Shown: positions 1 to 64,000, numbered from the stretch's first letter. The stretch is DNA of 64,000 nucleotides from Bacillota bacterium (GCA_017417045.1 JAFPZZ010000004.1:3030-67029), one strand, 5' to 3'. Numbers and translations: made by a program. The notes: a model not told the origin generated them from the letters alone.

Positions 1-61
1 TGCAATAATATATTACGAAGGAACGAGAATAAGTATCTAAAGCATACTTAGCAATGTTTAA

Positions 62-1795
62 TACAATAATACGAGGCCGCTTTATGCGTGGGCGAACTAT
101 GCAGACGATGAGCTGAACCGCGTCGGCGGAGTCGAGAAGGTTATCAGCCAGGCGCAGGACGATACCGATATGATGAAGCTCTACCTGATGGACCAGGGCA
201 TGGATGTCCCCTCGCCCATAACGGAAGAGAACGTCAAGCGCATGGACGAAGGAACCATAAGGTTCTATGACCACTTTATAAACGCGCTGGGAGAGGACAC
301 GTTTAAGGAGCTCGCTGCGCAGGAAGGCAAATCCATTCCGCAGGTCCGCAGGGAATGGTGGGCTGCTCATGGCGAGGCATTTGAAAATGCATATCGCGAG
401 TATATGTCTGACCTGGGCTTCACCGATGAGGAGATGGAAAACGTCCTGAACAATGAGACCGTCGCCTCTCAGACGAGGAAAGCCCTGGAGATGCGGAACT
501 ACATTCTGCATGGCCCTGAAACGCGTACTGTAACAGAAAACATCTCCGCAACAAAGGATGCTATAAAAGCCGCGGTAGATAAAGAAGCTTACAGTAAATG
601 GCTGCACGGCCTGTTCGACGGACTCGAAAAGAGCACCGGCATTTACAATGGCAGGGATAGATTTACCGCGAGCGGAGACAGAAGAAGCTTCAGCGCGACG
701 CATGATCCTGTAACGCTTGAGAATATAGCGAAGATCATGTCAAAGCAGAACGAGGGCAATTCGAGGAACGTTGACGGATTCTACGGTATTAAGAGCCTGC
801 GCGCTGGCATGGCAGAACGTTTCAGCAGCATAGAACGCATGCACGAGCTGGAAGGCAGGCTGCAGCACCTCACCGAGGAAGAGGCACAGCAGATAAGCGA
901 TGCGCTTTCAAATCGCATGACCGATCTCTTCCAGAAGATATATGACAGCAAGACTCACAGTCCGTATGACAACAGCTTTATCGAGATGGACGCCATCGGA
1001 GATATGGTGATGGAAGCTACCGAGACCAGGCCGATCACCATAGACGCCATTGTAAAGGCTTTTAAGGGCAGCGGGTACAAGGTCGGGAATGAGCTTGCAG
1101 CGCAGCTGAGAGACCTCCTGTTCGACGTGTCTCAGATGCCAGTCAACATCTTTGAGGCGAAACCTGAAAGAGCGGTTCGCTTTAATGAGGTCCTTGCTGC
1201 CATAGTGCCGGAAGGGACTGATAGCTCACTCATTGAGTCACTCAAGAATAGCGGCGTTGAGAATGTAATGGAGTACGCAAAGGGTGACGATGCAGACCGC
1301 CTTGCAAAGGTAAACTCTGTAGAAGAGGCCAGGTTCTCGATAAAAGACGACAAACAGCTGCAAAACCGCATTAAGCCTGATATGGACGAACAGGACCGCT
1401 ACGACATTCTTAAAGACAGAACGTATAAGGTCATTGCAAGGCCATCGTCAAAGTACCAGGATGTGCTCACGGACGCAGAGAAAAACGTGATTGCAAGCGG
1501 CTCGATGAAAAATAGCAAGGCTCCGTTAAAGAGGCTCGCGCGAAATATTGGCGCGCTGAAAGAGTATCATCACGAAGGTACAGACCTATATTTCAACTTT
1601 TCGTCGAACAACTTTGACGAGAGTGTATTTCAGCAGTCATCTGTAAAGATCAGCGAAAGATATGTACTGTTTGGGAAAATGCTTACATGCCTTGATGACA
1701 TCGTTGATACAGCCGAGCTTATAGAATCGCATACGCCGTCAAAGGACATAGAAGATAAAGATTTGAATTATGTTCACACCTTTATTTCGGCATAA
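62..1795 (+). pseudogene. 5'-truncated C-terminal fragment (~577 codons) of a very large conjugative-element/phage-type polyvalent protein; first in-frame ATG at 170
   Basis: The frame is open from 62 and already reads as protein (..RPLYAWANYADDELNRVGGVEKVISQAQDD..) upstream of the first ATG, with no RBS. Left of ~75 the sequence switches abruptly to AT-rich non-coding DNA. The family assignment (ICE polyvalent/LPD-type C-terminal modules) is recalled, not searched. Confidence 0.4.
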
Positions 1796-1971
1796 GGTGC
1801 TGAAAACCCATCAAATTCAATGGATTGCGGATTTCCTTTGGGCCAAAAGTGTAGTGAGACTGTTAATACGGCGCATGCCGTATTGAAAGAACGATTGCCA
1901 AAATCTTATGAATTAATGCCAAAAAAGCTTGATTTATCAACGTTTGTAGCAGCTTGAAGAGGAAAAGGAAA

Positions 1972-2244
1972 ATGATCAAAAAAAGTAAGCTGAAAGTCTA
2001 TTATTCTCATGGAAAGAGCTATGAGCCTATGCCGGCTATTATTCTTAAGGGAAAGTGGTTACAAAGATTTGGCTTTGAAACAGGTACACTGATCTCAGTT
2101 TCTTGTGAAGAAGATAGGTTGTTGATAGAGCCTCGTGAGCCGGATTCAGAACCAAAGGATGAGGAGATAGAGGCATTTCTCTCATCGCTATCGAAAAAAC
2201 GGCTCAGGGTCTTAGAAAGATCCGTTCAATATCATCGCGGATGA
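1972..2244 (+). CDS. SymE-like / AbrB-SpoVT-fold small protein (type I toxin SymE family-like)
   Basis: ATG at 1972 follows the purine-rich GAAGAGGAAAAGGAAA. The core PMPAIILKGKWLQRFGFETGTLISVSCEEDRLLI fits the SymE/AbrB swapped-hairpin pattern. It sits in a low-GC patch (1796-2481). Confidence 0.5.
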   Translation: MIKKSKLKVYYSHGKSYEPMPAIILKGKWLQRFGFETGTLISVSCEEDRLLIEPREPDSEPKDEEIEAFLSSLSKKRLRVLERSVQYHRG

Positions 2245-2271
2245 TAAATATACCGTTACGAAAGGGAAGAT

Positions 2272-2481
2272 ATGAAAGTCTCAGAGAATAACACGGACAA
2301 ATTGATGCGAATTGCACAGGTATTGAGGGTCACTGGAGAAGTAAGTGAATCAGATGTAAATCTGATAGTACCTATTGCAGAGGTCGCCAAGTGGATGTCG
2401 GAGTTAATACTCGACATTATTGAGGAGTCTGAAGATGAAGAGCTTAGAGATAAACAATTGATACAGTCAACAACCGGCTAA
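2272..2481 (+). CDS. small acidic hypothetical protein (69 aa)
   Basis: ORF with GGGAAG 5 nt upstream of the ATG and an acidic C-terminal half (IIEESEDEELRD). Same low-GC patch as the SymE-like gene. No recognisable family. Confidence 0.3.
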   Translation: MKVSENNTDKLMRIAQVLRVTGEVSESDVNLIVPIAEVAKWMSELILDIIEESEDEELRDKQLIQSTTG

Positions 2482-2619
2482 AAGTCCCGGAGCTTGAAGG
2501 CGCTCCTCATATTCGTTTCCTTGCTGGCCCTGGGAGTCTTCACGGGCTGGCTCTCTGACAAGTTGGGTCTCATGGACAGGGCTCTTGCGCGGGCGGACGC
2601 CTTACGCAGGGCATGATCG

Positions 2620-4440
2620 TCATTTAAGGCACATTTCCCGCATCTTTTGCAGCATTTCGACCGTATCTCTGCGGTCCTTCGCGTACTTTTCGTGCAGCGA
2701 CGCAAGGTAGCCCGAGACCGAATCGGTGAGGATGGGGTTCAGGAACACGAAGGCGGCGAAGGGCATCTGGCGGCGCAGGACCGCGACGGCGTCCTTCATG
2801 GTCGTGATCTGTATGTCTTTAAATGGTGTTTTGCTCATGAGAGCGAGGTGAAAGTTCTTTTCTTCTTTCACCAGCCTGATGATCTCGGCGATGATCTCCC
2901 CGTATTCTTCGGGGCCGCAGGCGGCGGATATATCCGTGAGGTCCTGCGAGAAGTCTATCGTCATGTCGGGCCCGCGGTCTTCGGGGCCGGCGCACAGTAT
3001 CATGTTGACGCCTCTTTCCTTCAGATCTTCGCAAAAACGCCTGCGGAGCCTGCGGTGGGCGGCAAACGCTCTCTTCTTTTGCTCTTTGCTCAGACCGCTG
3101 CGCGAGAGCACGCGCCCGAGCAGGTCTTCGGGTACCACTGCGGGGGGAAGAGAGCTGAGCAGAAAGCTCCTGTCCCCGGGCTTTGAGGAGACGAGGCCGC
3201 GGTATTCCGCGGCAGTTTCGGGGGTAAAGGTCTTAAGAAAGGGCGAAGCCTCCGAAAGCATCGCCTCGAATCCGTGCTTTAAAGTTTCGAGCTCCTCCGG
3301 CTCCGTGAGATAATCATAGCGGCGGTCCTTCTCCCCGGCGGGGAAGAACCCGCTTATGCAGGCCCTGCCCTCGTGCAGGAAGAGGGTGTGCGAAAAGCGG
3401 GCGTGTCCCGCGCTCGTGAACACGTAGGGCTCTATCTTTCCCAAGATATACAGAGGGAACCAGCCTTTGACCGCGTCTATCATCTCTTCCGCCTGGCGAT
3501 CCACATTGTGTATGATCTTTATCCTTACGTCGCCTTGGACGCATCTCGTCATCAGCGAGGCCCAGAGGGCGAAGAAGTCCCGGTTTTCGGTCATCCAGTC
3601 CATGGGCTCGTCCGAGTAGAGCCGCAGCTCACCGCCTTCTTCCGCGGCGTCCGAGAGAAAACGGACCACGGCGTTCCTCAGGCCCTCCGCTCCCCGGTAG
3701 CGAGAGGCCTTTTCTATCGCGGGTAGAGCGGGAGCGGCGGGCGGAAGCTCTCTTTTCGGGCTGAAGGAATCCAGCGAACCCAGCAGCTTCTTCGCTATCT
3801 GGGGCCTGTCGTCCCCTTCGACGTCATAGAGCCAGTTCGAGAGAAAGCCCGCGTCCAGCTCGGCCGCGGATATGCCGCACAGAGCTGCGAGCTCTGCGGT
3901 CTTTTCGTTTCTTTCCGCGCGGCTCCTCAAAACCTCCGCCAGCTTTTCGGACAGCCTTTCGTTTCCGTGGGGAGAATAAATGCCCCTGCGGTAGCGGCTG
4001 ATCAGGGACACGTCGATATTGAGGAGGGCCGCCAGCTGGGCGTTGGAAAGGTCCAGCAGCTGCATGGCCCTGTCCAGCTTCTCCCCGAAGTTCTTTCTGC
4101 GTATCATCAGCGCCTGCCTGGTCCGCGGCTGCGAAGGCTGCCCGGGGAGGGCGATCTCCTCCGTGCCGTATAGCCAGGCCTTTATCGCCGGTATGAGTTC
4201 TTCCCTTGATTCGCCGGGGGCCCCGCAGAGCTCACGCAGCAGCGGGAGCATGTTCTCGTAGTCCGCGTAGCCGTAGACCCCTTCGGCGAAGACCGCGATG
4301 CTGCGGCTGCCGGGCTTGGGGACCCTGTTCCCCGTCTTGAGTCTTGAGATATTGCCGCATGAACAGCCCGCGAAGCGGGCGATGCCGGTATTCGTGCACT
4401 TGAGCAGCGAATAGAGCACTGTTATCCTTTCCGAAAGCAT
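2620..4440 (-). CDS. transcriptional regulator with two XRE-type HTH modules and a large uncharacterised C-terminal domain
   Basis: GGGAGGA lies 7 nt upstream of the ATG at 4440. Two HTH-like segments (NTGIARFAGCSCGNISRLKTG; LSNAQLAALLNIDVSLISRYRRG) are followed by ~400 aa with no motif I recognise. Divergent from the SLH gene. Confidence 0.7.
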   Translation of the reverse strand: MLSERITVLYSLLKCTNTGIARFAGCSCGNISRLKTGNRVPKPGSRSIAVFAEGVYGYADYENMLPLLRELCGAPGESREELIPAIKAWLYGTEEIALPGQPSQPRTRQALMIRRKNFGEKLDRAMQLLDLSNAQLAALLNIDVSLISRYRRGIYSPHGNERLSEKLAEVLRSRAERNEKTAELAALCGISAAELDAGFLSNWLYDVEGDDRPQIAKKLLGSLDSFSPKRELPPAAPALPAIEKASRYRGAEGLRNAVVRFLSDAAEEGGELRLYSDEPMDWMTENRDFFALWASLMTRCVQGDVRIKIIHNVDRQAEEMIDAVKGWFPLYILGKIEPYVFTSAGHARFSHTLFLHEGRACISGFFPAGEKDRRYDYLTEPEELETLKHGFEAMLSEASPFLKTFTPETAAEYRGLVSSKPGDRSFLLSSLPPAVVPEDLLGRVLSRSGLSKEQKKRAFAAHRRLRRRFCEDLKERGVNMILCAGPEDRGPDMTIDFSQDLTDISAACGPEEYGEIIAEIIRLVKEEKNFHLALMSKTPFKDIQITTMKDAVAVLRRQMPFAAFVFLNPILTDSVSGYLASLHEKYAKDRRDTVEMLQKMREMCLK

Positions 4441-4470
4441 GGCGTCGTCCTCCCGGAACCAATATATCAA

Positions 4471-4507
4471 ATGGATAAGTTTTTTGCAATGAAAGATAGT
4501 TATCCAT
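4471..4507. promoter_or_regulatory. inverted repeat ATGGATAA-N21-TTATCCAT in the divergent intergenic region (candidate operator)
   Basis: Perfect 8-bp arms read directly from the sequence. It abuts the -35 of the predicted SLH-gene promoter and lies 31 nt from the regulator start codon. Confidence 0.35.
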
Positions 4508-4509
4508 TG

Positions 4510-4538
4510 TTGAGAGCCGGCGTCTGTACTGGTATAAT
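4510..4538 (+). promoter_or_regulatory. sigma-70-type promoter TTGAGA-17 nt-TATAAT for the SLH surface protein gene
   Basis: TTGAGA at 4510-4515, a 17-nt spacer, and a perfect TATAAT at 4533-4538, ~115 nt upstream of the ATG at 4655. Confidence 0.5.
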
Positions 4539-4590
4539 TTTTAATAGTTATAGTTTTTATTCACCGAAATGGAATAAAACGGGATGGATC

Positions 4591-4641
4591 GCCGCCGTTC
4601 GGGACCGAAAAGCTCGGCGGAACGGTCGCTATTTCTTTTTT
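4591..4641 (+). terminator. leader hairpin plus U-tract (possible attenuator) just upstream of the SLH gene RBS
   Basis: GCCGCCGTTC (4591-4600) pairs with GAACGGTCGC (4620-4629) with 1 wobble and 1 mismatch. It is followed by TATTTCTTTTTT, then the RBS GGGAGG. Confidence 0.4.
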
Positions 4642-4654
4642 GGGAGGTTTTTGC

Positions 4655-7600
4655 ATGAGAAAGAACAGACTCCTTTCCGTCCTGCTCTCACTGGTCCTGG
4701 TGCTGTCCATGCTGCCGATGACGGTCAGCGCGGCTGCTCCTGAGGCGGGCGGGACACCGGCCGCGGCTGTTGGCGCCGTGACCCTCTATGCCGATTACGG
4801 CAGCGGCTTTGAATTCCTTTCAGAGCTTTATTTCACCAAGAATGTGACGGAACAGACCGTCGAAGTAAACGCGCCGATCAAGGCTCTGCGCGTCGTCAAG
4901 GGCGAGTGCCTGGAGCTCGACCTCGACTGCCTGACCTTAAACGGCAAGGCGCCCGAGGGCTTTGAGCGCAAGCTCTCCGCCAAAGACAACGACCTCATCG
5001 AGGTCGAAGACTTCGCGGACTTCGTCCTTGAGGGCGAGGGCGAACTGCTCATAGCGGCCCGCGCGCCCAAGGCGCTCAAGGGAGAAGAGTATTCCTTCAA
5101 ATTCCCTTCGCTGGAAGGCCTTGAGGCCGTTCCCTCCGGCGAGTATTACGCTTACGTACCGGGCTCCAGATCCGGCAGCTTCTCTGATGGCGAACTCGTC
5201 GTTCCGGGCGAGTCCTATCTCTTCGTGAGCGAGATGTGCCATCCGGATTCCGGCCATCCCGACGCTCCCATGGACATCTACCTGGCTGACGACGGCGAGA
5301 CCCTCTATGTCTTCTTCGAAGCCTTCCTGGACAACACCTTCGATCACGGCAAGGACTTTGCCGCCGTCCACGTAAAAGGCGCGAAGGACGAAAAGATCTA
5401 TAAGGTCCATACCACCGAAGAGAACGAGAACGGCTGCTGGTGGTTCGAGTACACCGATTCCTCGGATGTTTACGACTGGCAGCATATGTGCTATGTCGTC
5501 GAGCTCCCCATGGTGGAACTTGAGACCGAAGACGGAACCCTGGCCCTGTCCTTCGAGTACTACGGTACCTCTTACGGCGGGGCGGAGCTGCAGAAACTTG
5601 GAATAGGGGAAGACTTCTTCGTTTCCCAGAGTTACATGGATCTGCAGAATGAATACGAGCAGAGCTACGGATACGAAAACAGATACAAGGACTGCCCGAT
5701 ACTTCCCGCGGTCGGAGAGACCGTGAATTCCGAAGGCGGAAACACGGCCGAAGGAGCATGGTGGCTCACGGCCTATGAGTCCGAAAGCGAAGAGTTCACT
5801 TTAGGCGGTGAGGAGAGCGGGCCGCAATACATCCTTACCCTTAACGGGGCTGTGATCGACAAGAAGAACGAGCTCTCGGACGCTCCTCTTCATATCTACG
5901 GGAATCTGATAATAGAACTGGCAGAGGGAACGGAAAATACCTTAAGCTGGAATGATGTCGACAGTCCCGAGCACAGCCTGCAGTATGAGGGACAGGAACT
6001 CATCATCAAGGGCGCCGGAACGCTCAATGTGACCGGGAGCACCAGATCCTCTGCCTTTGCCGGATGGGGCCAGTTTATCGGTATCGTGGACGGCGCTCAG
6101 GTAAATGTATCGCAGGAAGCGACCGCATACGGCAGCAGCTACACGGAAAACTATTATGCGATGTCGGCAAACTACCTCGTCGTTGACGGAGCATCTCTCA
6201 GTTCGAGAACTGATATCACGGCACCCTCCGGCACGGATACTCCTATAAGAGTCATAGGCATCTCATGCTATGACGAGCTGACGGTAGGTGACAGCGCGGT
6301 GATCGAGGTCTATGCTTCGGGCGCGGCCAACGGGGAACAGAACATCGGTTTGTCGGCAGATGATTATTATATCGAAGGCATCCTGCTCAGCCAGAAGGAA
6401 GGCGATGGGCCCGATACCGCGGAGGAGACAGAAGATCTGAGGAATACCTATTCCGGGACATACGGCTACGCGTTCTGGTCGATGCCCTACGTCAGGATAG
6501 AGACTCTCAAGACCTATCCCCTCTGGGTCGCCGATACCCAGGTCACTATCCTCAACGCGGAAGACCTGTCCGGCATCGAAGGCGTGGAGGGCGAGGCCAG
6601 CTACGATCCCGAGACCAATACCCTCTGTCTTGAGAACGCGTCGATAAGCACGCCCAGACGCAACACATCCGGCATCAGCGGCTCATATGATTCCATGGGC
6701 GTGATATATGCGGGCAACGACGACTTTACCATCTCCGTCAGCGGAGAGTGCTCGATCGGCATATCGGATGAGGTGGAGTCGGTAAGATCGATCGGATTCC
6801 TTATAGGAAACAAAACGGTATTGAGCGACGGTATCGGCCAAGAGACCGAAAAATCGGATTTCGATGTGAACATAGAGCTTGCCGAAGGTGCGGTCCTGAC
6901 GATAAAAGGCGGCGACGTCACCAACTACGGCGACATCAGCGCGATGGAGACCGTCGGTCTGCGCAGCAACAGCGTGGGCCTCATGACGGTGAGCGGCGCC
7001 GGTACCCTGGATCTCAGCGGCGGCGCGGGCGGCGAGCAGAGCATGGCGGTGATGGCTTACGGCGATCTTACCGTAGAAGAGGGCGTCACTATGAACTGCA
7101 CTGCCCTTGACGGCAGCAGCTCTATCGCTCTGGGCGTCCAGGGCGATCTGACCATAGACGGCGCGGTCGTAAAGGCTGAAGCGTGCACAGGCCAATTCAG
7201 CGCCGCCGTGTACGTGATGGGCAACATCGATCTTGAAGACGGCGAGCTGAGTGCAGTTGGATCGGACGCCATATATGTCGGCTGCGGAATAGGCCTCGGC
7301 GGCATGCTGACCGTGAACGGCGGCAAGCTTACCGCGGAGACAGGAAAGCTTATCGCCGAGGGTGAAGCCGCGGGGCACGGCAACAGCGCCGGCATCAGCA
7401 TGATGAAATTTGCGGTCAGACCGGGCGAAGAAGCGGAAGAAAGGGAGCAGGGCATAACCATCAACGGCGGTTATGTCGAGGTAAAGACCCTCGCCGATCC
7501 CGAAAGCGGCGTGGTCAGAGCCCTTGAGGCCGTTCCCGTTCTCGGCGAGGGCGTCACCGCCGCCGCCAGCGAAGACAGCGAAGGCGAAGATCTCGAGGAA

Positions 7601-8710
7601 TACGATCCCGAGAAGAACGAAGACTACAGATGGTTCCGCGTGCCCTTTGACGTCGAATTCACCGTGACCTTCGTCAATGAAGACGGAGAGGTACTGTATA
7701 CCGTCGAGGTCCCCTACGGCGAGATGCCCGTATACGAGGGCGAAGAACCCACCAAGGACGAAGACGACGACTACACCTACGAGTTCACCGGCTGGGATCC
7801 CGAGCTCGCCGAAGCGACCGAAGACGCGACCTATACCGCCGTCTTCGAAGCCACGGAGAAAGAACCCGAGGAGATCGAAGAGCCTGCCGCCCTCTACACC
7901 ATCAAGGTGAGCGGCGGAACAGCCGACAAGGACGAAGCCGAAGAGGGCGAGACGGTGACTATCACCGCGGACAGCAAGAGCGGTTATACCTTCAAGCAGT
8001 GGAAGGTGGCGACCGGCGGAGCGCTTGATCTCAACGAGACGGCGAAGAAGACCAGCTTCACGATGCCGGCGCATGACGTCGAGCTCGAGGCCGAGTTCAA
8101 GAAGAAGAGCTCATCCAGCGGCGGCGGCGAGGGCGTAAGCTCCGAGCCGGCGGCGAAGCCGCGTCATCCCTTCGTAGACGTGGCAAAGACAGCATGGTAC
8201 GATGACGCCGTACAGTGGGCCTGGGAGAACAAGGTCACCGACGGTGTGGACGATACCCACTTCGCCCCGAACAGCACCGCGACGAGAGCGCAGATGGTCA
8301 CCTTCCTGTGGAGGGTGGCCGGAAGCCCCAAGGCAGGCATCAGAGAGACTCCCTTTGAGGACATAGTCAAGGGCTCCTGGTATTATGACGCGGTCCTTTG
8401 GGCCTACGAGAAGGGCATCACCGACGGCACGAGCGAGACCCATTTCTCGCCGAGCCTGCCTGTCACCAGGTCGATGGTGGCGGCCTTCCTGTACCGCTAT
8501 GAGAAGTCTATAGGGGGCGGCTTCAAGGATCTTTGGGCTTTCGAGCTCGACTATCCCGATGTTGAGGATGTACCCGAGTACGCTTACGAGCCCTTCTGCT
8601 GGCTCGTCAAGGAGGGCGTGATCGAGGGATCCAACGGCAGGCTGATACCGCTCGAGCCCTGCCTGCGCAGCCAGATCGTGACCATGATGTACAGGTACTT
8701 CAGTCTCTAA
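4655..8710 (+). CDS. large cell-surface protein: signal peptide, ~1000-aa repetitive beta-rich region, two Listeria-Bacteroides/InlB-B-type repeats, three C-terminal SLH domains
   Basis: Signal peptide MRKNRLLSVLLSLVLVLSMLPMTVSAAAP. Flg_new-like repeats (FTVTFVNEDGEVLYTVEVPYGE..YEFTGWDP..ATYTAVF and YTIKVSGG..GYTFKQWKV). Three SLH units (FVDV..WYDDAVQWAWENKVTDG..THFAPNSTATRAQMVTFLWR, FEDI..WYYDAVLWAYEKGITDG.., YPDV..). Confidence 0.9.
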   Translation: MRKNRLLSVLLSLVLVLSMLPMTVSAAAPEAGGTPAAAVGAVTLYADYGSGFEFLSELYFTKNVTEQTVEVNAPIKALRVVKGECLELDLDCLTLNGKAPEGFERKLSAKDNDLIEVEDFADFVLEGEGELLIAARAPKALKGEEYSFKFPSLEGLEAVPSGEYYAYVPGSRSGSFSDGELVVPGESYLFVSEMCHPDSGHPDAPMDIYLADDGETLYVFFEAFLDNTFDHGKDFAAVHVKGAKDEKIYKVHTTEENENGCWWFEYTDSSDVYDWQHMCYVVELPMVELETEDGTLALSFEYYGTSYGGAELQKLGIGEDFFVSQSYMDLQNEYEQSYGYENRYKDCPILPAVGETVNSEGGNTAEGAWWLTAYESESEEFTLGGEESGPQYILTLNGAVIDKKNELSDAPLHIYGNLIIELAEGTENTLSWNDVDSPEHSLQYEGQELIIKGAGTLNVTGSTRSSAFAGWGQFIGIVDGAQVNVSQEATAYGSSYTENYYAMSANYLVVDGASLSSRTDITAPSGTDTPIRVIGISCYDELTVGDSAVIEVYASGAANGEQNIGLSADDYYIEGILLSQKEGDGPDTAEETEDLRNTYSGTYGYAFWSMPYVRIETLKTYPLWVADTQVTILNAEDLSGIEGVEGEASYDPETNTLCLENASISTPRRNTSGISGSYDSMGVIYAGNDDFTISVSGECSIGISDEVESVRSIGFLIGNKTVLSDGIGQETEKSDFDVNIELAEGAVLTIKGGDVTNYGDISAMETVGLRSNSVGLMTVSGAGTLDLSGGAGGEQSMAVMAYGDLTVEEGVTMNCTALDGSSSIALGVQGDLTIDGAVVKAEACTGQFSAAVYVMGNIDLEDGELSAVGSDAIYVGCGIGLGGMLTVNGGKLTAETGKLIAEGEAAGHGNSAGISMMKFAVRPGEEAEEREQGITINGGYVEVKTLADPESGVVRALEAVPVLGEGVTAAASEDSEGEDLEEYDPEKNEDYRWFRVPFDVEFTVTFVNEDGEVLYTVEVPYGEMPVYEGEEPTKDEDDDYTYEFTGWDPELAEATEDATYTAVFEATEKEPEEIEEPAALYTIKVSGGTADKDEAEEGETVTITADSKSGYTFKQWKVATGGALDLNETAKKTSFTMPAHDVELEAEFKKKSSSSGGGEGVSSEPAAKPRHPFVDVAKTAWYDDAVQWAWENKVTDGVDDTHFAPNSTATRAQMVTFLWRVAGSPKAGIRETPFEDIVKGSWYYDAVLWAYEKGITDGTSETHFSPSLPVTRSMVAAFLYRYEKSIGGGFKDLWAFELDYPDVEDVPEYAYEPFCWLVKEGVIEGSNGRLIPLEPCLRSQIVTMMYRYFSL

Positions 8711-8722
8711 AGGCACAGCGCA

Positions 8723-8757
8723 GCCTGCTTCGGCTGAATACCACAGCCGAGGCAGCC
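8723..8757 (+). terminator. hairpin downstream of the SLH gene
   Basis: GCCTGCTTCGGCT / AGCCGAGGCAGCC, a 13-bp stem with 1 mismatch and 1 wobble and a 9-nt loop. The downstream T-tract is only weak. Confidence 0.45.
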
Positions 8758-8848
8758 ACCTTCTTTACCCGCTTCATGAAAATGATAAAGCAGGCCTGTC
8801 GGTCTGTGATGAAGCAGGCACAGGCATGAAGACTTAAAGCCGGATAAA

Positions 8849-8887
8849 GGCACCCGGCGGACGTTCAAACGCGTCCGGCCGGGTGCC
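8849..8887. terminator. strong GC-rich hairpin, plausibly a bidirectional terminator
   Basis: GGCACCCGGCGGACG-loop-CGTCCGGCCGGGTGCC (15 bp, one bulge). T-rich sequence follows on both strands. Confidence 0.6.
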
Positions 8888-8975
8888 TGTTCATTTGCTC
8901 TTTTCGGGTATCTGTTTCATCGCGCGGGACAGCACTTTGCCAACTTTTCGCCCGACGATCGCTCTGAAAACGTTT

Positions 8976-9250
8976 TTACTTGATTATCGCCCTGAGCGCG
9001 TTCGAGCACTTCTTGTAGGCGAGGGCGGTGACGAGGGAAACTATGCAGTACTTGACCAGATTGAAGGGCAGGACCGCAAAGAGCATCATGGTCAGGTTGT
9101 CCTTGACCAAGGGGTTCACCTTGGAGCCCATGGCGACGATAGTCTCGGTGGAAAGGCCGTAGAGCTTTCCATAGAGGGGGAACATGACGAAGGCGTTCAT
9201 GAAGACGTAAAGGACGCTGGTGAAGATGGTCGCGCAGACGAGGCCCTTTA
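8976..9250 (-). pseudogene. 3' fragment (C-terminal ~90 codons) of an ECF-transporter S (substrate-capture) component
   Basis: LKGLVCATIFTSVLYVFMNAFVMFPLYGKLYG..MLFAVLPFNLVKYCIVSLVTALAYKK matches the last TM helices of ECF S components. The N-terminal half is absent: the frame closes at ~9268 and unrelated DNA follows. Confidence 0.55.
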
Positions 9251-9271
9251 GGGGGAAGCTTTTTTACATAG

Positions 9272-9309
9272 CCTGGTCACGATACGTTTTCCGTGATCAG
9301 GCTTTTTTA
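9272..9309 (+). terminator. orphan intrinsic terminator (no intact upstream gene on this strand)
   Basis: CCTGGTCACG-loop-CGTGATCAGG (10 bp, one G-T pair) followed by CTTTTTTATTT. Confidence 0.5.
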
Positions 9310-9422
9310 TTTCTGCAGACTCTGCAGAACTATCATTCGAAAAGGAGGTAAACCGATGGAAAGAGAAACGATCATAATCGATGGCGTACGGTATTATGCT
9401 GATCGTCCGAGAAGCTGCAGAG

Positions 9423-9746
9423 GTAAGAGAAATCACAGCCTATGATGAGCTGGAGCTTGATACTATCGGAGATCAGAAGACAGCACTGTTTCTGGTCATG
9501 TCTGATACAGACAGCACATTCAATTTCCTAATCTCAATGATCTATACCCAGCTGTTTAACCTGCTCTGTGAGAAAGCAGATAATGTTTACGGTGGAAGAC
9601 TTCCGGTCCATGTGAGATGCCTGATTGATGAGATGGCCAATATCGGCCAGATTCCGAATCTGGAGAAGCTTATAGCTACGATCCGAAGCAGGGAGATCAG
9701 TGCATGCCTTGTCCTACAGGCCAGATCCCAGCTTAAAGCAATCTAC
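9423..9746 (+). pseudogene. internal fragment (~108 codons) of a TraG/VirD4/TcpA-type type IV coupling protein
   Basis: DELELDTIGDQKTALFLVMSDTDSTFNFLISMIYTQLFNLLCEKADNVYGGRLPVHVRCLIDEMANIGQIPNLEKLIATIRSREISACLVLQARSQLKAIY is collinear with the Walker-B/C-terminal core of Firmicute ICE coupling proteins. Both the N- and C-terminal parts are missing. Confidence 0.7.
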
Positions 9747-9873
9747 TATTCCCGAAGGCGTAACATCGATAGGGCAGGAATGCTTCTCAAATTGCAACTC
9801 ATTGACAAGTGTTACTCTGCCTGATTCATTGACAAGCATCGGATCAAAGTGTTTTGCATATTGCACGAAGCTG
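9747..9873 (+). pseudogene. fragment (about two repeats) of a BspA-type leucine-rich-repeat surface protein
   Basis: TIPEGVTSIGQECFSNCNSLTSVTLPDSLTSIGSKCFAYCTKL is the classic BspA LRR unit. It is in a different frame from, and directly abuts, the coupling-protein fragment. Confidence 0.55.
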
Positions 9874-10135
9874 TTATTCAGTCTCGGCTATTTTAAAATC
9901 ACTTTTTAATTCGGCCGGCTTTTTTCGTCCTGGATCCGATAATTAAGGCCCGCTTGAAGGTCTTGTCGTCCTGAATATTGAAAAGAAGGCCCCGATAATA
10001 TATACATATAATATAGGGATGTTGATGCAGGGCGGCGACCAGCGCTATCTGCTGCCACAGGGCGGCGCGACCCGAGCGCAGACCGCGGCGTTCATCGCGC
10101 GCTTTGCCGAGAACGTGAGAAAAAAAGTACAACGA

Positions 10136-11410
10136 ATGACCATAGACGAAAAGATACAAAAGACGAACGTCGGGACGCCTCCCGGATGGATGTACTGGAT
10201 ACTCATGCAGGTGACGAAGGTGCTGAACAAGCTCAGCAACGCGCATTTCAACTGCAAGGCGAGGCCGTCTGAAGAGAAGGGCTCCATAGTGATGATAGCC
10301 AACCACGCTTCGCGCGTGGATTACCAGTTCACCGCCCCGGTCTGCTATCCCAAAAAGCTGAACTATGTGGTCGGATACAACGAGTTCTTCCGCTTTCCGA
10401 CGAGCCTGCTTCTTCCGTTCATGCAGGTGATCCCGAAAAAGAATTTTACGCCGGATACCCATGCCATGCGGCAGATCCTCCGCGTGATAAAGATGGGCGG
10501 GAACATATGCTTCATGCCCGAGGGCATGAGCTCCATCACAGGGATGGCGCAGCCTGTCATGCCGGGCAGCGGGAAGCTGCTTAAAAAGCTCGGCGTGCCG
10601 GTGTATTATTCTAAGATCTCCGGAGGTTACCTGACCTATACCAAGCACTATCTCGACCAGAGGAAGGGTCGTATAGACGTAGTCGTGGACCGCATGTTCA
10701 CGGCGGACGAGCTTAAAGAGCTGTCCGCGGAGCAGATCGAGGACACCATGAACCGTCTGCTGGCCCATGACGACTACATCTGGAACCGCGAGGCGAGGAA
10801 CCGCTTCAGCGGCAAGGGCGGAATGGCCAATAAGCTTGACACCCTGCTGTATCTCTGCCCAAAGTGCGGGGCCCTTTATGAGATGGACTGTGAGGGCAAC
10901 ACGATGCGCTGCCGCCGCTGCGGCAATACCGTTGAGATGGACGAATATTACCAGATCAAAGCTGTGGGAGAGGACAGCGTATGTCCCGAGCTCGTGACCG
11001 ACTGGACTATAATGGAGAGGAAGCGTGCAGCGGAGGAGGTGCAAAGGGAGGACTTCTCCCACAGCGGGCACGTCAGGGTCGGCGTCCTGCCAGAGCATAA
11101 GACGCTGAAGGGCGATGCGACCTCGCTGATACGAGGCGAAGGAATTCTTTCACTTGACCGCGAAGGGCTGCATTTCCAGGGCACCCTGGAGGATAGACCC
11201 TACAGCTTCGTCGTCCCGAGCAGGGAGCTTCCGACCTACGGCATGTGCACGGATATCAGCCGCTTCTACACCTTCATTGACGGCCGCTTCCTGGAGTTCT
11301 ACCCAGACGCGGGAGACGTCCTGCTCTGGGATCATCTGACGGAAGAGCTGCACCGCTTTAATGGCGGGAAATGGCAGAATACGCCCTACAGGCATACTGA
11401 GGACGTCTGA
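10136..11410 (+). CDS. lysophospholipid (PlsC-family) acyltransferase with a C-terminal zinc-ribbon region
   Basis: HX4D motif NHASRVD, a PEG motif (FMPEGMSS), and CPKC..CRRC. Start taken at MTIDEK (10136). The ORF runs in-frame from 10019 through an SLH-like remnant. Confidence 0.75.
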   Translation: MTIDEKIQKTNVGTPPGWMYWILMQVTKVLNKLSNAHFNCKARPSEEKGSIVMIANHASRVDYQFTAPVCYPKKLNYVVGYNEFFRFPTSLLLPFMQVIPKKNFTPDTHAMRQILRVIKMGGNICFMPEGMSSITGMAQPVMPGSGKLLKKLGVPVYYSKISGGYLTYTKHYLDQRKGRIDVVVDRMFTADELKELSAEQIEDTMNRLLAHDDYIWNREARNRFSGKGGMANKLDTLLYLCPKCGALYEMDCEGNTMRCRRCGNTVEMDEYYQIKAVGEDSVCPELVTDWTIMERKRAAEEVQREDFSHSGHVRVGVLPEHKTLKGDATSLIRGEGILSLDREGLHFQGTLEDRPYSFVVPSRELPTYGMCTDISRFYTFIDGRFLEFYPDAGDVLLWDHLTEELHRFNGGKWQNTPYRHTEDV

Positions 11411-11522
11411 TATATACCGGCCCGCGGATAAACGTGTCCGCGGGCCTTGCTTTTATTCGACACTTGTAATCTCCGCCCGGCTGAAATAGTATAATATGCA
11501 GTAAGTTTTCAAGGAGGATAGC

Positions 11523-12461
11523 ATGGATTCGATGAGGCTCGCGTTCAACGCCGTGTTCCCGCTGCTGGCCTTCATGGTCATAGGATATTTCCTGCGGAGC
11601 ATAAAGCTGCTGGACGAAAAGACCGCGGCCGGTCTGAACAAGCTTGTGTTCAAGGTCTTTCTCCCGCTGAGCATATTCCAGAGCATATATAACGCGGACA
11701 TAGGCAGCGCCTTCGACCTTAAGGTGGCGCTCTACGTGGCACTGACCTGCGTCATGAGCTTCATAGTCATAACGCTGCTGGTCGGACGCCCCGAAAAGGA
11801 CGCGGCGGTCAGGCCCGTCATGGTGCAGGGCATACACAAGGCGAACTACAACCTGCTGGCCATCCCCATCGTATCCAGTTTCTACGGAAACGCGATAGGG
11901 ATGACGGCGGTGCTCATAATAATCATCACGCCCATAGTCAATATCTGCTCGACCATAGCGTTCGAGTCCGCCCGCGGAGGCAGCGCAAGCCTTCCGAAGA
12001 TGCTGAAAAAGATAATAATGAACCCGCTTGTGCTGAGCAGCGTGATAGGACTGCTCGTGAACGTCTCGGGACTCAGACTCCCTACGGTCGTCATGAGCGG
12101 CGTGATATCCAAGCTCTCTGCCATGGCGACGCCGGCCGCCATGCTGGTGCTCGGCTCCGACTTCAGTGTAAGCTCTGTAAAGCGCTGGGCGGGGCATCTG
12201 CTCAAGGTCTGCGCGGGCAAGCTGATAGTAATGCCTCTGGTGCTGGTCACGGGGGCTGTCCTTATCGGCATAAGGGGCGCGGACCTAATAGCGATACTGA
12301 TATACAGCGGCTCGCCAGCGGCGGTGAATTCATACAGCACAGCCGTATCGATGGGCGGCAACGAGGAGCTCGCGGGGGAGATCGTGGCCGTGACCTCGCT
12401 CCTGTCGGTATTCACGCTCTTCGTATTTCTCACTGTAATGGGCGGCATGGGGCTCATATAA
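11523..12461 (+). CDS. AEC (auxin efflux carrier) family transporter
   Basis: ~10 TM segments. The N-terminus FNAVFPLLAFMVIGYFLRSIKLLDE..LNKLVFKVFLP is typical of AEC/malate-permease-like proteins. Confidence 0.8.
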   Translation: MDSMRLAFNAVFPLLAFMVIGYFLRSIKLLDEKTAAGLNKLVFKVFLPLSIFQSIYNADIGSAFDLKVALYVALTCVMSFIVITLLVGRPEKDAAVRPVMVQGIHKANYNLLAIPIVSSFYGNAIGMTAVLIIIITPIVNICSTIAFESARGGSASLPKMLKKIIMNPLVLSSVIGLLVNVSGLRLPTVVMSGVISKLSAMATPAAMLVLGSDFSVSSVKRWAGHLLKVCAGKLIVMPLVLVTGAVLIGIRGADLIAILIYSGSPAAVNSYSTAVSMGGNEELAGEIVAVTSLLSVFTLFVFLTVMGGMGLI

Positions 12462-12486
12462 AGCCCCGCTCAGAAAGGACTGTATC

Positions 12487-13419
12487 TTGAAAAGATTCCT
12501 TCGTCCATCCGGCAGATGGACCGACATACTCCCGATAGCGATCTTCGCGTCGTTGGTCTTCCTGTTCATAGGATCGATGCTGGGCGCGCTGATCTTAAAC
12601 CCGCCCGAAGTGACGGGCCTCGTCTATAAGCTATGCGGGGACGACGACGTCGCTGCTTTTATGATGCAGTATCTGGACTTTGTAGGCATATGGGTCGCGA
12701 TGTTCCTGTACATATTGTTTTCCAAGGCGAACAGGCCAATGATAAAAGCCCTCGGGTACGACCGCAAGGGCAATACTCCGAAGGGCTTCCTGCTCGGTCT
12801 GCTGTTCGGATTCGGCTGCAACGGCATCTGCGTGCTGCTGTCGTGGATCATGGGGGATATAAAGCTCTCTTTCGTGGGCTTCGACCCGAAGCTCCTGCTT
12901 CTCTTCTTTATCGCCATAACCATACAGTCGGGCGCGGAAGAGATCACAGACAGGCTCTATCTTTACCAGAAGCTCAGGAGGCGCTACAAGAGCCCGCTGA
13001 TCGCGATCATAACCAATTCGGCGGTCTTCATGGCGCTGCACGTCTTCAATCCGGGCTTTACGGCCATAGCCGGCGTGCAGATATTCATCATCGGGGTGAT
13101 CTTCTCGATGCTCGTGTACTATTACAACAGTCTGTGGTGCGCTATAGCCTTCCACATGGCGTGGAACTTCACGCAGAATATAATATTCGGCCTGCCGAAC
13201 AGCGGCATAGTCTCGGCTTATTCCATATTTAAACTTGAGGCCGCCTCTGCGAGAAACGGCCTGTTTTACAACGTCAATTTCGGAGTCGAGGGCAGCGTCG
13301 GCGCGTCAGTCATACTGCTGATCTTCGGAGCCGTCCTGTATATGAAGAGCAGGGATAGGGGGGAGTGCTGCGACCTGTGGGAAGACGCTTCCCCGCAGGA
13401 AACGCCTAAAGCTCTATAG
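12487..13419 (+). CDS. CPBP-family intramembrane glutamic endopeptidase (CAAX protease-like)
   Basis: TTG start. Motifs EEITDR, FMALH and HMAWNF lie in TM helices. Confidence 0.8.
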   Translation: MKRFLRPSGRWTDILPIAIFASLVFLFIGSMLGALILNPPEVTGLVYKLCGDDDVAAFMMQYLDFVGIWVAMFLYILFSKANRPMIKALGYDRKGNTPKGFLLGLLFGFGCNGICVLLSWIMGDIKLSFVGFDPKLLLLFFIAITIQSGAEEITDRLYLYQKLRRRYKSPLIAIITNSAVFMALHVFNPGFTAIAGVQIFIIGVIFSMLVYYYNSLWCAIAFHMAWNFTQNIIFGLPNSGIVSAYSIFKLEAASARNGLFYNVNFGVEGSVGASVILLIFGAVLYMKSRDRGECCDLWEDASPQETPKAL

Positions 13420-14182
13420 TCATGCCTCCGGACAGATAGTGCAGCCTGTCCATGTACTGCTGCATGAACTCGTACTGAGCCGCGCCCGTGCAGTGGCAGG
13501 TGTAGAATTCCGTCGGAAGGCTGTTCAAAAACTCCGCGTATCCTTTCATCGTGTCGTCTATGGGGAGCTTCTCGAAATGGAAGCCTCCGATAAGAACGTC
13601 GGGCTTGAACCAGTCGGCTATATCCATCACGCCCTTGTGCGAGCAGCCGCTCAAAAGGACGCGCTTTCCGTCTTCTTCTATCAGAAGATACTGCTCGTGC
13701 CTGAAATCCTCCGGGACGGTTTTTCCGCCTATGACCGCTGACATCCCGAAGTTGCCCACGTCGTGGTGCTTTTCAAAGCCGTTGCAGGAATAAAGAGTCA
13801 GTCCCTCGCCGAGCCTGGCCTCGTCTTCGGTGAGTATGACCCTTCCGCTGTCCAGCAGCGACAGGTCCATCCCTATAAATTTGCCCGCAGCGTTGTAGTG
13901 CGGCTCGAAGGCATGCTTGTTTATGTAGATCGGGGCGTGGTCGTTGAGCTCGATGAACCTGCTCAGACCGCCGCTGTGGTCGTTGTGCCCGTGAGAAAGG
14001 ATAGCCAGATCGACTTTGGAGAGATCCTTTCCAAGCTTTTCGGCGTTTTCGGCAAACAAGCCGGAAGCTCCGGCGTCGAAGAGTATTACCTTGTCCTTCA
14101 GTTCTACGTACAGCGAGAGGCCGTGCTCGCAGCCCAGCCTTTCGTCGCAGGCGGTGTTTTCAAGAAGCGCTGTAATCTTCAT
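13406..14182 (-). CDS. MBL-fold metallo-hydrolase
   Basis: HGHNDHSGG metal-binding motif. AAGGAGGA RBS upstream of the ATG. Confidence 0.8.
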   Translation of the reverse strand: MKITALLENTACDERLGCEHGLSLYVELKDKVILFDAGASGLFAENAEKLGKDLSKVDLAILSHGHNDHSGGLSRFIELNDHAPIYINKHAFEPHYNAAGKFIGMDLSLLDSGRVILTEDEARLGEGLTLYSCNGFEKHHDVGNFGMSAVIGGKTVPEDFRHEQYLLIEEDGKRVLLSGCSHKGVMDIADWFKPDVLIGGFHFEKLPIDDTMKGYAEFLNSLPTEFYTCHCTGAAQYEFMQQYMDRLHYLSGGMTIEL

Positions 14183-14209
14183 GGATCGATCCTCCTTAAA
14201 TATATCTTG

Positions 14210-14218
14210 ATTATATCA
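14210..14218 (-). promoter_or_regulatory. extended -10 element TGaTATAAT upstream of the MBL hydrolase gene
   Basis: The reverse complement of 14210-14218 reads TGATATAAT, ~27 nt upstream of the ATG. The same 11-mer TGTGATATAAT recurs at 26314-26324. Confidence 0.4.
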
Positions 14219-14321
14219 CATGAGAAGGAAGCGCGCGCGGAGGCAGATCTTATTATAAACGGTTTTACAAACAAGCGCTTTGTGATAGACTTACGATGTT
14301 AGGGATAACGGAGGAAAGCAT

Positions 14322-14861
14322 ATGTACAGCAGCGATGATTTCATGTTGATAGAACCGACCGAGGAGTATGCCGATCAGATCGATGAGTTCCGAGTGGAGT
14401 TCCTCGACTGGCGCAATACCTTCTCCGGCTTTGCCTCGCTCCTTCGCATGGGGGACGCGAAAAAGTGGATAGAGTGGTGCCGCAGGCAAAAGAATCCCGC
14501 CCTGGTGGATCCGGGCAGGGTGACGGCGACGCAGTATCTTTATATAAGAAAGTCCGACAACAGGCTCGTGGGCCTCATCCAGGTCCGCCATTACTTCGAC
14601 GAGTTCCTCGAGAAATACGGCGGAAACATAGGCTACAGCGTAAGACCAGACGAGCGCAGGAAGGGCATAGGAAGGCTGATGTTCAGGGCCGTGCTCCCCG
14701 AATGCAGAGCTCTCGGACTTGAAAAGGTGATAGCCTGCTGCAGGGACGGGAACGTCGGCGCTGAGAACACCATACGCGCCAACGGCGGAGAGCTCATCAA
14801 CACCGTTTACGAGCCGAACAGGGGCATCTGGGTCAAGAGGTTCTCCATAGATTTGGAGTGA
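14322..14861 (+). CDS. GNAT-family N-acetyltransferase
   Basis: The acetyl-CoA-binding segment RRKGIGRLMFRAVL and overall length fit GNAT (COG3981-like). Confidence 0.75.
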   Translation: MYSSDDFMLIEPTEEYADQIDEFRVEFLDWRNTFSGFASLLRMGDAKKWIEWCRRQKNPALVDPGRVTATQYLYIRKSDNRLVGLIQVRHYFDEFLEKYGGNIGYSVRPDERRKGIGRLMFRAVLPECRALGLEKVIACCRDGNVGAENTIRANGGELINTVYEPNRGIWVKRFSIDLE

Positions 14862-14929
14862 GCCAGGACGCGGCGCTGTGAAAGCAGGCGCTGAGGACCG
14901 TCACGCATCACTAGGAAGATATATCGAAA

Positions 14930-14956
14930 GCGGACAGGGTAGCCTGTCCGCTTTTT
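14930..14956 (+). terminator. intrinsic terminator of the GNAT gene
   Basis: GCGGACAGG-GTAG-CCTGTCCGC followed by TTTTT. Confidence 0.8.
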
Positions 14957-14997
14957 GTCTGGGTAAGACCCCGCGTTCGACGCGGAGTATGTAGCAA

Positions 14998-15020
14998 GAC
15001 CCCGCTTTTTACGCGGGGTC
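14998..15020. terminator. hairpin GACCCCGC-N7-GCGGGGTC between convergent genes
   Basis: Perfect 8-bp stem with weak T-tracts on both strands. It is preceded by a degenerate copy of itself (AAGACCCCGCGTTCGACGCGG, 14966-14986). Confidence 0.4.
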
Positions 15021-15047
15021 TGTATCTTATGTGTATTATCTGCGGGC

Positions 15048-15136
15048 GGCGCCATGCAGGATCTCCGCAGCCGTTCTACGCGTCAGCTGTGCGCGGCGCC
15101 CTGAAGGATCTCCGCAGCCGTTCTGAGGTCAGTCAC
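15048..15136. repeat. 47-bp tandem duplication spanning the 3' end and stop codon of the DUF1537 kinase gene
   Basis: Copy 15048-15090 versus copy 15095-15136, sharing a 20-nt identical core AGGATCTCCGCAGCCGTTCT and >80% identity overall. Confidence 0.75.
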
Positions 15137-16519
15137 GCTACCGGTGTTTCCGGGGAAGATAACGTAGGGTATGCCGGGGAAACGGCTCTCGGCTCCCGTA
15201 CGCCATACGGGGATGCCTGGCCTTATCTGGCCCATGACGTCCGCGCGGCGCACCTTGAGGGCCTTTTTCCCTATGTCGCTCGAGGTTATGCCTCCCTTGG
15301 CTATGATGAAGGACGGCGCCTCGCCAAGTTCTCCGACGAGCCTCTGCACGGCGTCGCTTATCTTGACGCTTCTGATAAGGGCGCTCTCCTTAGTGTCGCC
15401 CTTCACGGTCAGGAGCTTCCTCCTCGTGTAGACTGCGGCGATGCGCCCGCTGCTCATGATCTCTTCTTCAAGCTTAACGCAGCGCCTTACCTCGGCGTCC
15501 AGCGCCTCGTCGCCTTCGAGCACCTTGTCGGAGTCGAATTCCACGGGGACCGCGCAGTCAAGCTTCAGAAGCTCGTTCAGCTGGTCGGTGGTCTTCTGCA
15601 TGTGGCTTCCGACGACGACTATGCCGCCCCTTCCGTTCGCGGAGCCTGTCATCTCATCGCCGCTGAGCAGGGGCCTGTCGCTGACGCCGCCCATGACCTT
15701 TACGAGGCCCGCCGCGGTGCGGAACATAAAGCTCTTTCCCTTTCGCATAGCGCGGTACAGCGCGATCGAGAAGGCCTTGATGTCGCAGTAATCGGCCGCG
15801 TTGACGCAAACCTTGCCGAAACCTTTCACCGCGAGCAGCTTGGCTTCGATGTCGTCTAAGCGCAGGCCGCGAAGCTCCTCGAGGCTCACGCAGGTCACTC
15901 CTTCGGCTTTGTATTCTCCTCGGGTCTTTTCCTCGATATATTCGGGGATGGAGGACTTGGTGTAGCCGAAGCTCTTGTCCTTAGCGAACTCGGTGTCCGC
16001 TGCCGGGACGAGCTCGTTCCCCTGCTGTACGTAGTGCACGTTTCCTATGGTGAAGCGCCCGCCCTCCTTAAAGAAGGGGGTCAGGACCTCGCCGTCGACG
16101 CGCACGCCGCGGGCCTCCATGCCTTCTCTAAGGAGCTCGGGCTCGAGGGGATAATGCCCTCTGAGCGTGGAGTCGCTCCTGGACATAAAGAGGTATCTTC
16201 GGCCGAGCTCGGAGGCGACCTTGGCTACTGTCTCCGATATTTCCCTGTGCACCGCCGCGGTCTCCTCGGGGGTCATGCCGCGGGACTTGGTGAGTATATA
16301 AAAGAGCTTGTTTTCTTCCAGGAAGCCCTCCCTGACGGAGTCCTCGTCCCAGCCCGTGAAGACCGAGATGTCGTGCACGGTCTGAACGCCTGTGGGATCG
16401 TCGTCGAGCACCACTATCTTGTGATCGTCTGCCGCTATCTCCGCGGCGAGCAGGCGGTCAAGTTCCGCCTCGTCCGGGCGGGGCAGTTTATCCAGTATAT
16501 CTGCGCTGAGTCTGTCCAT
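15083..16519 (-). CDS. four-carbon acid sugar kinase family protein (DUF1537; OtnK/DtnK-like)
   Basis: N-terminal VVLDDDPTGVQT motif and two-domain size (~478 aa). Confidence 0.8.
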   Translation of the reverse strand: MDRLSADILDKLPRPDEAELDRLLAAEIAADDHKIVVLDDDPTGVQTVHDISVFTGWDEDSVREGFLEENKLFYILTKSRGMTPEETAAVHREISETVAKVASELGRRYLFMSRSDSTLRGHYPLEPELLREGMEARGVRVDGEVLTPFFKEGGRFTIGNVHYVQQGNELVPAADTEFAKDKSFGYTKSSIPEYIEEKTRGEYKAEGVTCVSLEELRGLRLDDIEAKLLAVKGFGKVCVNAADYCDIKAFSIALYRAMRKGKSFMFRTAAGLVKVMGGVSDRPLLSGDEMTGSANGRGGIVVVGSHMQKTTDQLNELLKLDCAVPVEFDSDKVLEGDEALDAEVRRCVKLEEEIMSSGRIAAVYTRRKLLTVKGDTKESALIRSVKISDAVQRLVGELGEAPSFIIAKGGITSSDIGKKALKVRRADVMGQIRPGIPVWRTGAESRFPGIPYVIFPGNTGSVTDLRTAAEILQGAAHS

Positions 16520-16521
16520 TT

Positions 16522-17415
16522 CTATTTCTCCTTGCTCTGCACGGTGACTCCCGCCAGAGCCTCGAAGTACTGCACGTAGCCGCAGTGGTCATCGTCCATG
16601 TGCCCGTGCGCCTTGAGGGCCTGCTGGATCTCGAAGAGCTGTGCGGAGAAGGGGACGGGAACGTCGATCTCGTGCGCCGTGGCCAGGACGTTTTTGATGT
16701 CCTTGTGGTTGATCGAGATCTTTCCGCCCGGCTTGAAGTTGCGCTCGACTATCATAGGGATCTTGGCGTCGAGCACCGCGCTGCCCGCAAGGCCGCCCCT
16801 GATCGCGTCGTAGACCTTGATCGGGTCGGCGCCGGCCTTGGTCGAGAGGACGAAGGCCTCGGAGACCGCCGCTATGGTGAGGTTTACTATGACCTGGTTC
16901 GCGAGCTTGGTGACGCAGCCCATGCCGCTGCCGCCTATGAGCACGGCAGAGGATCCCATTATATCGAAGTATTCCTTGAGCTCGTTGAAAGCCTCCTGCT
17001 CGCCTCCCGCCATGAACGCCAGTGTCCCGGCTATGGCTCCGGGCTCACCGCCGCTGACCGGGGAATCCACGAAGAATACCCCGTGCTCGAGAAGCTTCTC
17101 ATGGCAGGTCTGGGCCTCGGAAGGGGTGACCGAGCTGGTATCGCAGACTATGGCTCCGGGCACTATCTTGGAGCAGACGCCGCCCTCGCCGAAGAGCACG
17201 CTCTGCGATATGCTTCCGTTCGGAAGGCTCAGGAATATCACGTCGCAGTCCCTGCCTATGCTGTCCGGGGTGCCCGCCTTCGCGCCGAGCGCCGTGAGAG
17301 CCCTGACCGCCTCCTCATTGAGGTCGTAAACTATCAGGTCGCAGCCTGCCTTTACCAGATTCGAAGCCATCGGGCGTCCCATTATGCCCAGTCCTATGAA
17401 ACCAGTTTTTTTCAT
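16522..17415 (-). CDS. NAD(P)-dependent beta-hydroxyacid dehydrogenase (GarR/LtnD/3-hydroxyisobutyrate dehydrogenase family)
   Basis: GFIGLGIMGRPMASNL Rossmann motif. It lies 2 nt upstream of the kinase gene on the same strand. Confidence 0.85.
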   Translation of the reverse strand: MKKTGFIGLGIMGRPMASNLVKAGCDLIVYDLNEEAVRALTALGAKAGTPDSIGRDCDVIFLSLPNGSISQSVLFGEGGVCSKIVPGAIVCDTSSVTPSEAQTCHEKLLEHGVFFVDSPVSGGEPGAIAGTLAFMAGGEQEAFNELKEYFDIMGSSAVLIGGSGMGCVTKLANQVIVNLTIAAVSEAFVLSTKAGADPIKVYDAIRGGLAGSAVLDAKIPMIVERNFKPGGKISINHKDIKNVLATAHEIDVPVPFSAQLFEIQQALKAHGHMDDDHCGYVQYFEALAGVTVQSKEK

Positions 17416-17568
17416 ATCTTCCTCCCGCGCCGGCGGCGCATCTCTTGGCTGTTTTGTGCTGTTTTCATAATAATATCAGAAAAAGGCCGTGCGGCGGGAA
17501 AAAAGCTTCAGGCTGTGATAATATAGAACAAAAATACATATAGCAAAAACACGAAGGAGGATACACAG

Positions 17569-18444
17569 ATGAAACTGGTCACGTTCAAGACCGAGGGCGA
17601 CTGCCGCGAGCGCCTTGGGGCGCTTAGATCCGGCGGGGTCCTGCCGCTGGACGACGCGGGCTTTTCCTTCAGGGACATGAACGATCTCATACTGAACGCT
17701 TCCCCTCAGGATCTTTCCGCCATAGCGGGAATGCGGGGCGATGGCCTTCTGATACCGGAAGGCTCTTTCGAGCTGCTCTCTCCCATACCTAGGCCCCTTC
17801 AGGATATACTCTGCCTGGGCCTCAACTACACCGAGCACGCGGAGGAGGCCTTCGGCTACGACAAGGGCTTCACCGCCAACGCGGACCTTCCCATATTCTT
17901 CTCAAAGAGGACCTCTTATTCGCAGGGCCCCGGAGCTCCTATACCTGCTCATGAGGATATTACCTCGAAGCTCGACTACGAGAACGAGCTCGGCGTCGTT
18001 CTGGGCAGGGACGCTTACAGGGTCGAAAAGGGCAGGGCGAGCGAATACATCTTCGGCTATACCATAGTGAACGACGTTTCCGCGCGCGAGCTGCAGACCT
18101 CGCACAAGCAGTGGTACTTCGGAAAGAGCCTCGACGGCTTCTCTCCCATGGGTCCATGCATCGTGACCGCGGACGAGATCGCGTATCCTCCGCAGCTGGA
18201 CGTAAAGACCTGCGTGAACGGGGAGCTTCGCCAAAACAGCAACACCCGCATGCTCATCCACAGCATAGAGGAGATAATATGCACCCTCTCGCAGGGCATG
18301 ACGCTCAAGGCCGGTACCATCATAGCGACCGGAACGCCCAAGGGAGTCATAATGGGCATGAAGGATCCCGTTTTCCTGAAGAAGGGCGACGTCGTCAGCT
18401 GCTATATAGAGGGCATAGGCGAGCTGAGCAATCCCATAGGGTAG
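17569..18444 (+). CDS. fumarylacetoacetate hydrolase (FAH) family protein
   Basis: GLNYTEHAEE.., YENELGVVLG and WYFGKSLD motifs. GAAGGAGG RBS. Confidence 0.85.
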   Translation: MKLVTFKTEGDCRERLGALRSGGVLPLDDAGFSFRDMNDLILNASPQDLSAIAGMRGDGLLIPEGSFELLSPIPRPLQDILCLGLNYTEHAEEAFGYDKGFTANADLPIFFSKRTSYSQGPGAPIPAHEDITSKLDYENELGVVLGRDAYRVEKGRASEYIFGYTIVNDVSARELQTSHKQWYFGKSLDGFSPMGPCIVTADEIAYPPQLDVKTCVNGELRQNSNTRMLIHSIEEIICTLSQGMTLKAGTIIATGTPKGVIMGMKDPVFLKKGDVVSCYIEGIGELSNPIG

Positions 18445-18598
18445 GGGAGCTGCGCGCATAGGCTCAGACAAAACGTCCCCCCGCGAGAAGCTTGTCCCGC
18501 GAAAGCGTAAACCGCGCGGGCCGTCAGAGTTTCCTCGGCGGCGCCCGTTGTCATTGAAATATAAAGGAATGGACATGTTTTGTGTCCCGAAAACAAGG

Positions 18599-18631
18599 GG
18601 AGCGTTTCCGCAAAAGCGGTACGCTCCTTTT
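18599..18631 (+). terminator. intrinsic terminator after the FAH gene
   Basis: GGAGCGT..(inner CCGC-AAAA-GCGG)..ACGCTCC followed by TTTT. Confidence 0.6.
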
Positions 18632-18723
18632 CAAAAGGGTTTCCTAAAGCACAGAAAAGCTTGAAAAATGAACGAAAAATGAAATGCCGCAATCGTGAAA
18701 AATGGCAAAAAACCCTTTACATC

Positions 18724-18752
18724 TTGCGTTAAACCCAATAAAATAGATAAAT
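18724..18752 (+). promoter_or_regulatory. candidate promoter TTGCGT-17 nt-ATAAAT for the ABC importer operon
   Basis: The hexamers and the 17-nt spacer were read directly, ~20 nt upstream of the AGGAGG RBS. Confidence 0.35.
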
Positions 18753-18772
18753 CTAATAGGAGGAGCATTAAC

Positions 18773-20860
18773 ATGCAAACATTCAAAAAAGTATTTTGCG
18801 TAGCACTTGCTCTCGTCATGGTTCTCTCTCTTGCCGCTTGCGGTGAAAAGAAAGAAGAGCAGAAGCCAGTCGAGGTCAAGTACGAGCGCGGCGACGATGA
18901 GACCGTATATGAGGCCACTCTCGGTTCTTATGAGGAACTCATGAATGCCGCAAAGGCAGCTGCAGACGATGATGAGAGATTCGTGCTTTATGCCCAGGCA
19001 GAAGCAGCGCTTCTCGACTCCGCTGTATTCCTTCCCACCACCACCCAGGGCGGTGCCTACACCATCTCCAGGATCGCTTACAGGACCATCCCCTACGTAA
19101 ACTGGGGCAATGACGACGACCGCTGGAAGAGCATGGTAGTAAGCGCTGACCTCATCAGCAAGGAAGAAAGAGCCGACCTCAAGGCCATGTGGGAAGCCGC
19201 CGTCAAGGGCGAAGCTGACTACGACGCCGAGGGCTATCTCAGGAGCAAGGGACACGACATCCTGAAGGATTACGTTTATTCCTTCTCGACCGCTCCCGTT
19301 ACCCTGGACTCCCTCAACACTTCCTCTCAGTCTGATACCGAGATCCTCGTAAACTGCGTGGACAACCTCGTAGAGTACAACAACCTCGGACAGATGATCC
19401 CCGCGCTCGCGGAGAGCTGGGAAGTTTCCGAAGACGGACTCACCTACACCTTCCATCTCAGAAATGACGCTCACTGGTACACCTCTGAGGGCACCGAGTA
19501 CGCTCAGGTCACCGCAGAAGACTTCTGCGCCGGCTTCCAGCACATGCTCGACGCCGAGGCAGGCCTTGAGTGGCTCGTCGACGGTGTCGTAGCAGGCGCC
19601 GGCGACTATCTCTACAACGGCGGAAGCTGGGACAACGTAGGCTACAAGGCTATTGACGCTCAGACCCTTCAGATCACTCTTGAGCAGCCGACTTCCTACT
19701 TCATGACCATGCTCACCTACTCCTGCTTCAACCCCATCTGCAAGAGCTTCTATGAATCCAGAGGCGGTGTATTCGGCAGAGAGGCTTATGCAGAAGCTCA
19801 GGCTGACACCGAGAAGTACACCTACGGAAAGATCACCGACGTATCCTCTCAGGTATACAACGGCGCGTTCCTGCTCACCAACTTCAACGACAAGGAGATC
19901 AAGGTCGTAAAGAACACCGGATACTATGCTCCGGAAAGCCAGCAGCTTGACTCCATCACCTGGGTCTATGACTCCGGTGAGAACCCGACCCAGTACTACA
20001 ACGACGTAGTAGCGGGCACCTATGCCGGCTGCAGCCTCTCGGCCAGCTCCGGTACTCTCGATATGGCAAAGGCTGACGGAAACTTCGACAAGTACGCTTA
20101 CATTTCCGACACCACCTCCACCTCTTACTTCGGCGGACTCAACCTCAACAGAGGTACCTTCGCTCTTGAGAGCGGCACCGTTGCCTCCCCCAAGACCGAG
20201 CAGCAGAAGATCGACACCAACACCGCTCTGAACAACAAGAACTTCAGAAAGGCCGTCCTCTTCGCGTTCGACAAGGCCGCTTACAACGCGGTATCCAGAG
20301 GCGAGGATCTTGCCACCACCAACCTCAGGAACATGTACACTCACCCCGAGTTCGTACAGCTCTCCAAGGATGTCACCGATGCTGACGGACACACCTTCCC
20401 GGCAGGCACCATGTACGGCGAGATGGTCCAGCACTACTGCGACCAGCTTGGCGTAGGCATCACCGTAGCCGACGGCGTGAACGGCTGGTACAATCCTGAA
20501 CTCGCGAAGGCCGCTCTCGAAGCTGCCAAGGCTGAGCTCGGCGATTCCGTGACCTTCCCGATCGGCATTGACGTAGTTTACTACTCCGCGGCTCCCGTCA
20601 ACACCGCTCAGGCCCAGGCTGTTAAGCAGGTCATCGAGGCGACTCTCGGCGCGGAGAACGTGACCATCAACCTCGTTGAGGCTACCACTTCCGAAGATTA
20701 CTATGCTTCCGGATACAGAGCCTCCAACGGCGAGGCCGGAAACTTCGACCTCTTCTACGGCTCCGGCTGGGGCCCCGACTTTGGTGATCCCTGCACTTAT
20801 CTGGACACCTTCCTCGGAAACGGCGCCGGCTACATGACCAAGGTCATCGGCCTGTTCTAA
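18773..20860 (+). CDS. ABC transporter substrate-binding lipoprotein, family 5 (Opp/Dpp type), unusually long (695 aa)
   Basis: Lipobox LSLAAC after a signal peptide. The sequence has a family-5 SBP character. AGGAGG RBS before the ATG at 18773. Confidence 0.85.
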   Translation: MQTFKKVFCVALALVMVLSLAACGEKKEEQKPVEVKYERGDDETVYEATLGSYEELMNAAKAAADDDERFVLYAQAEAALLDSAVFLPTTTQGGAYTISRIAYRTIPYVNWGNDDDRWKSMVVSADLISKEERADLKAMWEAAVKGEADYDAEGYLRSKGHDILKDYVYSFSTAPVTLDSLNTSSQSDTEILVNCVDNLVEYNNLGQMIPALAESWEVSEDGLTYTFHLRNDAHWYTSEGTEYAQVTAEDFCAGFQHMLDAEAGLEWLVDGVVAGAGDYLYNGGSWDNVGYKAIDAQTLQITLEQPTSYFMTMLTYSCFNPICKSFYESRGGVFGREAYAEAQADTEKYTYGKITDVSSQVYNGAFLLTNFNDKEIKVVKNTGYYAPESQQLDSITWVYDSGENPTQYYNDVVAGTYAGCSLSASSGTLDMAKADGNFDKYAYISDTTSTSYFGGLNLNRGTFALESGTVASPKTEQQKIDTNTALNNKNFRKAVLFAFDKAAYNAVSRGEDLATTNLRNMYTHPEFVQLSKDVTDADGHTFPAGTMYGEMVQHYCDQLGVGITVADGVNGWYNPELAKAALEAAKAELGDSVTFPIGIDVVYYSAAPVNTAQAQAVKQVIEATLGAENVTINLVEATTSEDYYASGYRASNGEAGNFDLFYGSGWGPDFGDPCTYLDTFLGNGAGYMTKVIGLF

Positions 20861-20944
20861 TCACTGTCAGACTATTCTCTGAATATCTATCGGAGGGTAC
20901 CTTTGCGTACCCTCCGATATTGATATTATTCCGGAAGAGATATC

Positions 20945-22519
20945 ATGAAGAAATATATAGCAAAAAGGGTCGCCTTTTCGCTGTTCTCCATCCTGGTAGT
21001 CCTCCTGACAGTAATGACCCTGGTCTTCTCACTGATCGAAAGATCGGTGATATTCCAGACGGACGATACCTGGAACAAGAGAAGTCTCAACGACCGTACG
21101 TATTACGAGTATTCGCAGTACCAGAAGTACGGCTACGTGGAAATGGCGAACTTCACGGGCTTTCTTTCGCAGAAATACTCAGAAAAGCTAGGCCCCAATT
21201 ACACCGAAGATCCCTCCTTCATCGCGGACAGGGCTGCCATTCAAAGCAGCAGCTGGAGCAGCAATGCGTCCGTAAAGGAGTTTATTTCCAAATACGAGGA
21301 TGAGGGCTACGAGATCATCCGTCTCGATCCCATCACCTACAAGGACGGAAAGTCCAAGCCCGGCGGCACCGGCTATCTTCTTGCCGTGCGCGAAAGGAGC
21401 TCTTTCGCCAGACTCGCCGATTATCTCAAGGGACTCATCAAGGTCGAAACGATAAACGATGTCACGGATCCCGCGCTCACGGATCGCTACGTGCGCTGGG
21501 AGAAGGATCCGTACAGCGGTCTTTTCGCGCGCGTCGGCTCAGGCACGACCCACAAATACCAGCTGTATTTCGACAACAGGTTCCCCTTCATACATCAGAA
21601 CAAGATAAGGCTCAACCTCGGCGTGTCCTACACGAGGTACCGCGGACAGGAGATCACGGGCGTCATAACCCAGCCCGTCGGAGACCTCAAGCCCGTCAGG
21701 ACCCAGTTCCCGAGCAAGGTGGGTACGGACGAATACGTCGAGACCGCTATCGACTTCCACCAGCTGACCTACAATTACTCCGAGCTCACCCAGGCCGAAA
21801 AGGAGAACTACCCTGACAGGTACACCGTCGCGGGCTACAGGCGCAGCGGCCTCTCGATGCTCGAGAACTCCTTCGTCATCGGCCTCGTCGCGACCATCAT
21901 GGCGTATCTATTCGGACTGCCTCTCGGCATACTGGTTGCGAGGAAAAAGGACAGCTGGATAGACAAGCTCGGCATGGGCGCCATCATATTCTTCATGGCG
22001 GTCCCGTCCCTGGCTTATATATTCCTCTTCGCCGCCGTGGGCACAAGGCTCTTCGGCCTGCCCTATAAATTCGCAACGGCGAGCATCAAGATACTGGCCT
22101 ACATACTGCCGACCATATCCCTTGCCATTCCTCAGACCCTGAGCCTGATGAAGTGGATGAGGCGCTATATGATAGACCAGATGAACTCCGACTACGTTAA
22201 GTTCGCGAGGGCAGAGGGCCTTTCGGAGCGCGAGATATTCAGCAGCCACATCTCCAGAAACGCCGTTATCCCCATCGTTCACGGCATACCGGCGAGCATA
22301 CTGGGCTGCCTCACCGGCGCAATAATCACCGAGCGCGTGTACTCCGTGCCGGGCGTAGGAAACCTCCTCACGACCGCGATCAACGGACACGACAACGGCA
22401 TCATAATCGCATGCACGCTGTTCTACACCTCGCTGTCGGTAATCTCCCTGATACTGGGAGACCTGCTGATGGCAAAGGTAGACCCGCGCATTTCCTTCGA
22501 ATCCAAAGCAGGTAGATAA
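20945..22519 (+). CDS. ABC transporter permease (OppB/DppB type) with a ~270-aa extracytoplasmic insertion after TM1
   Basis: TM1 at the N-terminus, then the canonical BPD core (..LAIPQTLSLMKWMRRYMIDQMNSDYVKFARAEGLSE..). 524 aa, versus ~310 aa for canonical members. Confidence 0.85.
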   Translation: MKKYIAKRVAFSLFSILVVLLTVMTLVFSLIERSVIFQTDDTWNKRSLNDRTYYEYSQYQKYGYVEMANFTGFLSQKYSEKLGPNYTEDPSFIADRAAIQSSSWSSNASVKEFISKYEDEGYEIIRLDPITYKDGKSKPGGTGYLLAVRERSSFARLADYLKGLIKVETINDVTDPALTDRYVRWEKDPYSGLFARVGSGTTHKYQLYFDNRFPFIHQNKIRLNLGVSYTRYRGQEITGVITQPVGDLKPVRTQFPSKVGTDEYVETAIDFHQLTYNYSELTQAEKENYPDRYTVAGYRRSGLSMLENSFVIGLVATIMAYLFGLPLGILVARKKDSWIDKLGMGAIIFFMAVPSLAYIFLFAAVGTRLFGLPYKFATASIKILAYILPTISLAIPQTLSLMKWMRRYMIDQMNSDYVKFARAEGLSEREIFSSHISRNAVIPIVHGIPASILGCLTGAIITERVYSVPGVGNLLTTAINGHDNGIIIACTLFYTSLSVISLILGDLLMAKVDPRISFESKAGR

Positions 22520-22521
22520 TT

Positions 22522-23496
22522 ATGACTAATGACGAAAAAATGACGGTCAATGAGGCAGAATTATTTACCTTCATTGACAACGACTCGATAGAGTCCGAAA
22601 GGATCATCGCTCCCAGATATTCGTACTGGAAGTCGGTGTTCAGGGTGTTCTTCAGAAAGAAGAGCAACTGGTTCTTCCTCGGCGCGCTGATAGCGCTGCT
22701 TCTGTGCGCCTTCGTGCTGCCGATATTCTGCCCGTACAACCCGAACGAGAACGTCACCCGCGCCGCGACCTTCAACCTCAGCCCGGCCAAGGCTCTGGCG
22801 TACTTCAAGGGCGATGGCAAGTTCTTCAAGTGGATACTCGGCACAGGCAGCCAGGGCAATTCGATATTCTACGGCATCTGGTCTTCCGCGAGGACCTCTC
22901 TGCTGCTCGCCATGATATGCGCGGCCATCAATATGAGCATAGGCATACTGGTAGGAGCGATCTGGGGCTACTCAAAGAGGATAGACCAGGTCATGCTGGT
23001 AGTCTACAATATCGTGGCCAACGTCCCGTATATACTGATAATAACGGTCATCGTGTACGTCATCAGCGCGGGCTTTTGGAGCTTCGTATTCGCGCTGACC
23101 GTAACGGGCTGGCTAGGCATAGCCTACTTCTTCAGGACGCAGGTAATGATCATTAGGGACCGCGAGTACTCGCTCGCGTCAAGGTGCCTCGGCACCCCGA
23201 CCCTCAGGATAGTGAACAAGAACCTGCTGCCGTTCCTGACCTCAGTAATAGTGACGCTGCTCGCGACGGAGCTTCCCTCGTACATATCCTACGAGGTGTT
23301 CCTCTCCTACATAGGCGTGGGGCTCTCCGCGAACGTCGCGTCTCTGGGAAGGATGATACAGGAGGCGCAGACCTCGTTCATAACCTTCCCCTGGGCCTTC
23401 TGGTCCCCGGTGGCGGTAGCGTCCATACTTTCCATAACGCTCTACGTACTCGGTCAGAACCTGGCGGACGCCTCTGACCCGAGGACCCATATGTAA
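22522..23496 (+). CDS. ABC transporter permease (OppC/DppC type)
   Basis: EAA-like loop (RDREYSLASRCLGT) and 6 TM segments. Starts 2 nt after the previous gene. Confidence 0.85.
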   Translation: MTNDEKMTVNEAELFTFIDNDSIESERIIAPRYSYWKSVFRVFFRKKSNWFFLGALIALLLCAFVLPIFCPYNPNENVTRAATFNLSPAKALAYFKGDGKFFKWILGTGSQGNSIFYGIWSSARTSLLLAMICAAINMSIGILVGAIWGYSKRIDQVMLVVYNIVANVPYILIITVIVYVISAGFWSFVFALTVTGWLGIAYFFRTQVMIIRDREYSLASRCLGTPTLRIVNKNLLPFLTSVIVTLLATELPSYISYEVFLSYIGVGLSANVASLGRMIQEAQTSFITFPWAFWSPVAVASILSITLYVLGQNLADASDPRTHM

Positions 23497-23506
23497 GGAG
23501 GAAGAC

Positions 23507-25303
23507 ATGGCAGAAGAAAACAAAGTCCTCCTTTCGCTCAAGGACGTAGAGGTAAAATTCAACGTAAGAGGCAGGATACTCACGGCAATACGCAGGGTAT
23601 CCCTGGATATCTATGAGCACGAGTCGCTGGCTATAGTAGGCGAGTCCGGCTCCGGCAAGTCCGTGCTTACGAAGACCTTCGCCGGAATGCTCGATTCCAA
23701 CGGCTTTATCTCGAACGGCACCATTATCTTCTCCGACGACGACATATCCAGGACGGATATAGAGCTCACCCCGGAGAACAAAAAGCTCCTGGAGCAGCTG
23801 ACCGCCATGGTCAACAAGCACTCCAGGCTCGAGCGCGGCGCCGCGAGCTACAACGCCTATCTTGCGAAAAAGGAAGAGATAACTCACGCTCAGACCCTGA
23901 CGCTCGACGAGGAAGCCGATTACAGCGCGCGCATCAAAAAGCTCAGCGACCGCATAGTCGATCTGAAGAACTACACGCAGATCCTCGACAGGAAGAACGC
24001 CGAGGACCAGGCTCAGCTGCTAAAATACAACGAAGAGATCCAGCAGCTGACTGCCGAGAGGGACGCACTGTCCGCCGAGATGGAGAGCGTCAAGAAGTCG
24101 CGCATGGAGAGCTACAAGGCCGACGCGGCGAGAGTAGCCGCAGACAAGGAGGCCCTCGACGCGCTGCTTGCGAAGAGCAAGGCCGAGGTAGAGACGGCGG
24201 ACGAGCCGAACAATCCCGAGGGGCTCTCGGACGAGGTCATCGCGCGCAACGACGTCATCGCCAAGGAGATACTGCTCTCCATCGGCCGCTACAGCGAGCG
24301 CGAGAAGGCTAAATTCATAAAGGACCTCGACAAGGCTTTCGAGGAGGCCTGCAGGATAGGCCTCGATCTCAGCGACCCCGAGGTCAGAAACAAGATATTC
24401 GACGTAGCCACCTTCAGGGTGGAATACCGCTCCTACGAGGAGGAGACCAACAAGCTCCACGGCTACGCCATCATAGACTGCGCAAAGGTAAAGCGCGCCG
24501 AAGACTGGCAGCTCATCAGGGGACGCCGCATTGCGACCGTCTTCCAGGACCCCATGACCTCGCTCAACCCCGTCATAACGATAGGAAAGCAGATCATGAC
24601 GGTCATACTCAAGCACCAGAACGTCTCCCAGGAGGAGGCCAAGGCGAGGACTCTCGACATCATGGCTAAGGTAGGCATACCTGAACCCGAGAAGCGCTTC
24701 GACGACTATCCCTTCCAGTATTCCGGCGGCATGAGGCAGCGCATCGTCATAGCGATAGCGCTCTCCTGCCAACCCAAGATACTGATCTGCGACGAGCCCA
24801 CCACGGCGCTCGACGTTACCATACAGGCGCAGATACTGCAGCTCATCAAGGATCTGCAGAGAGACCTCGGCTTCACGGTCGTATACATCACCCACGACCT
24901 CGGAGTCGTGGCTAACGTAGCCGAGAGGGTAGCGGTGCTCTACGCCGGCCAGATCGTCGAGATAGGCACGGTAGAGGAGATATTCTACGAGCCGAGGCAT
25001 CCCTATACATGGGCGCTGCTCAGCTCTCTGCCTCAGCTCCACGACAGGGGGACGGACCTCTTCTCGATACCGGGAACTCCGCCCTCGCTATACAACAAGA
25101 TCGTCGGCGACGCCTTCGCTCCCAGAAACAGCTACGCCATGGCCATAGATCTCAAAGAAGAGCCGCCGATGTTCAAGCTCAGTGAAACGCACTACGCCAA
25201 GACCTGGCTCTGCGATCCCAGGGCGCCCAAGATCGATCCGCCCGCAACGATCCAGAACCTGCACGAGAAGATGGTCAGGTCGTACGTTGATATAGAAAAG
25301 TAG
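23507..25303 (+). CDS. ABC transporter ATP-binding protein (OppD type) carrying a ~250-aa coiled-coil-like insertion
   Basis: Walker A GESGSGKS, signature YSGGMRQR, Walker B ILICDEPT, and an oligopeptide C-terminal extension. The insertion lies between residues ~82 and ~330. Confidence 0.85.
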
Positions 25304-25313
25304 GAGGCAGCGC

Positions 25314-26261
25314 ATGGAAAACAAAGAAAAACGGGTACTGCTCTCCATACAGAACCTCGACGTCGTCTTCGGAAGCGGCAAGAGCGCCTTCAAGGCGGTG
25401 AGCAACGTCAGCTTTGACATCTATAAGGGCGAGACCCTTTCCCTCGTAGGCGAGTCGGGCTCCGGAAAGACCACCATAGGCCGCGCCATAGTCAGGATCA
25501 ATCCCTGCTCGGCCGGTGCGATATATTACGACGGAAAGAGGATATCCGGTAAGCTCTCCAAGGCCGACGACCGCGAAGTCGTGCGCAAGATCCAGATGAT
25601 ATTCCAGGATCCCGCGGCGTCGCTCAACGAGAGGGCCACGATAGAGTACATCATCTCCGAGGGCCTCTACAACTTCCACCTCTTCAAGGACGAGAAGGAC
25701 AGGATGCGCAAGGTCGAGGAGATCACCAAGGCCGTAGGCCTGCTCCCCGAACATCTCACCAGGTATCCGCACGAGTTCTCCGGCGGACAGAGGCAGAGGA
25801 TAGGGCTCGCGAGATCCATAGTCATGGACCCGGAGTTCATAATCGCCGACGAGCCGATCTCGGCGCTGGACGTATCCATCAGGGCGCAGGTGCTGAACCT
25901 CCTCAAGAAATTCCAGCAGGAGAAGGGGCTGACCTATCTGTTCATAGCTCACGACCTCTCGATCGTCAGGTTCATATCCGACAGGATAGTCGTCATATAC
26001 AAGGGCAGGATAATGGAGATCGCGGAGACCGAGGAGCTCTTCGCTCATCCAATGCATCCCTACACGAAGTCCCTGATGTCGGCCATCCCCATCCCGGATC
26101 CCATACTCGAAAAGCAGAAGAAGCTCTTCGTCTATGAGCCGGAGAAGCTGCACGATTATTCCAAGGAGGAGCCCACTCTGCAGGACCTCGGCAACGGCCA
26201 TATGGTCTTCGCGAACAGCGAGGAGCTCGAGAAGTACAAGAAAATTAGGTTCGGCGCCTAG
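25314..26261 (+). CDS. ABC transporter ATP-binding protein (OppF type)
   Basis: Walker A GESGSGKT, signature FSGGQRQR, Walker [10 protein letters not shown]. Confidence 0.9.
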
Positions 26262-26315
26262 GCGCCGGCCGGATGCGCTCACTCTGCCGCAGGCCTACCA
26301 ATAGCAACGCCCCTG

Positions 26316-26324
26316 TGATATAAT
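26316..26324 (+). promoter_or_regulatory. extended -10 element TGaTATAAT upstream of the radical-SAM cassette
   Basis: TGATATAAT read directly, 24 nt upstream of the ATG at 26348, with AAAGGGGG as RBS. Confidence 0.4.
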
Positions 26325-26347
26325 GAGGTCATAAAGGGGGCTGCGCC

Positions 26348-27706
26348 ATGTCAGAGGACAGAGGACCGAAGATCCAGACCATAAGCGTATCTGAAAAGCA
26401 CGTTAAAGCAAGGATAGCTGCGTTTATCCTTGCTTTTATCGTGGCTCTGGCGGCCTTTGTGAACGGCTTTCTTTCCATAGGAAACACCAAAGAGGGCTAC
26501 TACGACCTGATCGCCGAAAAGGACGCCGACGCTCCATACTATGCCGCAGGGATCACTTATACCTGCCTGTTCGAAGGGAGCAGGGGAGAGGTCAGGAGCG
26601 CCGTAAGGGAGGCCGACGCGGCTTATTCACGCGCCCTGTCCTGGGCGTACAAGCTCTGCGATGCGGAAAAGGAATACGACGGCTATATAAACCTCGCGAC
26701 GATAAACAGGGTCATGAGAGAGCAGGCGGAAGAGAAGATCTCGCGCATGCTTAGCTCTCAGGCGCCGCTGTCCTCGGACTTTTCGGGGAAGGATAGTTCT
26801 TCAGGGGAGAAGTCGCTGCAGGACGGGGTAGTCCTCAGCGCGGACGGAGAGAGGGTGAGCTTTGAGCTGGCTGAGGAGCTTTATTCCGCCCTGAGATATG
26901 CCTACAGATATACCGGCCTCGGAGCGGGCTACGACCTCTTCGCGGGGCCTGTCTATTCGGAATGGAAGGATATCATCTATTCCGAGGATCCGCAGCTCTA
27001 CGACCCCTTAAACGATTCCAGCATGGCCGAAAGGCTCGAAATGCTCGCCTCGCTGAGCGCCGACTTCAGCCAGTTCAACCTGAGCTTCAACGACGAGGAT
27101 TACAGCGTCAGCGTTAAGATCCCCACTGCCGTATACATCTCGCTGGACGCTCTTGAGAGCGACGCCCCGCTGATAGACTTCGGGGCGCTCCATGACGCTT
27201 TCATGATCGAGATGTTGCTATCAAGGCTCGATATGTCGGGTCCCTTTGGAAAAGGCGTCGTAAAGACGAACGACGGTCTTGAGCTGGATCTCAGGACAAA
27301 CAGCGTATATCTCGCCCTCGACAGGAGGACGGGCGAGAACGCCGCAGGAGAAGGCGCGTACCGACTGATAAAAAGAACGGACGGCGGCGAGTGGGAGCTG
27401 AGCGGCGTCCACGCTTCGTCTTATGAGATCGCATCCTCCGCTGGCTCGGGGACGCTCAGAAGAGATCTCTTCTTCGACGAGTACAGCGGATCGCCCGGAT
27501 CTTACGTGAGCGAGTACTACGCGCTCTATGAAAAGGAGACGCGCATAGATACGGAGAGCCATGAGCTCGCGTTCATGCTCTTTAAGATGCTGTCGGCGGC
27601 TTCGGCTGCGGACGGGGAGAGCGTTGATTCGAGGCAGCAGGCCCTTAGGAGCCTTGCTCCAAAGTCCGCTTCCTCCAGCCATATCGTGATGGAGTACGCA
27701 CAGTGA
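26348..27706 (+). CDS. membrane-anchored protein of unknown function (single N-terminal TM; faint ApbE-like motifs)
   Basis: TM helix ARIAAFILAFIVALAAFVNGFLSI. Motif-level echoes of ApbE/Ftp (GAGYDLFAGPVYSEW; IDFGALHDAF; LDRRTGE). The stop overlaps the next start (GTGA). Confidence 0.6.
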   Translation: MSEDRGPKIQTISVSEKHVKARIAAFILAFIVALAAFVNGFLSIGNTKEGYYDLIAEKDADAPYYAAGITYTCLFEGSRGEVRSAVREADAAYSRALSWAYKLCDAEKEYDGYINLATINRVMREQAEEKISRMLSSQAPLSSDFSGKDSSSGEKSLQDGVVLSADGERVSFELAEELYSALRYAYRYTGLGAGYDLFAGPVYSEWKDIIYSEDPQLYDPLNDSSMAERLEMLASLSADFSQFNLSFNDEDYSVSVKIPTAVYISLDALESDAPLIDFGALHDAFMIEMLLSRLDMSGPFGKGVVKTNDGLELDLRTNSVYLALDRRTGENAAGEGAYRLIKRTDGGEWELSGVHASSYEIASSAGSGTLRRDLFFDEYSGSPGSYVSEYYALYEKETRIDTESHELAFMLFKMLSAASAADGESVDSRQQALRSLAPKSASSSHIVMEYAQ

Positions 27707-28605
27707 AGCTTTCCACCTTTATTCAGATGTCCCTGTTCGGGATAAAGACCATTATCTTTAAAAAGAAGGACCCCATACTCGGTACCATAATAGTCACGGA
27801 CCGCTGCAACCTTCACTGCAAGCACTGCTCCGTGAACAACATCACTTCCGTCATCTACCCCTATGAGCAGATCAAAGAGGAGATGCGGGAGCTTTTTGAT
27901 ATGGGGATAAGGATACTCTTCTTCTGCGGAGGGGAGACCTTCCTCTGGGAGGACGGAGGCCGCACGCTGCGCGACCTCGTGACAGAGGCCAAGGACATGG
28001 GCTTCTCCATAGTCAACGTGGTGACGAACGGAACCTTTCCTATAGACCTTCCCGAGGCCGACCTCATACTGCTCAGCATGGATGGGGACAAGGCCGCTCA
28101 CGAGGAGATCAGGGGCGAGTGCTACGACCTCATCATCGAAAACATAAGAAAGGCCACGTCGGACAATATCTGCCTGTACATGGCTGTTAATCAGCTTAAC
28201 AAACACACCGTGGAGCCGGTATGCCGCTTGACTGAGGAGAAGAACGTCAGGGCGGTGTCGTTCAATTTCCACACGCCCTATCCCGGGACGGAATACCTCA
28301 TGCTGAGCAGGGAGGATAAGGCCGAGGTCTGCGCGCTGATAGGACGCATGAAGGACGAGGGCATACCGGTCTTCAACCTTAAGTCCGCGTTCTCTTATAT
28401 CGTAGACCAGAGCTTCCCCACGCCCTGCTGGCAGTGCGTGGTCATGGAGAACGGAAAGCTCAGCGTCTGCGGACGCTGCATAGACGTCCCGGGCTGCTGC
28501 GAGCACTGCGGATACTTTTTCGCGGCGGAATACACCCTGCTCTTCAGCGGAAAGCCGAATATCATATTCGAGATGCTCAGGACTTATCCGGGGTTCATAG
28601 GATGA
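27703..28605 (+). CDS. radical SAM enzyme with a C-terminal Cys-rich auxiliary-cluster region
   Basis: CNLHCKHC (CX3CX2C) near the N-terminus. C-terminal CWQC-x10-CGRC-x6-CCEHCGY. GTG start overlaps the upstream stop (alternative ATG at 27727). Confidence 0.8.
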   Translation: MKLSTFIQMSLFGIKTIIFKKKDPILGTIIVTDRCNLHCKHCSVNNITSVIYPYEQIKEEMRELFDMGIRILFFCGGETFLWEDGGRTLRDLVTEAKDMGFSIVNVVTNGTFPIDLPEADLILLSMDGDKAAHEEIRGECYDLIIENIRKATSDNICLYMAVNQLNKHTVEPVCRLTEEKNVRAVSFNFHTPYPGTEYLMLSREDKAEVCALIGRMKDEGIPVFNLKSAFSYIVDQSFPTPCWQCVVMENGKLSVCGRCIDVPGCCEHCGYFFAAEYTLLFSGKPNIIFEMLRTYPGFIG

Positions 28606-29966
28606 GCGCGCTGACTTCACTTGCCAGGATGTGGCTGACGAGGTCGGTAAAGCCCTTTGTCTTCACGGACGACTGCGACGAGGCCCTGGATTACGGCGGG
28701 ATAGGGGACCTCGGTCTCTACGTCCACATACCTTTTTGCAGGAGCATATGCAGCTTCTGCCCTTACTGCAAGAGGCTCTACGATCCTGAGCTCATGGACC
28801 GCTATATCGACGCGCTCATAGAGGAGATAAGGCTGGTCGGCGACATGCGGGGCAGCGGGAGCATGCGGCTGCAGGCGGATGGCGGCGTATCCGGTCCCTG
28901 CGGAGGCTCCGATCCCTGCGGCGGCTCCGGTCCCTGCGGAGGCTCCGGTCCCTGCGGCGGTTCCAGGATGCCAGCCGGCAGCCTTTACTTCGGCGGAGGT
29001 TCGCCTGCCCTTGCAGCTGACAGGCTGGGAGAGATCACGGCGGAGCTCGGAAAGCACTTCGATATACGGGGCGGCATAGGGGTCGAGCTCCATCCGGAGG
29101 ACGTAAACGCGCGCACCCTGGACCTGCTCGAGGAAGCCGGGGTAGACCGCGTGAGCATAGGCATACAGTCCTTTCAGGATAAATATATAGACATACTCGG
29201 GCGCAGGGGCTGCGACCCTGAAGCCATCGCCGGGGAACTGTCCGGAAGGAGCTTTAAAACGGTCTCGATGGACCTCATATTCGCGCTTCCGGGGCAGGCC
29301 GAAGATGATATCTGCAGGGACGTAGACACGGCTTTCGCGAGCGGCGCGAACCATGCGGCCATATATCCCTTCATAGATTTCGATTTCACTCCCGGGAACA
29401 TCCCCGCCATGGGGAGGAAGGAGAAGCGCAGGCTGCTAAGCGCCATATGCGCCCACGCCCGGGCGAAGGGCCTCAGGAGGGATTCGATATGGACCTTTTC
29501 CTCGGAGGAGGACGCGCGCTATTCCTCCATGACGAGGGACGATTACCTGGGCTTCGGCTGCTCGGCCGTCACACTGCTTCCTAAGAGCTTTAAGATCAAC
29601 ACCTTCGACGTGGAGAGCTATATAGAGCGCGTGTCGCAGGGAAGGCTCGCCAGCTCGCTGACCATAAGGTTCACAGAGCGCCAGCGCATGGTCTACTGGC
29701 TCTTCTGGAGGATGTACGGGATGAGCTTCGAGGCTTCGGATTTCAGGGTTTTCTTCGGGAAGGAGCTTGAAAAAGAATACGGGCTGGAGTTTTGGACAGC
29801 CGAAAAGCTCGGCTTCGTAAGGCGCGATGGGAGCCGCTGGCAGCTCACCGACGACGGGGCTTTCTGGTACCACCACTTCGAGAATTATTACACCCTGTCG
29901 TACATAGACAGGATGTGGGGACTTATGAAGGAAGAGGCGTTTCCGAAGAAGATGGTCCTTGGATAA
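28602..29966 (+). CDS. HemN-like (class C) radical SAM protein with an internal Cys/Gly/Pro hexapeptide repeat
   Basis: YVHIPFCRSICSFCPYC, YFGGGSP and IGIQSF motifs, plus a HemN_C-like tail. ATGA overlap with the upstream gene. Confidence 0.8.
   Translation: MSALTSLARMWLTRSVKPFVFTDDCDEALDYGGIGDLGLYVHIPFCRSICSFCPYCKRLYDPELMDRYIDALIEEIRLVGDMRGSGSMRLQADGGVSGPCGGSDPCGGSGPCGGSGPCGGSRMPAGSLYFGGGSPALAADRLGEITAELGKHFDIRGGIGVELHPEDVNARTLDLLEEAGVDRVSIGIQSFQDKYIDILGRRGCDPEAIAGELSGRSFKTVSMDLIFALPGQAEDDICRDVDTAFASGANHAAIYPFIDFDFTPGNIPAMGRKEKRRLLSAICAHARAKGLRRDSIWTFSSEEDARYSSMTRDDYLGFGCSAVTLLPKSFKINTFDVESYIERVSQGRLASSLTIRFTERQRMVYWLFWRMYGMSFEASDFRVFFGKELEKEYGLEFWTAEKLGFVRRDGSRWQLTDDGAFWYHHFENYYTLSYIDRMWGLMKEEAFPKKMVLG
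28884..28964 (+). repeat. 18-bp in-frame tandem repeat, ~4.5 copies, encoding (G-G/V-S-G/D-P-C)n
   Basis: Units at 28884, 28902, 28920 and 28938, plus a half unit. Consensus GGMGGCTCCGGTCCCTGC. Confidence 0.9.
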
Positions 29967-30072
29967 AGCTGCGGCTCGGCTGAATGTACCGGCCCGGCGC
30001 TCCGCGTGCCCTGAAGCCCGCGGGTGAGGCTGCCGCGAAGCCCTCTTCACAAAAAACATATATTAATTATGT

Positions 30073-30101
30073 TTGACAATGCTTTTTTATCTGTTTATGC
30101 T
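30073..30101 (+). promoter_or_regulatory. promoter TTGACA-17 nt-TATGCT for the LysM gene
   Basis: Perfect -35, a 17-nt spacer and a -10-like hexamer, ~40 nt upstream of the ATG at 30140. Confidence 0.55.
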
Positions 30102-30139
30102 ATACATAGAATAACTCTGTTAATTGGAGGTACAGACCA

Positions 30140-30532
30140 ATGGATGATTACAAAACCTATACTATCGTAAAGGGCGATAACCTCACCAAGATCGCCAGGG
30201 CATTCGGAACCACCGTCGATGAGCTCGTAAAGCTCAACGGTATCGAGAACCCCAACCTCATCTATGCCGGCGCTGAGCTGAAGATCCCGTTCACCGCGGA
30301 AGAGCTCGCCGCTAAGGCTGAGGAAGCTGCCAAGGCTGCCGCCGAAGCTGCCAAGAAGGAAGCCGAGGAGAGAATGGCTGCCGCTGCCGCCAGACTCGCG
30401 GAAGAGAAGAAGGCCGCTGAGGAAGCTGCCGCTCAGGCTGCCGCAAAGGTAGAGGAGACCGTAGAGGAAGTCAAGGAAGAAGCCACCGAGAAGAAGGGAC
30501 TCTTCGCCAGCCTCTTCAAGAAGAAGAGCTAA
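30140..30532 (+). CDS. LysM domain protein with an Ala/Glu/Lys-rich tail
   Basis: YTIVKGDNLTKIARAFGTTVDELVKLNGIENPNLIYAGAELKIP is a canonical LysM. GGAGG RBS. Confidence 0.85.
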   Translation: MDDYKTYTIVKGDNLTKIARAFGTTVDELVKLNGIENPNLIYAGAELKIPFTAEELAAKAEEAAKAAAEAAKKEAEERMAAAAARLAEEKKAAEEAAAQAAAKVEETVEEVKEEATEKKGLFASLFKKKS

Positions 30533-30565
30533 ATTGCCCTCTGACAGAACTTGCGAAAGTATAAC

Positions 30566-30600
30566 GAGAGCGTCCGCATTGCTGACGCTCTCTTCCCATT
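30566..30600 (+). terminator. intrinsic terminator of the LysM gene
   Basis: GAGAGCGTC-N9-GACGCTCTC followed by TTCCCATT. Confidence 0.6.
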
Positions 30601-30605
30601 GAAAG

Positions 30606-30629
30606 GGCCCCGCATTCCTGTGCGGGGCC
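30606..30629. terminator. GC-rich hairpin between convergent genes
   Basis: GGCCCCGCA-TTCCTG-TGCGGGGCC, a perfect 9-bp stem. Confidence 0.55.
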
Positions 30630-30635
30630 GTTATC

Positions 30636-30697
30636 GTTATTAGTAGCCGGCGCGTTGTTATTGCCAGCCAGCTCTGTTATTACCAGTCCACTCCCCC
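30636..30697. repeat. three degenerate ~21-bp tandem units covering the stop codon and 3' flank of the DUF3048 gene
   Basis: GTTATTAGTAGCCGGCGC / GTTATTGCCAGCCAGCTC / GTTATTACCAGTCCACTC. The last unit contains the real stop (TTA at 30680-30682) and the final codons. Confidence 0.55.
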
Positions 30698-31822
30698 GGT
30701 GTAGGAGCTCGCGCAGCAGACGTAGCTGTTGCCGGGGCAGAGGAGGAGGTCGCCGCCTTCAGGCGTCTTGAAGAAGAGCCCTGAGGACGAGCACTCCCAG
30801 GTGAATTCTTCGGCTACGGTGTCGTGGAAGTATACTCCGTTTCCGCTGCTCATGTTCGCCCTGAGCCTGCCGTAGGTGTCGCCCGGGACGTTCGAATAGG
30901 CGACGTACATTACGATGACGTTCTTGACGGCGAGCTGCTCGTCGAGGTTTCCGTCCTTGTACTGGATGCCGTATTCGCTGACCAGGTACTTGCCGCTCTC
31001 CTCGTCGTACGCGAAGCTCGTCGTCTTCTGGGGATTCATGATGACGGTGAGATCGGTCACAGAGCTGCTGACTTCGGGAGTTTCCTCGGCTGCGGCTCCG
31101 GTGGCCAGCTCGCCGGGTTTTGCGGGATCAGGCTCTGTTTTCGCAGGGACTTCGTCGGCCTTAGCGTCGTCGTACCTGAACCTCAGAGAGCTCTCGAAGC
31201 CCTCGTTATGATCCGTGCGTATATTTATGCTCGAGACATAGCTTTCGATGAGCTCGCTCGAGGTGAAGAGGCTGTGCTCGTAGCCGACGTTGTTCCTTCT
31301 CCAGCTGTCTCTGTAGAACATCTTGCCGCTGGCTCCTCCGTTGACGCCGTCAAGGTGAGTCACGCCGCGGTTGTCCATGTCGGTATAGGCCTGGTCGCTC
31401 CCTCCCGCGTGTATGTATATCGCGTCGAAGGCGAGGGCGATGTCCAGATAGTAGGGCCTCGCGCTGCGGACGGATCCTATCGGGCCAATGTCGCTGATAT
31501 CCTGGAAGAGCGCCACCATCCTCGTGATATTGCCCTCAACGACCATCTCGAAGATCATGTCGGCCTTTGAGATGCCGTGCTGAGGAAGGGCCTTGTAGAG
31601 GTTGTTGAGCATCACCGCGTACGGTCTCGTCCCTCCCACGTCTTCTTCCAGCAGCTCACCCGTGAGCGGATGAGGGTATCTTATCGGCTCGGGTTCCGGT
31701 TCGGGCTCAGGCTCGGGTTCGAGCTCGGGCTCCGGTTCCGGCTCGGGAGAGGGTTTCTCGCCGCAGGCCGCGAGCGTGAAGATCAGGGCTATCGCAAGCA
31801 GCAATGCCAGTATTTTTTTCAA
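30680..31822 (-). CDS. DUF3048 (YerB-like) lipoprotein
   Basis: Lipobox LTLAAC, a (EP)n linker, then PLTGE..RPYAVMLNN..ALPQHGISKADMIFE..VEGNITRMVALFQD, typical of DUF3048. Confidence 0.85.
   Translation of the reverse strand: MKKILALLLAIALIFTLAACGEKPSPEPEPEPELEPEPEPEPEPEPIRYPHPLTGELLEEDVGGTRPYAVMLNNLYKALPQHGISKADMIFEMVVEGNITRMVALFQDISDIGPIGSVRSARPYYLDIALAFDAIYIHAGGSDQAYTDMDNRGVTHLDGVNGGASGKMFYRDSWRRNNVGYEHSLFTSSELIESYVSSINIRTDHNEGFESSLRFRYDDAKADEVPAKTEPDPAKPGELATGAAAEETPEVSSSVTDLTVIMNPQKTTSFAYDEESGKYLVSEYGIQYKDGNLDEQLAVKNVIVMYVAYSNVPGDTYGRLRANMSSGNGVYFHDTVAEEFTWECSSSGLFFKTPEGGDLLLCPGNSYVCCASSYTGGVDW
31685..31747 (-). repeat. hexanucleotide-type low-complexity repeat encoding the PEPEPEPELEPEPEPEPEPEP linker
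   Basis: Read directly; GGYTCS-type units. Confidence 0.8.
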
Positions 31823-31892
31823 TTTTTAATTCCTCCGCGTATGCTTTTTCTCGGAAGAGTGCTATAGCAGCAGCACCTTTTATCGATTTTTA

Positions 31893-32555
31893 TTATAGCA
31901 TATCGCAGATGTATTCTTCAACGGCAAGACGGAGCAGGCTGTGGCCTTCTTCGCTCGGATGCAGCCCGTCGGCGCATATGAGATCTTCCCAGCCGGCTCT
32001 TTTCGCGGCCGCCCTGAGGTCGAGAACGGGGCAGCCGTTTCTTTCGGCGACCTTTCTGGCTATGTCGCTGTAGTCCTTCTGCCATAGTGCGAGCCTTCCC
32101 CTATCCTTGAGCCAGAGCATTATGGCGCTGCGGTCGAGTCCTCTCGAAAGGAAATCGAAGAATCTGGTCGATGATATTGGGGGAAGGGTAGAAACTATGA
32201 CGCAGGCTCCGGCCGACTTCAGCTTTTTGACGGCTTCATCGTACAGCGTCTCGAAGCGCTGCGGCGGTACCGCGCAGCCGTGCTCCTCAAAGGGGCGCTC
32301 CGCGATCTCTGCCCAGTTGAAATTGCAGTCGTTGCCGCCGAATTCAAGTATGGCGGCAGTACCGGGGCTGATCTGCGGAAGGCATCTTTCTATGAAGTCC
32401 AGCCCCTGCTCTATAGTCGAGCCCATCCTGGCTCTGTTTATTATCTCGGCTCCTGCAGCGCTCAGCTTCTCCCTGCAGAGCCTGTACCGGTCTTCCTCCT
32501 CGTCATACCAGACTCCCTTGAGTATGGAGTCGCCAAAGATCTGGATCTGCCTCAT
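31893..32555 (-). CDS. SGNH/GDSL-family hydrolase
   Basis: Block I FGDS, block III GGND, block V DGLHPS. Confidence 0.8.
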   Translation of the reverse strand: MRQIQIFGDSILKGVWYDEEEDRYRLCREKLSAAGAEIINRARMGSTIEQGLDFIERCLPQISPGTAAILEFGGNDCNFNWAEIAERPFEEHGCAVPPQRFETLYDEAVKKLKSAGACVIVSTLPPISSTRFFDFLSRGLDRSAIMLWLKDRGRLALWQKDYSDIARKVAERNGCPVLDLRAAAKRAGWEDLICADGLHPSEEGHSLLRLAVEEYICDML

Positions 32556-32718
32556 AACACCCTCCTTTTGGTATTTAGTTTACACGGTTGCTGTAAATTT
32601 ATCATCTAATCTTAAAAATAAGATATAACGATAACGACGATTTGTCAAGCCGCAGCGAAATCAGATGTTGTCATTTATTCTCAATGATGTTATCCTTAAA
32701 ACAAGGAGATGTATAAAC

Positions 32719-33294
32719 ATGACAGACAATACAAAATTACAGGAAATATGTGATAAGCTTTCCCAGCAGAGGCTTCCCAGATGGGATGAACTGCCCGATC
32801 TCGAGCTGTATATGGATCAGCTGCTGTCGCTGATAAGGCGCTATCTGATCGATTATCCCGGCATGGGCGAGAAGGGCCTGACAGCCGCTATGGTCAATAA
32901 CTACGTCAAACTCAAGCTGATACCTGCCCCGCATAAGAAGAAATACGGCAGGGAACATCTCGCGTATCTTCTGATAATCTGCGTGCTCAAGCCTATAATC
33001 CCCATCGCGGACATAGCCGCAATGATAGATGGCAAGATCGAGGAGAACAGCTTCACCGAGCCCGTATACAGGATGAGCGGCGACTCTCCCGTTGAGGTCG
33101 AGCACTGCGAGACCGTATACAACAGCTTCTGCGAGGGCTTCGAGAGCGTCTCAAGGGAGGTTGCCGAGAAGGAGCTCGAGAGCCTTCCGAAGGGCGAGTC
33201 CAGATACTCTGCCATGATGATATCCGCGCTCAAGGCCCAGACCGAGCTCTCAATAGCGCTGGGGCTCATCGAAGAACAGAAGTCGAAGAAGTAG
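32719..33294 (+). CDS. DUF1836 domain protein
   Basis: LPDLELYMDQLLSLI..GLTAAMVNNYVKLKLIPAPHKKKYGREHLAYLLIICVLK matches the DUF1836 core. AAGGAG RBS before the ATG at 32719. Confidence 0.75.
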   Translation: MTDNTKLQEICDKLSQQRLPRWDELPDLELYMDQLLSLIRRYLIDYPGMGEKGLTAAMVNNYVKLKLIPAPHKKKYGREHLAYLLIICVLKPIIPIADIAAMIDGKIEENSFTEPVYRMSGDSPVEVEHCETVYNSFCEGFESVSREVAEKELESLPKGESRYSAMMISALKAQTELSIALGLIEEQKSKK

Positions 33295-33335
33295 GGCGGG
33301 ACGCCATTAAAGACTGCGACAAGGAGGAATGCGAA

Positions 33336-34745
33336 ATGATAAAGGATCCCTCTTCTTTTTCCATTGCGGATATCGCGGAAGGGCTTAAAAAGGGAAGCTT
33401 TACTTCGGTCGAGCTCGTCCTGAGCTTCCTGCGCGAGATAGCCGAAAGGGACAGCGCAGGCCCCTGCATAAACAGCGTGCTGGAGATCAATCCCGACGCT
33501 CTCGACATAGCGGAGTCCCTCGACCGCGAATACGCCCAGAAGGGCCCCAGAGGCCCTCTGCACGGAGTTCCAGTGCTGATCAAGGGAAATATCGACACCG
33601 GCGACAAGCTGCACACCAGCGCGGGTTCCCTGGTAATGGCGGACAATTTCGCGCTGGAGGACGCAGCCCTGGTGAAGGAGCTCAGAGCTTCGGGAGCGGT
33701 GATACTCGGCAAGGCGAACCTCACGGAGTGGGCGAATTTCCTCGCGCACGGCATGAGGGGAGGTTACAGCTCGCTCGGCGGACAGGTCAATAATCCGGCC
33801 GGAGAATGCCTTGAGATAGGAGGCTCGAGCTCCGGAAGCGCCGCGGCGGTAGCGGCGGGCTTTTGCACCGCAGCCGTAGGCACCGAGACCAACGGGTCCA
33901 TACTCCATCCCGCGACAAAGGCAGGGGTCGTCGGCATCAAGCCCACGAAGGGTCTCGTGAGCCGCAGCGGGATAGTCCCGATATGCAGCTCCTTCGATAC
34001 TGCCGGGCCTCTTGCTAGGAGCGCCCGCGACGCGGCCATGCTGCTCTGGTGCATGATCGGATATGACGAGGATGACCCCGCGACGCATTACCGCGGAGAT
34101 CATGAGCTTCCGGACGAGAGATTCTTCGAGGGCGCGAGCCTGAAGGGAAGGCGCATCGGGCTCGTGCGCAGACCTTATATAGATATGCCGGATGAAGCCT
34201 TCGAACATTACGACGCCGTATTTGACGCCGCGGAAAAGGCCGGCGCAGTACTCGTCCCCGTAGAGCTCGCCCCCGCCGACCCCAGATCCGCCACGCTGGT
34301 CGAGATGTACGAGATCAAGCGCTGCATGGCAGCCTATCTCGCTAAAGGACATACGACTTCGCTCAGGTCTCTTAAGGACATACTGGACGCCAACGAGGCC
34401 GATCCTGAGCGATGCTTAAAGTACGGGCAGGAGAGGCTCAGGGAGTCTGACGAGATAGGCAGCGGAAGGCTGAACGAGCCCGAATACATCGAGGCTCTCG
34501 GGGCCATATACGAGAGCCGCGGGCGCATCGACGCTCTTCTGAAGGAGAATCAGCTCGACTGCATACTCATGGCGCACTATACCAATATCTCTCCGGTATC
34601 AGGCTATCCGGCCGTCGCGGTCCCCGCGGGAAAGGGCAGGGACAGCGGGCTTCCGTACGGCGTGAGCCTTCTCGGTACCGCGGGCTCGGACTTCGAGCTC
34701 TGCAGGATCGCTGATGCGCTGGAAAAGGCCCTGGTCCGCAGCTGA
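33336..34745 (+). CDS. amidase-signature family amidase
   Basis: GGSSSGSAAAVAAG signature and the KGNIDT Lys region. Confidence 0.85.
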   Translation: MIKDPSSFSIADIAEGLKKGSFTSVELVLSFLREIAERDSAGPCINSVLEINPDALDIAESLDREYAQKGPRGPLHGVPVLIKGNIDTGDKLHTSAGSLVMADNFALEDAALVKELRASGAVILGKANLTEWANFLAHGMRGGYSSLGGQVNNPAGECLEIGGSSSGSAAAVAAGFCTAAVGTETNGSILHPATKAGVVGIKPTKGLVSRSGIVPICSSFDTAGPLARSARDAAMLLWCMIGYDEDDPATHYRGDHELPDERFFEGASLKGRRIGLVRRPYIDMPDEAFEHYDAVFDAAEKAGAVLVPVELAPADPRSATLVEMYEIKRCMAAYLAKGHTTSLRSLKDILDANEADPERCLKYGQERLRESDEIGSGRLNEPEYIEALGAIYESRGRIDALLKENQLDCILMAHYTNISPVSGYPAVAVPAGKGRDSGLPYGVSLLGTAGSDFELCRIADALEKALVRS

Positions 34746-34817
34746 TATTAGAACAAAAGGTTCTGGGCAGCGGCTGTAATTAGAAAAGAAAAGACCCTGG
34801 GCCGCAGCTGATAAAGG
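34723..34817 (+). repeat. three ~33-bp degenerate tandem units; the first holds the last codons and stop of the amidase gene
   Basis: AAAAGGCCCTGGTCCGCAGCTGATATTAG / AAAAGGTTCTGGGCAGCGGCTGTAATTAG / AAAAGACCCTGGGCCGCAGCTGATAAAGG, 76-83% pairwise identity. Confidence 0.7.
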
Positions 34818-34855
34818 CTCGCGCTGCGCGTTCCTAACACGATAAAGGATCGATC

Positions 34856-34893
34856 CCCCGAAGCACCCATCGAGGCGCTTCGGGGTTCTTTTT
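34856..34893 (+). terminator. intrinsic terminator downstream of the amidase gene
   Basis: CCCCGAAGC-N12-GCTTCGGGG followed by TTCTTTTT. Confidence 0.75.
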
Positions 34894-35003
34894 GACAACG
34901 GCCCTTCGTAGTAATAAAATATATTATCTATTGCTTTATACACCGCCGGAGCGGGCCTGAGGACCATCCCTAAGCGGTCAAGAGCTTATACGGAGACAAG
35001 GGT

Positions 35004-35741
35004 TTGAAAAAGACAACTACTAAATTTGCGGCGGCAGCCGTACTGCTCGCCCTTATGATAGTCCTCAGCTCCTGCGGGCTGAACGATCCCTATTACAAGA
35101 TGGAAAGGGAATCGGACGGTACGTACAACGTAATGATGCAGAAGGGCGAGGTGAGGTATTACGACGACGACGACGCGAAGATCGCCGTCAAGGATATCTA
35201 CGAAAAGCTCATAAGCGACACCGAGAGGAATATAGGCTTTACAATCACCGTCACCCCGAAGGACGGCAATCTCATATCCGTCAAGGACTTCAGCTACGAG
35301 CTTCAGATGGCTGATGATTACGCGAAAGAGCAGGACTGCCTGCGTTATACCCAGGACGTCCTTATGGAGCCTTCCGCGGAAGAACAGAGCTACAGCTTCG
35401 AGATCAACGGCATAGAGCTAGCCAAGGGCACAGAGGATATGGCCTGGCTCGAGAGGCTCAACGTCGGTCTCTCCCTCAGCAAGAGGGTGATGGGCGCCCT
35501 CAAGGAGAAGGACGGCATGATGATCGCCGACTACGAGGACGTGGAGCTCGCGGAGCTCGAGGCCTCTACCGGCTTCACCGCCGAGGGCTCGCTCAAGGGA
35601 GCCAGCGGCTACATGATAGCCGAAGAATACAGGCGCACTGAGACCTTGGAGGAGAGCATGGGCTTTACGCATACCGGGATAACGGGCTTCTTCACGGATC
35701 TGTTCAGCATGCTCAGAAGGCGCAACCCCGGATCTGACTGA
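35004..35741 (+). CDS. hypothetical lipoprotein
   Basis: TTG start and signal peptide with lipobox LSSCG. No family recognised. Confidence 0.6.
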   Translation: MKKTTTKFAAAAVLLALMIVLSSCGLNDPYYKMERESDGTYNVMMQKGEVRYYDDDDAKIAVKDIYEKLISDTERNIGFTITVTPKDGNLISVKDFSYELQMADDYAKEQDCLRYTQDVLMEPSAEEQSYSFEINGIELAKGTEDMAWLERLNVGLSLSKRVMGALKEKDGMMIADYEDVELAELEASTGFTAEGSLKGASGYMIAEEYRRTETLEESMGFTHTGITGFFTDLFSMLRRRNPGSD

Positions 35742-35785
35742 TCCTTATAATACATCGCTTCGTTTTTATGAAAAGAGGTGCATCC

Positions 35786-37231
35786 ATGACCCAGCTTGAA
35801 GAGATCAAAAAATACGTATCCGAAAACGCCGCCAAGTCCACCGAGATAGCGGACAAGGTATGGGAGTACGCGGAGCTTCCCTTCGAGGAGACCAGGTCAG
35901 CGGAGCTCTTCAAAAAAGAGCTCGCGGCCGAAGGCTTTGAGATCGAGGACTGCCTCGCGGGGATTCCGACTGCGTTCCTCGCAAAATACGTCATAGGCAG
36001 CGGCAAGCCAGTATTCGGTCTGCTCGCCGAGTACGACGCGCTCAGCGGGCTCAGCCAGAAGGCCGCCTGCCCCGTGAAGGATCCCATCGTTCCCGGAGCG
36101 CCGGGACACGGCTGCGGACACAATCTGCTCGGCGCGGGCTGCTTCAGCGCCGCCCTTGCGGCCAGAGACTACATGAAGGCCCACGATATGGATGGCACGG
36201 TCATCTTCTTCGGCTGCCCGGCTGAAGAGGGCGCCGGTTCCAAGCAGTTCATTGCCAGGGCCGGCTATTTCGACGACGTCGATTTCTGCTATACATGGCA
36301 TCCTTCGATGTTCAACGAGGTCGGCAACACCGGCAGTGTCGCCATCATGGGCGCTAACTTCATCTTCGACGGCATAGCCTCGCACGCCGGCGGATCCCCG
36401 CATCTTGGACGCTCCGCCCTCGACGCCGCGGAGCTTATGAACATAGGCGTGCAGTATCTCAGAGAGCACATGATAGATCAGGCAAGGGTGCACTACGCCT
36501 ACTCCAATGCGGGCGGCACCGCTCCCAACGTCGTGCAGGATCACACCGTTATCAAGTACGAGGTCAGGGCCCCAAAGGTTTGGCAGATGAAGGAGCTCTT
36601 CGAGAGAGTCGTCCACATCGCTCACGGCGCAGCCGAGATGACGGAGACCACGATGCACTATGACATCACCATGGCTTTCTCGGATTACATCGCCAACGCT
36701 GCGCTCGCCGAGTGCATCTCCGACTGCCTGGTCGAGGCGGGAGCTCCCGAATGGGACGAGTCCGACTACAAGCTCGCCGGCGAGGTGCTCTCGACCTTCA
36801 ACGAGACCACCCAGAAGGCCATCAGGAGCAATCTCGCTCCTATCTTCGAGGGCGAGGATATAGAGGAGCTGCTCAAAAAGCCTCTCCACACCGGCGTCTT
36901 CCCCTATGAGAGAGTGAAGAACCCCATCTACAAGTCCGGCTCCACCGACGTCGGCGACGTTGCCTACGCTACCCCGACCGTCATGATCAACGTCGCGACT
37001 CAGTGCCTCGGAAACGTTGGACACAGCTGGCAGAACACCTGCTTCTCCGGCTCCCGCATAGGCATCAAGGGCATGCTCAGGGCCGCGGAGGTCATGACCA
37101 TGGCCTGCGTCCGCACAGCTGCCGATCCGGAGCTCATAGCCAAGGCAAAGGCCGAGCTCTTCGCCATCAACGGCGGAAAGTACGAATGCCCGCTGCCCGA
37201 CAGCGTAGAGCCTCCCGTAGGCAAGTATTGA
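35786..37231 (+). CDS. M20-family amidohydrolase (AbgB/aminobenzoyl-glutamate-hydrolase-B-like)
   Basis: GHGCGHNLLGAG, EEGAGSKQ and a dimerisation-domain layout. Start at MTQLEE after AAAGAGG. Confidence 0.85.
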   Translation: MTQLEEIKKYVSENAAKSTEIADKVWEYAELPFEETRSAELFKKELAAEGFEIEDCLAGIPTAFLAKYVIGSGKPVFGLLAEYDALSGLSQKAACPVKDPIVPGAPGHGCGHNLLGAGCFSAALAARDYMKAHDMDGTVIFFGCPAEEGAGSKQFIARAGYFDDVDFCYTWHPSMFNEVGNTGSVAIMGANFIFDGIASHAGGSPHLGRSALDAAELMNIGVQYLREHMIDQARVHYAYSNAGGTAPNVVQDHTVIKYEVRAPKVWQMKELFERVVHIAHGAAEMTETTMHYDITMAFSDYIANAALAECISDCLVEAGAPEWDESDYKLAGEVLSTFNETTQKAIRSNLAPIFEGEDIEELLKKPLHTGVFPYERVKNPIYKSGSTDVGDVAYATPTVMINVATQCLGNVGHSWQNTCFSGSRIGIKGMLRAAEVMTMACVRTAADPELIAKAKAELFAINGGKYECPLPDSVEPPVGKY

Positions 37232-37355
37232 TACGATCCGGGGCAGCCTGAGCGCTGCCCCGTTTTTCTGCCCTGCAGCTGGGGCCGGCGCACAGACGAT
37301 GTCGCCAAAGATCATACTCAAAGCTCATAAGACCGCATATCAGAGGACCGCATAC

Positions 37356-39262
37356 ATGAGAAAAAGATTCACCAAATACGACGCCTATCTCTTCGGAGAG
37401 GGCACTCACTACGAGGTATACGAGAGGCTCGGCGCCCATCCCTGCGTGCGCGGGGGAGAAAAGGGCGTGCTCTTCGGAGTATGGGCCCCGAACGCCAGGA
37501 TAGTGAGCCTCATCAGCTCGCGCAACGGCTGGGATCCTCTCGCCGCCCCGATGGAGAAGGGCGAGCATGGCGTCTGGGAGCTCTTCGTGCCCGGAATGGA
37601 AAAGGGGGACTCGTACAAATACGTCGTCGTTGGGGCCGACGGTGTGAGCCGCTACAAGGCCGACCCATTCGCGTTCTGGTCCGAGCTCAGGCCTTCGAGC
37701 GCCTCGGTCGTCTGGCCCCTTAAGGGCTACAGATGGGGCGACTCCGCGTACATGAAAAAGGCCGCCGAGGAGGATCCAGTGGCTCAGCCCATGTCGATAT
37801 ACGAGGTCCATCTCGGGTCCTGGAAGAAGGATTACCGCGAGAATCAGGACGGCTTCCTGAATTACAGAAGGCTCGCCGACGAGCTCAGCGAATACGTCAA
37901 GTTCCTCGGCTTCACACACGTGGAGCTCATAGGCATTTGCGAGCATCCCTTCGACGGCTCCTGGGGCTACCAGGTGACGGGGTATTATTCTCCGACCAGC
38001 CGCTATGGCAGTCCCGACGACTTCAGGTACTTCGTAGACAAGATGCACCGCGAGGGCATAGGGGTCATACTCGACTGGGTCCCTGCGCACTATCCCAAGG
38101 ATGAATTCGGCCTTGAGCACTTCGATGGGACGCCCCTATTCGAGTCGGCAGACCCGCTGCTCGCGGAGTATCCGGAGTGGGGGACCATGGCCTTCGACCA
38201 TTCCAAGCCCGAGGTCAGGAGCTTCCTGATCTCAGACGCCTTTTACTGGATAAAGGAATTCCACATAGACGCGCTCAGGGTGGACGCCGTCGCGGCCATG
38301 CTTTCACGAACTTCAGCCGCGACCCATGGAGACCCAACAAATACGGCGGCAGCGAGAACCTCGACAGCATCGATTTTCTAAAGCAGCTCAACGACGCCGT
38401 CACGTCGAACACCCAGGGCTACCTCATAGCCGAGGATTCGTCCATAATGGCGGGCGTCACCAAGCCCGTCAGCGAGGGAGGCATGGGCTTCCTCTTCAAG
38501 TGGAACCTTGGCTGGATGAACGATACCCTGAAGTATCTCTCAAAGGAGCCCGTCTACAGGGGATACCATCATTACCAGCTGACGCATTCCATAGAATACG
38601 CCTTCACGGAGAATTTCGTGCTGGTGCTCTCGCACGACGAGGTCGTCCATCTCAAGCATTCGATGCTTGAAAAGCTACCCGGAAGCACGGGAGACAAGCT
38701 GGCAGGGCTAAAGACGCTCTATGCCTACCAGTTCACGAGCCCCGGAAAGAAGCTGCTCTTTATGGGACAGGAGTTCGCGGATCCCCGCGAGTGGATAGAG
38801 GACAGGGACATAGCCTGGGGCCTCACACACGACGAGTGGCACAGGGACGTGCTGGAATCGCTGAGATCGCTCGCAAGGATCTACAGGAGCTATCCCTGCC
38901 TGTATTCGGACGGGCCGAACCCCGTCACCTTCGAGTGGGTCAACGACCACGATATGATGCGCAACACCCTGAGCTACATAAGGCGCAATCCCTGGAACTG
39001 GAACGGCGCCCTGCTCGTGGTGCTCAATTTTTCCGCGCAGTATTACGAGGATTACGATATAGGGGTGCCTGTAGAAGGCTGGTACAAGAGGATATACAGC
39101 AGCTACGACAGCATGCCCGGAGAGGGCGGCGCCGAAGCTGAAAAGGATATACCCCCGCTCGTCAGCAGGCCCGAGCCCTGCGACCACTACGAGAACAGGA
39201 TAAGCTATAAGCTGAGGCCCTTCGAGGCCGCTATATTTGAGTTGCCGCACACGGAGCTTTGA
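37356..39262 (+). pseudogene. glgB: 1,4-alpha-glucan branching enzyme, split by a -1 frameshift near 38302-38304
   Basis: Frame 1 ends ..FHIDALRVDAVAAML then reads nonsense. Frame 2 continues (F)TNFSRDPWRPNKYGGSENLDSIDFLKQLN.., exactly the GH13 region II/III order of GlgB. Adding one T to the TTT run restores AAML-F-TNFSR. Confidence 0.8.
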
Positions 39263-39318
39263 TGAAGCCGCCTTTTCTGTGGAATAAGAGCTATAAAAAA
39301 CAGACAGAACTGAAGAAG

Positions 39319-39356
39319 ACCCGCGCGCTTCCTCTGCGGAAGCCCACGGGTTTTTT
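39319..39356 (+). terminator. intrinsic terminator after glgB
   Basis: ACCCG..GCTTCC-TCTGC-GGAAGC..CGGGT followed by TTTTTT. Confidence 0.6.
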
Positions 39357-39611
39357 GTCGATTTGACCCCATGCGTTTGATGCAGAGCTGGCTATTATTT
39401 GCGTGCGATCTCACATTTGATGCGAGGTCGTTTTTTACAGACTGAAGGGATCGCGCCGCCCAAGGCTATTTACAAAATATTATTGTTAAAGAACGCATTT
39501 TAACTGTTTGTTAATGGTATCCCCTCGGATTATCTTTAATATAGACATAACAGGGGACGGCCCTGCCTCAGGCCCTGTCTCTTTACAAGAACATAAGGAG
39601 GATGAACGACA

Positions 39612-40601
39612 ATGCGTTTTATGGATTGCACGCTTAGGGACGGAGCAAACGTCCTTGGAAAGGGTTTTCCCGCCGATCTTACGGAGCTCATGCTACGCGG
39701 ACTCATCGAGAACGGCATCAAGGTCATAGAATACGGAAACGCCGGAGGCATCGGCGCCTACGTGCTCGGAAACACCGCGCCTCTGAACGATATCGAATAT
39801 CTTGAGCTCGCGCAGCCCTACGTAGACAAGGCCGAGATAGGAATGTTCCTCAACGCCAAGCGCTACAAAGAAGAGAACGTGGCCCTCGCGGCTCAGTACG
39901 GACTCAAGTTCCTCAGGATAGGGGCTGAGCCCGGTATGTCCGAGAAGTCCATCCCCATCATCAAGGCTGTGAAGGCACACGGGCTGACCGCGAGATACTC
40001 GCTCATGAAGGCATATCTGGCGACTCCCGAGGAAGCGGCAGCCGAAGCCCTTCAACTCGAGGCTGCAGGCCTCGATGAGCTCACCGTTATGGATTCCGCC
40101 GGATGCATGAAGCCGGACGAGGTAGCCGAATACTTCGACGCGCTCACCGCCGCTCTTAAGATACCCGTGCTCTTCCACGGACACAGCAATCTCGGATTGG
40201 CCCCAGCCAACGCGCTCAAGGCCATAGAGCACGGCGGCGCGGGAGCCGACTGCGGACTGCTCGGAATGGCCCGCAGCGCCGGGAATATTCCCACTGAGCT
40301 CATGGTAGCCCTGCTCCAGGAAAAGGGAGAGCTCATGGACGTCGATTTCTACGGACTTATGAAGTTCCTCGATCAGGAGCTCGTGCCTGCCATGGCGGCC
40401 CACGGCTACAAGCCGGCCCTCATGCCTATGGACCTCATCCTGGGTCTCTCCGGAGCTCATTCCAGCTTTATGAAGACCTTCAAGAAGGTCGCTGAGGAAG
40501 AGGGCGTCGATCTCATGAAGCTCATAGTCGAGACCTCCAAGATCAACAGAAGGGATCCCTCCGAAGCCCAGATGCGCGAGGTCGCCGCAAAGATCGGGTA
40601 G
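39612..40601 (+). CDS. HMGL-like / DmpG-type aldolase (DRE-TIM metallolyase family)
   Basis: DCTLRDG N-terminal motif, FHGHSNLGLAPANAL metal-binding HxH, and a DmpG-like C-terminal communication domain. Confidence 0.8.
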   Translation: MRFMDCTLRDGANVLGKGFPADLTELMLRGLIENGIKVIEYGNAGGIGAYVLGNTAPLNDIEYLELAQPYVDKAEIGMFLNAKRYKEENVALAAQYGLKFLRIGAEPGMSEKSIPIIKAVKAHGLTARYSLMKAYLATPEEAAAEALQLEAAGLDELTVMDSAGCMKPDEVAEYFDALTAALKIPVLFHGHSNLGLAPANALKAIEHGGAGADCGLLGMARSAGNIPTELMVALLQEKGELMDVDFYGLMKFLDQELVPAMAAHGYKPALMPMDLILGLSGAHSSFMKTFKKVAEEEGVDLMKLIVETSKINRRDPSEAQMREVAAKIG

Positions 40602-40703
40602 CGGATCCCGCGCCGAGCCCGCAAAAGCAATGGGACTGCAGCATACTCGCAGGGCCCGCAAAGAAAACATCTGCTAAGAAAAACAAACAGGAAGGCGAAA
40701 AAG

Positions 40704-41684
40704 ATGATAGTAGCGCTTGCAGGAACTTATCCTAACGGGACTTTCGAGAGCTTCAGGGAGAGGCTGCCCGAAGACGTAGAACTGCTCAAGATAGATACTC
40801 CGGAGAAGTACGCAGCTCTAGACAGGGCCGACGTGATGATACTGCGCATATTCCGCGCTGAGAAGGCCGATATCGAGAGGATAAAGGGCCTCAAGATGAT
40901 CTCCCGCTGGGGCGTGGGCTACGACTCCGTGGACGTCGCTGCCGCCAGCAGCAAGGGAATACTCGTGACCAACACTCCTGGCTCCAACGCCTATGCCGTT
41001 GCTGAGCACAGCGTGCTGCTCATGCTTGCTCTGTGCCATCACCTCACCGAGCACAACGCCTTCACCCAGAAGGGCGATTGGAGCAACAAGACCTTCCTCG
41101 AGACCACCCGCACGCTAAACGACGCCAAGGTCGGACTCATAGGCGGCGGCAACGTGGGCCGCCAGGTCGCGAAGAGGGTGCAGGCATTCGGGGCCAGCGT
41201 ACAGTATTTCGATCCCTACCGCCTGAGCGAGGAGATGGAAAAGAAGTTCGATATGGAGTTCGTTTCGCTGGACGAGCTGCTCAGGACCTCCGACTTCATC
41301 AGCGTGCACGCGCCTCTGACCGATGAGAATTACCACATGATAGGCGAAGAGGCATTCGCGAAGATGAAACCGACAGCCATCGTCATCAATACCGCCAGGG
41401 GCGGGCTCATCGACGAAGCCGCTCTGATAAGAGCAATAGACGAGGGCAGGATAGCCGGAGCCGGAATAGACTGCATCGAAAAGATGCCGCTCACGGCGGA
41501 TGAGCCCCTGCTTGGAAGGGGCAATATCATCGTCACCCCGCACGTAGCCGGTACTTCCAACGATATCGCTACCGTGACCATACCCATGCTCGTAGACACC
41601 ATCATGGATCTGTATAAGGGCGGCAAGGTCAGGTTCGTAGTGAACAAGGCGGCGCTCGAGGCCGCCGGATACGAGCTCGCCTGA
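40704..41684 (+). CDS. D-isomer-specific 2-hydroxyacid dehydrogenase family protein
   Basis: GLIGGGNVGRQVAKR NAD motif, ARGGLIDE, and HVAG catalytic His. Confidence 0.85.
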   Translation: MIVALAGTYPNGTFESFRERLPEDVELLKIDTPEKYAALDRADVMILRIFRAEKADIERIKGLKMISRWGVGYDSVDVAAASSKGILVTNTPGSNAYAVAEHSVLLMLALCHHLTEHNAFTQKGDWSNKTFLETTRTLNDAKVGLIGGGNVGRQVAKRVQAFGASVQYFDPYRLSEEMEKKFDMEFVSLDELLRTSDFISVHAPLTDENYHMIGEEAFAKMKPTAIVINTARGGLIDEAALIRAIDEGRIAGAGIDCIEKMPLTADEPLLGRGNIIVTPHVAGTSNDIATVTIPMLVDTIMDLYKGGKVRFVVNKAALEAAGYELA

Positions 41685-41809
41685 ACTTAAACGCGAAGGA
41701 TTTCCGGTCCGAAGCGTCCTGAGGCAGTCCCGCGACAGAGGGCTGTGCGGCGACGGCCGGGCCGTGATACAATACTGTAAATAGACACCGATGCAAGAAG
41801 GAGGCCGAC

Positions 41810-42364
41810 ATGGACACTCAGAAGATAATATCCCTTTTCCCGAAGATGGCATGCATCAGCGATGAAAAGCTCAGGGAGCTCTCGATCAAGGCTATGTCCG
41901 ACGCCATGGAGGCGGGCGGCTGGAATGAGGAGAACGTCTGCCTCGCTCCCGCTACGGTCAGCTATGAAGGAGTCGGCTTCGGGCTGATAGAACACATCAA
42001 TCTCGTGACCGATATGTGCATGGACGCCTACGAAAGGCTCTCCGGATACTACGAGGCCAACGGCTCTCCGCTGGACAGGGACACCGTTCTCTGCGGCGCG
42101 CTGCTGCACGATATAGGCAAGTTCACCGAGTACACCGTAAAGGACGGAGCCGCGGTCCACGGGGAGAACGCCGATATCATGAGGCATCCGCTCGCCGGAG
42201 CTGTCTTAGCCGCGAAGGCCGGGCTTCCCGACAGCATAATACACCTTATCGCCACACACTCCTTCGAGGGCGACAGGTCCTATCTCAGCCAAGAAGCGAA
42301 GTTCGTAAGGACCCTCGATCTCTTCGCCTTCAACTGCAGTGTCGCGGGGCTTGCGAAGAAGTAG
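41810..42364 (+). CDS. HD-domain phosphohydrolase-like protein
   Basis: LLHDIGK motif. AGGAGG RBS. Confidence 0.75.
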   Translation: MDTQKIISLFPKMACISDEKLRELSIKAMSDAMEAGGWNEENVCLAPATVSYEGVGFGLIEHINLVTDMCMDAYERLSGYYEANGSPLDRDTVLCGALLHDIGKFTEYTVKDGAAVHGENADIMRHPLAGAVLAAKAGLPDSIIHLIATHSFEGDRSYLSQEAKFVRTLDLFAFNCSVAGLAKK

Positions 42365-42428
42365 GACTTGGCAGCGACAGCGGTCGCATGCCCGGGACTG
42401 ACAATTATATAAATATTATGCCAATACA

Positions 42429-42458
42429 AAATGCCGCAGCTGCAGCGCGGCATTTTTG
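42429..42458. terminator. bidirectional intrinsic terminator between convergent genes
   Basis: AAATGCCGC-loop-GCGGCATTT flanked by A-run and T-run. Confidence 0.7.
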
Positions 42459-42532
42459 TGTCGATGAAATTCCCGCATCAGACGTGGGTTCGATCTTTGT
42501 CTTAAAAACGCATCGGCAGAGCTCAGCGCATT

Positions 42533-43096
42533 CTATCTCGTCAGCTCGGATCTCAGCCCGAAAAGCGTGACTACCGTCACTATAGCGCAGGCCAGCGCCG
42601 CTATCCCGATCGCGATGAACAGCACTGCCAGGAAGGATGGGCGTGTGCCTCCGTTCGCCAAGATGATAAAGCCGAGGAGGGTAAGCATTATGCTGAAGGC
42701 AAGGTTCGCATATTTGAGGTAGCGTATCGTGCCGACGCGCGAGGAGCCGTTGTCCTTGGCGAGCTGCTCGATCGAGCCGAAGAGTATGAACATGTAGGCC
42801 GCGGATATCACCGAGGCGATACTGCTTAGGATAGACAGATCGGCACTAGGCATGAATATCCCGCCGAGCCACAGGGCGAGGCTCAGTATGATCAGCGTCA
42901 TCGCCAGCCATTTAAGCCATTCCTTCCCGTCCAGATAGGAGCCGAGCTTGCCGCAGGCGAGGAAGAAAAGTGTCCATCCAACGAAGTCGGGCATTATATT
43001 GATGCTGAGATCGTTGAAGTTCAGGTTTATATTAGCCAGGGTGAACAGCGCTCCAAAAGCTATGTAAGAGAGCGCCTTTTTGAGATCTTCGGTCAT
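42533..43096 (-). CDS. polytopic membrane protein of unknown function (187 aa), translationally coupled to the GT2 gene
   Basis: 5-6 predicted TM helices. Its ATG overlaps the GT2 stop (ATGA at 43096-43093). Confidence 0.6.
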   Translation of the reverse strand: MTEDLKKALSYIAFGALFTLANINLNFNDLSINIMPDFVGWTLFFLACGKLGSYLDGKEWLKWLAMTLIILSLALWLGGIFMPSADLSILSSIASVISAAYMFILFGSIEQLAKDNGSSRVGTIRYLKYANLAFSIMLTLLGFIILANGGTRPSFLAVLFIAIGIAALACAIVTVVTLFGLRSELTR

Positions 43097-44334
43097 TTTG
43101 CTTCCTTTCTCTTGTTTTCTATATCGTCTATGCTGACCGCGTGGTCGTGCACGACGGGCCTCCATTCGATATCCTTCATAAATAGCGATCTCACCATCAG
43201 CGGCAGCCACATGATGAGGAAGAAGGGGAAGGCCGCGTTGCTCAGGATGGGTATCTTCACGTCGCGTCCGCACTTGAGCCTGGCGGCGTAGCAGAGGGCG
43301 TAGAAGGCCGTCGCAGCGGCAAGCGCGAGCACTTCGTCCGGCGGAACGAACGGGAACCTGTAAGGCTCAGCCGGGACCAGGGCGAATATCAGTGATATAA
43401 CAGCGAATGTGACGATCAACACCGGGGCAAGGAATACCAGGTCTATGTTAAGGCTGGAAAGAGAGCCGGTCTTCAGGAATTTTTTGGTCAGCTTCGCGCT
43501 GTAGTGCTTCATGCACTGGACCTGGCCTACCGACCAGCGCAGGAGCTGCCTCAGTGAGACCCTGATCCTGGATGGATATTCGTCGTAGCTTACGGCCTCA
43601 TGGGCGTAGCCTATGTGTTCTCCCTTCAGCGCCGCAATGGCCGTGAGCTCCAGATCTTCTGTCATGGTCTTCATGTCGAAGCCGTTCTCGTCTATCCAGC
43701 TCTTTCTTACGACCCAGGCGGTGCCGTTTAGAGATCCGCTGCGTCCCATCGAAGACCTGGCATGGTTGAAGTAGACGTTCTGCATGGTGTAGAAGATCTC
43801 ATAGCAGCCCGTCAGCACGTTTTCCGCGGCGTTCTTGCCTATGCGGCGGCCCTGTATGATATTCTTCCCGGCCTCGAGCCTCTTGTTCATCTCCCTGAAG
43901 AAGCCCGGATCCACGACGTTGTCGGTGTCGAATACCGCGTAGGCGTCTATGTCTTCGCGGGCCGAGAGCTTATCCAGGGCGTAGCGCAGCGCGTCTCCCT
44001 TGCTGTGCACGGGGACGTCGACGTTCATCACTCGGGCCCCGAGCGAGGCCGCTATCTCGCCGCTCCTGTCGCTACTGTTGTTCAAAACGACCCAGATCTC
44101 GAGTTTATCCTTTGGGTAGTCTGCTTCGTTCAGGCTCTCTATAAGCTTGGCTATGACCTTTTCTTCGTTTCTGACGGGAAGCAGCACCGCAAATCGGCGC
44201 AGCGAAACAGCCTCCGGAAGCTTTTCGAAGGGCTTGGTGAGCCCCGAGAGCGCGAAGACTATGAAGTATATGAAACAGAGCTTTATCAGGACTGAGATCA
44301 GTGTAAGGATCAGGTTCATCGTATGGGCGGTCAA
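43093..44334 (-). CDS. membrane-embedded family-2 glycosyltransferase (processive synthase-like)
   Basis: N-terminal TM, LLPVRNEE, DTDN (DxD), QGRR (QxxRW-like region), then 3-4 C-terminal TM helices. Confidence 0.8.
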   Translation of the reverse strand: MTAHTMNLILTLISVLIKLCFIYFIVFALSGLTKPFEKLPEAVSLRRFAVLLPVRNEEKVIAKLIESLNEADYPKDKLEIWVVLNNSSDRSGEIAASLGARVMNVDVPVHSKGDALRYALDKLSAREDIDAYAVFDTDNVVDPGFFREMNKRLEAGKNIIQGRRIGKNAAENVLTGCYEIFYTMQNVYFNHARSSMGRSGSLNGTAWVVRKSWIDENGFDMKTMTEDLELTAIAALKGEHIGYAHEAVSYDEYPSRIRVSLRQLLRWSVGQVQCMKHYSAKLTKKFLKTGSLSSLNIDLVFLAPVLIVTFAVISLIFALVPAEPYRFPFVPPDEVLALAAATAFYALCYAARLKCGRDVKIPILSNAAFPFFLIMWLPLMVRSLFMKDIEWRPVVHDHAVSIDDIENKRKEAK

Positions 44335-44379
44335 GGGCGTCAGAAGGGGATGGCCTCGATCTTTCTGTACATATAGCGT

Positions 44380-45765
44380 TTACCGCGCGAAGCCGCAGCT
44401 CTCCTTCATCAGTGAGATCAGGACCCTGATGCCCTGCGCGTAGGAGCGGACGGATATGCGCTCGTTCGTGCCGTGCACGCCTTTTTCCTCCTCTTCGGTC
44501 GAGACGAAGGGGCTGCACCTAAGGCAGGTATCGCAGATCTGCTCGTAGTTGTGGGCGTCGGTCGCGCCTACGGACATGAAGGGCACGAATACGACGTCGC
44601 CGTAGAAGCTGTCCAGAGCCTTTATGAGCTGGGCGTAGCCGAAGCCGTCGAAGCGGGCCTCCGCGGAAGCCGGATTGGCCTGGAGGAACTCCATGGAGAC
44701 CGAATCGTCGTCCACGGCTTTCCTGCAGTGCTCCATGACCTCTTCGGGTGTGTGGCCTGCCGCTATCCTGAAGTTTATGACGGCTTCCATGTTCTGCGGC
44801 ATTACGTTGGGCGCGTCGCTGCTGCCGCTTATCATGGTCGGCGCTATCGTCGTCGTAACAAAGGGGAAGAGATCCTTACTCTCCATGAACGACGCCGCTA
44901 TGAGCTCAGCGTTGGCGTCTACGTCTGAGAGCAGCTCGGCGAGCTTGGGATCCTTGATATAAGGCGCGACAGTTCTTAGGCTCTGCTTGAAGGTGCTGCA
45001 GAGCTCGGCGGGGAAGGGGGCCGAGACTATCCTGTCTATGGCTCTCGCGAGCCTTCCGAGGGAGGTCCCTCCCCAGGGGCGGCTCGAGTGGCCGCCCGTG
45101 CTCTTCACGCTGAGCTTGAGATCCGCGTAGCCTTTTTCCATGAGGTCGATAGGCATCACGCTGAGGCCCGGAGCTCCTAAAAGCTCGCCGGACTGTATTC
45201 CGCCGCCCCCCTCGTCCAGGACGAACTCGAGGCGCTCGCCCCTTGAGAACAGCAGGTCGGAGAGGGCCTTGGAGCCCCTGTTGAAGGTCTCCTCGTCCTC
45301 GCCGAAGGCGAAATATATGGTCCTCGCGTTTTTAAGGCCCCTGGAAAGCAGGTATTCCGCGGCTTCGAGCTCGGCGAAGACCTGTTCCTTGATGTCCTGA
45401 GTGCCGCGGCCCCAGATGATGCCGTCCTCGATATCTCCGCTGTAGGCTCCGTGGATCCAGTCGTCCTCCGTTCCCTTTACCACCGGAACTACGTCCTGAT
45501 GGGACATGAAGAGGGCGGGCCTGAGGGAGCTGTCGCTTCCGGGCACCCTGATCAGTACGCTGCGGCCCACGGTCTCAAAGCCTCCCGCGGCCATGATGTG
45601 AGGGAAGCTGCTCTTCATTAGCTCGTGCAGCTCGAGGAAGGGCGCGGGGTCTTCGCAGTCAGATACAGTCTTGAGCCTTACGGCCGCCGAGAGCCTTGAG
45701 CAGGCTCCGTCCACGTCGAGGTCCGGATAGAGGCTTTCATTCCTGAAATGATCGTATATGTTCAT
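44380..45765 (-). CDS. M20/M25/M40-family metallopeptidase
   Basis: SHQDVVPV, GRGTQDIK and FGEDEE motifs. AAAGGAG RBS before the ATG at 45765. Confidence 0.8.
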   Translation of the reverse strand: MNIYDHFRNESLYPDLDVDGACSRLSAAVRLKTVSDCEDPAPFLELHELMKSSFPHIMAAGGFETVGRSVLIRVPGSDSSLRPALFMSHQDVVPVVKGTEDDWIHGAYSGDIEDGIIWGRGTQDIKEQVFAELEAAEYLLSRGLKNARTIYFAFGEDEETFNRGSKALSDLLFSRGERLEFVLDEGGGGIQSGELLGAPGLSVMPIDLMEKGYADLKLSVKSTGGHSSRPWGGTSLGRLARAIDRIVSAPFPAELCSTFKQSLRTVAPYIKDPKLAELLSDVDANAELIAASFMESKDLFPFVTTTIAPTMISGSSDAPNVMPQNMEAVINFRIAAGHTPEEVMEHCRKAVDDDSVSMEFLQANPASAEARFDGFGYAQLIKALDSFYGDVVFVPFMSVGATDAHNYEQICDTCLRCSPFVSTEEEEKGVHGTNERISVRSYAQGIRVLISLMKESCGFAR

Positions 45766-46158
45766 GAGGTTCTCCTTTCGAGTTCCTTTGCCCGGGGCAT
45801 GCGCCCGTCTGGCTTTATTAACTATACCACGGCGAGGCGCGCTCTTCAAATGCGGTGCGGCAGCGGCAGAGAGCTTTTCGAAATCCTGTTTATCAAGGGC
45901 TGCGCGTGCCCGCTACACTGGTTTTTAACATAACAGAGTAATAATAAGCTTGAATACCTGTTGATTATCCATATATTTTTTTTATATTCCTTTTAAGTAC
46001 ATGATATATAGATTATAATATTAGCGATTTCGAATATCGGGATCGTCATTTCCGCGCGGCTTCGTGGCGCCCGCACGGTCTATCCCATGCCAGCCACGGA
46101 CCGGTATACCTGCGTAAATCGCAATCATTCATCATCCGACCAAAGAAAGGAGAATACC

Positions 46159-47430
46159 ATGCTTTGGATAGGAGCTGCCATCTGCGTTCTCGTATTTGTT
46201 GGCATCATTCTCAAGTTTGACACCAAGCTTTGTCTTATCGGCGGCGGCCTTCTCATGTGCCTGCTCTCCGGTACTGCCTCGGCTGCGGTGCCCGCATACT
46301 GCGCGTCCCTCGTAAACGGATCCGTAGTATACACGACCGTTACTTCCATGGGCTATGCTAAGATCATGACCGATATGGGCTGCTGCAACCACCTGATCTA
46401 TGCTATGATCAGGCCGGTATCCAAGGTCAGGAAGCTGATCGTCCCGTTCTGCGTCATCATCACCGCGGGCATCGCGATGGGCCTCGGCTCCGCCGCGACC
46501 GTAGGTTCCGTAGCCGGATCCCTGCTCATCCCCCTGATGACCGCTCTCGGCATCCCCGCTGCCCTCGCAGCCGCTACCGTGCTCCAGGGCACCTGCATCG
46601 GCCTTGACGTCAACCCGGGCGGAGCCTTCACACTCGCTGCTGCCGCAGCCGACCCCGAAGGCCTCATCACCGGAAGAGACATCATCAACGCAGGCTTCAC
46701 CGCTCAGGTAGTCAATCTCTTCGTAGTAGCCATCGTATTCACCATCGTATCCAAGATCCTCACCAAGAGAGGAGAAGAGGATGAGGAAGCCGTACAGAAG
46801 GCTCTTTCCGCTGCCGCTTCCTTCAAGGTGAACCCGGTCTACGCGATACTCCCGATCGTACCCCTCACCCTGATCCTGCTCGCTCAGTACACTCCGCTTC
46901 TGCCGGAGGTCATGGACGCAGCCACCTGCATGTGGGTAGGCTTCTTCATCGCCATGATCATCTTCCGCAAGCAGTATCGTGAAGTATCCACCATGTTCTT
47001 CAGAGGACAGGGAGACTCCTTCTTCAGCGTCATCACCCTCATGGCTGCTGCCGCTGTATTCACCAAGGGCATGAACAACATCGGCATCACCAACGCTCTG
47101 GTAGAAGCCATGAAGGCCAATCCGAACATCGCCAAGTACGGCGGAGCCTTCGGACCCATGGTCATCGCGGCTCTCTCCGGTTCCGGAAACGCCGCCATGC
47201 TCGCGTTCTTCGACTCCGTACTCCCGCATGCCAAGGAGATCGGACTCGACTTCGCGGGACTTGCCGCAGTCGTACTCAGGACCGGCAACTACGGCCGTAC
47301 CTTCAGCCCTGTAGCCGCCGTTACCATCATCGTCTGCAGGATCGCCGGAGTAGACCCGATGCAGGTCGTAAAGTACACCGTCGTACCCATGCTCGTAGCG
47401 ACCATCATCGTTATGATGATGGACGTATAG
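46159..47430 (+). CDS. DcuC/YfcC-type anaerobic C4-dicarboxylate-carrier family transporter
   Basis: ~12 TM segments, with the size and Gly/Ala-rich helices typical of the family. AAAGGAG RBS. Confidence 0.65.
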   Translation: MLWIGAAICVLVFVGIILKFDTKLCLIGGGLLMCLLSGTASAAVPAYCASLVNGSVVYTTVTSMGYAKIMTDMGCCNHLIYAMIRPVSKVRKLIVPFCVIITAGIAMGLGSAATVGSVAGSLLIPLMTALGIPAALAAATVLQGTCIGLDVNPGGAFTLAAAAADPEGLITGRDIINAGFTAQVVNLFVVAIVFTIVSKILTKRGEEDEEAVQKALSAAASFKVNPVYAILPIVPLTLILLAQYTPLLPEVMDAATCMWVGFFIAMIIFRKQYREVSTMFFRGQGDSFFSVITLMAAAAVFTKGMNNIGITNALVEAMKANPNIAKYGGAFGPMVIAALSGSGNAAMLAFFDSVLPHAKEIGLDFAGLAAVVLRTGNYGRTFSPVAAVTIIVCRIAGVDPMQVVKYTVVPMLVATIIVMMMDV

Positions 47431-47500
47431 TCCGTACCGAAATATCAGAAGTATCATTTAAAACACATTATTTCAATTATTCCGCAAAATACCGGTCAAA

Positions 47501-47531
47501 AGGAGATGTGCCTGTGCACATCTCCTTTTTT
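47501..47531 (+). terminator. intrinsic terminator after the carrier gene
   Basis: AGGAGATGTGC-CTGT-GCACATCTCCT followed by TTTTT. Confidence 0.85.
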
Positions 47532-47571
47532 CGTGGTAGAATATGTCGTTATAAATGAAAGGAGATCTGAA

Positions 47572-48645
47572 ATGTACAAAGAAAGAGTAAACAGGGTCGC
47601 CGCGGAGATGGACAAGGCGGGCATATCGCAGCTTCTCGTGACCGATCCCGACAGCATCAGATATCTTACCGATATATACAACCATCCGATGGAGCGCTTC
47701 TGGGGCTTTCTGATCAGGAAAGACGGAGGGAACGTGCTCTTCGCGAACAGGCTCTTCAGGCTCGGGCCGGTGGACGCAGAGGTCGTACTATTCGACGATA
47801 CCGATCCTGTCGCCGGAGTGGTCTGCCCCTACCTTGCCGAGGGAACGCTCGGGGTCGACAGCACCATGACCGCGAGGTTCCTGTTGCCATTTATGAGCAG
47901 GATGCCCGGGCTCAGGCCCGTTCTCGCCGACGCCTGCGTGAACGACGTTCGCGCCTGCAAGGACGAGGAGGAGCAGCGCAGGATGATAGAATCCTCCGAG
48001 ATCAACGACCGCGCCATGGAAAAGCTCATGGGATTCATCAGGGACGGCGTCACCGAGAAGGAATGCGCCGAGTTCATCATGAAGTGCTACGCTGAGGAAG
48101 GCTGCCCCGGCAACGCATTTACCCCGATAGTCAGCTTCGGCGCCAACGCCGCCGACCCGCACCATCACGCCGACGGCACCGTGCTGAAAGACGGCGACTG
48201 CATACTGGTCGACACCGGCTGCGTCTGGAAGTCCTACTGCAGCGACATGACCAGGACCTTCTACTGGAAATACGTCTCCGAGGAGGACGAGAGGATATAC
48301 AACATCTGCCGCGACGCGAACCTGCTCGCGGAGGCCGAGGTCAGGCCCGGAAGGATGTTCAAGGAGATAGACCTCACTGCCAGGAAGCACATCGAGAGCT
48401 TCGGCTACGGTCCCAACTTCACCCACAGGCTGGGCCACAGCATAGGCCTGGCAGATCACGAGGGCGAGGACGTGAGCTCCGTGAACGATCATATCATCAA
48501 GCCCGGAATGTGCTTCTCGATCGAGCCCGGCATCTATCTGCCCGGAAAGACCGGTGTTCGCGTAGAGGACCTCGTGCTCGTTACCGAGGACGGCTGCAGG
48601 ATACTCAACAGCTTCAGCAAGGAGCTCATGATACTCGGAAAATAA
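47572..48645 (+). CDS. M24-family Xaa-Pro peptidase
   Basis: Creatinase-like N-domain. Metal ligands in DTGC..YCSDMTRT, HRLGHSIG, FSIEPG and VRVED. Confidence 0.85.
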   Translation: MYKERVNRVAAEMDKAGISQLLVTDPDSIRYLTDIYNHPMERFWGFLIRKDGGNVLFANRLFRLGPVDAEVVLFDDTDPVAGVVCPYLAEGTLGVDSTMTARFLLPFMSRMPGLRPVLADACVNDVRACKDEEEQRRMIESSEINDRAMEKLMGFIRDGVTEKECAEFIMKCYAEEGCPGNAFTPIVSFGANAADPHHHADGTVLKDGDCILVDTGCVWKSYCSDMTRTFYWKYVSEEDERIYNICRDANLLAEAEVRPGRMFKEIDLTARKHIESFGYGPNFTHRLGHSIGLADHEGEDVSSVNDHIIKPGMCFSIEPGIYLPGKTGVRVEDLVLVTEDGCRILNSFSKELMILGK

Positions 48646-48725
48646 GGGGCGCCCCGCGGGGCTGATGCTTCGCGGGCGTATTAACGGCCGCCGCTGCGCC
48701 GGCGGGAGGCCGGATATACAGGAGT

Positions 48726-49598
48726 TTGGAATTGATACACGAAATATATCCGAAGGTATTCTTCAACCAGTACGATCCTTCAAAAAGGCCCGCGGCCGAA
48801 GACCGCGTCATAGCTTTCGCGGGCAGGGAATTTCTGTGCCGCATCGAGGGCGATCAGATCAGCTATCCCTCATACTCCGAGGCAAGGGCCGCGGCGCCGG
48901 ATGACGCAGCGTTCATCTATGCCTTCGATATCAGCGGAGAGGATTACTACCTCTGCAGGACGCCGGAGAGGCTCTCCATAGAGGGCTTTGAATACAGCGA
49001 TATCTCGACCTACGGCAAGGTCTTCCCCATGGACAGGGCCTACGCCGCCATAATAGCCTTTCATCTCAACAACTGGTACAGCAGCGAGCGCTACTGCGGC
49101 CGCTGCGGGAGCGAGCTCGTCCCCGACGGAAAGGAGCGCGCCATGCGCTGCCCCAAGTGCGGGAACCTCATATATCCCAGGATCAACCCCTGCGTCATAG
49201 TAGGCGTCATAAACGACGGGAAGATACTCTGCACCCAGTACAACAGGCCGAACGCGGGGAGATTCGCTCTCATAGCGGGCTTCGCCGAGATAGGGGAGAG
49301 CCTGGAGGAGTGCGTCAAGAGGGAGGTCATGGAGGAGGTCGGGCTCAAGGTCAAGGACCTCAGGTTCTACAAGAGCGAGCCCTGGGGCATGAGCTCAAGC
49401 CTGCTCTCCGGCTTCTACTGCCGCGTAGACGGCGATCCAGAGCCCCATCCGGACGGGGTCGAGATAGCCGCGGGGCGCTGGTTCTCCAGAGAGGACCTGC
49501 TTGAGATATACACCCCCAGCCACGTTGCGCTCACAAGCGACATGATAACTAAGTTCATGCGCGGCGAGGTGACGGAGGAGAGTCTGTTCGGTAAGTGA
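48726..49598 (+). CDS. nudC: NAD(+) diphosphatase (NADH pyrophosphatase)
   Basis: Zinc ribbon CGRCG..CPKCG followed by the Nudix box GFAEIGESLEECVKREVMEEVG. TTG start. Confidence 0.85.
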   Translation: MELIHEIYPKVFFNQYDPSKRPAAEDRVIAFAGREFLCRIEGDQISYPSYSEARAAAPDDAAFIYAFDISGEDYYLCRTPERLSIEGFEYSDISTYGKVFPMDRAYAAIIAFHLNNWYSSERYCGRCGSELVPDGKERAMRCPKCGNLIYPRINPCVIVGVINDGKILCTQYNRPNAGRFALIAGFAEIGESLEECVKREVMEEVGLKVKDLRFYKSEPWGMSSSLLSGFYCRVDGDPEPHPDGVEIAAGRWFSREDLLEIYTPSHVALTSDMITKFMRGEVTEESLFGK

Positions 49599-50164
49599 TG
49601 GGCATCGGTTTCTATACGGAGGCGCTGCTCTTCGGGGTGGCGCTCGCCATGGACGCCTTCGCGGTATCGGTCGTGAGCGGCCTGAACGAGCCGCGCATGA
49701 GGCTGTCGAGGATGAACAGGATAGCTGGCTGCTTCGCTCTATTTCAGATCTTCATGCCGCTCGCCGGCTGGCTCCTAGTCACCAAGGCGGAGGAGACCTT
49801 CGAGGATCTGAGCGCGTACATCCCCTGGATTGCGCTCGTTTTGCTGGTCTATCTCGGATCAATGATGATATACGAGGCGCTGAGGCCCGGTGACGCCGAG
49901 GAGAAGCCCGTCATGAGCACGGGAGACCTCATAGTCCAGGGGGTCGCGACCTCGATAGACGCTCTGTCGGTTGGCTTTACCATAGCCGGACTCGGAGCGA
50001 TGCAGGCGCTCACGGAGGCGCTCATAATAGGCGCCGTGACCTACGTCATCTGCATGTGCGGCATACGCGCCGGTAAGTATTTCGGCGAGATGCTCGCGAA
50101 GAAGGCGCCGCTGCTGGGCGGAGTCATACTGATAGCCATAGGACTGAAGGTGTTCTTCGGCTGA
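49598..50164 (+). CDS. mntP: manganese efflux pump MntP
   Basis: ALAMDAFAVS and SIDALSVG repeated half-domains, ~6 TM. The ATG overlaps the nudC stop (TGATG). Confidence 0.85.
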   Translation: MGIGFYTEALLFGVALAMDAFAVSVVSGLNEPRMRLSRMNRIAGCFALFQIFMPLAGWLLVTKAEETFEDLSAYIPWIALVLLVYLGSMMIYEALRPGDAEEKPVMSTGDLIVQGVATSIDALSVGFTIAGLGAMQALTEALIIGAVTYVICMCGIRAGKYFGEMLAKKAPLLGGVILIAIGLKVFFG

Positions 50165-50213
50165 GCTGTTTCGGAGATCCAGACGCCTGAAACGCTGATC
50201 AACGTTTTGATCT

Positions 50214-50281
50214 GTGATCTGCAGACGTGTGATATCTGCGCACGCGTGAGATGATGCGCACGCGTGATATTCCGCGCATGA
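50214..50281. repeat. four degenerate 15-18-bp tandem units (GTGAKMTSYGCGCACGC-like) in the mntP/ylmH convergent spacer
   Basis: GTGATCTGCAGACGT / GTGATATCTGCGCACGC / GTGAGATGATGCGCACGC / GTGATATTCCGCGCATGA, read directly. Confidence 0.65.
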
Positions 50282-50286
50282 TAAAA

Positions 50287-50311
50287 GACCGCTTACGCGG
50301 CCTGTTTTTTT
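50287..50311 (+). terminator. short hairpin plus T7 downstream of mntP
   Basis: GACCGC-TTAC-GCGGCC (one mismatch) followed by TGTTTTTTT. Confidence 0.55.
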
Positions 50312-50402
50312 ATACTATGAAGCGCGTCAGGCGAGGTCCTTTTTATGCAGGATAATATGCACGGCTTTGCATAAAATTCAGATGCTGATATTCGGCGGAT
50401 AT

Positions 50403-51167
50403 TTACATATACCTGGTTATGGTAATATTTATCCTGTCCTTGCGGCTCATGCCGCCTATCTCCTTTAGAACGGCCTTTCCCTTGCCCCTCAGGACTATCT
50501 TGTCTCCTTCGGAGACCTCCGCGTCGGGCTTAAGGCACTGCATGCCGTTTTTGTATACCAGACCTGCGCGCACCGCTTCCTGAGCCTTGCCCCGGGCGAG
50601 CCTGAATGCGGATCCGACGACGCTGTCGAGCCTCAGGCTTGCTACCGTGTCGTGAGCGTCTTCTGTGCGTATCTCCCCGAGATCGAGCTCCGAGAGGGGA
50701 GCCGTCCTCACAGTCAGATTGTTTCTCCCGGCCTTGGTATATTCGCTGAGCAGGAAATCCTCCATCTCCCTAAGTATTAATATATCCGCGCCGTCCGGCC
50801 GGACTATGATGTCTCCTACGACCTCGCGCTTTATCCCGAGGCCCAGTATGGAGCCGAGATAATCCCTGTGAGTGAGCTGCCTCGAACCCTTAGGCGACGA
50901 GACCTTGAGAAGGGACAGGGGACAGTCGTCTCCTTCCGCGAGCTGAGCCTCGTCCATGTAGTCGGGGAGGAAGGCCATGATCCTGCGCTCCGCGTCGTCG
51001 TAGCCTCCGAAGAGAGAGAAGCGGGCCTTCAGATCCCTCGCTAGCTTCTCGGCGAGGGCTGCCTGGCGCATGTCAAGAAAGGCTGTATGGGTCAGTGCGT
51101 ACTGATCCTGACAGCTCCGTATCCTGTCTTCGATCTGCGCCAGCAGCAGTCTGTCTTCTTCCTGCAT
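50403..51167 (-). CDS. ylmH: YlmH-like RNA-binding S4-domain protein
   Basis: Collinear with B. subtilis YlmH: ..FLDMRQ..FGGYDDAERR..; HRDYLGSILGLGIKREVVGDI; C-terminal S4 segment SLRLDSVVGSAFRLARGKAQEAVRAGLVYKNG. Confidence 0.8.
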   Translation of the reverse strand: MQEEDRLLLAQIEDRIRSCQDQYALTHTAFLDMRQAALAEKLARDLKARFSLFGGYDDAERRIMAFLPDYMDEAQLAEGDDCPLSLLKVSSPKGSRQLTHRDYLGSILGLGIKREVVGDIIVRPDGADILILREMEDFLLSEYTKAGRNNLTVRTAPLSELDLGEIRTEDAHDTVASLRLDSVVGSAFRLARGKAQEAVRAGLVYKNGMQCLKPDAEVSEGDKIVLRGKGKAVLKEIGGMSRKDRINITITRYM

Positions 51168-51235
51168 CTTGCGTTCTCCGCTTTCTTCCTGTCGCTTCAG
51201 AGGGGCAGCGCCGAAGCCCCGGCCCTTTCCCTGTC

Positions 51236-53827
51236 TTATTCCTTCTTATCTATCCTAGCCACGTCGCCGAGCCTTATGCGGCCGGGCGAATGCGCAGCTA
51301 TTATACCGCTTATCTGAGCGTCCGCGAGTTCAACCTCGGCCCGCATCTCTCGCGAGGACATCCTCTTCACGCCCTGCCTCAGGGCGGCCAGCTGTATCAT
51401 CGCGTCTGAGCTCACGACCGAGATGGAATAATCTTTCCTCATCTCGTGCACGAGCCTCTCTATGTAGAGGTCGGCGCTCTCCCTTTCTTTGGTGTAGAGT
51501 ATGTGTATACCTCCGGCGTCCTCGGTGCCTCCAGGCCCGGGCCTCCTGTAACCGTCAAAGATCAGCATGAGCTCGCAGCCCCTGAAGCTGCGGTAGTTTA
51601 TGAGTATCTCCGCCAGGCTGTCCCTCGCGGCGCCCACGTCGGCGTCAGCGAGCTTTTTCAGCTCTTCCCAGGCGTAGATGATATTGTAGCCGTCGACGAT
51701 GAGGTATTCCTTCTTCGCGGGTCCGCTCTTTGACTTTCCGGGCTTTCCGTATTCGTAGGTAACGGAGCTGTAGGAGGGCCTTTTCGGCGGTCCGAACTCC
51801 TTTTGTATTATGGCCTCGAGGGCTTTTTCGTCGAAATCCAGGCTGCCGCTGCGCAGCTTAGGCTTCGCAGCGCTTCCGGCCTCGCCGCTGTCAAGCCTTA
51901 TCCCGCTGTCCAGATGCATGAAACGCTCCACCGCGTCCCATTTGACTATGATGCCGCTGCCGTGAGAGCAGAACACCGAGTCGGGGGTATTCTCCACGTC
52001 GCGCTCGGGATCGTAGGCCGTCTCGGCTATCACCCTTTCAGTGTCGTGGCAGGGGAAGTAGCCGCAGAAGAGGCAGCTGAGCCTGCCCTTGCCCTTGGTA
52101 TACGACATCATTACAGTCTGGTAATCCCTCATCTCGGAGACCGGGGCGCGTCCTCGAAGCAGCATGCTGCCAGCGATCTCTTCGGGTCCCTCGAAGCTCG
52201 CGTGCATGGCCTTGATATCGTATATCGCGCGGCCTACGTGCTCTCCCGGGACCTGGAGGGTGAATTCGTACCAGGGCTCGAGCAGCACGTTCTCCGCCTT
52301 CATGAGGCCCTGCCTGAGGGCCCTGCAGGCGGCCTGGCGCATGTCTCCGCCTTCGGTATGCTTGAGGTGGTTTCTGCCCGCGACCAGGGTGACCTTGACG
52401 TCGGTGAGGGGCGAGCCCGTCAGCACACCGACGTGGGTCTTCTCCATGAGATTGCCTATGATGAGCCTCTGCCAGTTAAGGTCGAGGTCGTCCGTGGATA
52501 CGGCGGATTCGTATATGATGCCGCTTCCCGCGGGCAGCGGCTCCAGCAGCAGGTGCACCTCGGCGTAGTGCCTGAGCGGTTCGAAGTGTCCAACTCCCTC
52601 GACGGGGGAGGCTATGGTCTCGCGGTACAGTATCCTGCCCGCGCCTATCTCGGCGTCCAGCCCGAAGCGGTCCTTTATAAGCTCCTGCAGGACTTCGATC
52701 TGCACCTCGCCCATGAGCCGGGCCTGTATCTCCCTGAGCCTGGGATCCCAGACTATCCTTAGCGTCGGATCCTCCTCGGAGAGGGGAGAGAGCCTCCTGT
52801 AGGCCTCGGCGGGGTCCATACCCGGAACGCTTATGCTGTAGCTGAGCGCCGGCACGAGCACGGGGTCTTCCGCGTCGCTCTCGTATCCGAGCCCCTGGCC
52901 CGCGCGGCTCGCGCTGAGTCCAAGGACCGCGCATACGGCCCCGGCTTCGGCCCTTTTCAGGGTCTCAAAGCGCGTGCCCGAATACTCCCTTATCTGGGTT
53001 ATCTTTTCGCGAACGGTCTCGCCGCCGTACTCGTATTCAACGTCCTGTCTTATCTCGAGGCTCCCGCCGCTTATCTTGAGCCAGCTGAGGCGGTTGCCCT
53101 GTTCGTCGTGGGTGATCTTTATGACCCTGGCGCCGAACTCTTCCGGATACTCCGGAGGAATGATGAGACGCTCCATAGCTTCTATCAGCTCGTCCACGCC
53201 GTCCAGCTTAAGGGCCGACCCGAAGAAGCAGGGGAAGAGCTTCCTGTCCTTTATGAGCTTCGCGAGCTCTTCGTCGCCAAGCCTGCCCTCCGCGAGGTAT
53301 TTATCAAGAGCCTCCTCGCTGCAGGTCGCGGCGCTTTCGAAGATCTCGGCCTCCGGGGCGCTGAAATCCACCGCGGCGCTGCCCAGCTTCGCCTTCAGCT
53401 CCTCCATGATCTCGGCCCTGCTGCGAAGGCATATATCCATCTTGTTTATCCAGACGAAGAAGGGGATCCTGTGGCGCCTGAGGAGCTCTATAAGGGTCTC
53501 GCTGTGGGCCTGCAGCCCGTCGGGGCCGCTTATTATCAGCAGGGCGTAATCGAGGGACGATAGGGTCCTCTCCATCTCCGCGGAAAAGTCCGCGTGGCCC
53601 GGGGTGTCCTGCAGATAGACCCTGAGCCCTCCCATGTCAAAAACGGCCTGTTTGGAAAAGATGGTTATGCCTCTTTCCCTCTCGAGCCTGTCGGTGTCAA
53701 GAAAAGCATTTTTATGGTCGACCCTGCCCAGGCTGCGTATGCGTCCGCTGCGGTAGAGCAGGGCTTCCGAAAGGGTGGTCTTGCCGCTGTCGACGTGCGC
53801 GAGCACCCCTAAAACGATGTTTTTCAT
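51236..53827 (-). CDS. EF-G/TetM-like translational GTPase fused to a C-terminal Rae1/YacP-type NYN endoribonuclease domain
   Basis: G1 AHVDSGKT, G2 RGITI, G3 DTPGH, G4 NKMD plus EF-G-like domains. C-terminus LIVDGYNIIYAWEELK..LIFDG..ESADLYIE..VVSSD is collinear with YacP/Rae1. The start MKNIVLGVLAHVD matches TetM-family N-termini. Confidence 0.85.
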   Translation of the reverse strand: MKNIVLGVLAHVDSGKTTLSEALLYRSGRIRSLGRVDHKNAFLDTDRLERERGITIFSKQAVFDMGGLRVYLQDTPGHADFSAEMERTLSSLDYALLIISGPDGLQAHSETLIELLRRHRIPFFVWINKMDICLRSRAEIMEELKAKLGSAAVDFSAPEAEIFESAATCSEEALDKYLAEGRLGDEELAKLIKDRKLFPCFFGSALKLDGVDELIEAMERLIIPPEYPEEFGARVIKITHDEQGNRLSWLKISGGSLEIRQDVEYEYGGETVREKITQIREYSGTRFETLKRAEAGAVCAVLGLSASRAGQGLGYESDAEDPVLVPALSYSISVPGMDPAEAYRRLSPLSEEDPTLRIVWDPRLREIQARLMGEVQIEVLQELIKDRFGLDAEIGAGRILYRETIASPVEGVGHFEPLRHYAEVHLLLEPLPAGSGIIYESAVSTDDLDLNWQRLIIGNLMEKTHVGVLTGSPLTDVKVTLVAGRNHLKHTEGGDMRQAACRALRQGLMKAENVLLEPWYEFTLQVPGEHVGRAIYDIKAMHASFEGPEEIAGSMLLRGRAPVSEMRDYQTVMMSYTKGKGRLSCLFCGYFPCHDTERVIAETAYDPERDVENTPDSVFCSHGSGIIVKWDAVERFMHLDSGIRLDSGEAGSAAKPKLRSGSLDFDEKALEAIIQKEFGPPKRPSYSSVTYEYGKPGKSKSGPAKKEYLIVDGYNIIYAWEELKKLADADVGAARDSLAEILINYRSFRGCELMLIFDGYRRPGPGGTEDAGGIHILYTKERESADLYIERLVHEMRKDYSISVVSSDAMIQLAALRQGVKRMSSREMRAEVELADAQISGIIAAHSPGRIRLGDVARIDKKE

Positions 53828-54039
53828 ATGCGGTATTATATCATCGCCCGCGGCATAAACCAACAGAAGGCGGAGCTTTTATGGGCGGCGGCCTTACGGG
53901 GCTCTTTTTCATATCCTAAAGGTATGATGATACCCATGATATATGTATTTTAAATAGTTTCTCCCCGGGGATATTTTATATCTGTGGTCCCAAGGGACCT
54001 TTTAAGACTTTTTGTCCCGGTGGTCAAAGGAGGATCTAT

Positions 54040-55320
54040 ATGGGAAACTGTGCGGTAGTTGGAGTCAACTGGGGAGACGAAGGCAAGGGCAGGATGGTGG
54101 ACCTCATAGCTGAGGATTACGACGTGGTCGTACGCTTTCAGGGCGGCGGCAACGCCGGCCATACCGTGGTCAACGAGAAGGGAAGCTTCGCGCTGCATCT
54201 CCTTCCTTCCGGGATATTCAGAAAAGGCGTTGTGAACGTGCTCGGAAACGGGGTCGCCCTCGACCCGGAGAATCTCTGGCTCGAGATACAGGCGCTCAGG
54301 GATAAGGGCATAGATATAACGCCGAAAAACCTCAGGATAAGCGACAGGGCGCCGCTTCTGATGCCCTGGCACAGGAGGCTCGACGAGCTCGAGGAGGAGA
54401 GGCTTGCGGACAAGAAATACGGCTCCACCAAGCAGGGCATCGCGGCTTTTTATTCCGATAAATATCAAAAAAAGACTGTGCTTGCGGGCGAGCTGTTCTA
54501 TCCGGACGAGCTCCGCTGCCATCTTAAGGACATAAGCGAGTGGAAGAACCTCATACTGACGGAGGTATACGGAGCCGAAGCGTATACCGAAGAGATGCTG
54601 GAGAAGTGGATCTCGGATTTCTGCGAGCCCGTTAAGCCCTTCATCTGCGATACGGGAGCCTTCCTGAGGGAAGCCGCGGCTGAGGGAAAGAGGGTACTCT
54701 TCGAGGCCCAGCTCGGGGCGCTGAGGGATCTCGATTACGGCATCTGTCCCTATACCACCTCTTCCAATACGCTCGCCCGCTACGCCCCCATAGGCGCAGG
54801 CGCGCCTACCGTCGTTCCCGACGAGGTGATAGGCGTCGTAAAGGCTTATTCGACCTGCGTAGGGGAGGGGCCGTTCGTAAGCGAGCTCTTCGGCGAAGAA
54901 GGAGAGAAGCTCCGCGCTGAAGGCCGTGAATACGGCGCCAAGACCGGCAGGCCGCGCAGGGTCGGCGCTCTGGACCTCGTGGCCACGCGCTACGGGGCAG
55001 AAGTGCAGGACGCGAGCGTCATCGCCGTCACGAAGCTCGACGTATTGAGCTGCATGGAAACTATACCCGTCTGCGTACGCTACAGGGTGAACGGCGCCGA
55101 GACCGAGAGCTTCCCGTTCCCCGCGCTGCTGGCCGGCGCCGAGCCCGTTATCGAGCGCGTAAAGGGCTGGGGCTGCGATATCTCCGGCGCGAGGAAGTGG
55201 GAGGACCTGCCCGAAGCCGCCAGGAGCTACGTCGATATGATAGAAAAGGCCGCCGGTCGTCTCGTGAGATATATCTCCGTCGGACCCGAGAGGGACAGCA
55301 TAATAATCAGGGAGGCATGA
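54040..55320 (+). CDS. purA: adenylosuccinate synthase
   Basis: GVNWGDEGKGRMVDL, GGGNAGHTV and TTKQGIG-like (STKQGIA) motifs. AAAGGAGG RBS. Confidence 0.95.
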   Translation: MGNCAVVGVNWGDEGKGRMVDLIAEDYDVVVRFQGGGNAGHTVVNEKGSFALHLLPSGIFRKGVVNVLGNGVALDPENLWLEIQALRDKGIDITPKNLRISDRAPLLMPWHRRLDELEEERLADKKYGSTKQGIAAFYSDKYQKKTVLAGELFYPDELRCHLKDISEWKNLILTEVYGAEAYTEEMLEKWISDFCEPVKPFICDTGAFLREAAAEGKRVLFEAQLGALRDLDYGICPYTTSSNTLARYAPIGAGAPTVVPDEVIGVVKAYSTCVGEGPFVSELFGEEGEKLRAEGREYGAKTGRPRRVGALDLVATRYGAEVQDASVIAVTKLDVLSCMETIPVCVRYRVNGAETESFPFPALLAGAEPVIERVKGWGCDISGARKWEDLPEAARSYVDMIEKAAGRLVRYISVGPERDSIIIREA

Positions 55321-55323
55321 GAA

Positions 55324-56739
55324 ATGACAGACAGATACGAATCGCCGCTCTCGTCGCGCTATGCCTCGGGCCATATGCTCCGGCTCTTCTCCCAGGACAA
55401 CAGGTACTCGACCTGGAGAAAGCTCTGGGCCGCCCTTGCGAGGGAGGAGATGAAGCTCGGCCTTCCTATAATTCAGGAGCAGGTGGACGAGCTCGAAGCC
55501 CATACTGAAGATATCGACTACGACGTGGTCAGGGCCAGGGAAAAGGAAGTCCGCCACGACGTGATGGCGCACATATACGCCTACGGAAAGGCCGCGCCTT
55601 CGGCCGCGGGCATCATACACCTCGGGGCCACGAGCTGCTACGTCACTGACAACGCCGACCTCGTTATATACAGGGACGCTCTGCTCCACATACGAAAAGA
55701 GCTGCTCTCCCTGATATCGATCATGGCGGCCTTCGCGAAGGAATATCGGGCGCTCCCAACTCTGGGCTACACTCACTATCAGCCTGCCCAGCTCGTCACC
55801 GTGGGAAAGCGCGCCGCCATATGGATGCAGGACTTCGTTTCCGATCTGGAAGACGTCGACCACCTGCTCGCCACTTTGAGGTTCCTCGGCTGCCGCGGCA
55901 CCACGGGGACAGAGGCGAGCTTCATGGAGCTGTTCGGAGGGGATGAGGAAAAGATAGACGAGATGAACAGGGCCCTCGCGGCGCAGTTCGGCTTTTCCTC
56001 CTGCTTCGACGTCTGCGGCCAGACCTATCCCCGCAAGACTGACAGCAGGATACTCTCCGTGCTGTCCTGCATAGCGCAGAGCTGCTACCGCCTCGCGGGC
56101 GACATAAGGCTGCTGCAGCACGACAGGCAGATAGAGGAGCCCTTCGAGGACGATCAAATAGGATCCTCGGCCATGGCATACAAGCGCAATCCCATGCGCT
56201 GCGAGAGGATATGCTCGCTGTCGAGATATCTCATGGCCGACGCCATGAACGCCCCCATGACGGCTTCGGCGCAGTGGATGGAGCGCACCTTGGACGATTC
56301 CGCCAACCGCCGCATCTCCATGCCAGAGGGCTTCCTCTGCGCGGACTCGGTGCTGAGGCTGTGTATAAACGTGACGGGCGGGCTCAGGGTCAATCCTAAG
56401 ATGATAGAAAAGAGCGTCGAGGAGTATATGCCCTTCATGGCTACCGAGGACCTGCTCATGGAAGCGGTGAAGAGGGGCGGCGACAGGCAGGAGCTCCACG
56501 AGATCATCAGGAGCTGCTCCATGGAGGCTACCGCCCGCATGAAGAACGGCGAGAGCTGCGACCTCCTGGAGAGGCTCGCGGCCGAGGAAAGCTTCGGACT
56601 CAGCTCGGACGAGATAAAGAACATACTCTCCCCGTCGGCTTATACCGGAAGGTGCGCGGCCCAGGTCGACGCCTATCTCGAAAAGCTCGCGCCTATCCTG
56701 GCCGAAGCTGAGGAGATGGACGCCGAGATCAGCCTGTGA
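55324..56739 (+). CDS. purB: adenylosuccinate lyase
   Basis: YESPLSSRYAS N-terminus and the fumarate-lyase signature GSSAMAYKRNP. Starts 3 nt after purA. Confidence 0.95.
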   Translation: MTDRYESPLSSRYASGHMLRLFSQDNRYSTWRKLWAALAREEMKLGLPIIQEQVDELEAHTEDIDYDVVRAREKEVRHDVMAHIYAYGKAAPSAAGIIHLGATSCYVTDNADLVIYRDALLHIRKELLSLISIMAAFAKEYRALPTLGYTHYQPAQLVTVGKRAAIWMQDFVSDLEDVDHLLATLRFLGCRGTTGTEASFMELFGGDEEKIDEMNRALAAQFGFSSCFDVCGQTYPRKTDSRILSVLSCIAQSCYRLAGDIRLLQHDRQIEEPFEDDQIGSSAMAYKRNPMRCERICSLSRYLMADAMNAPMTASAQWMERTLDDSANRRISMPEGFLCADSVLRLCINVTGGLRVNPKMIEKSVEEYMPFMATEDLLMEAVKRGGDRQELHEIIRSCSMEATARMKNGESCDLLERLAAEESFGLSSDEIKNILSPSAYTGRCAAQVDAYLEKLAPILAEAEEMDAEISL

Positions 56740-56812
56740 CGGCGCGGGCAGGGAACGAAGCGGAGGAGATGGCTACGGAGATCGGTCCGTGATCGCGCAG
56801 GCAGGGACGCGC
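56710..56812 (+). repeat. 53-bp tandem duplication: the last codons and stop of purB, repeated once at ~78% identity, then a third partial copy to ~56840
   Basis: GAGGAGATGGACGCCGAGATCAGCCTGTGACGGCGCGGGCAGGGA versus GAGGAGATGGCTACGGAGATCGGTCCGTGATCGCGCAGGCAGGGA. Confidence 0.75.
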
Positions 56813-56901
56813 GGAAGAAAATCTCAGCCTGCGTCAATATAAACGCCTGCGATATGATAAACGTGTTATAATACGCATTATATATGAAATGGAGGCCAGG
56901 A

Positions 56902-57792
56902 ATGGAACTCAGGACTCTGCAGTACTTCATAACGGTAGCCGAGGAGCTCAATATAACGAGGGCGGCGGAGAAGCTCCATATGAGCCAGCCGCCTCTCAGC
57001 GCCCAGATCAAGGGCCTCGAGGAGGAGCTCGACACCGTGCTGTTCATAAGAGGCAAGAGGCATCTGCAGCTGACGGATTCAGGCGAGCTCTTTTACAGGA
57101 GGGCCAAGGAGATCGTAAACCTCTCGGACAAGACCCGCTCTGAGATCCATTCCATGGGCGAGGGTATGAGGGGGACTATATCCATCGGACTCGTGGAGGG
57201 CATGGCTCCGGATATAGCCGCGGAATGGTTCGCGGGCTTCCTGGCTCTCTATCCCAACATACGTTTCAGGATACTCGACGGGAGCTCGGACGACCTGCTC
57301 GAAAAGCTAAGAGGCGGCATCATAAGCCTCGCCGTGATAACCTCACCCTGCGACAACGTTCTCCTTCACAGCTTCCGCGTGGGCGAGGAGAAGATAGCGG
57401 CCCTCATGAGCCGGGAGCATCCTCTCGCTTCGAGCGGAGAAGGGGAGATAGAGATCGCGGACCTCGAGGGCGAGAGCCTAATAGTTCCAAGCCGCAGGGC
57501 TACGATAGACATGATATACAGGTGGTTCACTTCCGCCGGCATAGAGCCGAGGATAGTCTGCGAGATGGACAGCTACCTCGACGCGGCCGCGCTGGCGGGC
57601 AGGGGCGTGGGCATAAGCATCTATCCGAGGACGGCCTATATACCGAACGATTCCCTAGTATTCAGGGAGATCGCGGGCGGCGACAAAAAAATGGAGTACC
57701 TCTTCGTATGGCGCAAGGGCCACAGGCTGCCCACGATAGAGGAAAAATTCATAGATTTCGTAAAGGAGAAGACAGCCCCTCAGCAGCGGTAA
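56902..57792 (+). CDS. LysR-family transcriptional regulator
   Basis: MELRTLQYFITVAEELNITRAAEKLHMSQPPLSAQIKGLEEEL is a canonical LysR wHTH. Confidence 0.85.
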   Translation: MELRTLQYFITVAEELNITRAAEKLHMSQPPLSAQIKGLEEELDTVLFIRGKRHLQLTDSGELFYRRAKEIVNLSDKTRSEIHSMGEGMRGTISIGLVEGMAPDIAAEWFAGFLALYPNIRFRILDGSSDDLLEKLRGGIISLAVITSPCDNVLLHSFRVGEEKIAALMSREHPLASSGEGEIEIADLEGESLIVPSRRATIDMIYRWFTSAGIEPRIVCEMDSYLDAAALAGRGVGISIYPRTAYIPNDSLVFREIAGGDKKMEYLFVWRKGHRLPTIEEKFIDFVKEKTAPQQR

Positions 57793-57872
57793 GACCGGAT
57801 ACCGGAGCCCGCGCCTGATGACCGGGGCGGCTTTGCACCGGCTGATCCTTCCCTAAAGAATAAGGCAAACGA

Positions 57873-57903
57873 AAGGCTTTCCCTGAACGGGGGAGCCTTT
57901 TTG
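57873..57903 (+). terminator. intrinsic terminator after the LysR gene
   Basis: AGGCTTTCCC-TGAAC-GGGGGAGCCT followed by TTTTT. Confidence 0.65.
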
Positions 57904-58070
57904 TGTTTGTTATATGCGGACAAGCGTGCGCATTTACCATACTTTCGGCGTATGGTAGCCACAAGCTTATACGTATTTCATTTCAAAAGAGCTTTGCGGT
58001 ATTGTTGAAATATGTTTTTTCAAAAGGGCGCCGCTTTTGCCGGGCGCCCCATAACGGAAAGGAGATCGCC

Positions 58071-60161
<2,091 letters not shown>

Positions 60162-60171
60162 GAGGCCAAGC

Positions 60172-61758
60172 ATGTGTACCGTGATGTGTACTACCGGCGG
60201 ACAGATCGGTATTGACGAATTCAAAAGAGCCTTCGCCCTCACCAAGCACAGGGGGCCCGACGATACCAGGGTGGTCCCTACGGGCAGGGGAATAATGGGC
60301 TTTCACAGGCTTTCGATAATGGATCTCACTTCTGACGGGATGCAGCCCTTCGACCTTAAGGGAAGCAGGGTCATCTGCAACGGCGAGATCTACGACTTCA
60401 AACCCCTCAGGGAGGATCTTAAGTCCAGGGGCTACAGCTTTTATTCGGGCTCTGACTGCGAGATACTCCTTCCGATGTATTTCGAGTATGGGACGGATAT
60501 GTTCGCCATGCTCGACGCCGAATTCGCCTGCGTCATCTACGACGGGATGAGCGGCGAGTTCATCGCGGCGAGGGATCCCATAGGGATAAGACCTCTCTAC
60601 TACGGCTTTGATAAAGCGGGAGATATAGTATTCTCGAGCGAACCGGCCAGTCTGCTGGGAATCTGCGAAGATATAGAGCCTTTCCCTCCCGGGCATTACT
60701 GGAAAGGCGGGGAGTTCCATCTTTACCGCGATATGACTGCCGCGGATGAGGTGGTCGGCGGGGATCTGGACGAGATCTGCCGCGGCATAAACGAGAGGCT
60801 GACGGACGGGGTCAGAAAGAGGCTCGTGGCCGACGCCAAGGTGGGCTTTCTGCTCTCCGGCGGCCTCGATTCCTCGCTAGTGTGCTCCATCGCGGCCAGG
60901 GAGAGCGGCGAGAAGATCAGGACCTTCGCCATAGGCATGGACATAGACGCCATAGACCTGGGCTACGCCAGGAAGGCAGCCGAGTTCATAGGCAGCGAGC
61001 ATACCGAGGTCATCATAAGCAGGGACGACGTCATAGCGGCGCTGGAGCCCGTGGTGAGGCTGCTCGCGACCTACGATATCACGACCATAAGGGCCTCGAT
61101 AGGCATGTACCTGCTCTGCAGGGCCATAAGGGACAACACCGACATAACTGTCATACTCACCGGGGAGATATCCGACGAGCTCTTCGGCTACAAGTACACG
61201 GACTTCGCCCCTTCCGCGGAGGCCTTCCAGGAGGAGGCCGAAAAGCGTATAAGGGAGCTGCACATGTACGACGTGCTCAGGGCCGACCGCTGCATCTCGG
61301 GCTGCGGGATGGAGGGCAGGGTGCCCTTCGGAGACCTCGAATTCGTGCGCTACGTCATGTCTATAGACCCAGCCCTCAAGCTCAACACCTATGGCAAGGG
61401 CAAGTACCTGCTCAGGAAGGCCTTCGAGGGCGACTATCTACCGGACGAGATACTCTGGAGGGAAAAGGCCGCCTTCTCCGACGCCGTCGGGCATTCCCTC
61501 GTGAACGACCTGAAGGAATACGCGGAAGGCTTATACACCGACGCCGAATTCGAGGAGAGGCGCATGCGCTACGATCACGCTCGCCCCTTTACCAAGGAAT
61601 CTCTGCTCTACAGGGAGATATTCGAGAAGTACTATCCCAGGCAGTCCGGTATGATAGCGGATTTCTGGATGCCCAACAGGTCCTGGGAGGGCTGCGACGT
61701 GGACGACCCTTCTGCGAGGGTGCTCTCCAACTACGGCGACAGCGGAAAGCCCGTTTAG
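60172..61758 (+). CDS. asnB: asparagine synthase (glutamine-hydrolysing)
   Basis: N-terminal Met-Cys, HRGPD, SGGLDSS PP-loop. GGAGG lies 7 nt upstream. Confidence 0.9.
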   Translation: MCTVMCTTGGQIGIDEFKRAFALTKHRGPDDTRVVPTGRGIMGFHRLSIMDLTSDGMQPFDLKGSRVICNGEIYDFKPLREDLKSRGYSFYSGSDCEILLPMYFEYGTDMFAMLDAEFACVIYDGMSGEFIAARDPIGIRPLYYGFDKAGDIVFSSEPASLLGICEDIEPFPPGHYWKGGEFHLYRDMTAADEVVGGDLDEICRGINERLTDGVRKRLVADAKVGFLLSGGLDSSLVCSIAARESGEKIRTFAIGMDIDAIDLGYARKAAEFIGSEHTEVIISRDDVIAALEPVVRLLATYDITTIRASIGMYLLCRAIRDNTDITVILTGEISDELFGYKYTDFAPSAEAFQEEAEKRIRELHMYDVLRADRCISGCGMEGRVPFGDLEFVRYVMSIDPALKLNTYGKGKYLLRKAFEGDYLPDEILWREKAAFSDAVGHSLVNDLKEYAEGLYTDAEFEERRMRYDHARPFTKESLLYREIFEKYYPRQSGMIADFWMPNRSWEGCDVDDPSARVLSNYGDSGKPV

Positions 61759-61825
61759 GACCATAGATATACCGGCCCGGAAGCCGGGGCGGCCTGAAGG
61801 CCATGCTCCCCGACCCGGGCCTTGA

Positions 61826-63534
<1,709 letters not shown>

Positions 63535-63535
<1 letters not shown>

Positions 63536-64000
63536 TGTGCGGAATAGTAGGTTTTACGGGAAAACAGCAGGCGGCGCCTGTGCTTTTGGACAGCCTTTCG
63601 AGGCTTGAGTACCGCGGCTATGATTCCGCGGGACTGGCTGTTAGGAACGAAGACAGACCGATAGAGCTGGTCAAGGCCACGGGCAGGCTGAAGAATCTGT
63701 ATAACATGACGGACGGAGGCGCACTGCTTACGGGATGCTGCGGCATAGGACACACCAGGTGGGCGACCCACGGGGAACCGACTCAGACCAACGCCCATCC
63801 CCACGTCAGCGGCCTTGAGACCGGCGTGACCGCCGGGCCCGTCGATTCGGACGTCGTAGGCGTCCACAACGGCATCATAGAAAACTACGAGGAGCTCAGG
63901 GACAAACTGCTCCGCCACGGCTACAGCTTTTACAGCTCGACCGACACGGAGATAGTCATAAAGCTCGTCGATTACTATCTCAAGAAATACAAGATCGGCC
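63535..64000 (+). CDS. glmS: glutamine--fructose-6-phosphate aminotransferase, 5' part (runs off the window)
   Basis: MCGIVGFTGKQQAAPVLLDSLSRLEYRGYDSAGLAV..GIGHTRWATHG. Its ATG overlaps the pyrG TAA (TAATG). Not in the ORF track because no stop lies within the window. Confidence 0.9.

Follow-up and report, generated by a model that had tools for sequence, protein, structure and literature searches.

Positions 26316-29966 of the DNA stretch analysed here (64,000 nucleotides from a Bacillota bacterium; hereafter the window) carry three reading frames on the plus strand, two of which encode radical SAM enzymes, and the locus raises the question of whether the three genes form one functional unit and what such a unit would do. 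The original prediction, made from the sequence alone, described a cassette in which a membrane-anchored protein and two radical SAM enzymes might modify an envelope-associated molecule or cofactor.

The three genes and their neighbourhoods

All three frames are present with the lengths predicted: gene 1 (26348-27706, ATG start, 452 aa), gene 2 (27703-28605, GTG start, 300 aa), which encodes a radical SAM enzyme, and gene 3 (28602-29966, ATG start, 454 aa), which encodes a radical SAM enzyme of HemN fold and class C type. The stop/start overlaps can be read in the sequence, as GTGA at 27703-27706 and ATGA at 28602-28605. At the gene 1/gene 2 junction (27691-27706) a GGAG ribosome-binding site lies 8 nt 5' of the gene 2 GTG, a start that is consistent with the N-termini of all homologues; for gene 3 the mechanical ORF opens earlier, at 28434, and all homologues begin at the position of the 28602 ATG. 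Because all three genes overlap stop to start, they are very probably co-transcribed in the window. As had been described, 86 nt separate the oppF stop (26261) from the gene 1 ATG. Of the promoter assigned to the genes, the extended -10 stands, as a pattern match only (TGATATAAT at 26316-26324, plus strand, 5' of gene 1), but a sigma-70 consensus scan gave no full promoter there, and promoter counts in the region were not above those in shuffled sequence. Transcription from TGATATAAT would cover gene 1 and extend by read-through into genes 2 and 3.

Gene 1 has a single strongly hydrophobic segment at residues 23-41, which agrees with the one N-terminal membrane segment expected, and its product is probably extracytoplasmic. 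The three ApbE/Ftp-like motifs pointed out earlier are all present, and the relationship they suggested is a faint one. Taking a Pfam ApbE (PF02424) match at the gathering score as the criterion of ApbE/Ftp membership, we found no match of the window protein to this or any other Pfam (E ≤ 0.1) or NCBIfam model, while 13 of 45 relatives matched Pfam ApbE weakly (best E 2.7e-7). The gene 1 family comprises 349 representatives, and when its profile was compared with solved structures an ApbE structure was not among the matches. Gene 1 thus appears to encode a membrane-anchored protein of a divergent ApbE-like family.

Gene 1 relatives keep their surroundings without the radical SAM genes. At one locus (L088) a gene 1 homologue is followed by LysM, DUF3048, GDSL and DUF1836 genes as in the window, with the radical SAM pair missing, and at two others (L173 and L174) a gene 1 homologue stands after oppBCDF and ahead of a regulator, again without radical SAM genes. 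Conversely, none of the 85 loci that bear the gene 2-gene 3 pair has gene 1. Since this synteny persists in the absence of the pair, and the pair in the absence of gene 1, gene 1 is a resident neighbour tied to the opp genes and lies outside the conserved radical SAM module. A single three-gene cassette acting on an envelope-associated molecule or cofactor would fit the overlapping codons and very probable co-transcription in the window, as well as the probable extracytoplasmic location of gene 1, but the pair is found in dozens of contexts with other upstream genes, and these neighbourhood data largely refute the cassette, which we regard as very unlikely. The trio did not co-occur elsewhere, an outcome that the original prediction had itself set against its reading, and with gene 1 outside the module the proposed envelope substrate loses its basis. 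The annotation of the window is corrected accordingly: gene 1 goes with the opp locus and not with the radical SAM genes.

Pairing and spread of genes 2 and 3

The translational coupling of genes 2 and 3, visible here in the ATGA overlap, was confirmed. Among the 85 pair-bearing loci collected with gene 2, 83 were informative for the downstream side, having downstream sequence, and in every one of these 83 the next gene after gene 2 is gene 3; the usual spacing, seen in 41 loci, is 7 nt, which places the stop codon within the ribosome-binding site. No further gene family is common to more than 11 of the 85 loci, and a heme transport, heme-binding or reductase gene stands beside the pair in none of them; in the window, too, the reported lack of adjacent pathway genes was borne out. 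Gene 2 never occurs without gene 3 among the loci found with gene 2, whereas loci found with gene 3 include copies that lack gene 2, which become commoner with increasing divergence and include plasmids of Clostridium estertheticum. Gene 3 is therefore the core enzyme. Genes 2 and 3 (27703-29966) are a self-contained, tightly coupled two-enzyme radical SAM module, and we hold this architecture, with gene 1 unrelated to it, with high confidence.

In many genomes the pair sits on a segment of about 2.1-3.0 kb, with 88-99.5% DNA identity, between unrelated flanks, and at such loci it is adjoined by NikA/MobC, DUF6061 and large serine recombinase genes. At one locus (L076) the GC content of the pair is 0.41 against 0.50-0.60 in the flanks. 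Near-identical segments between unrelated flanks, next to mobilisation and recombinase genes, indicate horizontal transfer, by which the pair appears to have spread among gut and rumen anaerobes; it occurs in Butyrivibrio, for example. Many of the loci are from metagenome bins, and since mobile DNA in such bins cannot be trusted to carry the right taxonomic label, claims of spread across phyla are soft. Phage and plasmid collections contain hardly any copies of the pair. The copy in the window, placed between the opp-linked gene 1 and the LysM gene, has diverged and has the composition of its host: GC3 is 0.77 and 0.76 in the two genes against 0.69-0.82 in their neighbours, which suggests long residence in this lineage. 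The module has its own near-consensus promoter, and one of its 90% clusters holds 4413 sequences. Since it spreads alone, with that promoter, without any other conserved gene and in a cluster of more than 4000 sequences, a direct benefit to the host is likely.

The two radical SAM enzymes

Gene 2 contains the CX3CX2C motif (CNLHCKHC), a GGE motif and, as had been noticed, seven C-terminal cysteines. Six of the C-terminal cysteines are invariant in the family (C242, C245, C256, C259, C266 and C269), with the spacing CX2C-X5-G-X4-CX2C-X6-CX2C. A Pfam search (E ≤ 0.1) returned Radical_SAM and three sub-cut-off matches, with neither DUF3463 nor SPASM among them, and we rejected the suggested HpnH/DUF3463-type assignment on the missing C-terminal domain. 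The predicted model is of moderate quality (pLDDT 63.5, and below 50 in the C-terminal cysteine region); its fold neighbours are SPASM/twitch enzymes, although the Pfam SPASM model gives no match. From sequence and model, gene 2 is probably a SPASM/twitch-like radical SAM enzyme with a compact Cys-rich C-terminal motif that resembles SPASM/twitch domains.

Gene 2 belongs to no characterised family, a placement that would have spoken against the original prediction, and all curated-model scores fell below cut-off. Its weak NCBIfam matches include NirJ1, AhbC and NirJ (E 5e-11 to 8e-10), Tes and the PTO1314 family; NirJ1, AhbC and NirJ are tetrapyrrole enzymes. Likeness to Tes, SkfB, viperin and NirJ is equally weak and extends mostly over the shared radical SAM core. 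Membership in Tes/GDGT-MAS (NF045702) calls for at least 450 bits and a protein of about 490-530 aa, and gene 2, with 43.8 bits over residues 22-187, 22-23% identity to Tes and a TM of 0.46 (0.29-0.30 when normalised to the target), was rejected, as it was for viperin/pVip, which is defined by the curated cut-off score together with a nucleotide-binding C-terminal extension (32-36 bits over residues 31-131 only, against 180 for prokaryotic viperin). Mss homologues have been screened by homology to Tmari_0825 or WP_129545148.1 at E ≤ 1e-50 and a length of at least 400 aa (PMC13159169, 10.1101/2023.10.20.563219); on length alone, the one property compared, gene 2 falls below this limit, with 300 aa in all of its family. 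The N-terminal helix of gene 2 is hydrophobic and conserved, and a true transmembrane segment is found in neither the gene 2 nor the gene 3 protein.

Gene 3 carries the HemN-like motifs reported for it, YVHIPFCRSICSFCPYC and YFGGGSP. It matches HemN (1olt) in Foldseek (E 1.8e-22, TM 0.68-0.70 over 473 columns) and by profile (E 7.5e-31), and in 45 sequences the invariant residues include Y40, H42, the GGG(T/S)P motif, E162, Q189, R201 and D224. With CX3CX2C, GGG(T/S)P, the residues of the second SAM site and a HemN fold that includes the C-terminal domain, it has the features of the HemN-like, class C enzymes. The HemN_C tail claimed for it was not recovered, as Pfam (E ≤ 0.1) gives Radical_SAM only. 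The caution that family membership does not define function was well placed. Fold and motifs match, and the curated cut-offs are missed. Scores for the window protein and a typical member are, respectively, 75 and 118 bits for HemN (TIGR00538; cut-off 325), 101.5 and 128.5 for HemW (TIGR00539; cut-off 205) and 127 and 152 for ChuW/HutW (TIGR04107; cut-off 400), with typical values of 188 for PRK08629 and 147 for STM4012. We thus rejected all three named assignments, the last also on context, which would be a heme-uptake operon with chuX/chuY or hutX/hutZ and was seen at no locus; the grouping with true HemN or HemW that would have spoken against the original prediction was not observed. An in-frame 18-nt tandem repeat detected by Tandem Repeats Finder (28882-28964, plus strand), encoding GPCGGS units, lies within a 36-residue loop insertion that is modelled with low confidence and is missing from most homologues. 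Its copy number varies within the species, a contig with an otherwise identical gene 3 protein having two fewer units. The gene 3 family is basic (median pI 9.1), in contrast to the acidic copies of the pair in the window (pI 5.2-5.3).

Possible functions and related systems

The explanation we favour, with moderate confidence, is that genes 2 and 3 form a co-translated module for the two-step modification of a shared substrate. Gene 3, with its HemN fold, cluster-binding cysteines and motifs matching both HemN SAM sites, would be the core enzyme and, by analogy with its nearest family branch (ChuW/HutW and relatives), would move a SAM-derived one-carbon unit to an sp2 carbon; gene 2, with its auxiliary cysteines, would be the accessory enzyme and would take a second radical step on the same substrate. 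We infer this coupled chemistry at about even confidence, and it is extrapolated from superfamily membership because no score reaches a curated cut-off. The pair functions in very different hosts and has no other conserved gene beside it, so its substrate must be one that every anaerobe contains or that is supplied externally. A tentative guess is a tetrapyrrole, for instance heme or a porphyrin from the diet. It is rather unlikely that the pair acts as a mobile determinant of resistance or detoxification, strictly confined to anaerobic conditions, that inactivates a toxic porphyrin, xenobiotic or antibiotic or alters a drug target. Such a determinant would have travelled through the communities of gut and rumen and been missed by functional metagenomic screens, since two oxygen-sensitive radical SAM enzymes are not expected to be active in aerobic E. 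coli selections.

The cargo-like character of the module, horizontally spread with a near-consensus promoter beside mobilisation and recombinase genes and counting 4413 sequences in one 90% cluster, could also be read as the mark of a mobile nucleic-acid or nucleotide modification system, either Cfr-like rRNA methylation conferring resistance or a DNA or nucleotide modification with an anti-restriction or antiviral role. The basic pI of the gene 3 family and the weak viperin and MoaA-type similarity of gene 2 would suit this proposal, but the window copies are acidic, the viperin match is confined to the radical SAM core, PADLOC gave no match besides viperin, the pair is scarce in phage and plasmid collections, and the leader or attenuator of inducible resistance genes is not present; we consider it improbable. 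Action on membrane-lipid tails is likewise unlikely. Here gene 2 would perform Tes- or Mss-like C-C coupling and gene 3 would methylate or cyclopropanate unsaturated acyl chains, and Tes/GDGT-MAS is indeed the top solved-structure match of gene 2 by sequence, profile and fold and its second-best NCBIfam match, the N-terminal helix is hydrophobic, every host has lipids, and Butyrivibrio, where the pair occurs, is known for diabolic acids (PMC13159169). The 44 bits against a cut-off of 450, the low identity and TM, the length of gene 2 against that used for Mss (10.1101/2023.10.20.563219), the lack of a true transmembrane segment in either protein and the failure to find lipid genes nearby all weigh against it.

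Two further readings were weighed. Maturation of a RiPP, with gene 2 crosslinking a precursor peptide that gene 3 C-methylates, would explain the resemblance of gene 2 to SkfB, SuiB, PqqE and AlbA-type maturases and the PDB match of gene 3 to NocN, and class C methyltransferases do operate in thiopeptide pathways. A co-located precursor gene, usually with a transporter or protease, is the mark of such systems, but a search up to 600 nt from the pair gave no conserved small ORF (even the leading candidates, some of them truncated mobC-like ORFs or antisense ORFs of the mob region, are common to 8 loci at most), and no transporter, protease or immunity gene proved conserved; this reading is disfavoured and highly improbable. 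That gene 3 is no more than an orthologue of HemN or HemW, serving heme housekeeping, with gene 2 an unrelated neighbour, is extremely unlikely: its fold and motifs would allow it, but both curated scores are missed, Pfam finds no HemN_C, the adjacency of the two genes is strict in 83 loci, and a horizontally transferred cassette is an unexpected pattern for a housekeeping gene.

Unexpected chemistry has come to light again and again in HemN-like radical SAM enzymes; heme ring opening, cyclopropanation and quinone methylation are examples. Here an enzyme of this class is tied to another radical SAM enzyme as a unit of two genes that appears to have moved between many gut and rumen anaerobes, and we found no curated family, defence-system library or paper that accounts for the pair. 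The module is small enough to be synthesised and tested anaerobically, so that the question is directly approachable.

Among known systems, the anaerobic heme-degrading class C methyltransferases ChuW/HutW are the top-scoring experimentally characterised family for gene 3, though far below cut-off. They share with it a HemN-type fold with two SAM sites, a full-length alignment that includes the C-terminal domain, and a setting in the gut of an anaerobe-rich host; gene 3 is 24-26% identical to a plasmid-borne hutW and two unannotated E. coli matches. Unlike them, the pair lacks chuX, chuY and heme-uptake genes, and in place of a reductase gene 3 has another radical SAM enzyme as its partner. 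HemN (coproporphyrinogen III dehydrogenase) and HemW are alike in fold, and YxHxPFC, the cluster and fourth cysteine, GGG(T/S)P and second SAM-site residues are conserved, whereas the gene 3 family has N-terminal WLTR...PF and C-terminal YTLSYIDKMWG motifs of its own and moves as a mobile pair. PRK08629 (NF006385) gives the highest NCBIfam score for gene 3 (164-197 bits; cut-off 355) and STM4012 (NF006067) the third, after ChuW/HutW (114-147 bits; cut-off 380), both near full length; being uncharacterised, neither family is a guide to mechanism. STM4012 genes may lie next to a further radical SAM gene (STM4011), an arrangement that would be comparable to the present pair; at the one STM4012 locus inspected a radical SAM partner was not found. 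Gene 2 shares a common radical SAM core with Tes/GDGT-MAS (7tol), SkfB, PqqE, SuiB and NirJ/Ahb, and its best sequence and fold matches, Tes and other SPASM/twitch enzymes, have a Cys-rich C-terminus of the CX2C...GX4CX2CX6CX2C kind, which that of gene 2 resembles; gene 2 is, however, 300 aa long against 526 aa for Tes, its cysteine motif is condensed, and the curated cut-offs exceed its scores at least tenfold. A parallel in arrangement is the C10P/C10Q type of two-component class C system, of CC-1065 and yatakemycin cyclopropanation, in which a HemN-like enzyme has a dedicated partner encoded beside it (PMC6050322, PMC10114718); there the partner is methyltransferase-like and belongs to a large biosynthetic cluster, whereas here, outside any such cluster, it is a second radical SAM enzyme.

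Gene calls and protein families in the window

The original prediction described three ORFs as one translationally coupled cassette, and we recovered all of them on the forward strand where they had been placed: gene 1 at 26348-27706 (452 aa), gene 2 at 27703-28605 (300 aa, GTG start) and gene 3 at 28602-29966 (454 aa). The mechanical ORF of gene 3 opens upstream at 28434; the N-termini of its homologues all align with the ATG at 28602. Reading of the junctions confirmed the stop/start overlaps GTGA (genes 1 and 2) and ATGA (genes 2 and 3), and the GTG of gene 2 is preceded by GGAG, 8 nt upstream. Gene 1 lies 86 nt after oppF. The extended -10 proposed for it, TGATATAAT, is present at 26316-26324, but only as a match to the consensus, with no full sigma-70 site in a promoter scan; site counts near gene 1 were not above those of shuffled sequence. 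The motifs quoted for the three proteins were all found.

Pfam detected the generic Radical_SAM domain alone in gene 2, without a SPASM domain and without DUF3463, so that the suggested likeness to HpnH/DUF3463 enzymes was not borne out. The best curated matches in NCBIfam all fall far under their cut-offs: PTO1314 family (50 bits, cut-off 306), Tes (44, 450), NirJ1 (42, 650), AhbC (40, 650), NirJ (38, 515), archaeal MoaA (34, 325) and prokaryotic viperin (32, 180). The structural model is of moderate quality (pLDDT 63.5) and poor at both cysteine-rich ends, and the folds it matches best are those of GDGT-MAS, SkfB, viperin, SuiB and PqqE (query-normalised TM 0.44-0.55). The CX3CX2C and GGE motifs are intact, and the C-terminal region has six invariant cysteines whose spacing resembles a condensed SPASM pattern. 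We read gene 2 as a radical SAM enzyme, probably of the SPASM/twitch kind, that lies outside all curated families.

In gene 3, too, Pfam found Radical_SAM alone, and the HemN_C tail that had been read in it went undetected. The window protein and a typical member, meaning a homologue without the loop insertion described below, scored 164 and 188 bits against PRK08629 (cut-off 355), 127 and 152 against ChuW/HutW (400), 114 and 147 against STM4012 (380), 101.5 and 128.5 against HemW (205), and 75 and 118 against HemN (325). No radical SAM partner accompanied STM4012 in the one locus inspected. The model (pLDDT 81) matches HemN (1olt) over its full length (E 1.8e-22, TM 0.68-0.70). The family retains YxHxPFC, CX3CX2CX2C and GGG(T/S)P, conserves E162, Q189, R201 and D224, which we take to correspond to second-SAM-site residues of HemN, and has motifs of its own at both termini. 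Gene 3 falls within the HemN-like superfamily but into none of its curated families. Judged by their fold matches and conserved cysteine and SAM motifs, both enzymes look catalytically competent.

The window copies show two peculiarities. An in-frame 18-nt tandem repeat at 28882-28964 encodes cysteine-rich GPCGGS units of gene 3, within a loop insertion of 36 residues that is absent from most homologues; an otherwise identical protein from another contig (L090:1849-3177) has two units fewer (442 vs 454 aa), and therefore the repeat is length-polymorphic within the species. Both proteins are also far more acidic than their families (gene 2, pI 5.3 vs a median of 7.5; gene 3, 5.2 vs 9.1), which could mean that they have adapted to the host proteome or changed partner or substrate.

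A conserved pair beside a resident gene 1

Homologues of gene 2 number in the thousands; the 119 non-self matches listed share 70-74% identity with the window protein and are 300-329 aa long, most of them exactly 300. We compared 85 gene 2 loci, 80 from scanning GTDB at one genome per species and five from contig look-ups. A gene 3 homologue lies directly 3' of gene 2, on the same strand, in all 83 with downstream sequence, the remaining two stopping at a contig edge. The gap between the genes is 7 nt in 41 loci, which places the stop codon inside the ribosome-binding site, and -1 to 101 nt in the others (-4 in the window). Clustering of all ORFs of at least 70 aa gave only gene 2 and gene 3 as common families; the next real family occurred in 11 loci, at variable distance, and no small ORF near the pair was common to more than eight. 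An association with an ABC ATPase (11 loci) was rejected, its cluster being mixed and its distances variable. When 14 loci were scanned with Rfam, no riboswitch or leader was linked to the pair, the only matches being an unrelated T-box and a TPP element in one locus each; PADLOC returned viperin matches alone, all sub-threshold. Gene 1 was present in none of the 85 loci: what is conserved is the pair and not the trio.

We scanned metagenomes with a gene 3 relative carried on Clostridium estertheticum plasmids, distant but aligned over the full length (37.6% identity), and obtained 80 more diverse loci. Gene 2 is found directly 5' less often the more gene 3 differs from the window protein, in 45 of 49 loci at 49% identity or more, 13 of 21 at 39-48% and one of eight below 39%. 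Homologues without gene 2 had no neighbour in common; the C. estertheticum relative adjoins a divergently transcribed FAD-dependent oxidoreductase with weak geranylgeranyl-reductase similarity. Gene 2 was never seen without gene 3, whereas loci with gene 3 only do occur; we infer from these neighbourhoods that gene 3 is probably the central catalyst, with gene 2 in an accessory role.

Two groups of gene 3 relatives deserve separate mention. Plasmid pCF004-A (L092:10736-13251) and eight related plasmids carry one without gene 2 and without the fourth cysteine; the C. estertheticum hosts of these large plasmids are psychrotolerant Clostridium from faeces and meat. A derived low-GC subgroup (L167:5995-7248 and L168:5995-7248, 51% identity to the window protein) has lost gene 2 and alters otherwise invariant residues, for example LGRK to LQIRK or LQRRK and YPFIDF to YPLIDF.

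Gene 1 itself matched nothing in Pfam or NCBIfam, and a word-indexed search returned only the query. An exhaustive HMMER search gathered a family of 349 representatives of about 400 aa, and 13 of 45 members have a weak Pfam ApbE match; the ApbE echo noted earlier thus holds for the family but not for the window protein, which has no Pfam match. The nearest relative (L088:167-1576, 36% identical in the pairwise alignment) precedes LysM, an ICMT-like gene, DUF3048 and a GDSL lipase (both on the minus strand) and DUF1836, the order found 3' of gene 3 in the window (30140-33294) except for the ICMT-like gene, and no radical SAM gene occurs in the stretch around it. In two further loci, L173 and L174, another relative (L173:5001-6323) lies 53 nt after oppB, oppC, oppD and oppF and precedes a regulator; their OppD and OppF are 598 and 316 aa long (598 and 315 aa in the window). 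Since relatives keep either the opp or the LysM/DUF3048/GDSL/DUF1836 synteny, gene 1 is a resident, opp-linked gene, from a previously undescribed family of membrane-anchored, distantly ApbE-like proteins. Its recurrence directly after oppBCDF suggests a role tied to the oligopeptide transporter and not, as first proposed, to the radical SAM genes. The window OppD (23507-25303) owes its 598 aa to a long charged insertion, probably a coiled coil, that separates the signature motif from the Walker A region; L173:2188-3984 is a gene of equal length in the equivalent position.

Only in the window lineage does the pair sit between gene 1 and the LysM gene, an arrangement shared by a contig encoding an identical gene 2 protein. 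Because the GC3 of the pair (0.77 and 0.76) matches that of its neighbours (0.69-0.82), its arrival there was not recent; a less likely alternative is that the pair was lost from the L088 lineage.

Horizontal spread of the pair

Gene 2 proteins of the other loci share 69-100% identity (median 83%), and near-identical ones occur under widely different taxonomic labels. At the DNA level, L076 and L064 are 99.5% identical over 3002 bp and unrelated outside, L037 and L076 90.7% over 2991 bp, and L012 and L014 95.8% over 2090 bp; similarity ends shortly beyond the pair, whose GC in L076 is 0.41 vs 0.50-0.60 in the flanks. Many loci are metagenome bins, and the labels Kiritimatiellia, Spirochaetota and Methanocorpusculum may mark mis-binned mobile DNA; the differing flanks are firmer evidence of spread than the labels.

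The shared segment has a near-consensus promoter about 60 nt 5' of gene 2 (TTGAAA, a 17-19 nt spacer, TATAAT or TACAAT), a DUF6061 gene in some loci and, on its 3' side, a truncated or intact NikA/MobC gene with an oriT-like hairpin; four loci have a large serine recombinase 3' of the pair. No terminal inverted repeats were found on it, only the oriT-like hairpin and a terminator hairpin. No close copy of the pair occurs in the phage and plasmid collections, from which it is essentially absent; IMG/VR has one contig with it.

At the left edge of the segment, 430-550 nt 5' of gene 2, lies a conserved element of about 65 nt, …TAAGACAGTAATT…ACGGCATCTGTC.GACAGGRTTGG (L076:5520-5640, L012:5500-5632, L038:5425-5562 and at least nine further loci; absent from the window). 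It is followed by a terminator hairpin with compensatory changes. The element has no Rfam match; a small RNA, what is left of a lost gene's 3' end and a recombination boundary are possible readings. The palindrome TGTGTACACA, conserved in mobile copies, overlaps the -10 box of the gene 2 promoter or comes directly after it (L076:5950-5967, L012:5944-5971, L038:5946-5973) and may be a regulator's operator or a hairpin of the 5' untranslated region. One 90%-identity cluster of 4413 sequences, that of protein P0378, mixes 300-aa gene 2 and 417-aa gene 3 proteins, which implies that some member bridges the two, as a genuine fusion or a frameshifted gene call; the 85 loci inspected contain no fusion.

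Candidate substrates and relation to known enzymes

Because the module works in many hosts without any other conserved gene, its substrate would have to be universal in cells or taken from outside the cell. By analogy, a tetrapyrrole is the foremost, though tentative, candidate. Heme and chlorophyll-derived porphyrins abound in gut contents, tetrapyrrole side-chain enzymes are among the weak matches of gene 2, and the nearest characterised relative of gene 3, by NCBIfam scores, opens heme (PMC10114669); against this, no heme genes accompany the pair in the loci examined. Modification of lipid tails seems rather improbable: Tes is the top solved-structure match for gene 2 and the pair is present in Butyrivibrio, for instance in sp. 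AE3009 (WP_022778865.1 and its neighbour), but the resemblance to Tes is slight, and the Mss screen took proteins of at least 400 aa, a length that gene 2 does not reach.

The cargo-like behaviour of the module and the basic pI of gene 3 proteins as a family would fit action on nucleic acids or nucleotides, which we hold to be similarly doubtful given the sub-threshold viperin-type scores. Peptide maturation is very unlikely, as no conserved precursor gene lies near the pair, and so slight is the chance that gene 3 is a housekeeping HemN or HemW, with scores under the cut-offs and the pair mobile, that we give this reading hardly any weight. The interest of the original prediction in genes 2 and 3 was justified, unlike the role that it gave to gene 1. 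We found no description of the pairing of genes 2 and 3 in the searched literature. The pair represents known enzyme superfamilies in a previously undescribed, mobile two-gene arrangement.

Follow-up and report, generated by a model that had tools for sequence, protein, structure and literature searches.

What is the task of a protein that joins a translational GTPase to a ribonuclease in a single chain? The question is raised by an 863-codon open reading frame in the window (the whole 64,000-nucleotide stretch of Bacillota DNA analysed here), whose product combines an EF-G/TetM-type GTPase with a C-terminal NYN domain of the Rae1/YacP type. A Pfam profile search of the protein confirmed the three-part architecture of GTPase, linker and nuclease that a first-pass annotation had proposed (Table 1). 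The fusion itself is not new: it was mentioned in silico by Atkinson (2015) and again, as a "TetM-NYN_YacP fusion", by Matelska et al. 2017 (PMC5499597). We found no experimental work on any member of the GTPase-NYN family in the literature, so the annotation's remark that the fusion was uncharacterised holds for experiment but not for prediction.

Table 1 Features of the fusion gene, ylmH and their flanks
Feature	Position in window	Strand	Basis
CDS, trGTPase-NYN fusion protein (863 aa + stop)	51236..53827	minus	ORF call, domains, conserved architecture
Candidate promoter: TTGGTT (53863-53858), 17 nt, TG-n-TATAAT (53843-53835), 7 nt, ATG	53835..53863	minus	read from sequence
G domain, residues 4-222	53162..53818	minus	Pfam GTP_EFTU, E 2.7e-45
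Domain II, residues 231-311	52895..53137	minus	Pfam EF-G_D2, 23 bits, below gathering threshold
Domain III, residues 344-395	52643..52798	minus	Pfam EFG_III, 29 bits
Domain IV, residues 397-512	52292..52639	minus	Pfam EFG_IV, E 5.8e-17
Domain V, residues 514-595	52043..52288	minus	Pfam EFG_C, E 7.8e-18
Conserved mini-domain after domain V, ~residues 593-655	51863..52051	minus	homologue conservation, AF2
Flexible tether, residues 656-708	51704..51862	minus	AF2, homologue alignment
Rae1/YacP-type NYN endonuclease domain, residues 709-840	51308..51703	minus	Pfam NYN_YacP
ylmH, 254 aa, S4-domain RQC factor homologue	50403..51167	minus	Pfam, 8S1P match
Terminator-like hairpin + T-run	50286..50303	minus	~100 nt past ylmH stop

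GTPase, tether and nuclease in one chain

The EF-G/TetM-type GTPase is complete, as first annotated, and its G motifs are intact: the P-loop AHVDSGKT, switch I RGITI, DTPGH, NKMD and GSALK are all present. Among 74 homologues, which share only about 40-55% identity, the G1-G5 motifs including the catalytic histidine of DTPGH are kept in 73-74 (G15, K16, T17, T55, D74, G77, K129 and D131 in all 74, H78 in 73); the one exception is the N of NKxD, which varies among N, T and S. The AF2 model (pLDDT 79) has a five-domain EF-G/TetM-type fold, for which Foldseek returned EF-G as the best overall structural match (E 1e-51), with TetM at E 2e-42. The model and the Foldseek matches to EF-G also confirmed the fold of domain II. 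Domain IV carries family-specific tips, GHFEPLRHYAEVH (residues 413-425) and HLKHTEGGD (487-495), whose residues are kept in 69-74 of the 74 homologues.

The C-terminal domain matched NYN_YacP (PF05991) with E 9.3e-40 and 136.8 bits against a gathering cutoff of 24.6, and aligned over about 134 residues with B. subtilis YacP/Rae1 (PDB 5MQ8/5MQ9; E 1.6e-18). The motifs LIVDGYN, FDGY, ESADLYIE and VVSSD are all found, upholding the proposed identity and the retention of its acidic motifs. D712, D758, D786 and D808, invariant in the 74 homologues, align with D7, D53, D81 and D104 of B. subtilis Rae1, for which D7N D81N is a published inactive catalytic mutant (PMC10351889). Judged from these alignments, both the GTPase and the NYN module are under strong purifying selection.

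The segment between the two modules, previously described as rich in Lys, Pro and Ser, is more structured than that description allows: a conserved mini-domain precedes the tether, and a conserved helix lies within it. The mini-domain had no Pfam match. C593 is present in 73 of the 74 homologues and Y605, D610, S617, F619, C620, H622, G623, W630 and H638 in all of them; C593, C620, H622 and H638 form a candidate CCHH metal site, and the domain may bind zinc. In the full-length AF2 model it appears as a β-hairpin and a helix (block-mean pLDDT 60-88), whereas it folded poorly when modelled alone. The tether scores below pLDDT 50 except for a helix at residues 667-678, which falls in the motif D-E-K-x-L-E-x-I-x-x-x-E-F-G-P (residues 666-680, window 51788-51832); L670 and G679 are invariant in the 74 homologues. 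Across these homologues, in the main subfamily, H638 and D712 are separated by 64-109 residues (median 70). The constrained length and the invariant residues argue for a fixed geometry between the modules and against an accidental fusion.

Distribution and kinship with tetracycline protection proteins

At least 600 GTDB species, belonging to the Oscillospiraceae, Ruminococcaceae, Acutalibacteraceae and Lachnospiraceae, carry the fusion. At E<=1e-30, 266 protein clusters (50% identity) match it, and the architecture is found in all 120 best clusters. It is encoded by one ORF in 79 of 80 independent GTDB loci, the remaining one being cut by a contig end, which rules out an assembly join of two genes and establishes the fusion as genuine. 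The gene sits in a chromosomal housekeeping context with no mobile-element signature, and its conservation across Clostridia families is core-like, with inheritance probably vertical. One cluster of the family alone holds 6,319 member sequences.

This pattern bears on whether the protein could be a toxin-like or defence effector that halts translation through RNA cleavage guided by its GTPase, for instance on phage infection or under stress. RelE and other ribosome-dependent RNases are known precedents, as are NYN/PIN toxins, and stress or hibernation genes lie near some loci (HPF in locus L087, a RelA_SpoT-domain gene near P0009). However, PADLOC gave no match, neither an antitoxin-like partner nor a defence island was seen, and the housekeeping neighbours and core-like conservation speak against such a role, which we regard as highly unlikely.

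Several homologues bear PGAP names such as "TetM/TetW/TetO/TetS family...", implying a tetracycline ribosomal protection protein that carries a nuclease as an accessory domain, and Atkinson, who assigned the GTPase to the Tet subfamily, considered that it might act in resistance. Indeed, TetM and TetO are the best sequence matches (E 1.6e-70 to 2.5e-70), residues 1-593 being collinear with TetO 1-613 (E 1.6e-70), and the best-scoring NCBIfam model is tet_protect (NF012153). The score of 387.2 bits is, however, half of that model's cutoff of 775, and the Tet(M)-, Tet(Q)-, Otr(A)- and M/W-specific models all fail by a wide margin (221-279 bits against cutoffs of 900-1425). In place of YSPVS, the domain IV loop III sequence on which tetracycline release by TetM depends, the fusion has HLKHT, which is (nearly) invariant in the family. 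Domain IV taken alone is nearer EF-G than TetO/TetM, and its H487 falls opposite H573 of T. thermophilus EF-G, a tip histidine of functional importance. The protein is not an EF-G either by the NCBIfam measure (247.4 bits with TIGR00484, cutoff 659), and its domain IV loop I is four residues shorter than that of EF-G, differs in sequence and lacks GGRGQ. Whereas tet genes typically show a patchy distribution, the fusion tracks host phylogeny over its at least 600 species. On the model scores, the replaced YSPVS and the housekeeping context we disfavour a tetracycline-resistance identity; a protection protein with an added nuclease is very improbable. The warning of the first-pass annotation that such genes are easily taken for tet(M) was well placed: fusion genes are abundant in gut metagenomes, and since automatic annotation labels some of them TetM/TetW/TetO/TetS resistance proteins, resistome counts can be inflated.

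Gene start and pairing with ylmH

The fusion ORF, on the minus strand, starts at ATG 53827 and ends with the stop codon 51238-51236. An alternative reading from TTG 53863, the start assigned to the identical database protein P0001, would give 875 aa; we favour the ATG because homologue N-termini read MKxxVxGILAHVD. Re-reading the sequence confirmed that a TATAAT (53840-53835), preceded by the TG of an extended -10 element, ends 7 nt upstream of the ATG, and that positions -18 to -3 hold no Shine-Dalgarno-like sequence. A simple promoter scan missed this candidate promoter, as its -35 element (TTGGTT) matches at only three of six positions. The proposal of a leaderless mRNA is plausible for this candidate start, and the same -35/-10/ATG layout recurs in 11 of 68 homologous loci, but an SD-like sequence precedes the gene in 43 of the 68.

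The ylmH gene begins 68 nt past the fusion stop on the same strand, as annotated, with a GGAG Shine-Dalgarno (51176-51179) 8 nt upstream of its ATG. Its product is homologous to YlmH over the full length: residues 3-252 pair with 10-255 of the B. subtilis protein (8S1P chain V; E 1e-34), and YlmH_RBD scores above gathering (E 7.9e-15), while the Pfam models for the S4 and N-terminal domains do not reach it. The 68-nt spacer contains a hairpin with a z-score of -0.31 and no U-tract, and the terminator-like hairpin beyond ylmH is likely the end of the two-gene unit.

Among 76 informative GTDB loci, ylmH lies directly 3' of the fusion in 23, all from one clade, and it is the only strongly recurrent neighbour. 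The linkage takes at least four forms, counted by arrangement or lineage: ylmH directly follows the fusion in a clade of 22 species; it does so too, with different flanking genes, in the window and its closest relatives; it is divergent from the fusion in locus L006; and in L087 it lies on the opposite strand at a distance of 2 kb. About 70% of the species surveyed lack the linkage, among them some relatives at 50-59% identity. The proposed linkage thus recurs in the window's clade and in other arrangements but is not family-wide. The pairing appears to be unreported in the literature.

The substrate need not be mRNA. A GTPase-docked NYN domain might cut 16S or 23S rRNA or bound tRNA, retiring damaged or stalled ribosomes or taking part in late rRNA processing, with YlmH in a proposed late step of 50S biogenesis. 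EF-2-like GTPases have a part in ribosome maturation in eukaryotes, and NYN_YacP was first tied to rRNA/tRNA processing by its gene neighbourhood, the mrnC-yacO-yacP operon. In addition, the particles pulled down with YlmH were mostly 50S subunits that looked like intermediates of late assembly (PMC11317155). Against this stands the close match of the NYN domain to Rae1/YacP, and sequence by itself separates none of the possible substrates; we consider cleavage of rRNA or tRNA unlikely, though not negligibly so.

A proposed role at stalled ribosomes

Rae1 on its own is an endonuclease whose mRNA cleavage depends on translation; it acts on ribosomes that have stalled or collided, and feeds tmRNA (PMC12407103, PMC13622287). 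The first-pass annotation had relied on Rae1 acting from the A site, where EF-G/TetM-family factors also dock. That model has been superseded: its own authors withdrew it in 2025, and cleavage is placed on the mRNA exit side, at the tail of a stalled or collided ribosome and about 12 nt 5' of the codon in the A site. The argument from a shared site of GTPase and nuclease consequently fails as stated. As a general idea for the fusion, a ribosome-targeted RNase is reasonable.

The specific reading towards which we lean, as probable by a narrow measure, is that the fusion is a GTPase-gated, ribosome-docking version of Rae1, an mRNA endonuclease for stalled-ribosome rescue. Here we infer ribosome binding, mRNA as the substrate, an order of events and functional coupling to YlmH. 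In its GTP form, the five-domain module (TetM-like in length and collinearity, EF-G-like in fold) would bind the factor-binding site of a ribosome that is stalled or lacks a productive A-site ligand, the domain IV tip (HLKHTEGGD, GHFEPLRHYAEVH) entering toward the decoding centre. The mini-domain, possibly with bound zinc, and the ~70-residue tether would keep the nuclease near that ribosome or a collided neighbour. Cleavage of the mRNA would yield a truncated message, its ribosomes being cleared by trans-translation or RQC, and GTP hydrolysis would then free the factor. One difficulty is geometric: Rae1 cuts on the exit side but the factor-binding site faces mRNA entry, which would require either a tether that loops round the 30S subunit or, in a disome, a GTPase seated on the trailing ribosome.

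The fusion and YlmH would be co-expressed in the window's lineage. In B. subtilis, the one species for which this is known, the RQC factor YlmH binds 50S subunits carrying peptidyl-tRNA and assists alanine tailing by RqcH (PMC11317155); given this role, the two-gene unit would couple mRNA cleavage to the clearance of obstructed 50S subunits. If the pairing is functional, it would link mRNA cleavage with 50S-based RQC, which are viewed as separate pathways in B. subtilis.

A bolder extension, which we hold to be doubtful, makes the fusion a self-contained stall or collision sensor that cuts the mRNA, remodels or splits the ribosome by an EF-G-like stroke and passes the 50S subunit to YlmH, giving abundant gut Clostridia a MutS2-independent entry into RQC. 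By Rosetta-stone logic, stand-alone Rae1 would then be recruited via the GTPase-associated centre or together with a translational GTPase, a prediction that, if true, covers the stand-alone Rae1 of Bacillus, cyanobacteria and chloroplasts. The natural occurrence of Rae1 fused to a factor-site GTPase, across hundreds of Clostridia species from gut and rumen, offers a directly testable answer to how Rae1 reaches stalled or collided ribosomes. The fusion is also a convenient cryo-EM target, as the complex can be locked with GDPNP.

Among known systems, TetM/TetO (NF012153; PDB 3J9Y, 4V6V) share with the fusion the five-domain trGTPase and the shortened Tet-type G domain, which is about 54 residues shorter than that of EF-G; the fusion differs from them in lacking YSPVS, in its other invariant domain IV tip, in ~270 extra C-terminal residues and in its housekeeping context. 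The second gene of the unit encodes a full-length counterpart of YlmH/RqcP (PDB 8S1P), but in B. subtilis the ylmH gene belongs to the ylm operon, close to the dcw cluster, whereas here it stands beside the fusion amid unrelated housekeeping genes. Conceptually, and from the literature, the nearest systems are the collision-activated mRNA endonucleases SmrB of E. coli and Cue2 and NONU-1 of eukaryotes, in which a nuclease at stalled or collided ribosomes makes the rescue substrate, and Hbs1-Dom34, a GTPase complex that probes the A site in rescue. The SMR and NYN folds are unrelated, and none of these systems joins an A-site GTPase and a nuclease in one polypeptide. With Rae1/YacP the fusion has the NYN domain and the catalytic aspartates in common and, presumably, ribosome-dependent RNA cleavage. 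Rae1 stands alone at about 170 aa, while here its domain forms the C-terminus of an 863-aa protein behind GTPase, mini-domain and tether, so that recruitment would be built in and GTP-gated.

A GTPase–nuclease fusion and its distribution

The ORF described in the first-pass annotation, joining an EF-G/TetM-type translational GTPase (trGTPase) to a YacP-like nuclease, is present exactly as claimed in start, stop, strand and length. Pfam assigned the GTPase module and a C-terminal NYN_YacP domain, the match on which the original proposal hinged. When the nuclease part was aligned with the crystal-structure sequence of YacP/Rae1, the ribosome-associated endoribonuclease of B. subtilis (5MQ8/5MQ9; E 1.6e-18), D712 and D786 fell on D7 and D81, respectively, which are replaced in the catalytically dead D7N D81N Rae1 mutant (PMC10351889); D758 and D808 complete the NYN acidic cluster. 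All four aspartates are kept in 74/74 full-length homologues (~40-55% identity to the window protein), as are the G-motif residues in 73-74 of the 74.

Features of the fusion locus and other ORFs in the window
Feature	Position	Strand	Remark
Fusion ORF	ATG 53827, stop 51238-51236	minus	863 codons
GTP_EFTU	residues 4-222		Pfam, E 2.7e-45
EF-G domain II	residues 231-311		Pfam, weak match
EFG_III	residues 344-395		Pfam
EFG_IV	residues 397-512		Pfam
EFG_C	residues 514-595		Pfam
Mini-domain	residues ~593-655 (51863-52051)		between domain V and tether; no Pfam match
Tether helix	residues 666-680 (51788-51832)		conserved
NYN_YacP	residues 709-840		Pfam, E 9.3e-40
TATAAT	53840-53835		end 7 nt 5' of fusion ATG
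ylmH	50403-51167	minus	68 nt 3' of fusion stop; GGAG 8 nt before ATG
ORF antisense to purA and purB	53950-56499	minus	849 aa
Large ORFs (452-616 aa)	170-1795, 2620-4470, 26348-27706, 32901-34352		no Pfam match at E<=1e-6
S-layer-homology protein	4640-8710		1356 aa; next to the large Pfam-less ORFs

The same Pfam architecture was found in all of the best 120 clusters (52-100% identity) from a collection of 5.8 billion proteins. With the C-terminal 268 residues as query, an exhaustive search matched 266 clusters (50% identity level) at E<=1e-30; the full-length ones mostly measure 830-960 aa. Split forms consisting of the mini-domain and the nuclease without the GTPase were considered and rejected, as the 46 short entries concerned begin at scattered internal sites and look like contig-edge fragments. 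A GTDB scan with one genome per species returned at least 600 matching stretches, the best 80 of which belong to Oscillospiraceae, Ruminococcaceae, Acutalibacteraceae, Faecousia, Oscillibacter, Lawsonibacter and several Lachnospiraceae. GTPase and NYN domain share a single ORF in 79 of these 80 loci, the remaining one ending at a contig edge. An assembly join of two genes, which the first-pass annotation had named as a refuting alternative, is ruled out by these independent assemblies together with the 120 top clusters. The scale of the family is a new finding of the present analysis.

The architecture itself had been noted before. Atkinson 2015 (PMC4342817) described the gain of a YacP-like NYN domain by Tet-subfamily proteins in ten clostridial species and suggested that those fusions be assayed for rRNA RNase activity, while Matelska et al. 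2017 (PMC5499597) listed ‘TetM-NYN_YacP fusion proteins’ in some Clostridia without assigning them a role. The initial statement that no characterisation was known thus holds for experimental work, of which a full-text literature search found none, and not for the observation of the fusion.

The connecting region and the question of tetracycline protection

The segment joining domain V to the nuclease, first taken for a linker, does include a disordered stretch and is not low-complexity alone, since it also holds a conserved mini-domain and a conserved helix. Within the mini-domain, Y605, D610, S617, F619, C620, H622, G623, W630 and H638 are invariant (n=74), and C593 occurs in 73/74 homologues. 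Spaced as C-x26-C-x-H-x15-H, C593, C620, H622 and H638 lie on a predicted β-hairpin and helix in the AF2 model, a constellation that suggests a metal (zinc) site; TetM and EF-G lack this candidate site. The isolated mini-domain model (pLDDT 57.5) scored too low for a fold search. Inside the otherwise disordered tether, the helix D-E-K-x-L-E-x-I-x-x-x-E-F-G-P, with L670 and G679 invariant in 74 sequences, may act as a docking motif, and the H638-to-D712 spacing is tightly constrained (64-109 residues, median 70; n=74). A second subfamily (database proteins P0198, P0199, P0226 and P0165) has tethers of ~185-240 residues from domain V to the NYN domain; P0198 additionally carries an insertion of ~300 residues within its G domain. 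In the full-length AF2 model (pLDDT 79, pTM 0.56), the GTPase core and the NYN domain are confident, with no fixed orientation of one to the other, and Foldseek matched the model to EF-G (E 1e-51) and TetM (E 2e-42). The conserved mini-domain and tether are reported here for the first time.

Several homologues are labelled by PGAP as ‘TetM/TetW/TetO/TetS family tetracycline resistance ribosomal protection protein’, by which the fusion would be a true tetracycline protection protein. Among NCBIfam models the best, tet_protect, nevertheless reaches only 387 bits against a cutoff of 775, and the specific Tet models all fail by larger margins, so the first-pass warning about tet(M)-like mis-annotation was justified. 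Both domain IV tips, GHFEPLRHYAEVH (413-425) and HLKHTEGGD (487-495), are essentially invariant and family-specific. Where TetM has the loop III motif YSPVS, the fusion aligns HLKHT, in which H487 corresponds to the histidine at the EF-G tip. Loop I has four residues fewer than its EF-G counterpart. Taken alone, domain IV matches EF-G better (E 6.5e-8) than TetO (3.9e-6) or TetM (1.3e-4). The neighbourhood consists of chromosomal housekeeping genes, with no mobile-element genes among them. By these explicit sequence criteria a TetM-type function is excluded, an exclusion new to this work, and we consider a true protection role highly improbable.

Linkage to ylmH and the transcription unit

The fusion gene is flanked by prolidase, NudC and MntP genes on one side and by purA, purB and a LysR regulator on the other, with GS-III, AsnB, PyrG, a peptide ABC transporter and an S-layer protein farther away. 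The product of the adjoining ylmH matches B. subtilis YlmH over its full length (8S1P chain V, E 1e-34; Pfam YlmH_RBD). Downstream sequence was long enough in 76 GTDB loci, and in 23 of them ylmH lies immediately 3' on the same strand (gaps -26 to +245 nt), in many cases overlapping the stop of the fusion gene. The 22 of these loci included in a neighbour-joining tree form a single clade, so their signal could represent one ancestral event. The pairing is seen again in the separate clade to which the window gene belongs: ylmH follows at gaps of +6 and -17 nt in the nearest two relatives (68% and 64% identity) and of +2 nt in a 59% relative, and the genes flanking these three pairs are entirely different. 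At one homologous locus (L006) ylmH is upstream and divergent, at another (L087) it is 2 kb off on the opposite strand, adjoining a hibernation-factor gene, and other relatives, including locus L005, have no ylmH in the vicinity. Unbiased clustering of all flanking ORFs found no neighbour comparable to ylmH, the next best being an ABC ATPase (12 loci), PepT (10) and a two-component system (8-10). We conclude that this is a true association, gained or preserved in several arrangements. The tandem originally noted in the window stands and recurs in its kin, as a lineage-specific trait that does not define the family. This recurrent pairing, nowhere mentioned in the full-text literature search, is a new finding.

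Other translation- or stress-related neighbours are sporadic: at locus L087 (3381-3914 and 8564-9304) a divergent, adjacent hibernation-promoting factor gene, spo0A immediately 3' of the fusion gene (L001, 12871-13644) and, in the context of the homologue P0009, a RelA_SpoT-domain gene ~3 kb away. The 64%-identical relative has a WYL/WCX-domain regulator gene 24 nt 5' of its fusion-ylmH pair on the same strand (L084, 4008-4976); Matelska 2017 (PMC5499597) noted HTH-domain genes potentially co-expressed with such fusions. Elsewhere in the window, the ORF antisense to purA and purB (GC3 0.59 vs ~0.78 for real genes here) is almost certainly spurious, of a type common in GC-rich sequence. Three of the four large Pfam-less ORFs are gene-like in GC3 (0.67-0.77); ORF 170-1795 has 0.60.

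With purA divergent upstream, mntP convergent downstream and a terminator-like site 3' of ylmH, the layout makes co-transcription of the pair likely; an intervening terminator is unsupported, as the hairpin in the 68-nt spacer has no U-tract and a z-score of -0.31. No structured RNA or riboswitch was detected in 49500-54500 (Rfam, E<=0.1). Ahead of the fusion ATG there is no Shine-Dalgarno-like sequence; TG stands one base 5' of the TATAAT (extended -10) and TTGGTT another 17 nt upstream. The promoter scan left this site uncalled because its -35 matches only 3/6 positions, and flagged a weaker TTTAAA/TATCAT pair ~100 nt upstream instead. The layout -35/17 nt/TGnTAnAAT/6-7 nt/ATG recurs in 11/68 homologous loci, among them L005, L006 and six loci from the ylmH clade, while 43/68 have an SD-like sequence. 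The leaderless transcript proposed earlier is plausible here and would vary by lineage. The identical database protein P0001 (875 aa) is called from an upstream TTG at 53863 that overlaps the candidate -35; since homologue N-termini favour the ATG, that model probably starts 12 codons too early.

A proposed ribosome-docked nuclease compared with Rae1

Overall, the initial observation is confirmed and its interpretation supported in part. The best-supported reading, towards which we lean with modest conviction, is a ribosome-docked, GTPase-gated Rae1. The trGTPase module would dock at the factor site, its distinctive domain IV tip probing the decoding region, and the tethered NYN domain would cleave mRNA on the stalled ribosome or a collided neighbour. 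Products would then be cleared by tmRNA and/or RQC, with YlmH. A September 2026 preprint reports that tmRNA tagging on collided ribosomes depends on Rae1 (PMC13622287), and YlmH binds 50S-peptidyl-tRNA as RqcP does and supports RqcH (PMC11317155). YlmH may also have a late 50S biogenesis role (PMC11317155); a fusion directed at rRNA or tRNA, serving ribosome retirement or maturation, appears unlikely to us. That it is a toxin or defence effector is very doubtful, PADLOC having returned no match.

For the GTPase-gated Rae1, one premise of the first-pass annotation has been superseded. The Condon/Braun laboratories explicitly revised their earlier A-site proposal in 2025 and placed the Rae1 cut at the stalled ribosome's tail, 12 nt 5' of the codon in the A site (PMC12407103). 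The cut site is on the lead ribosome's exit side, which in a disome borders the entry side of the ribosome trailing it, from which we purely infer an attractive arrangement: the GTPase would sit on the trailing ribosome, with the NYN domain reaching the inter-ribosome mRNA. Through the fusion, the way in which Rae1-type nucleases engage ribosomes that have stalled becomes directly accessible to experiment. Compared with known systems, its architecture is not new as an observation, and it belongs with the Rae1-type ribosome-associated nucleases rather than in a new category.
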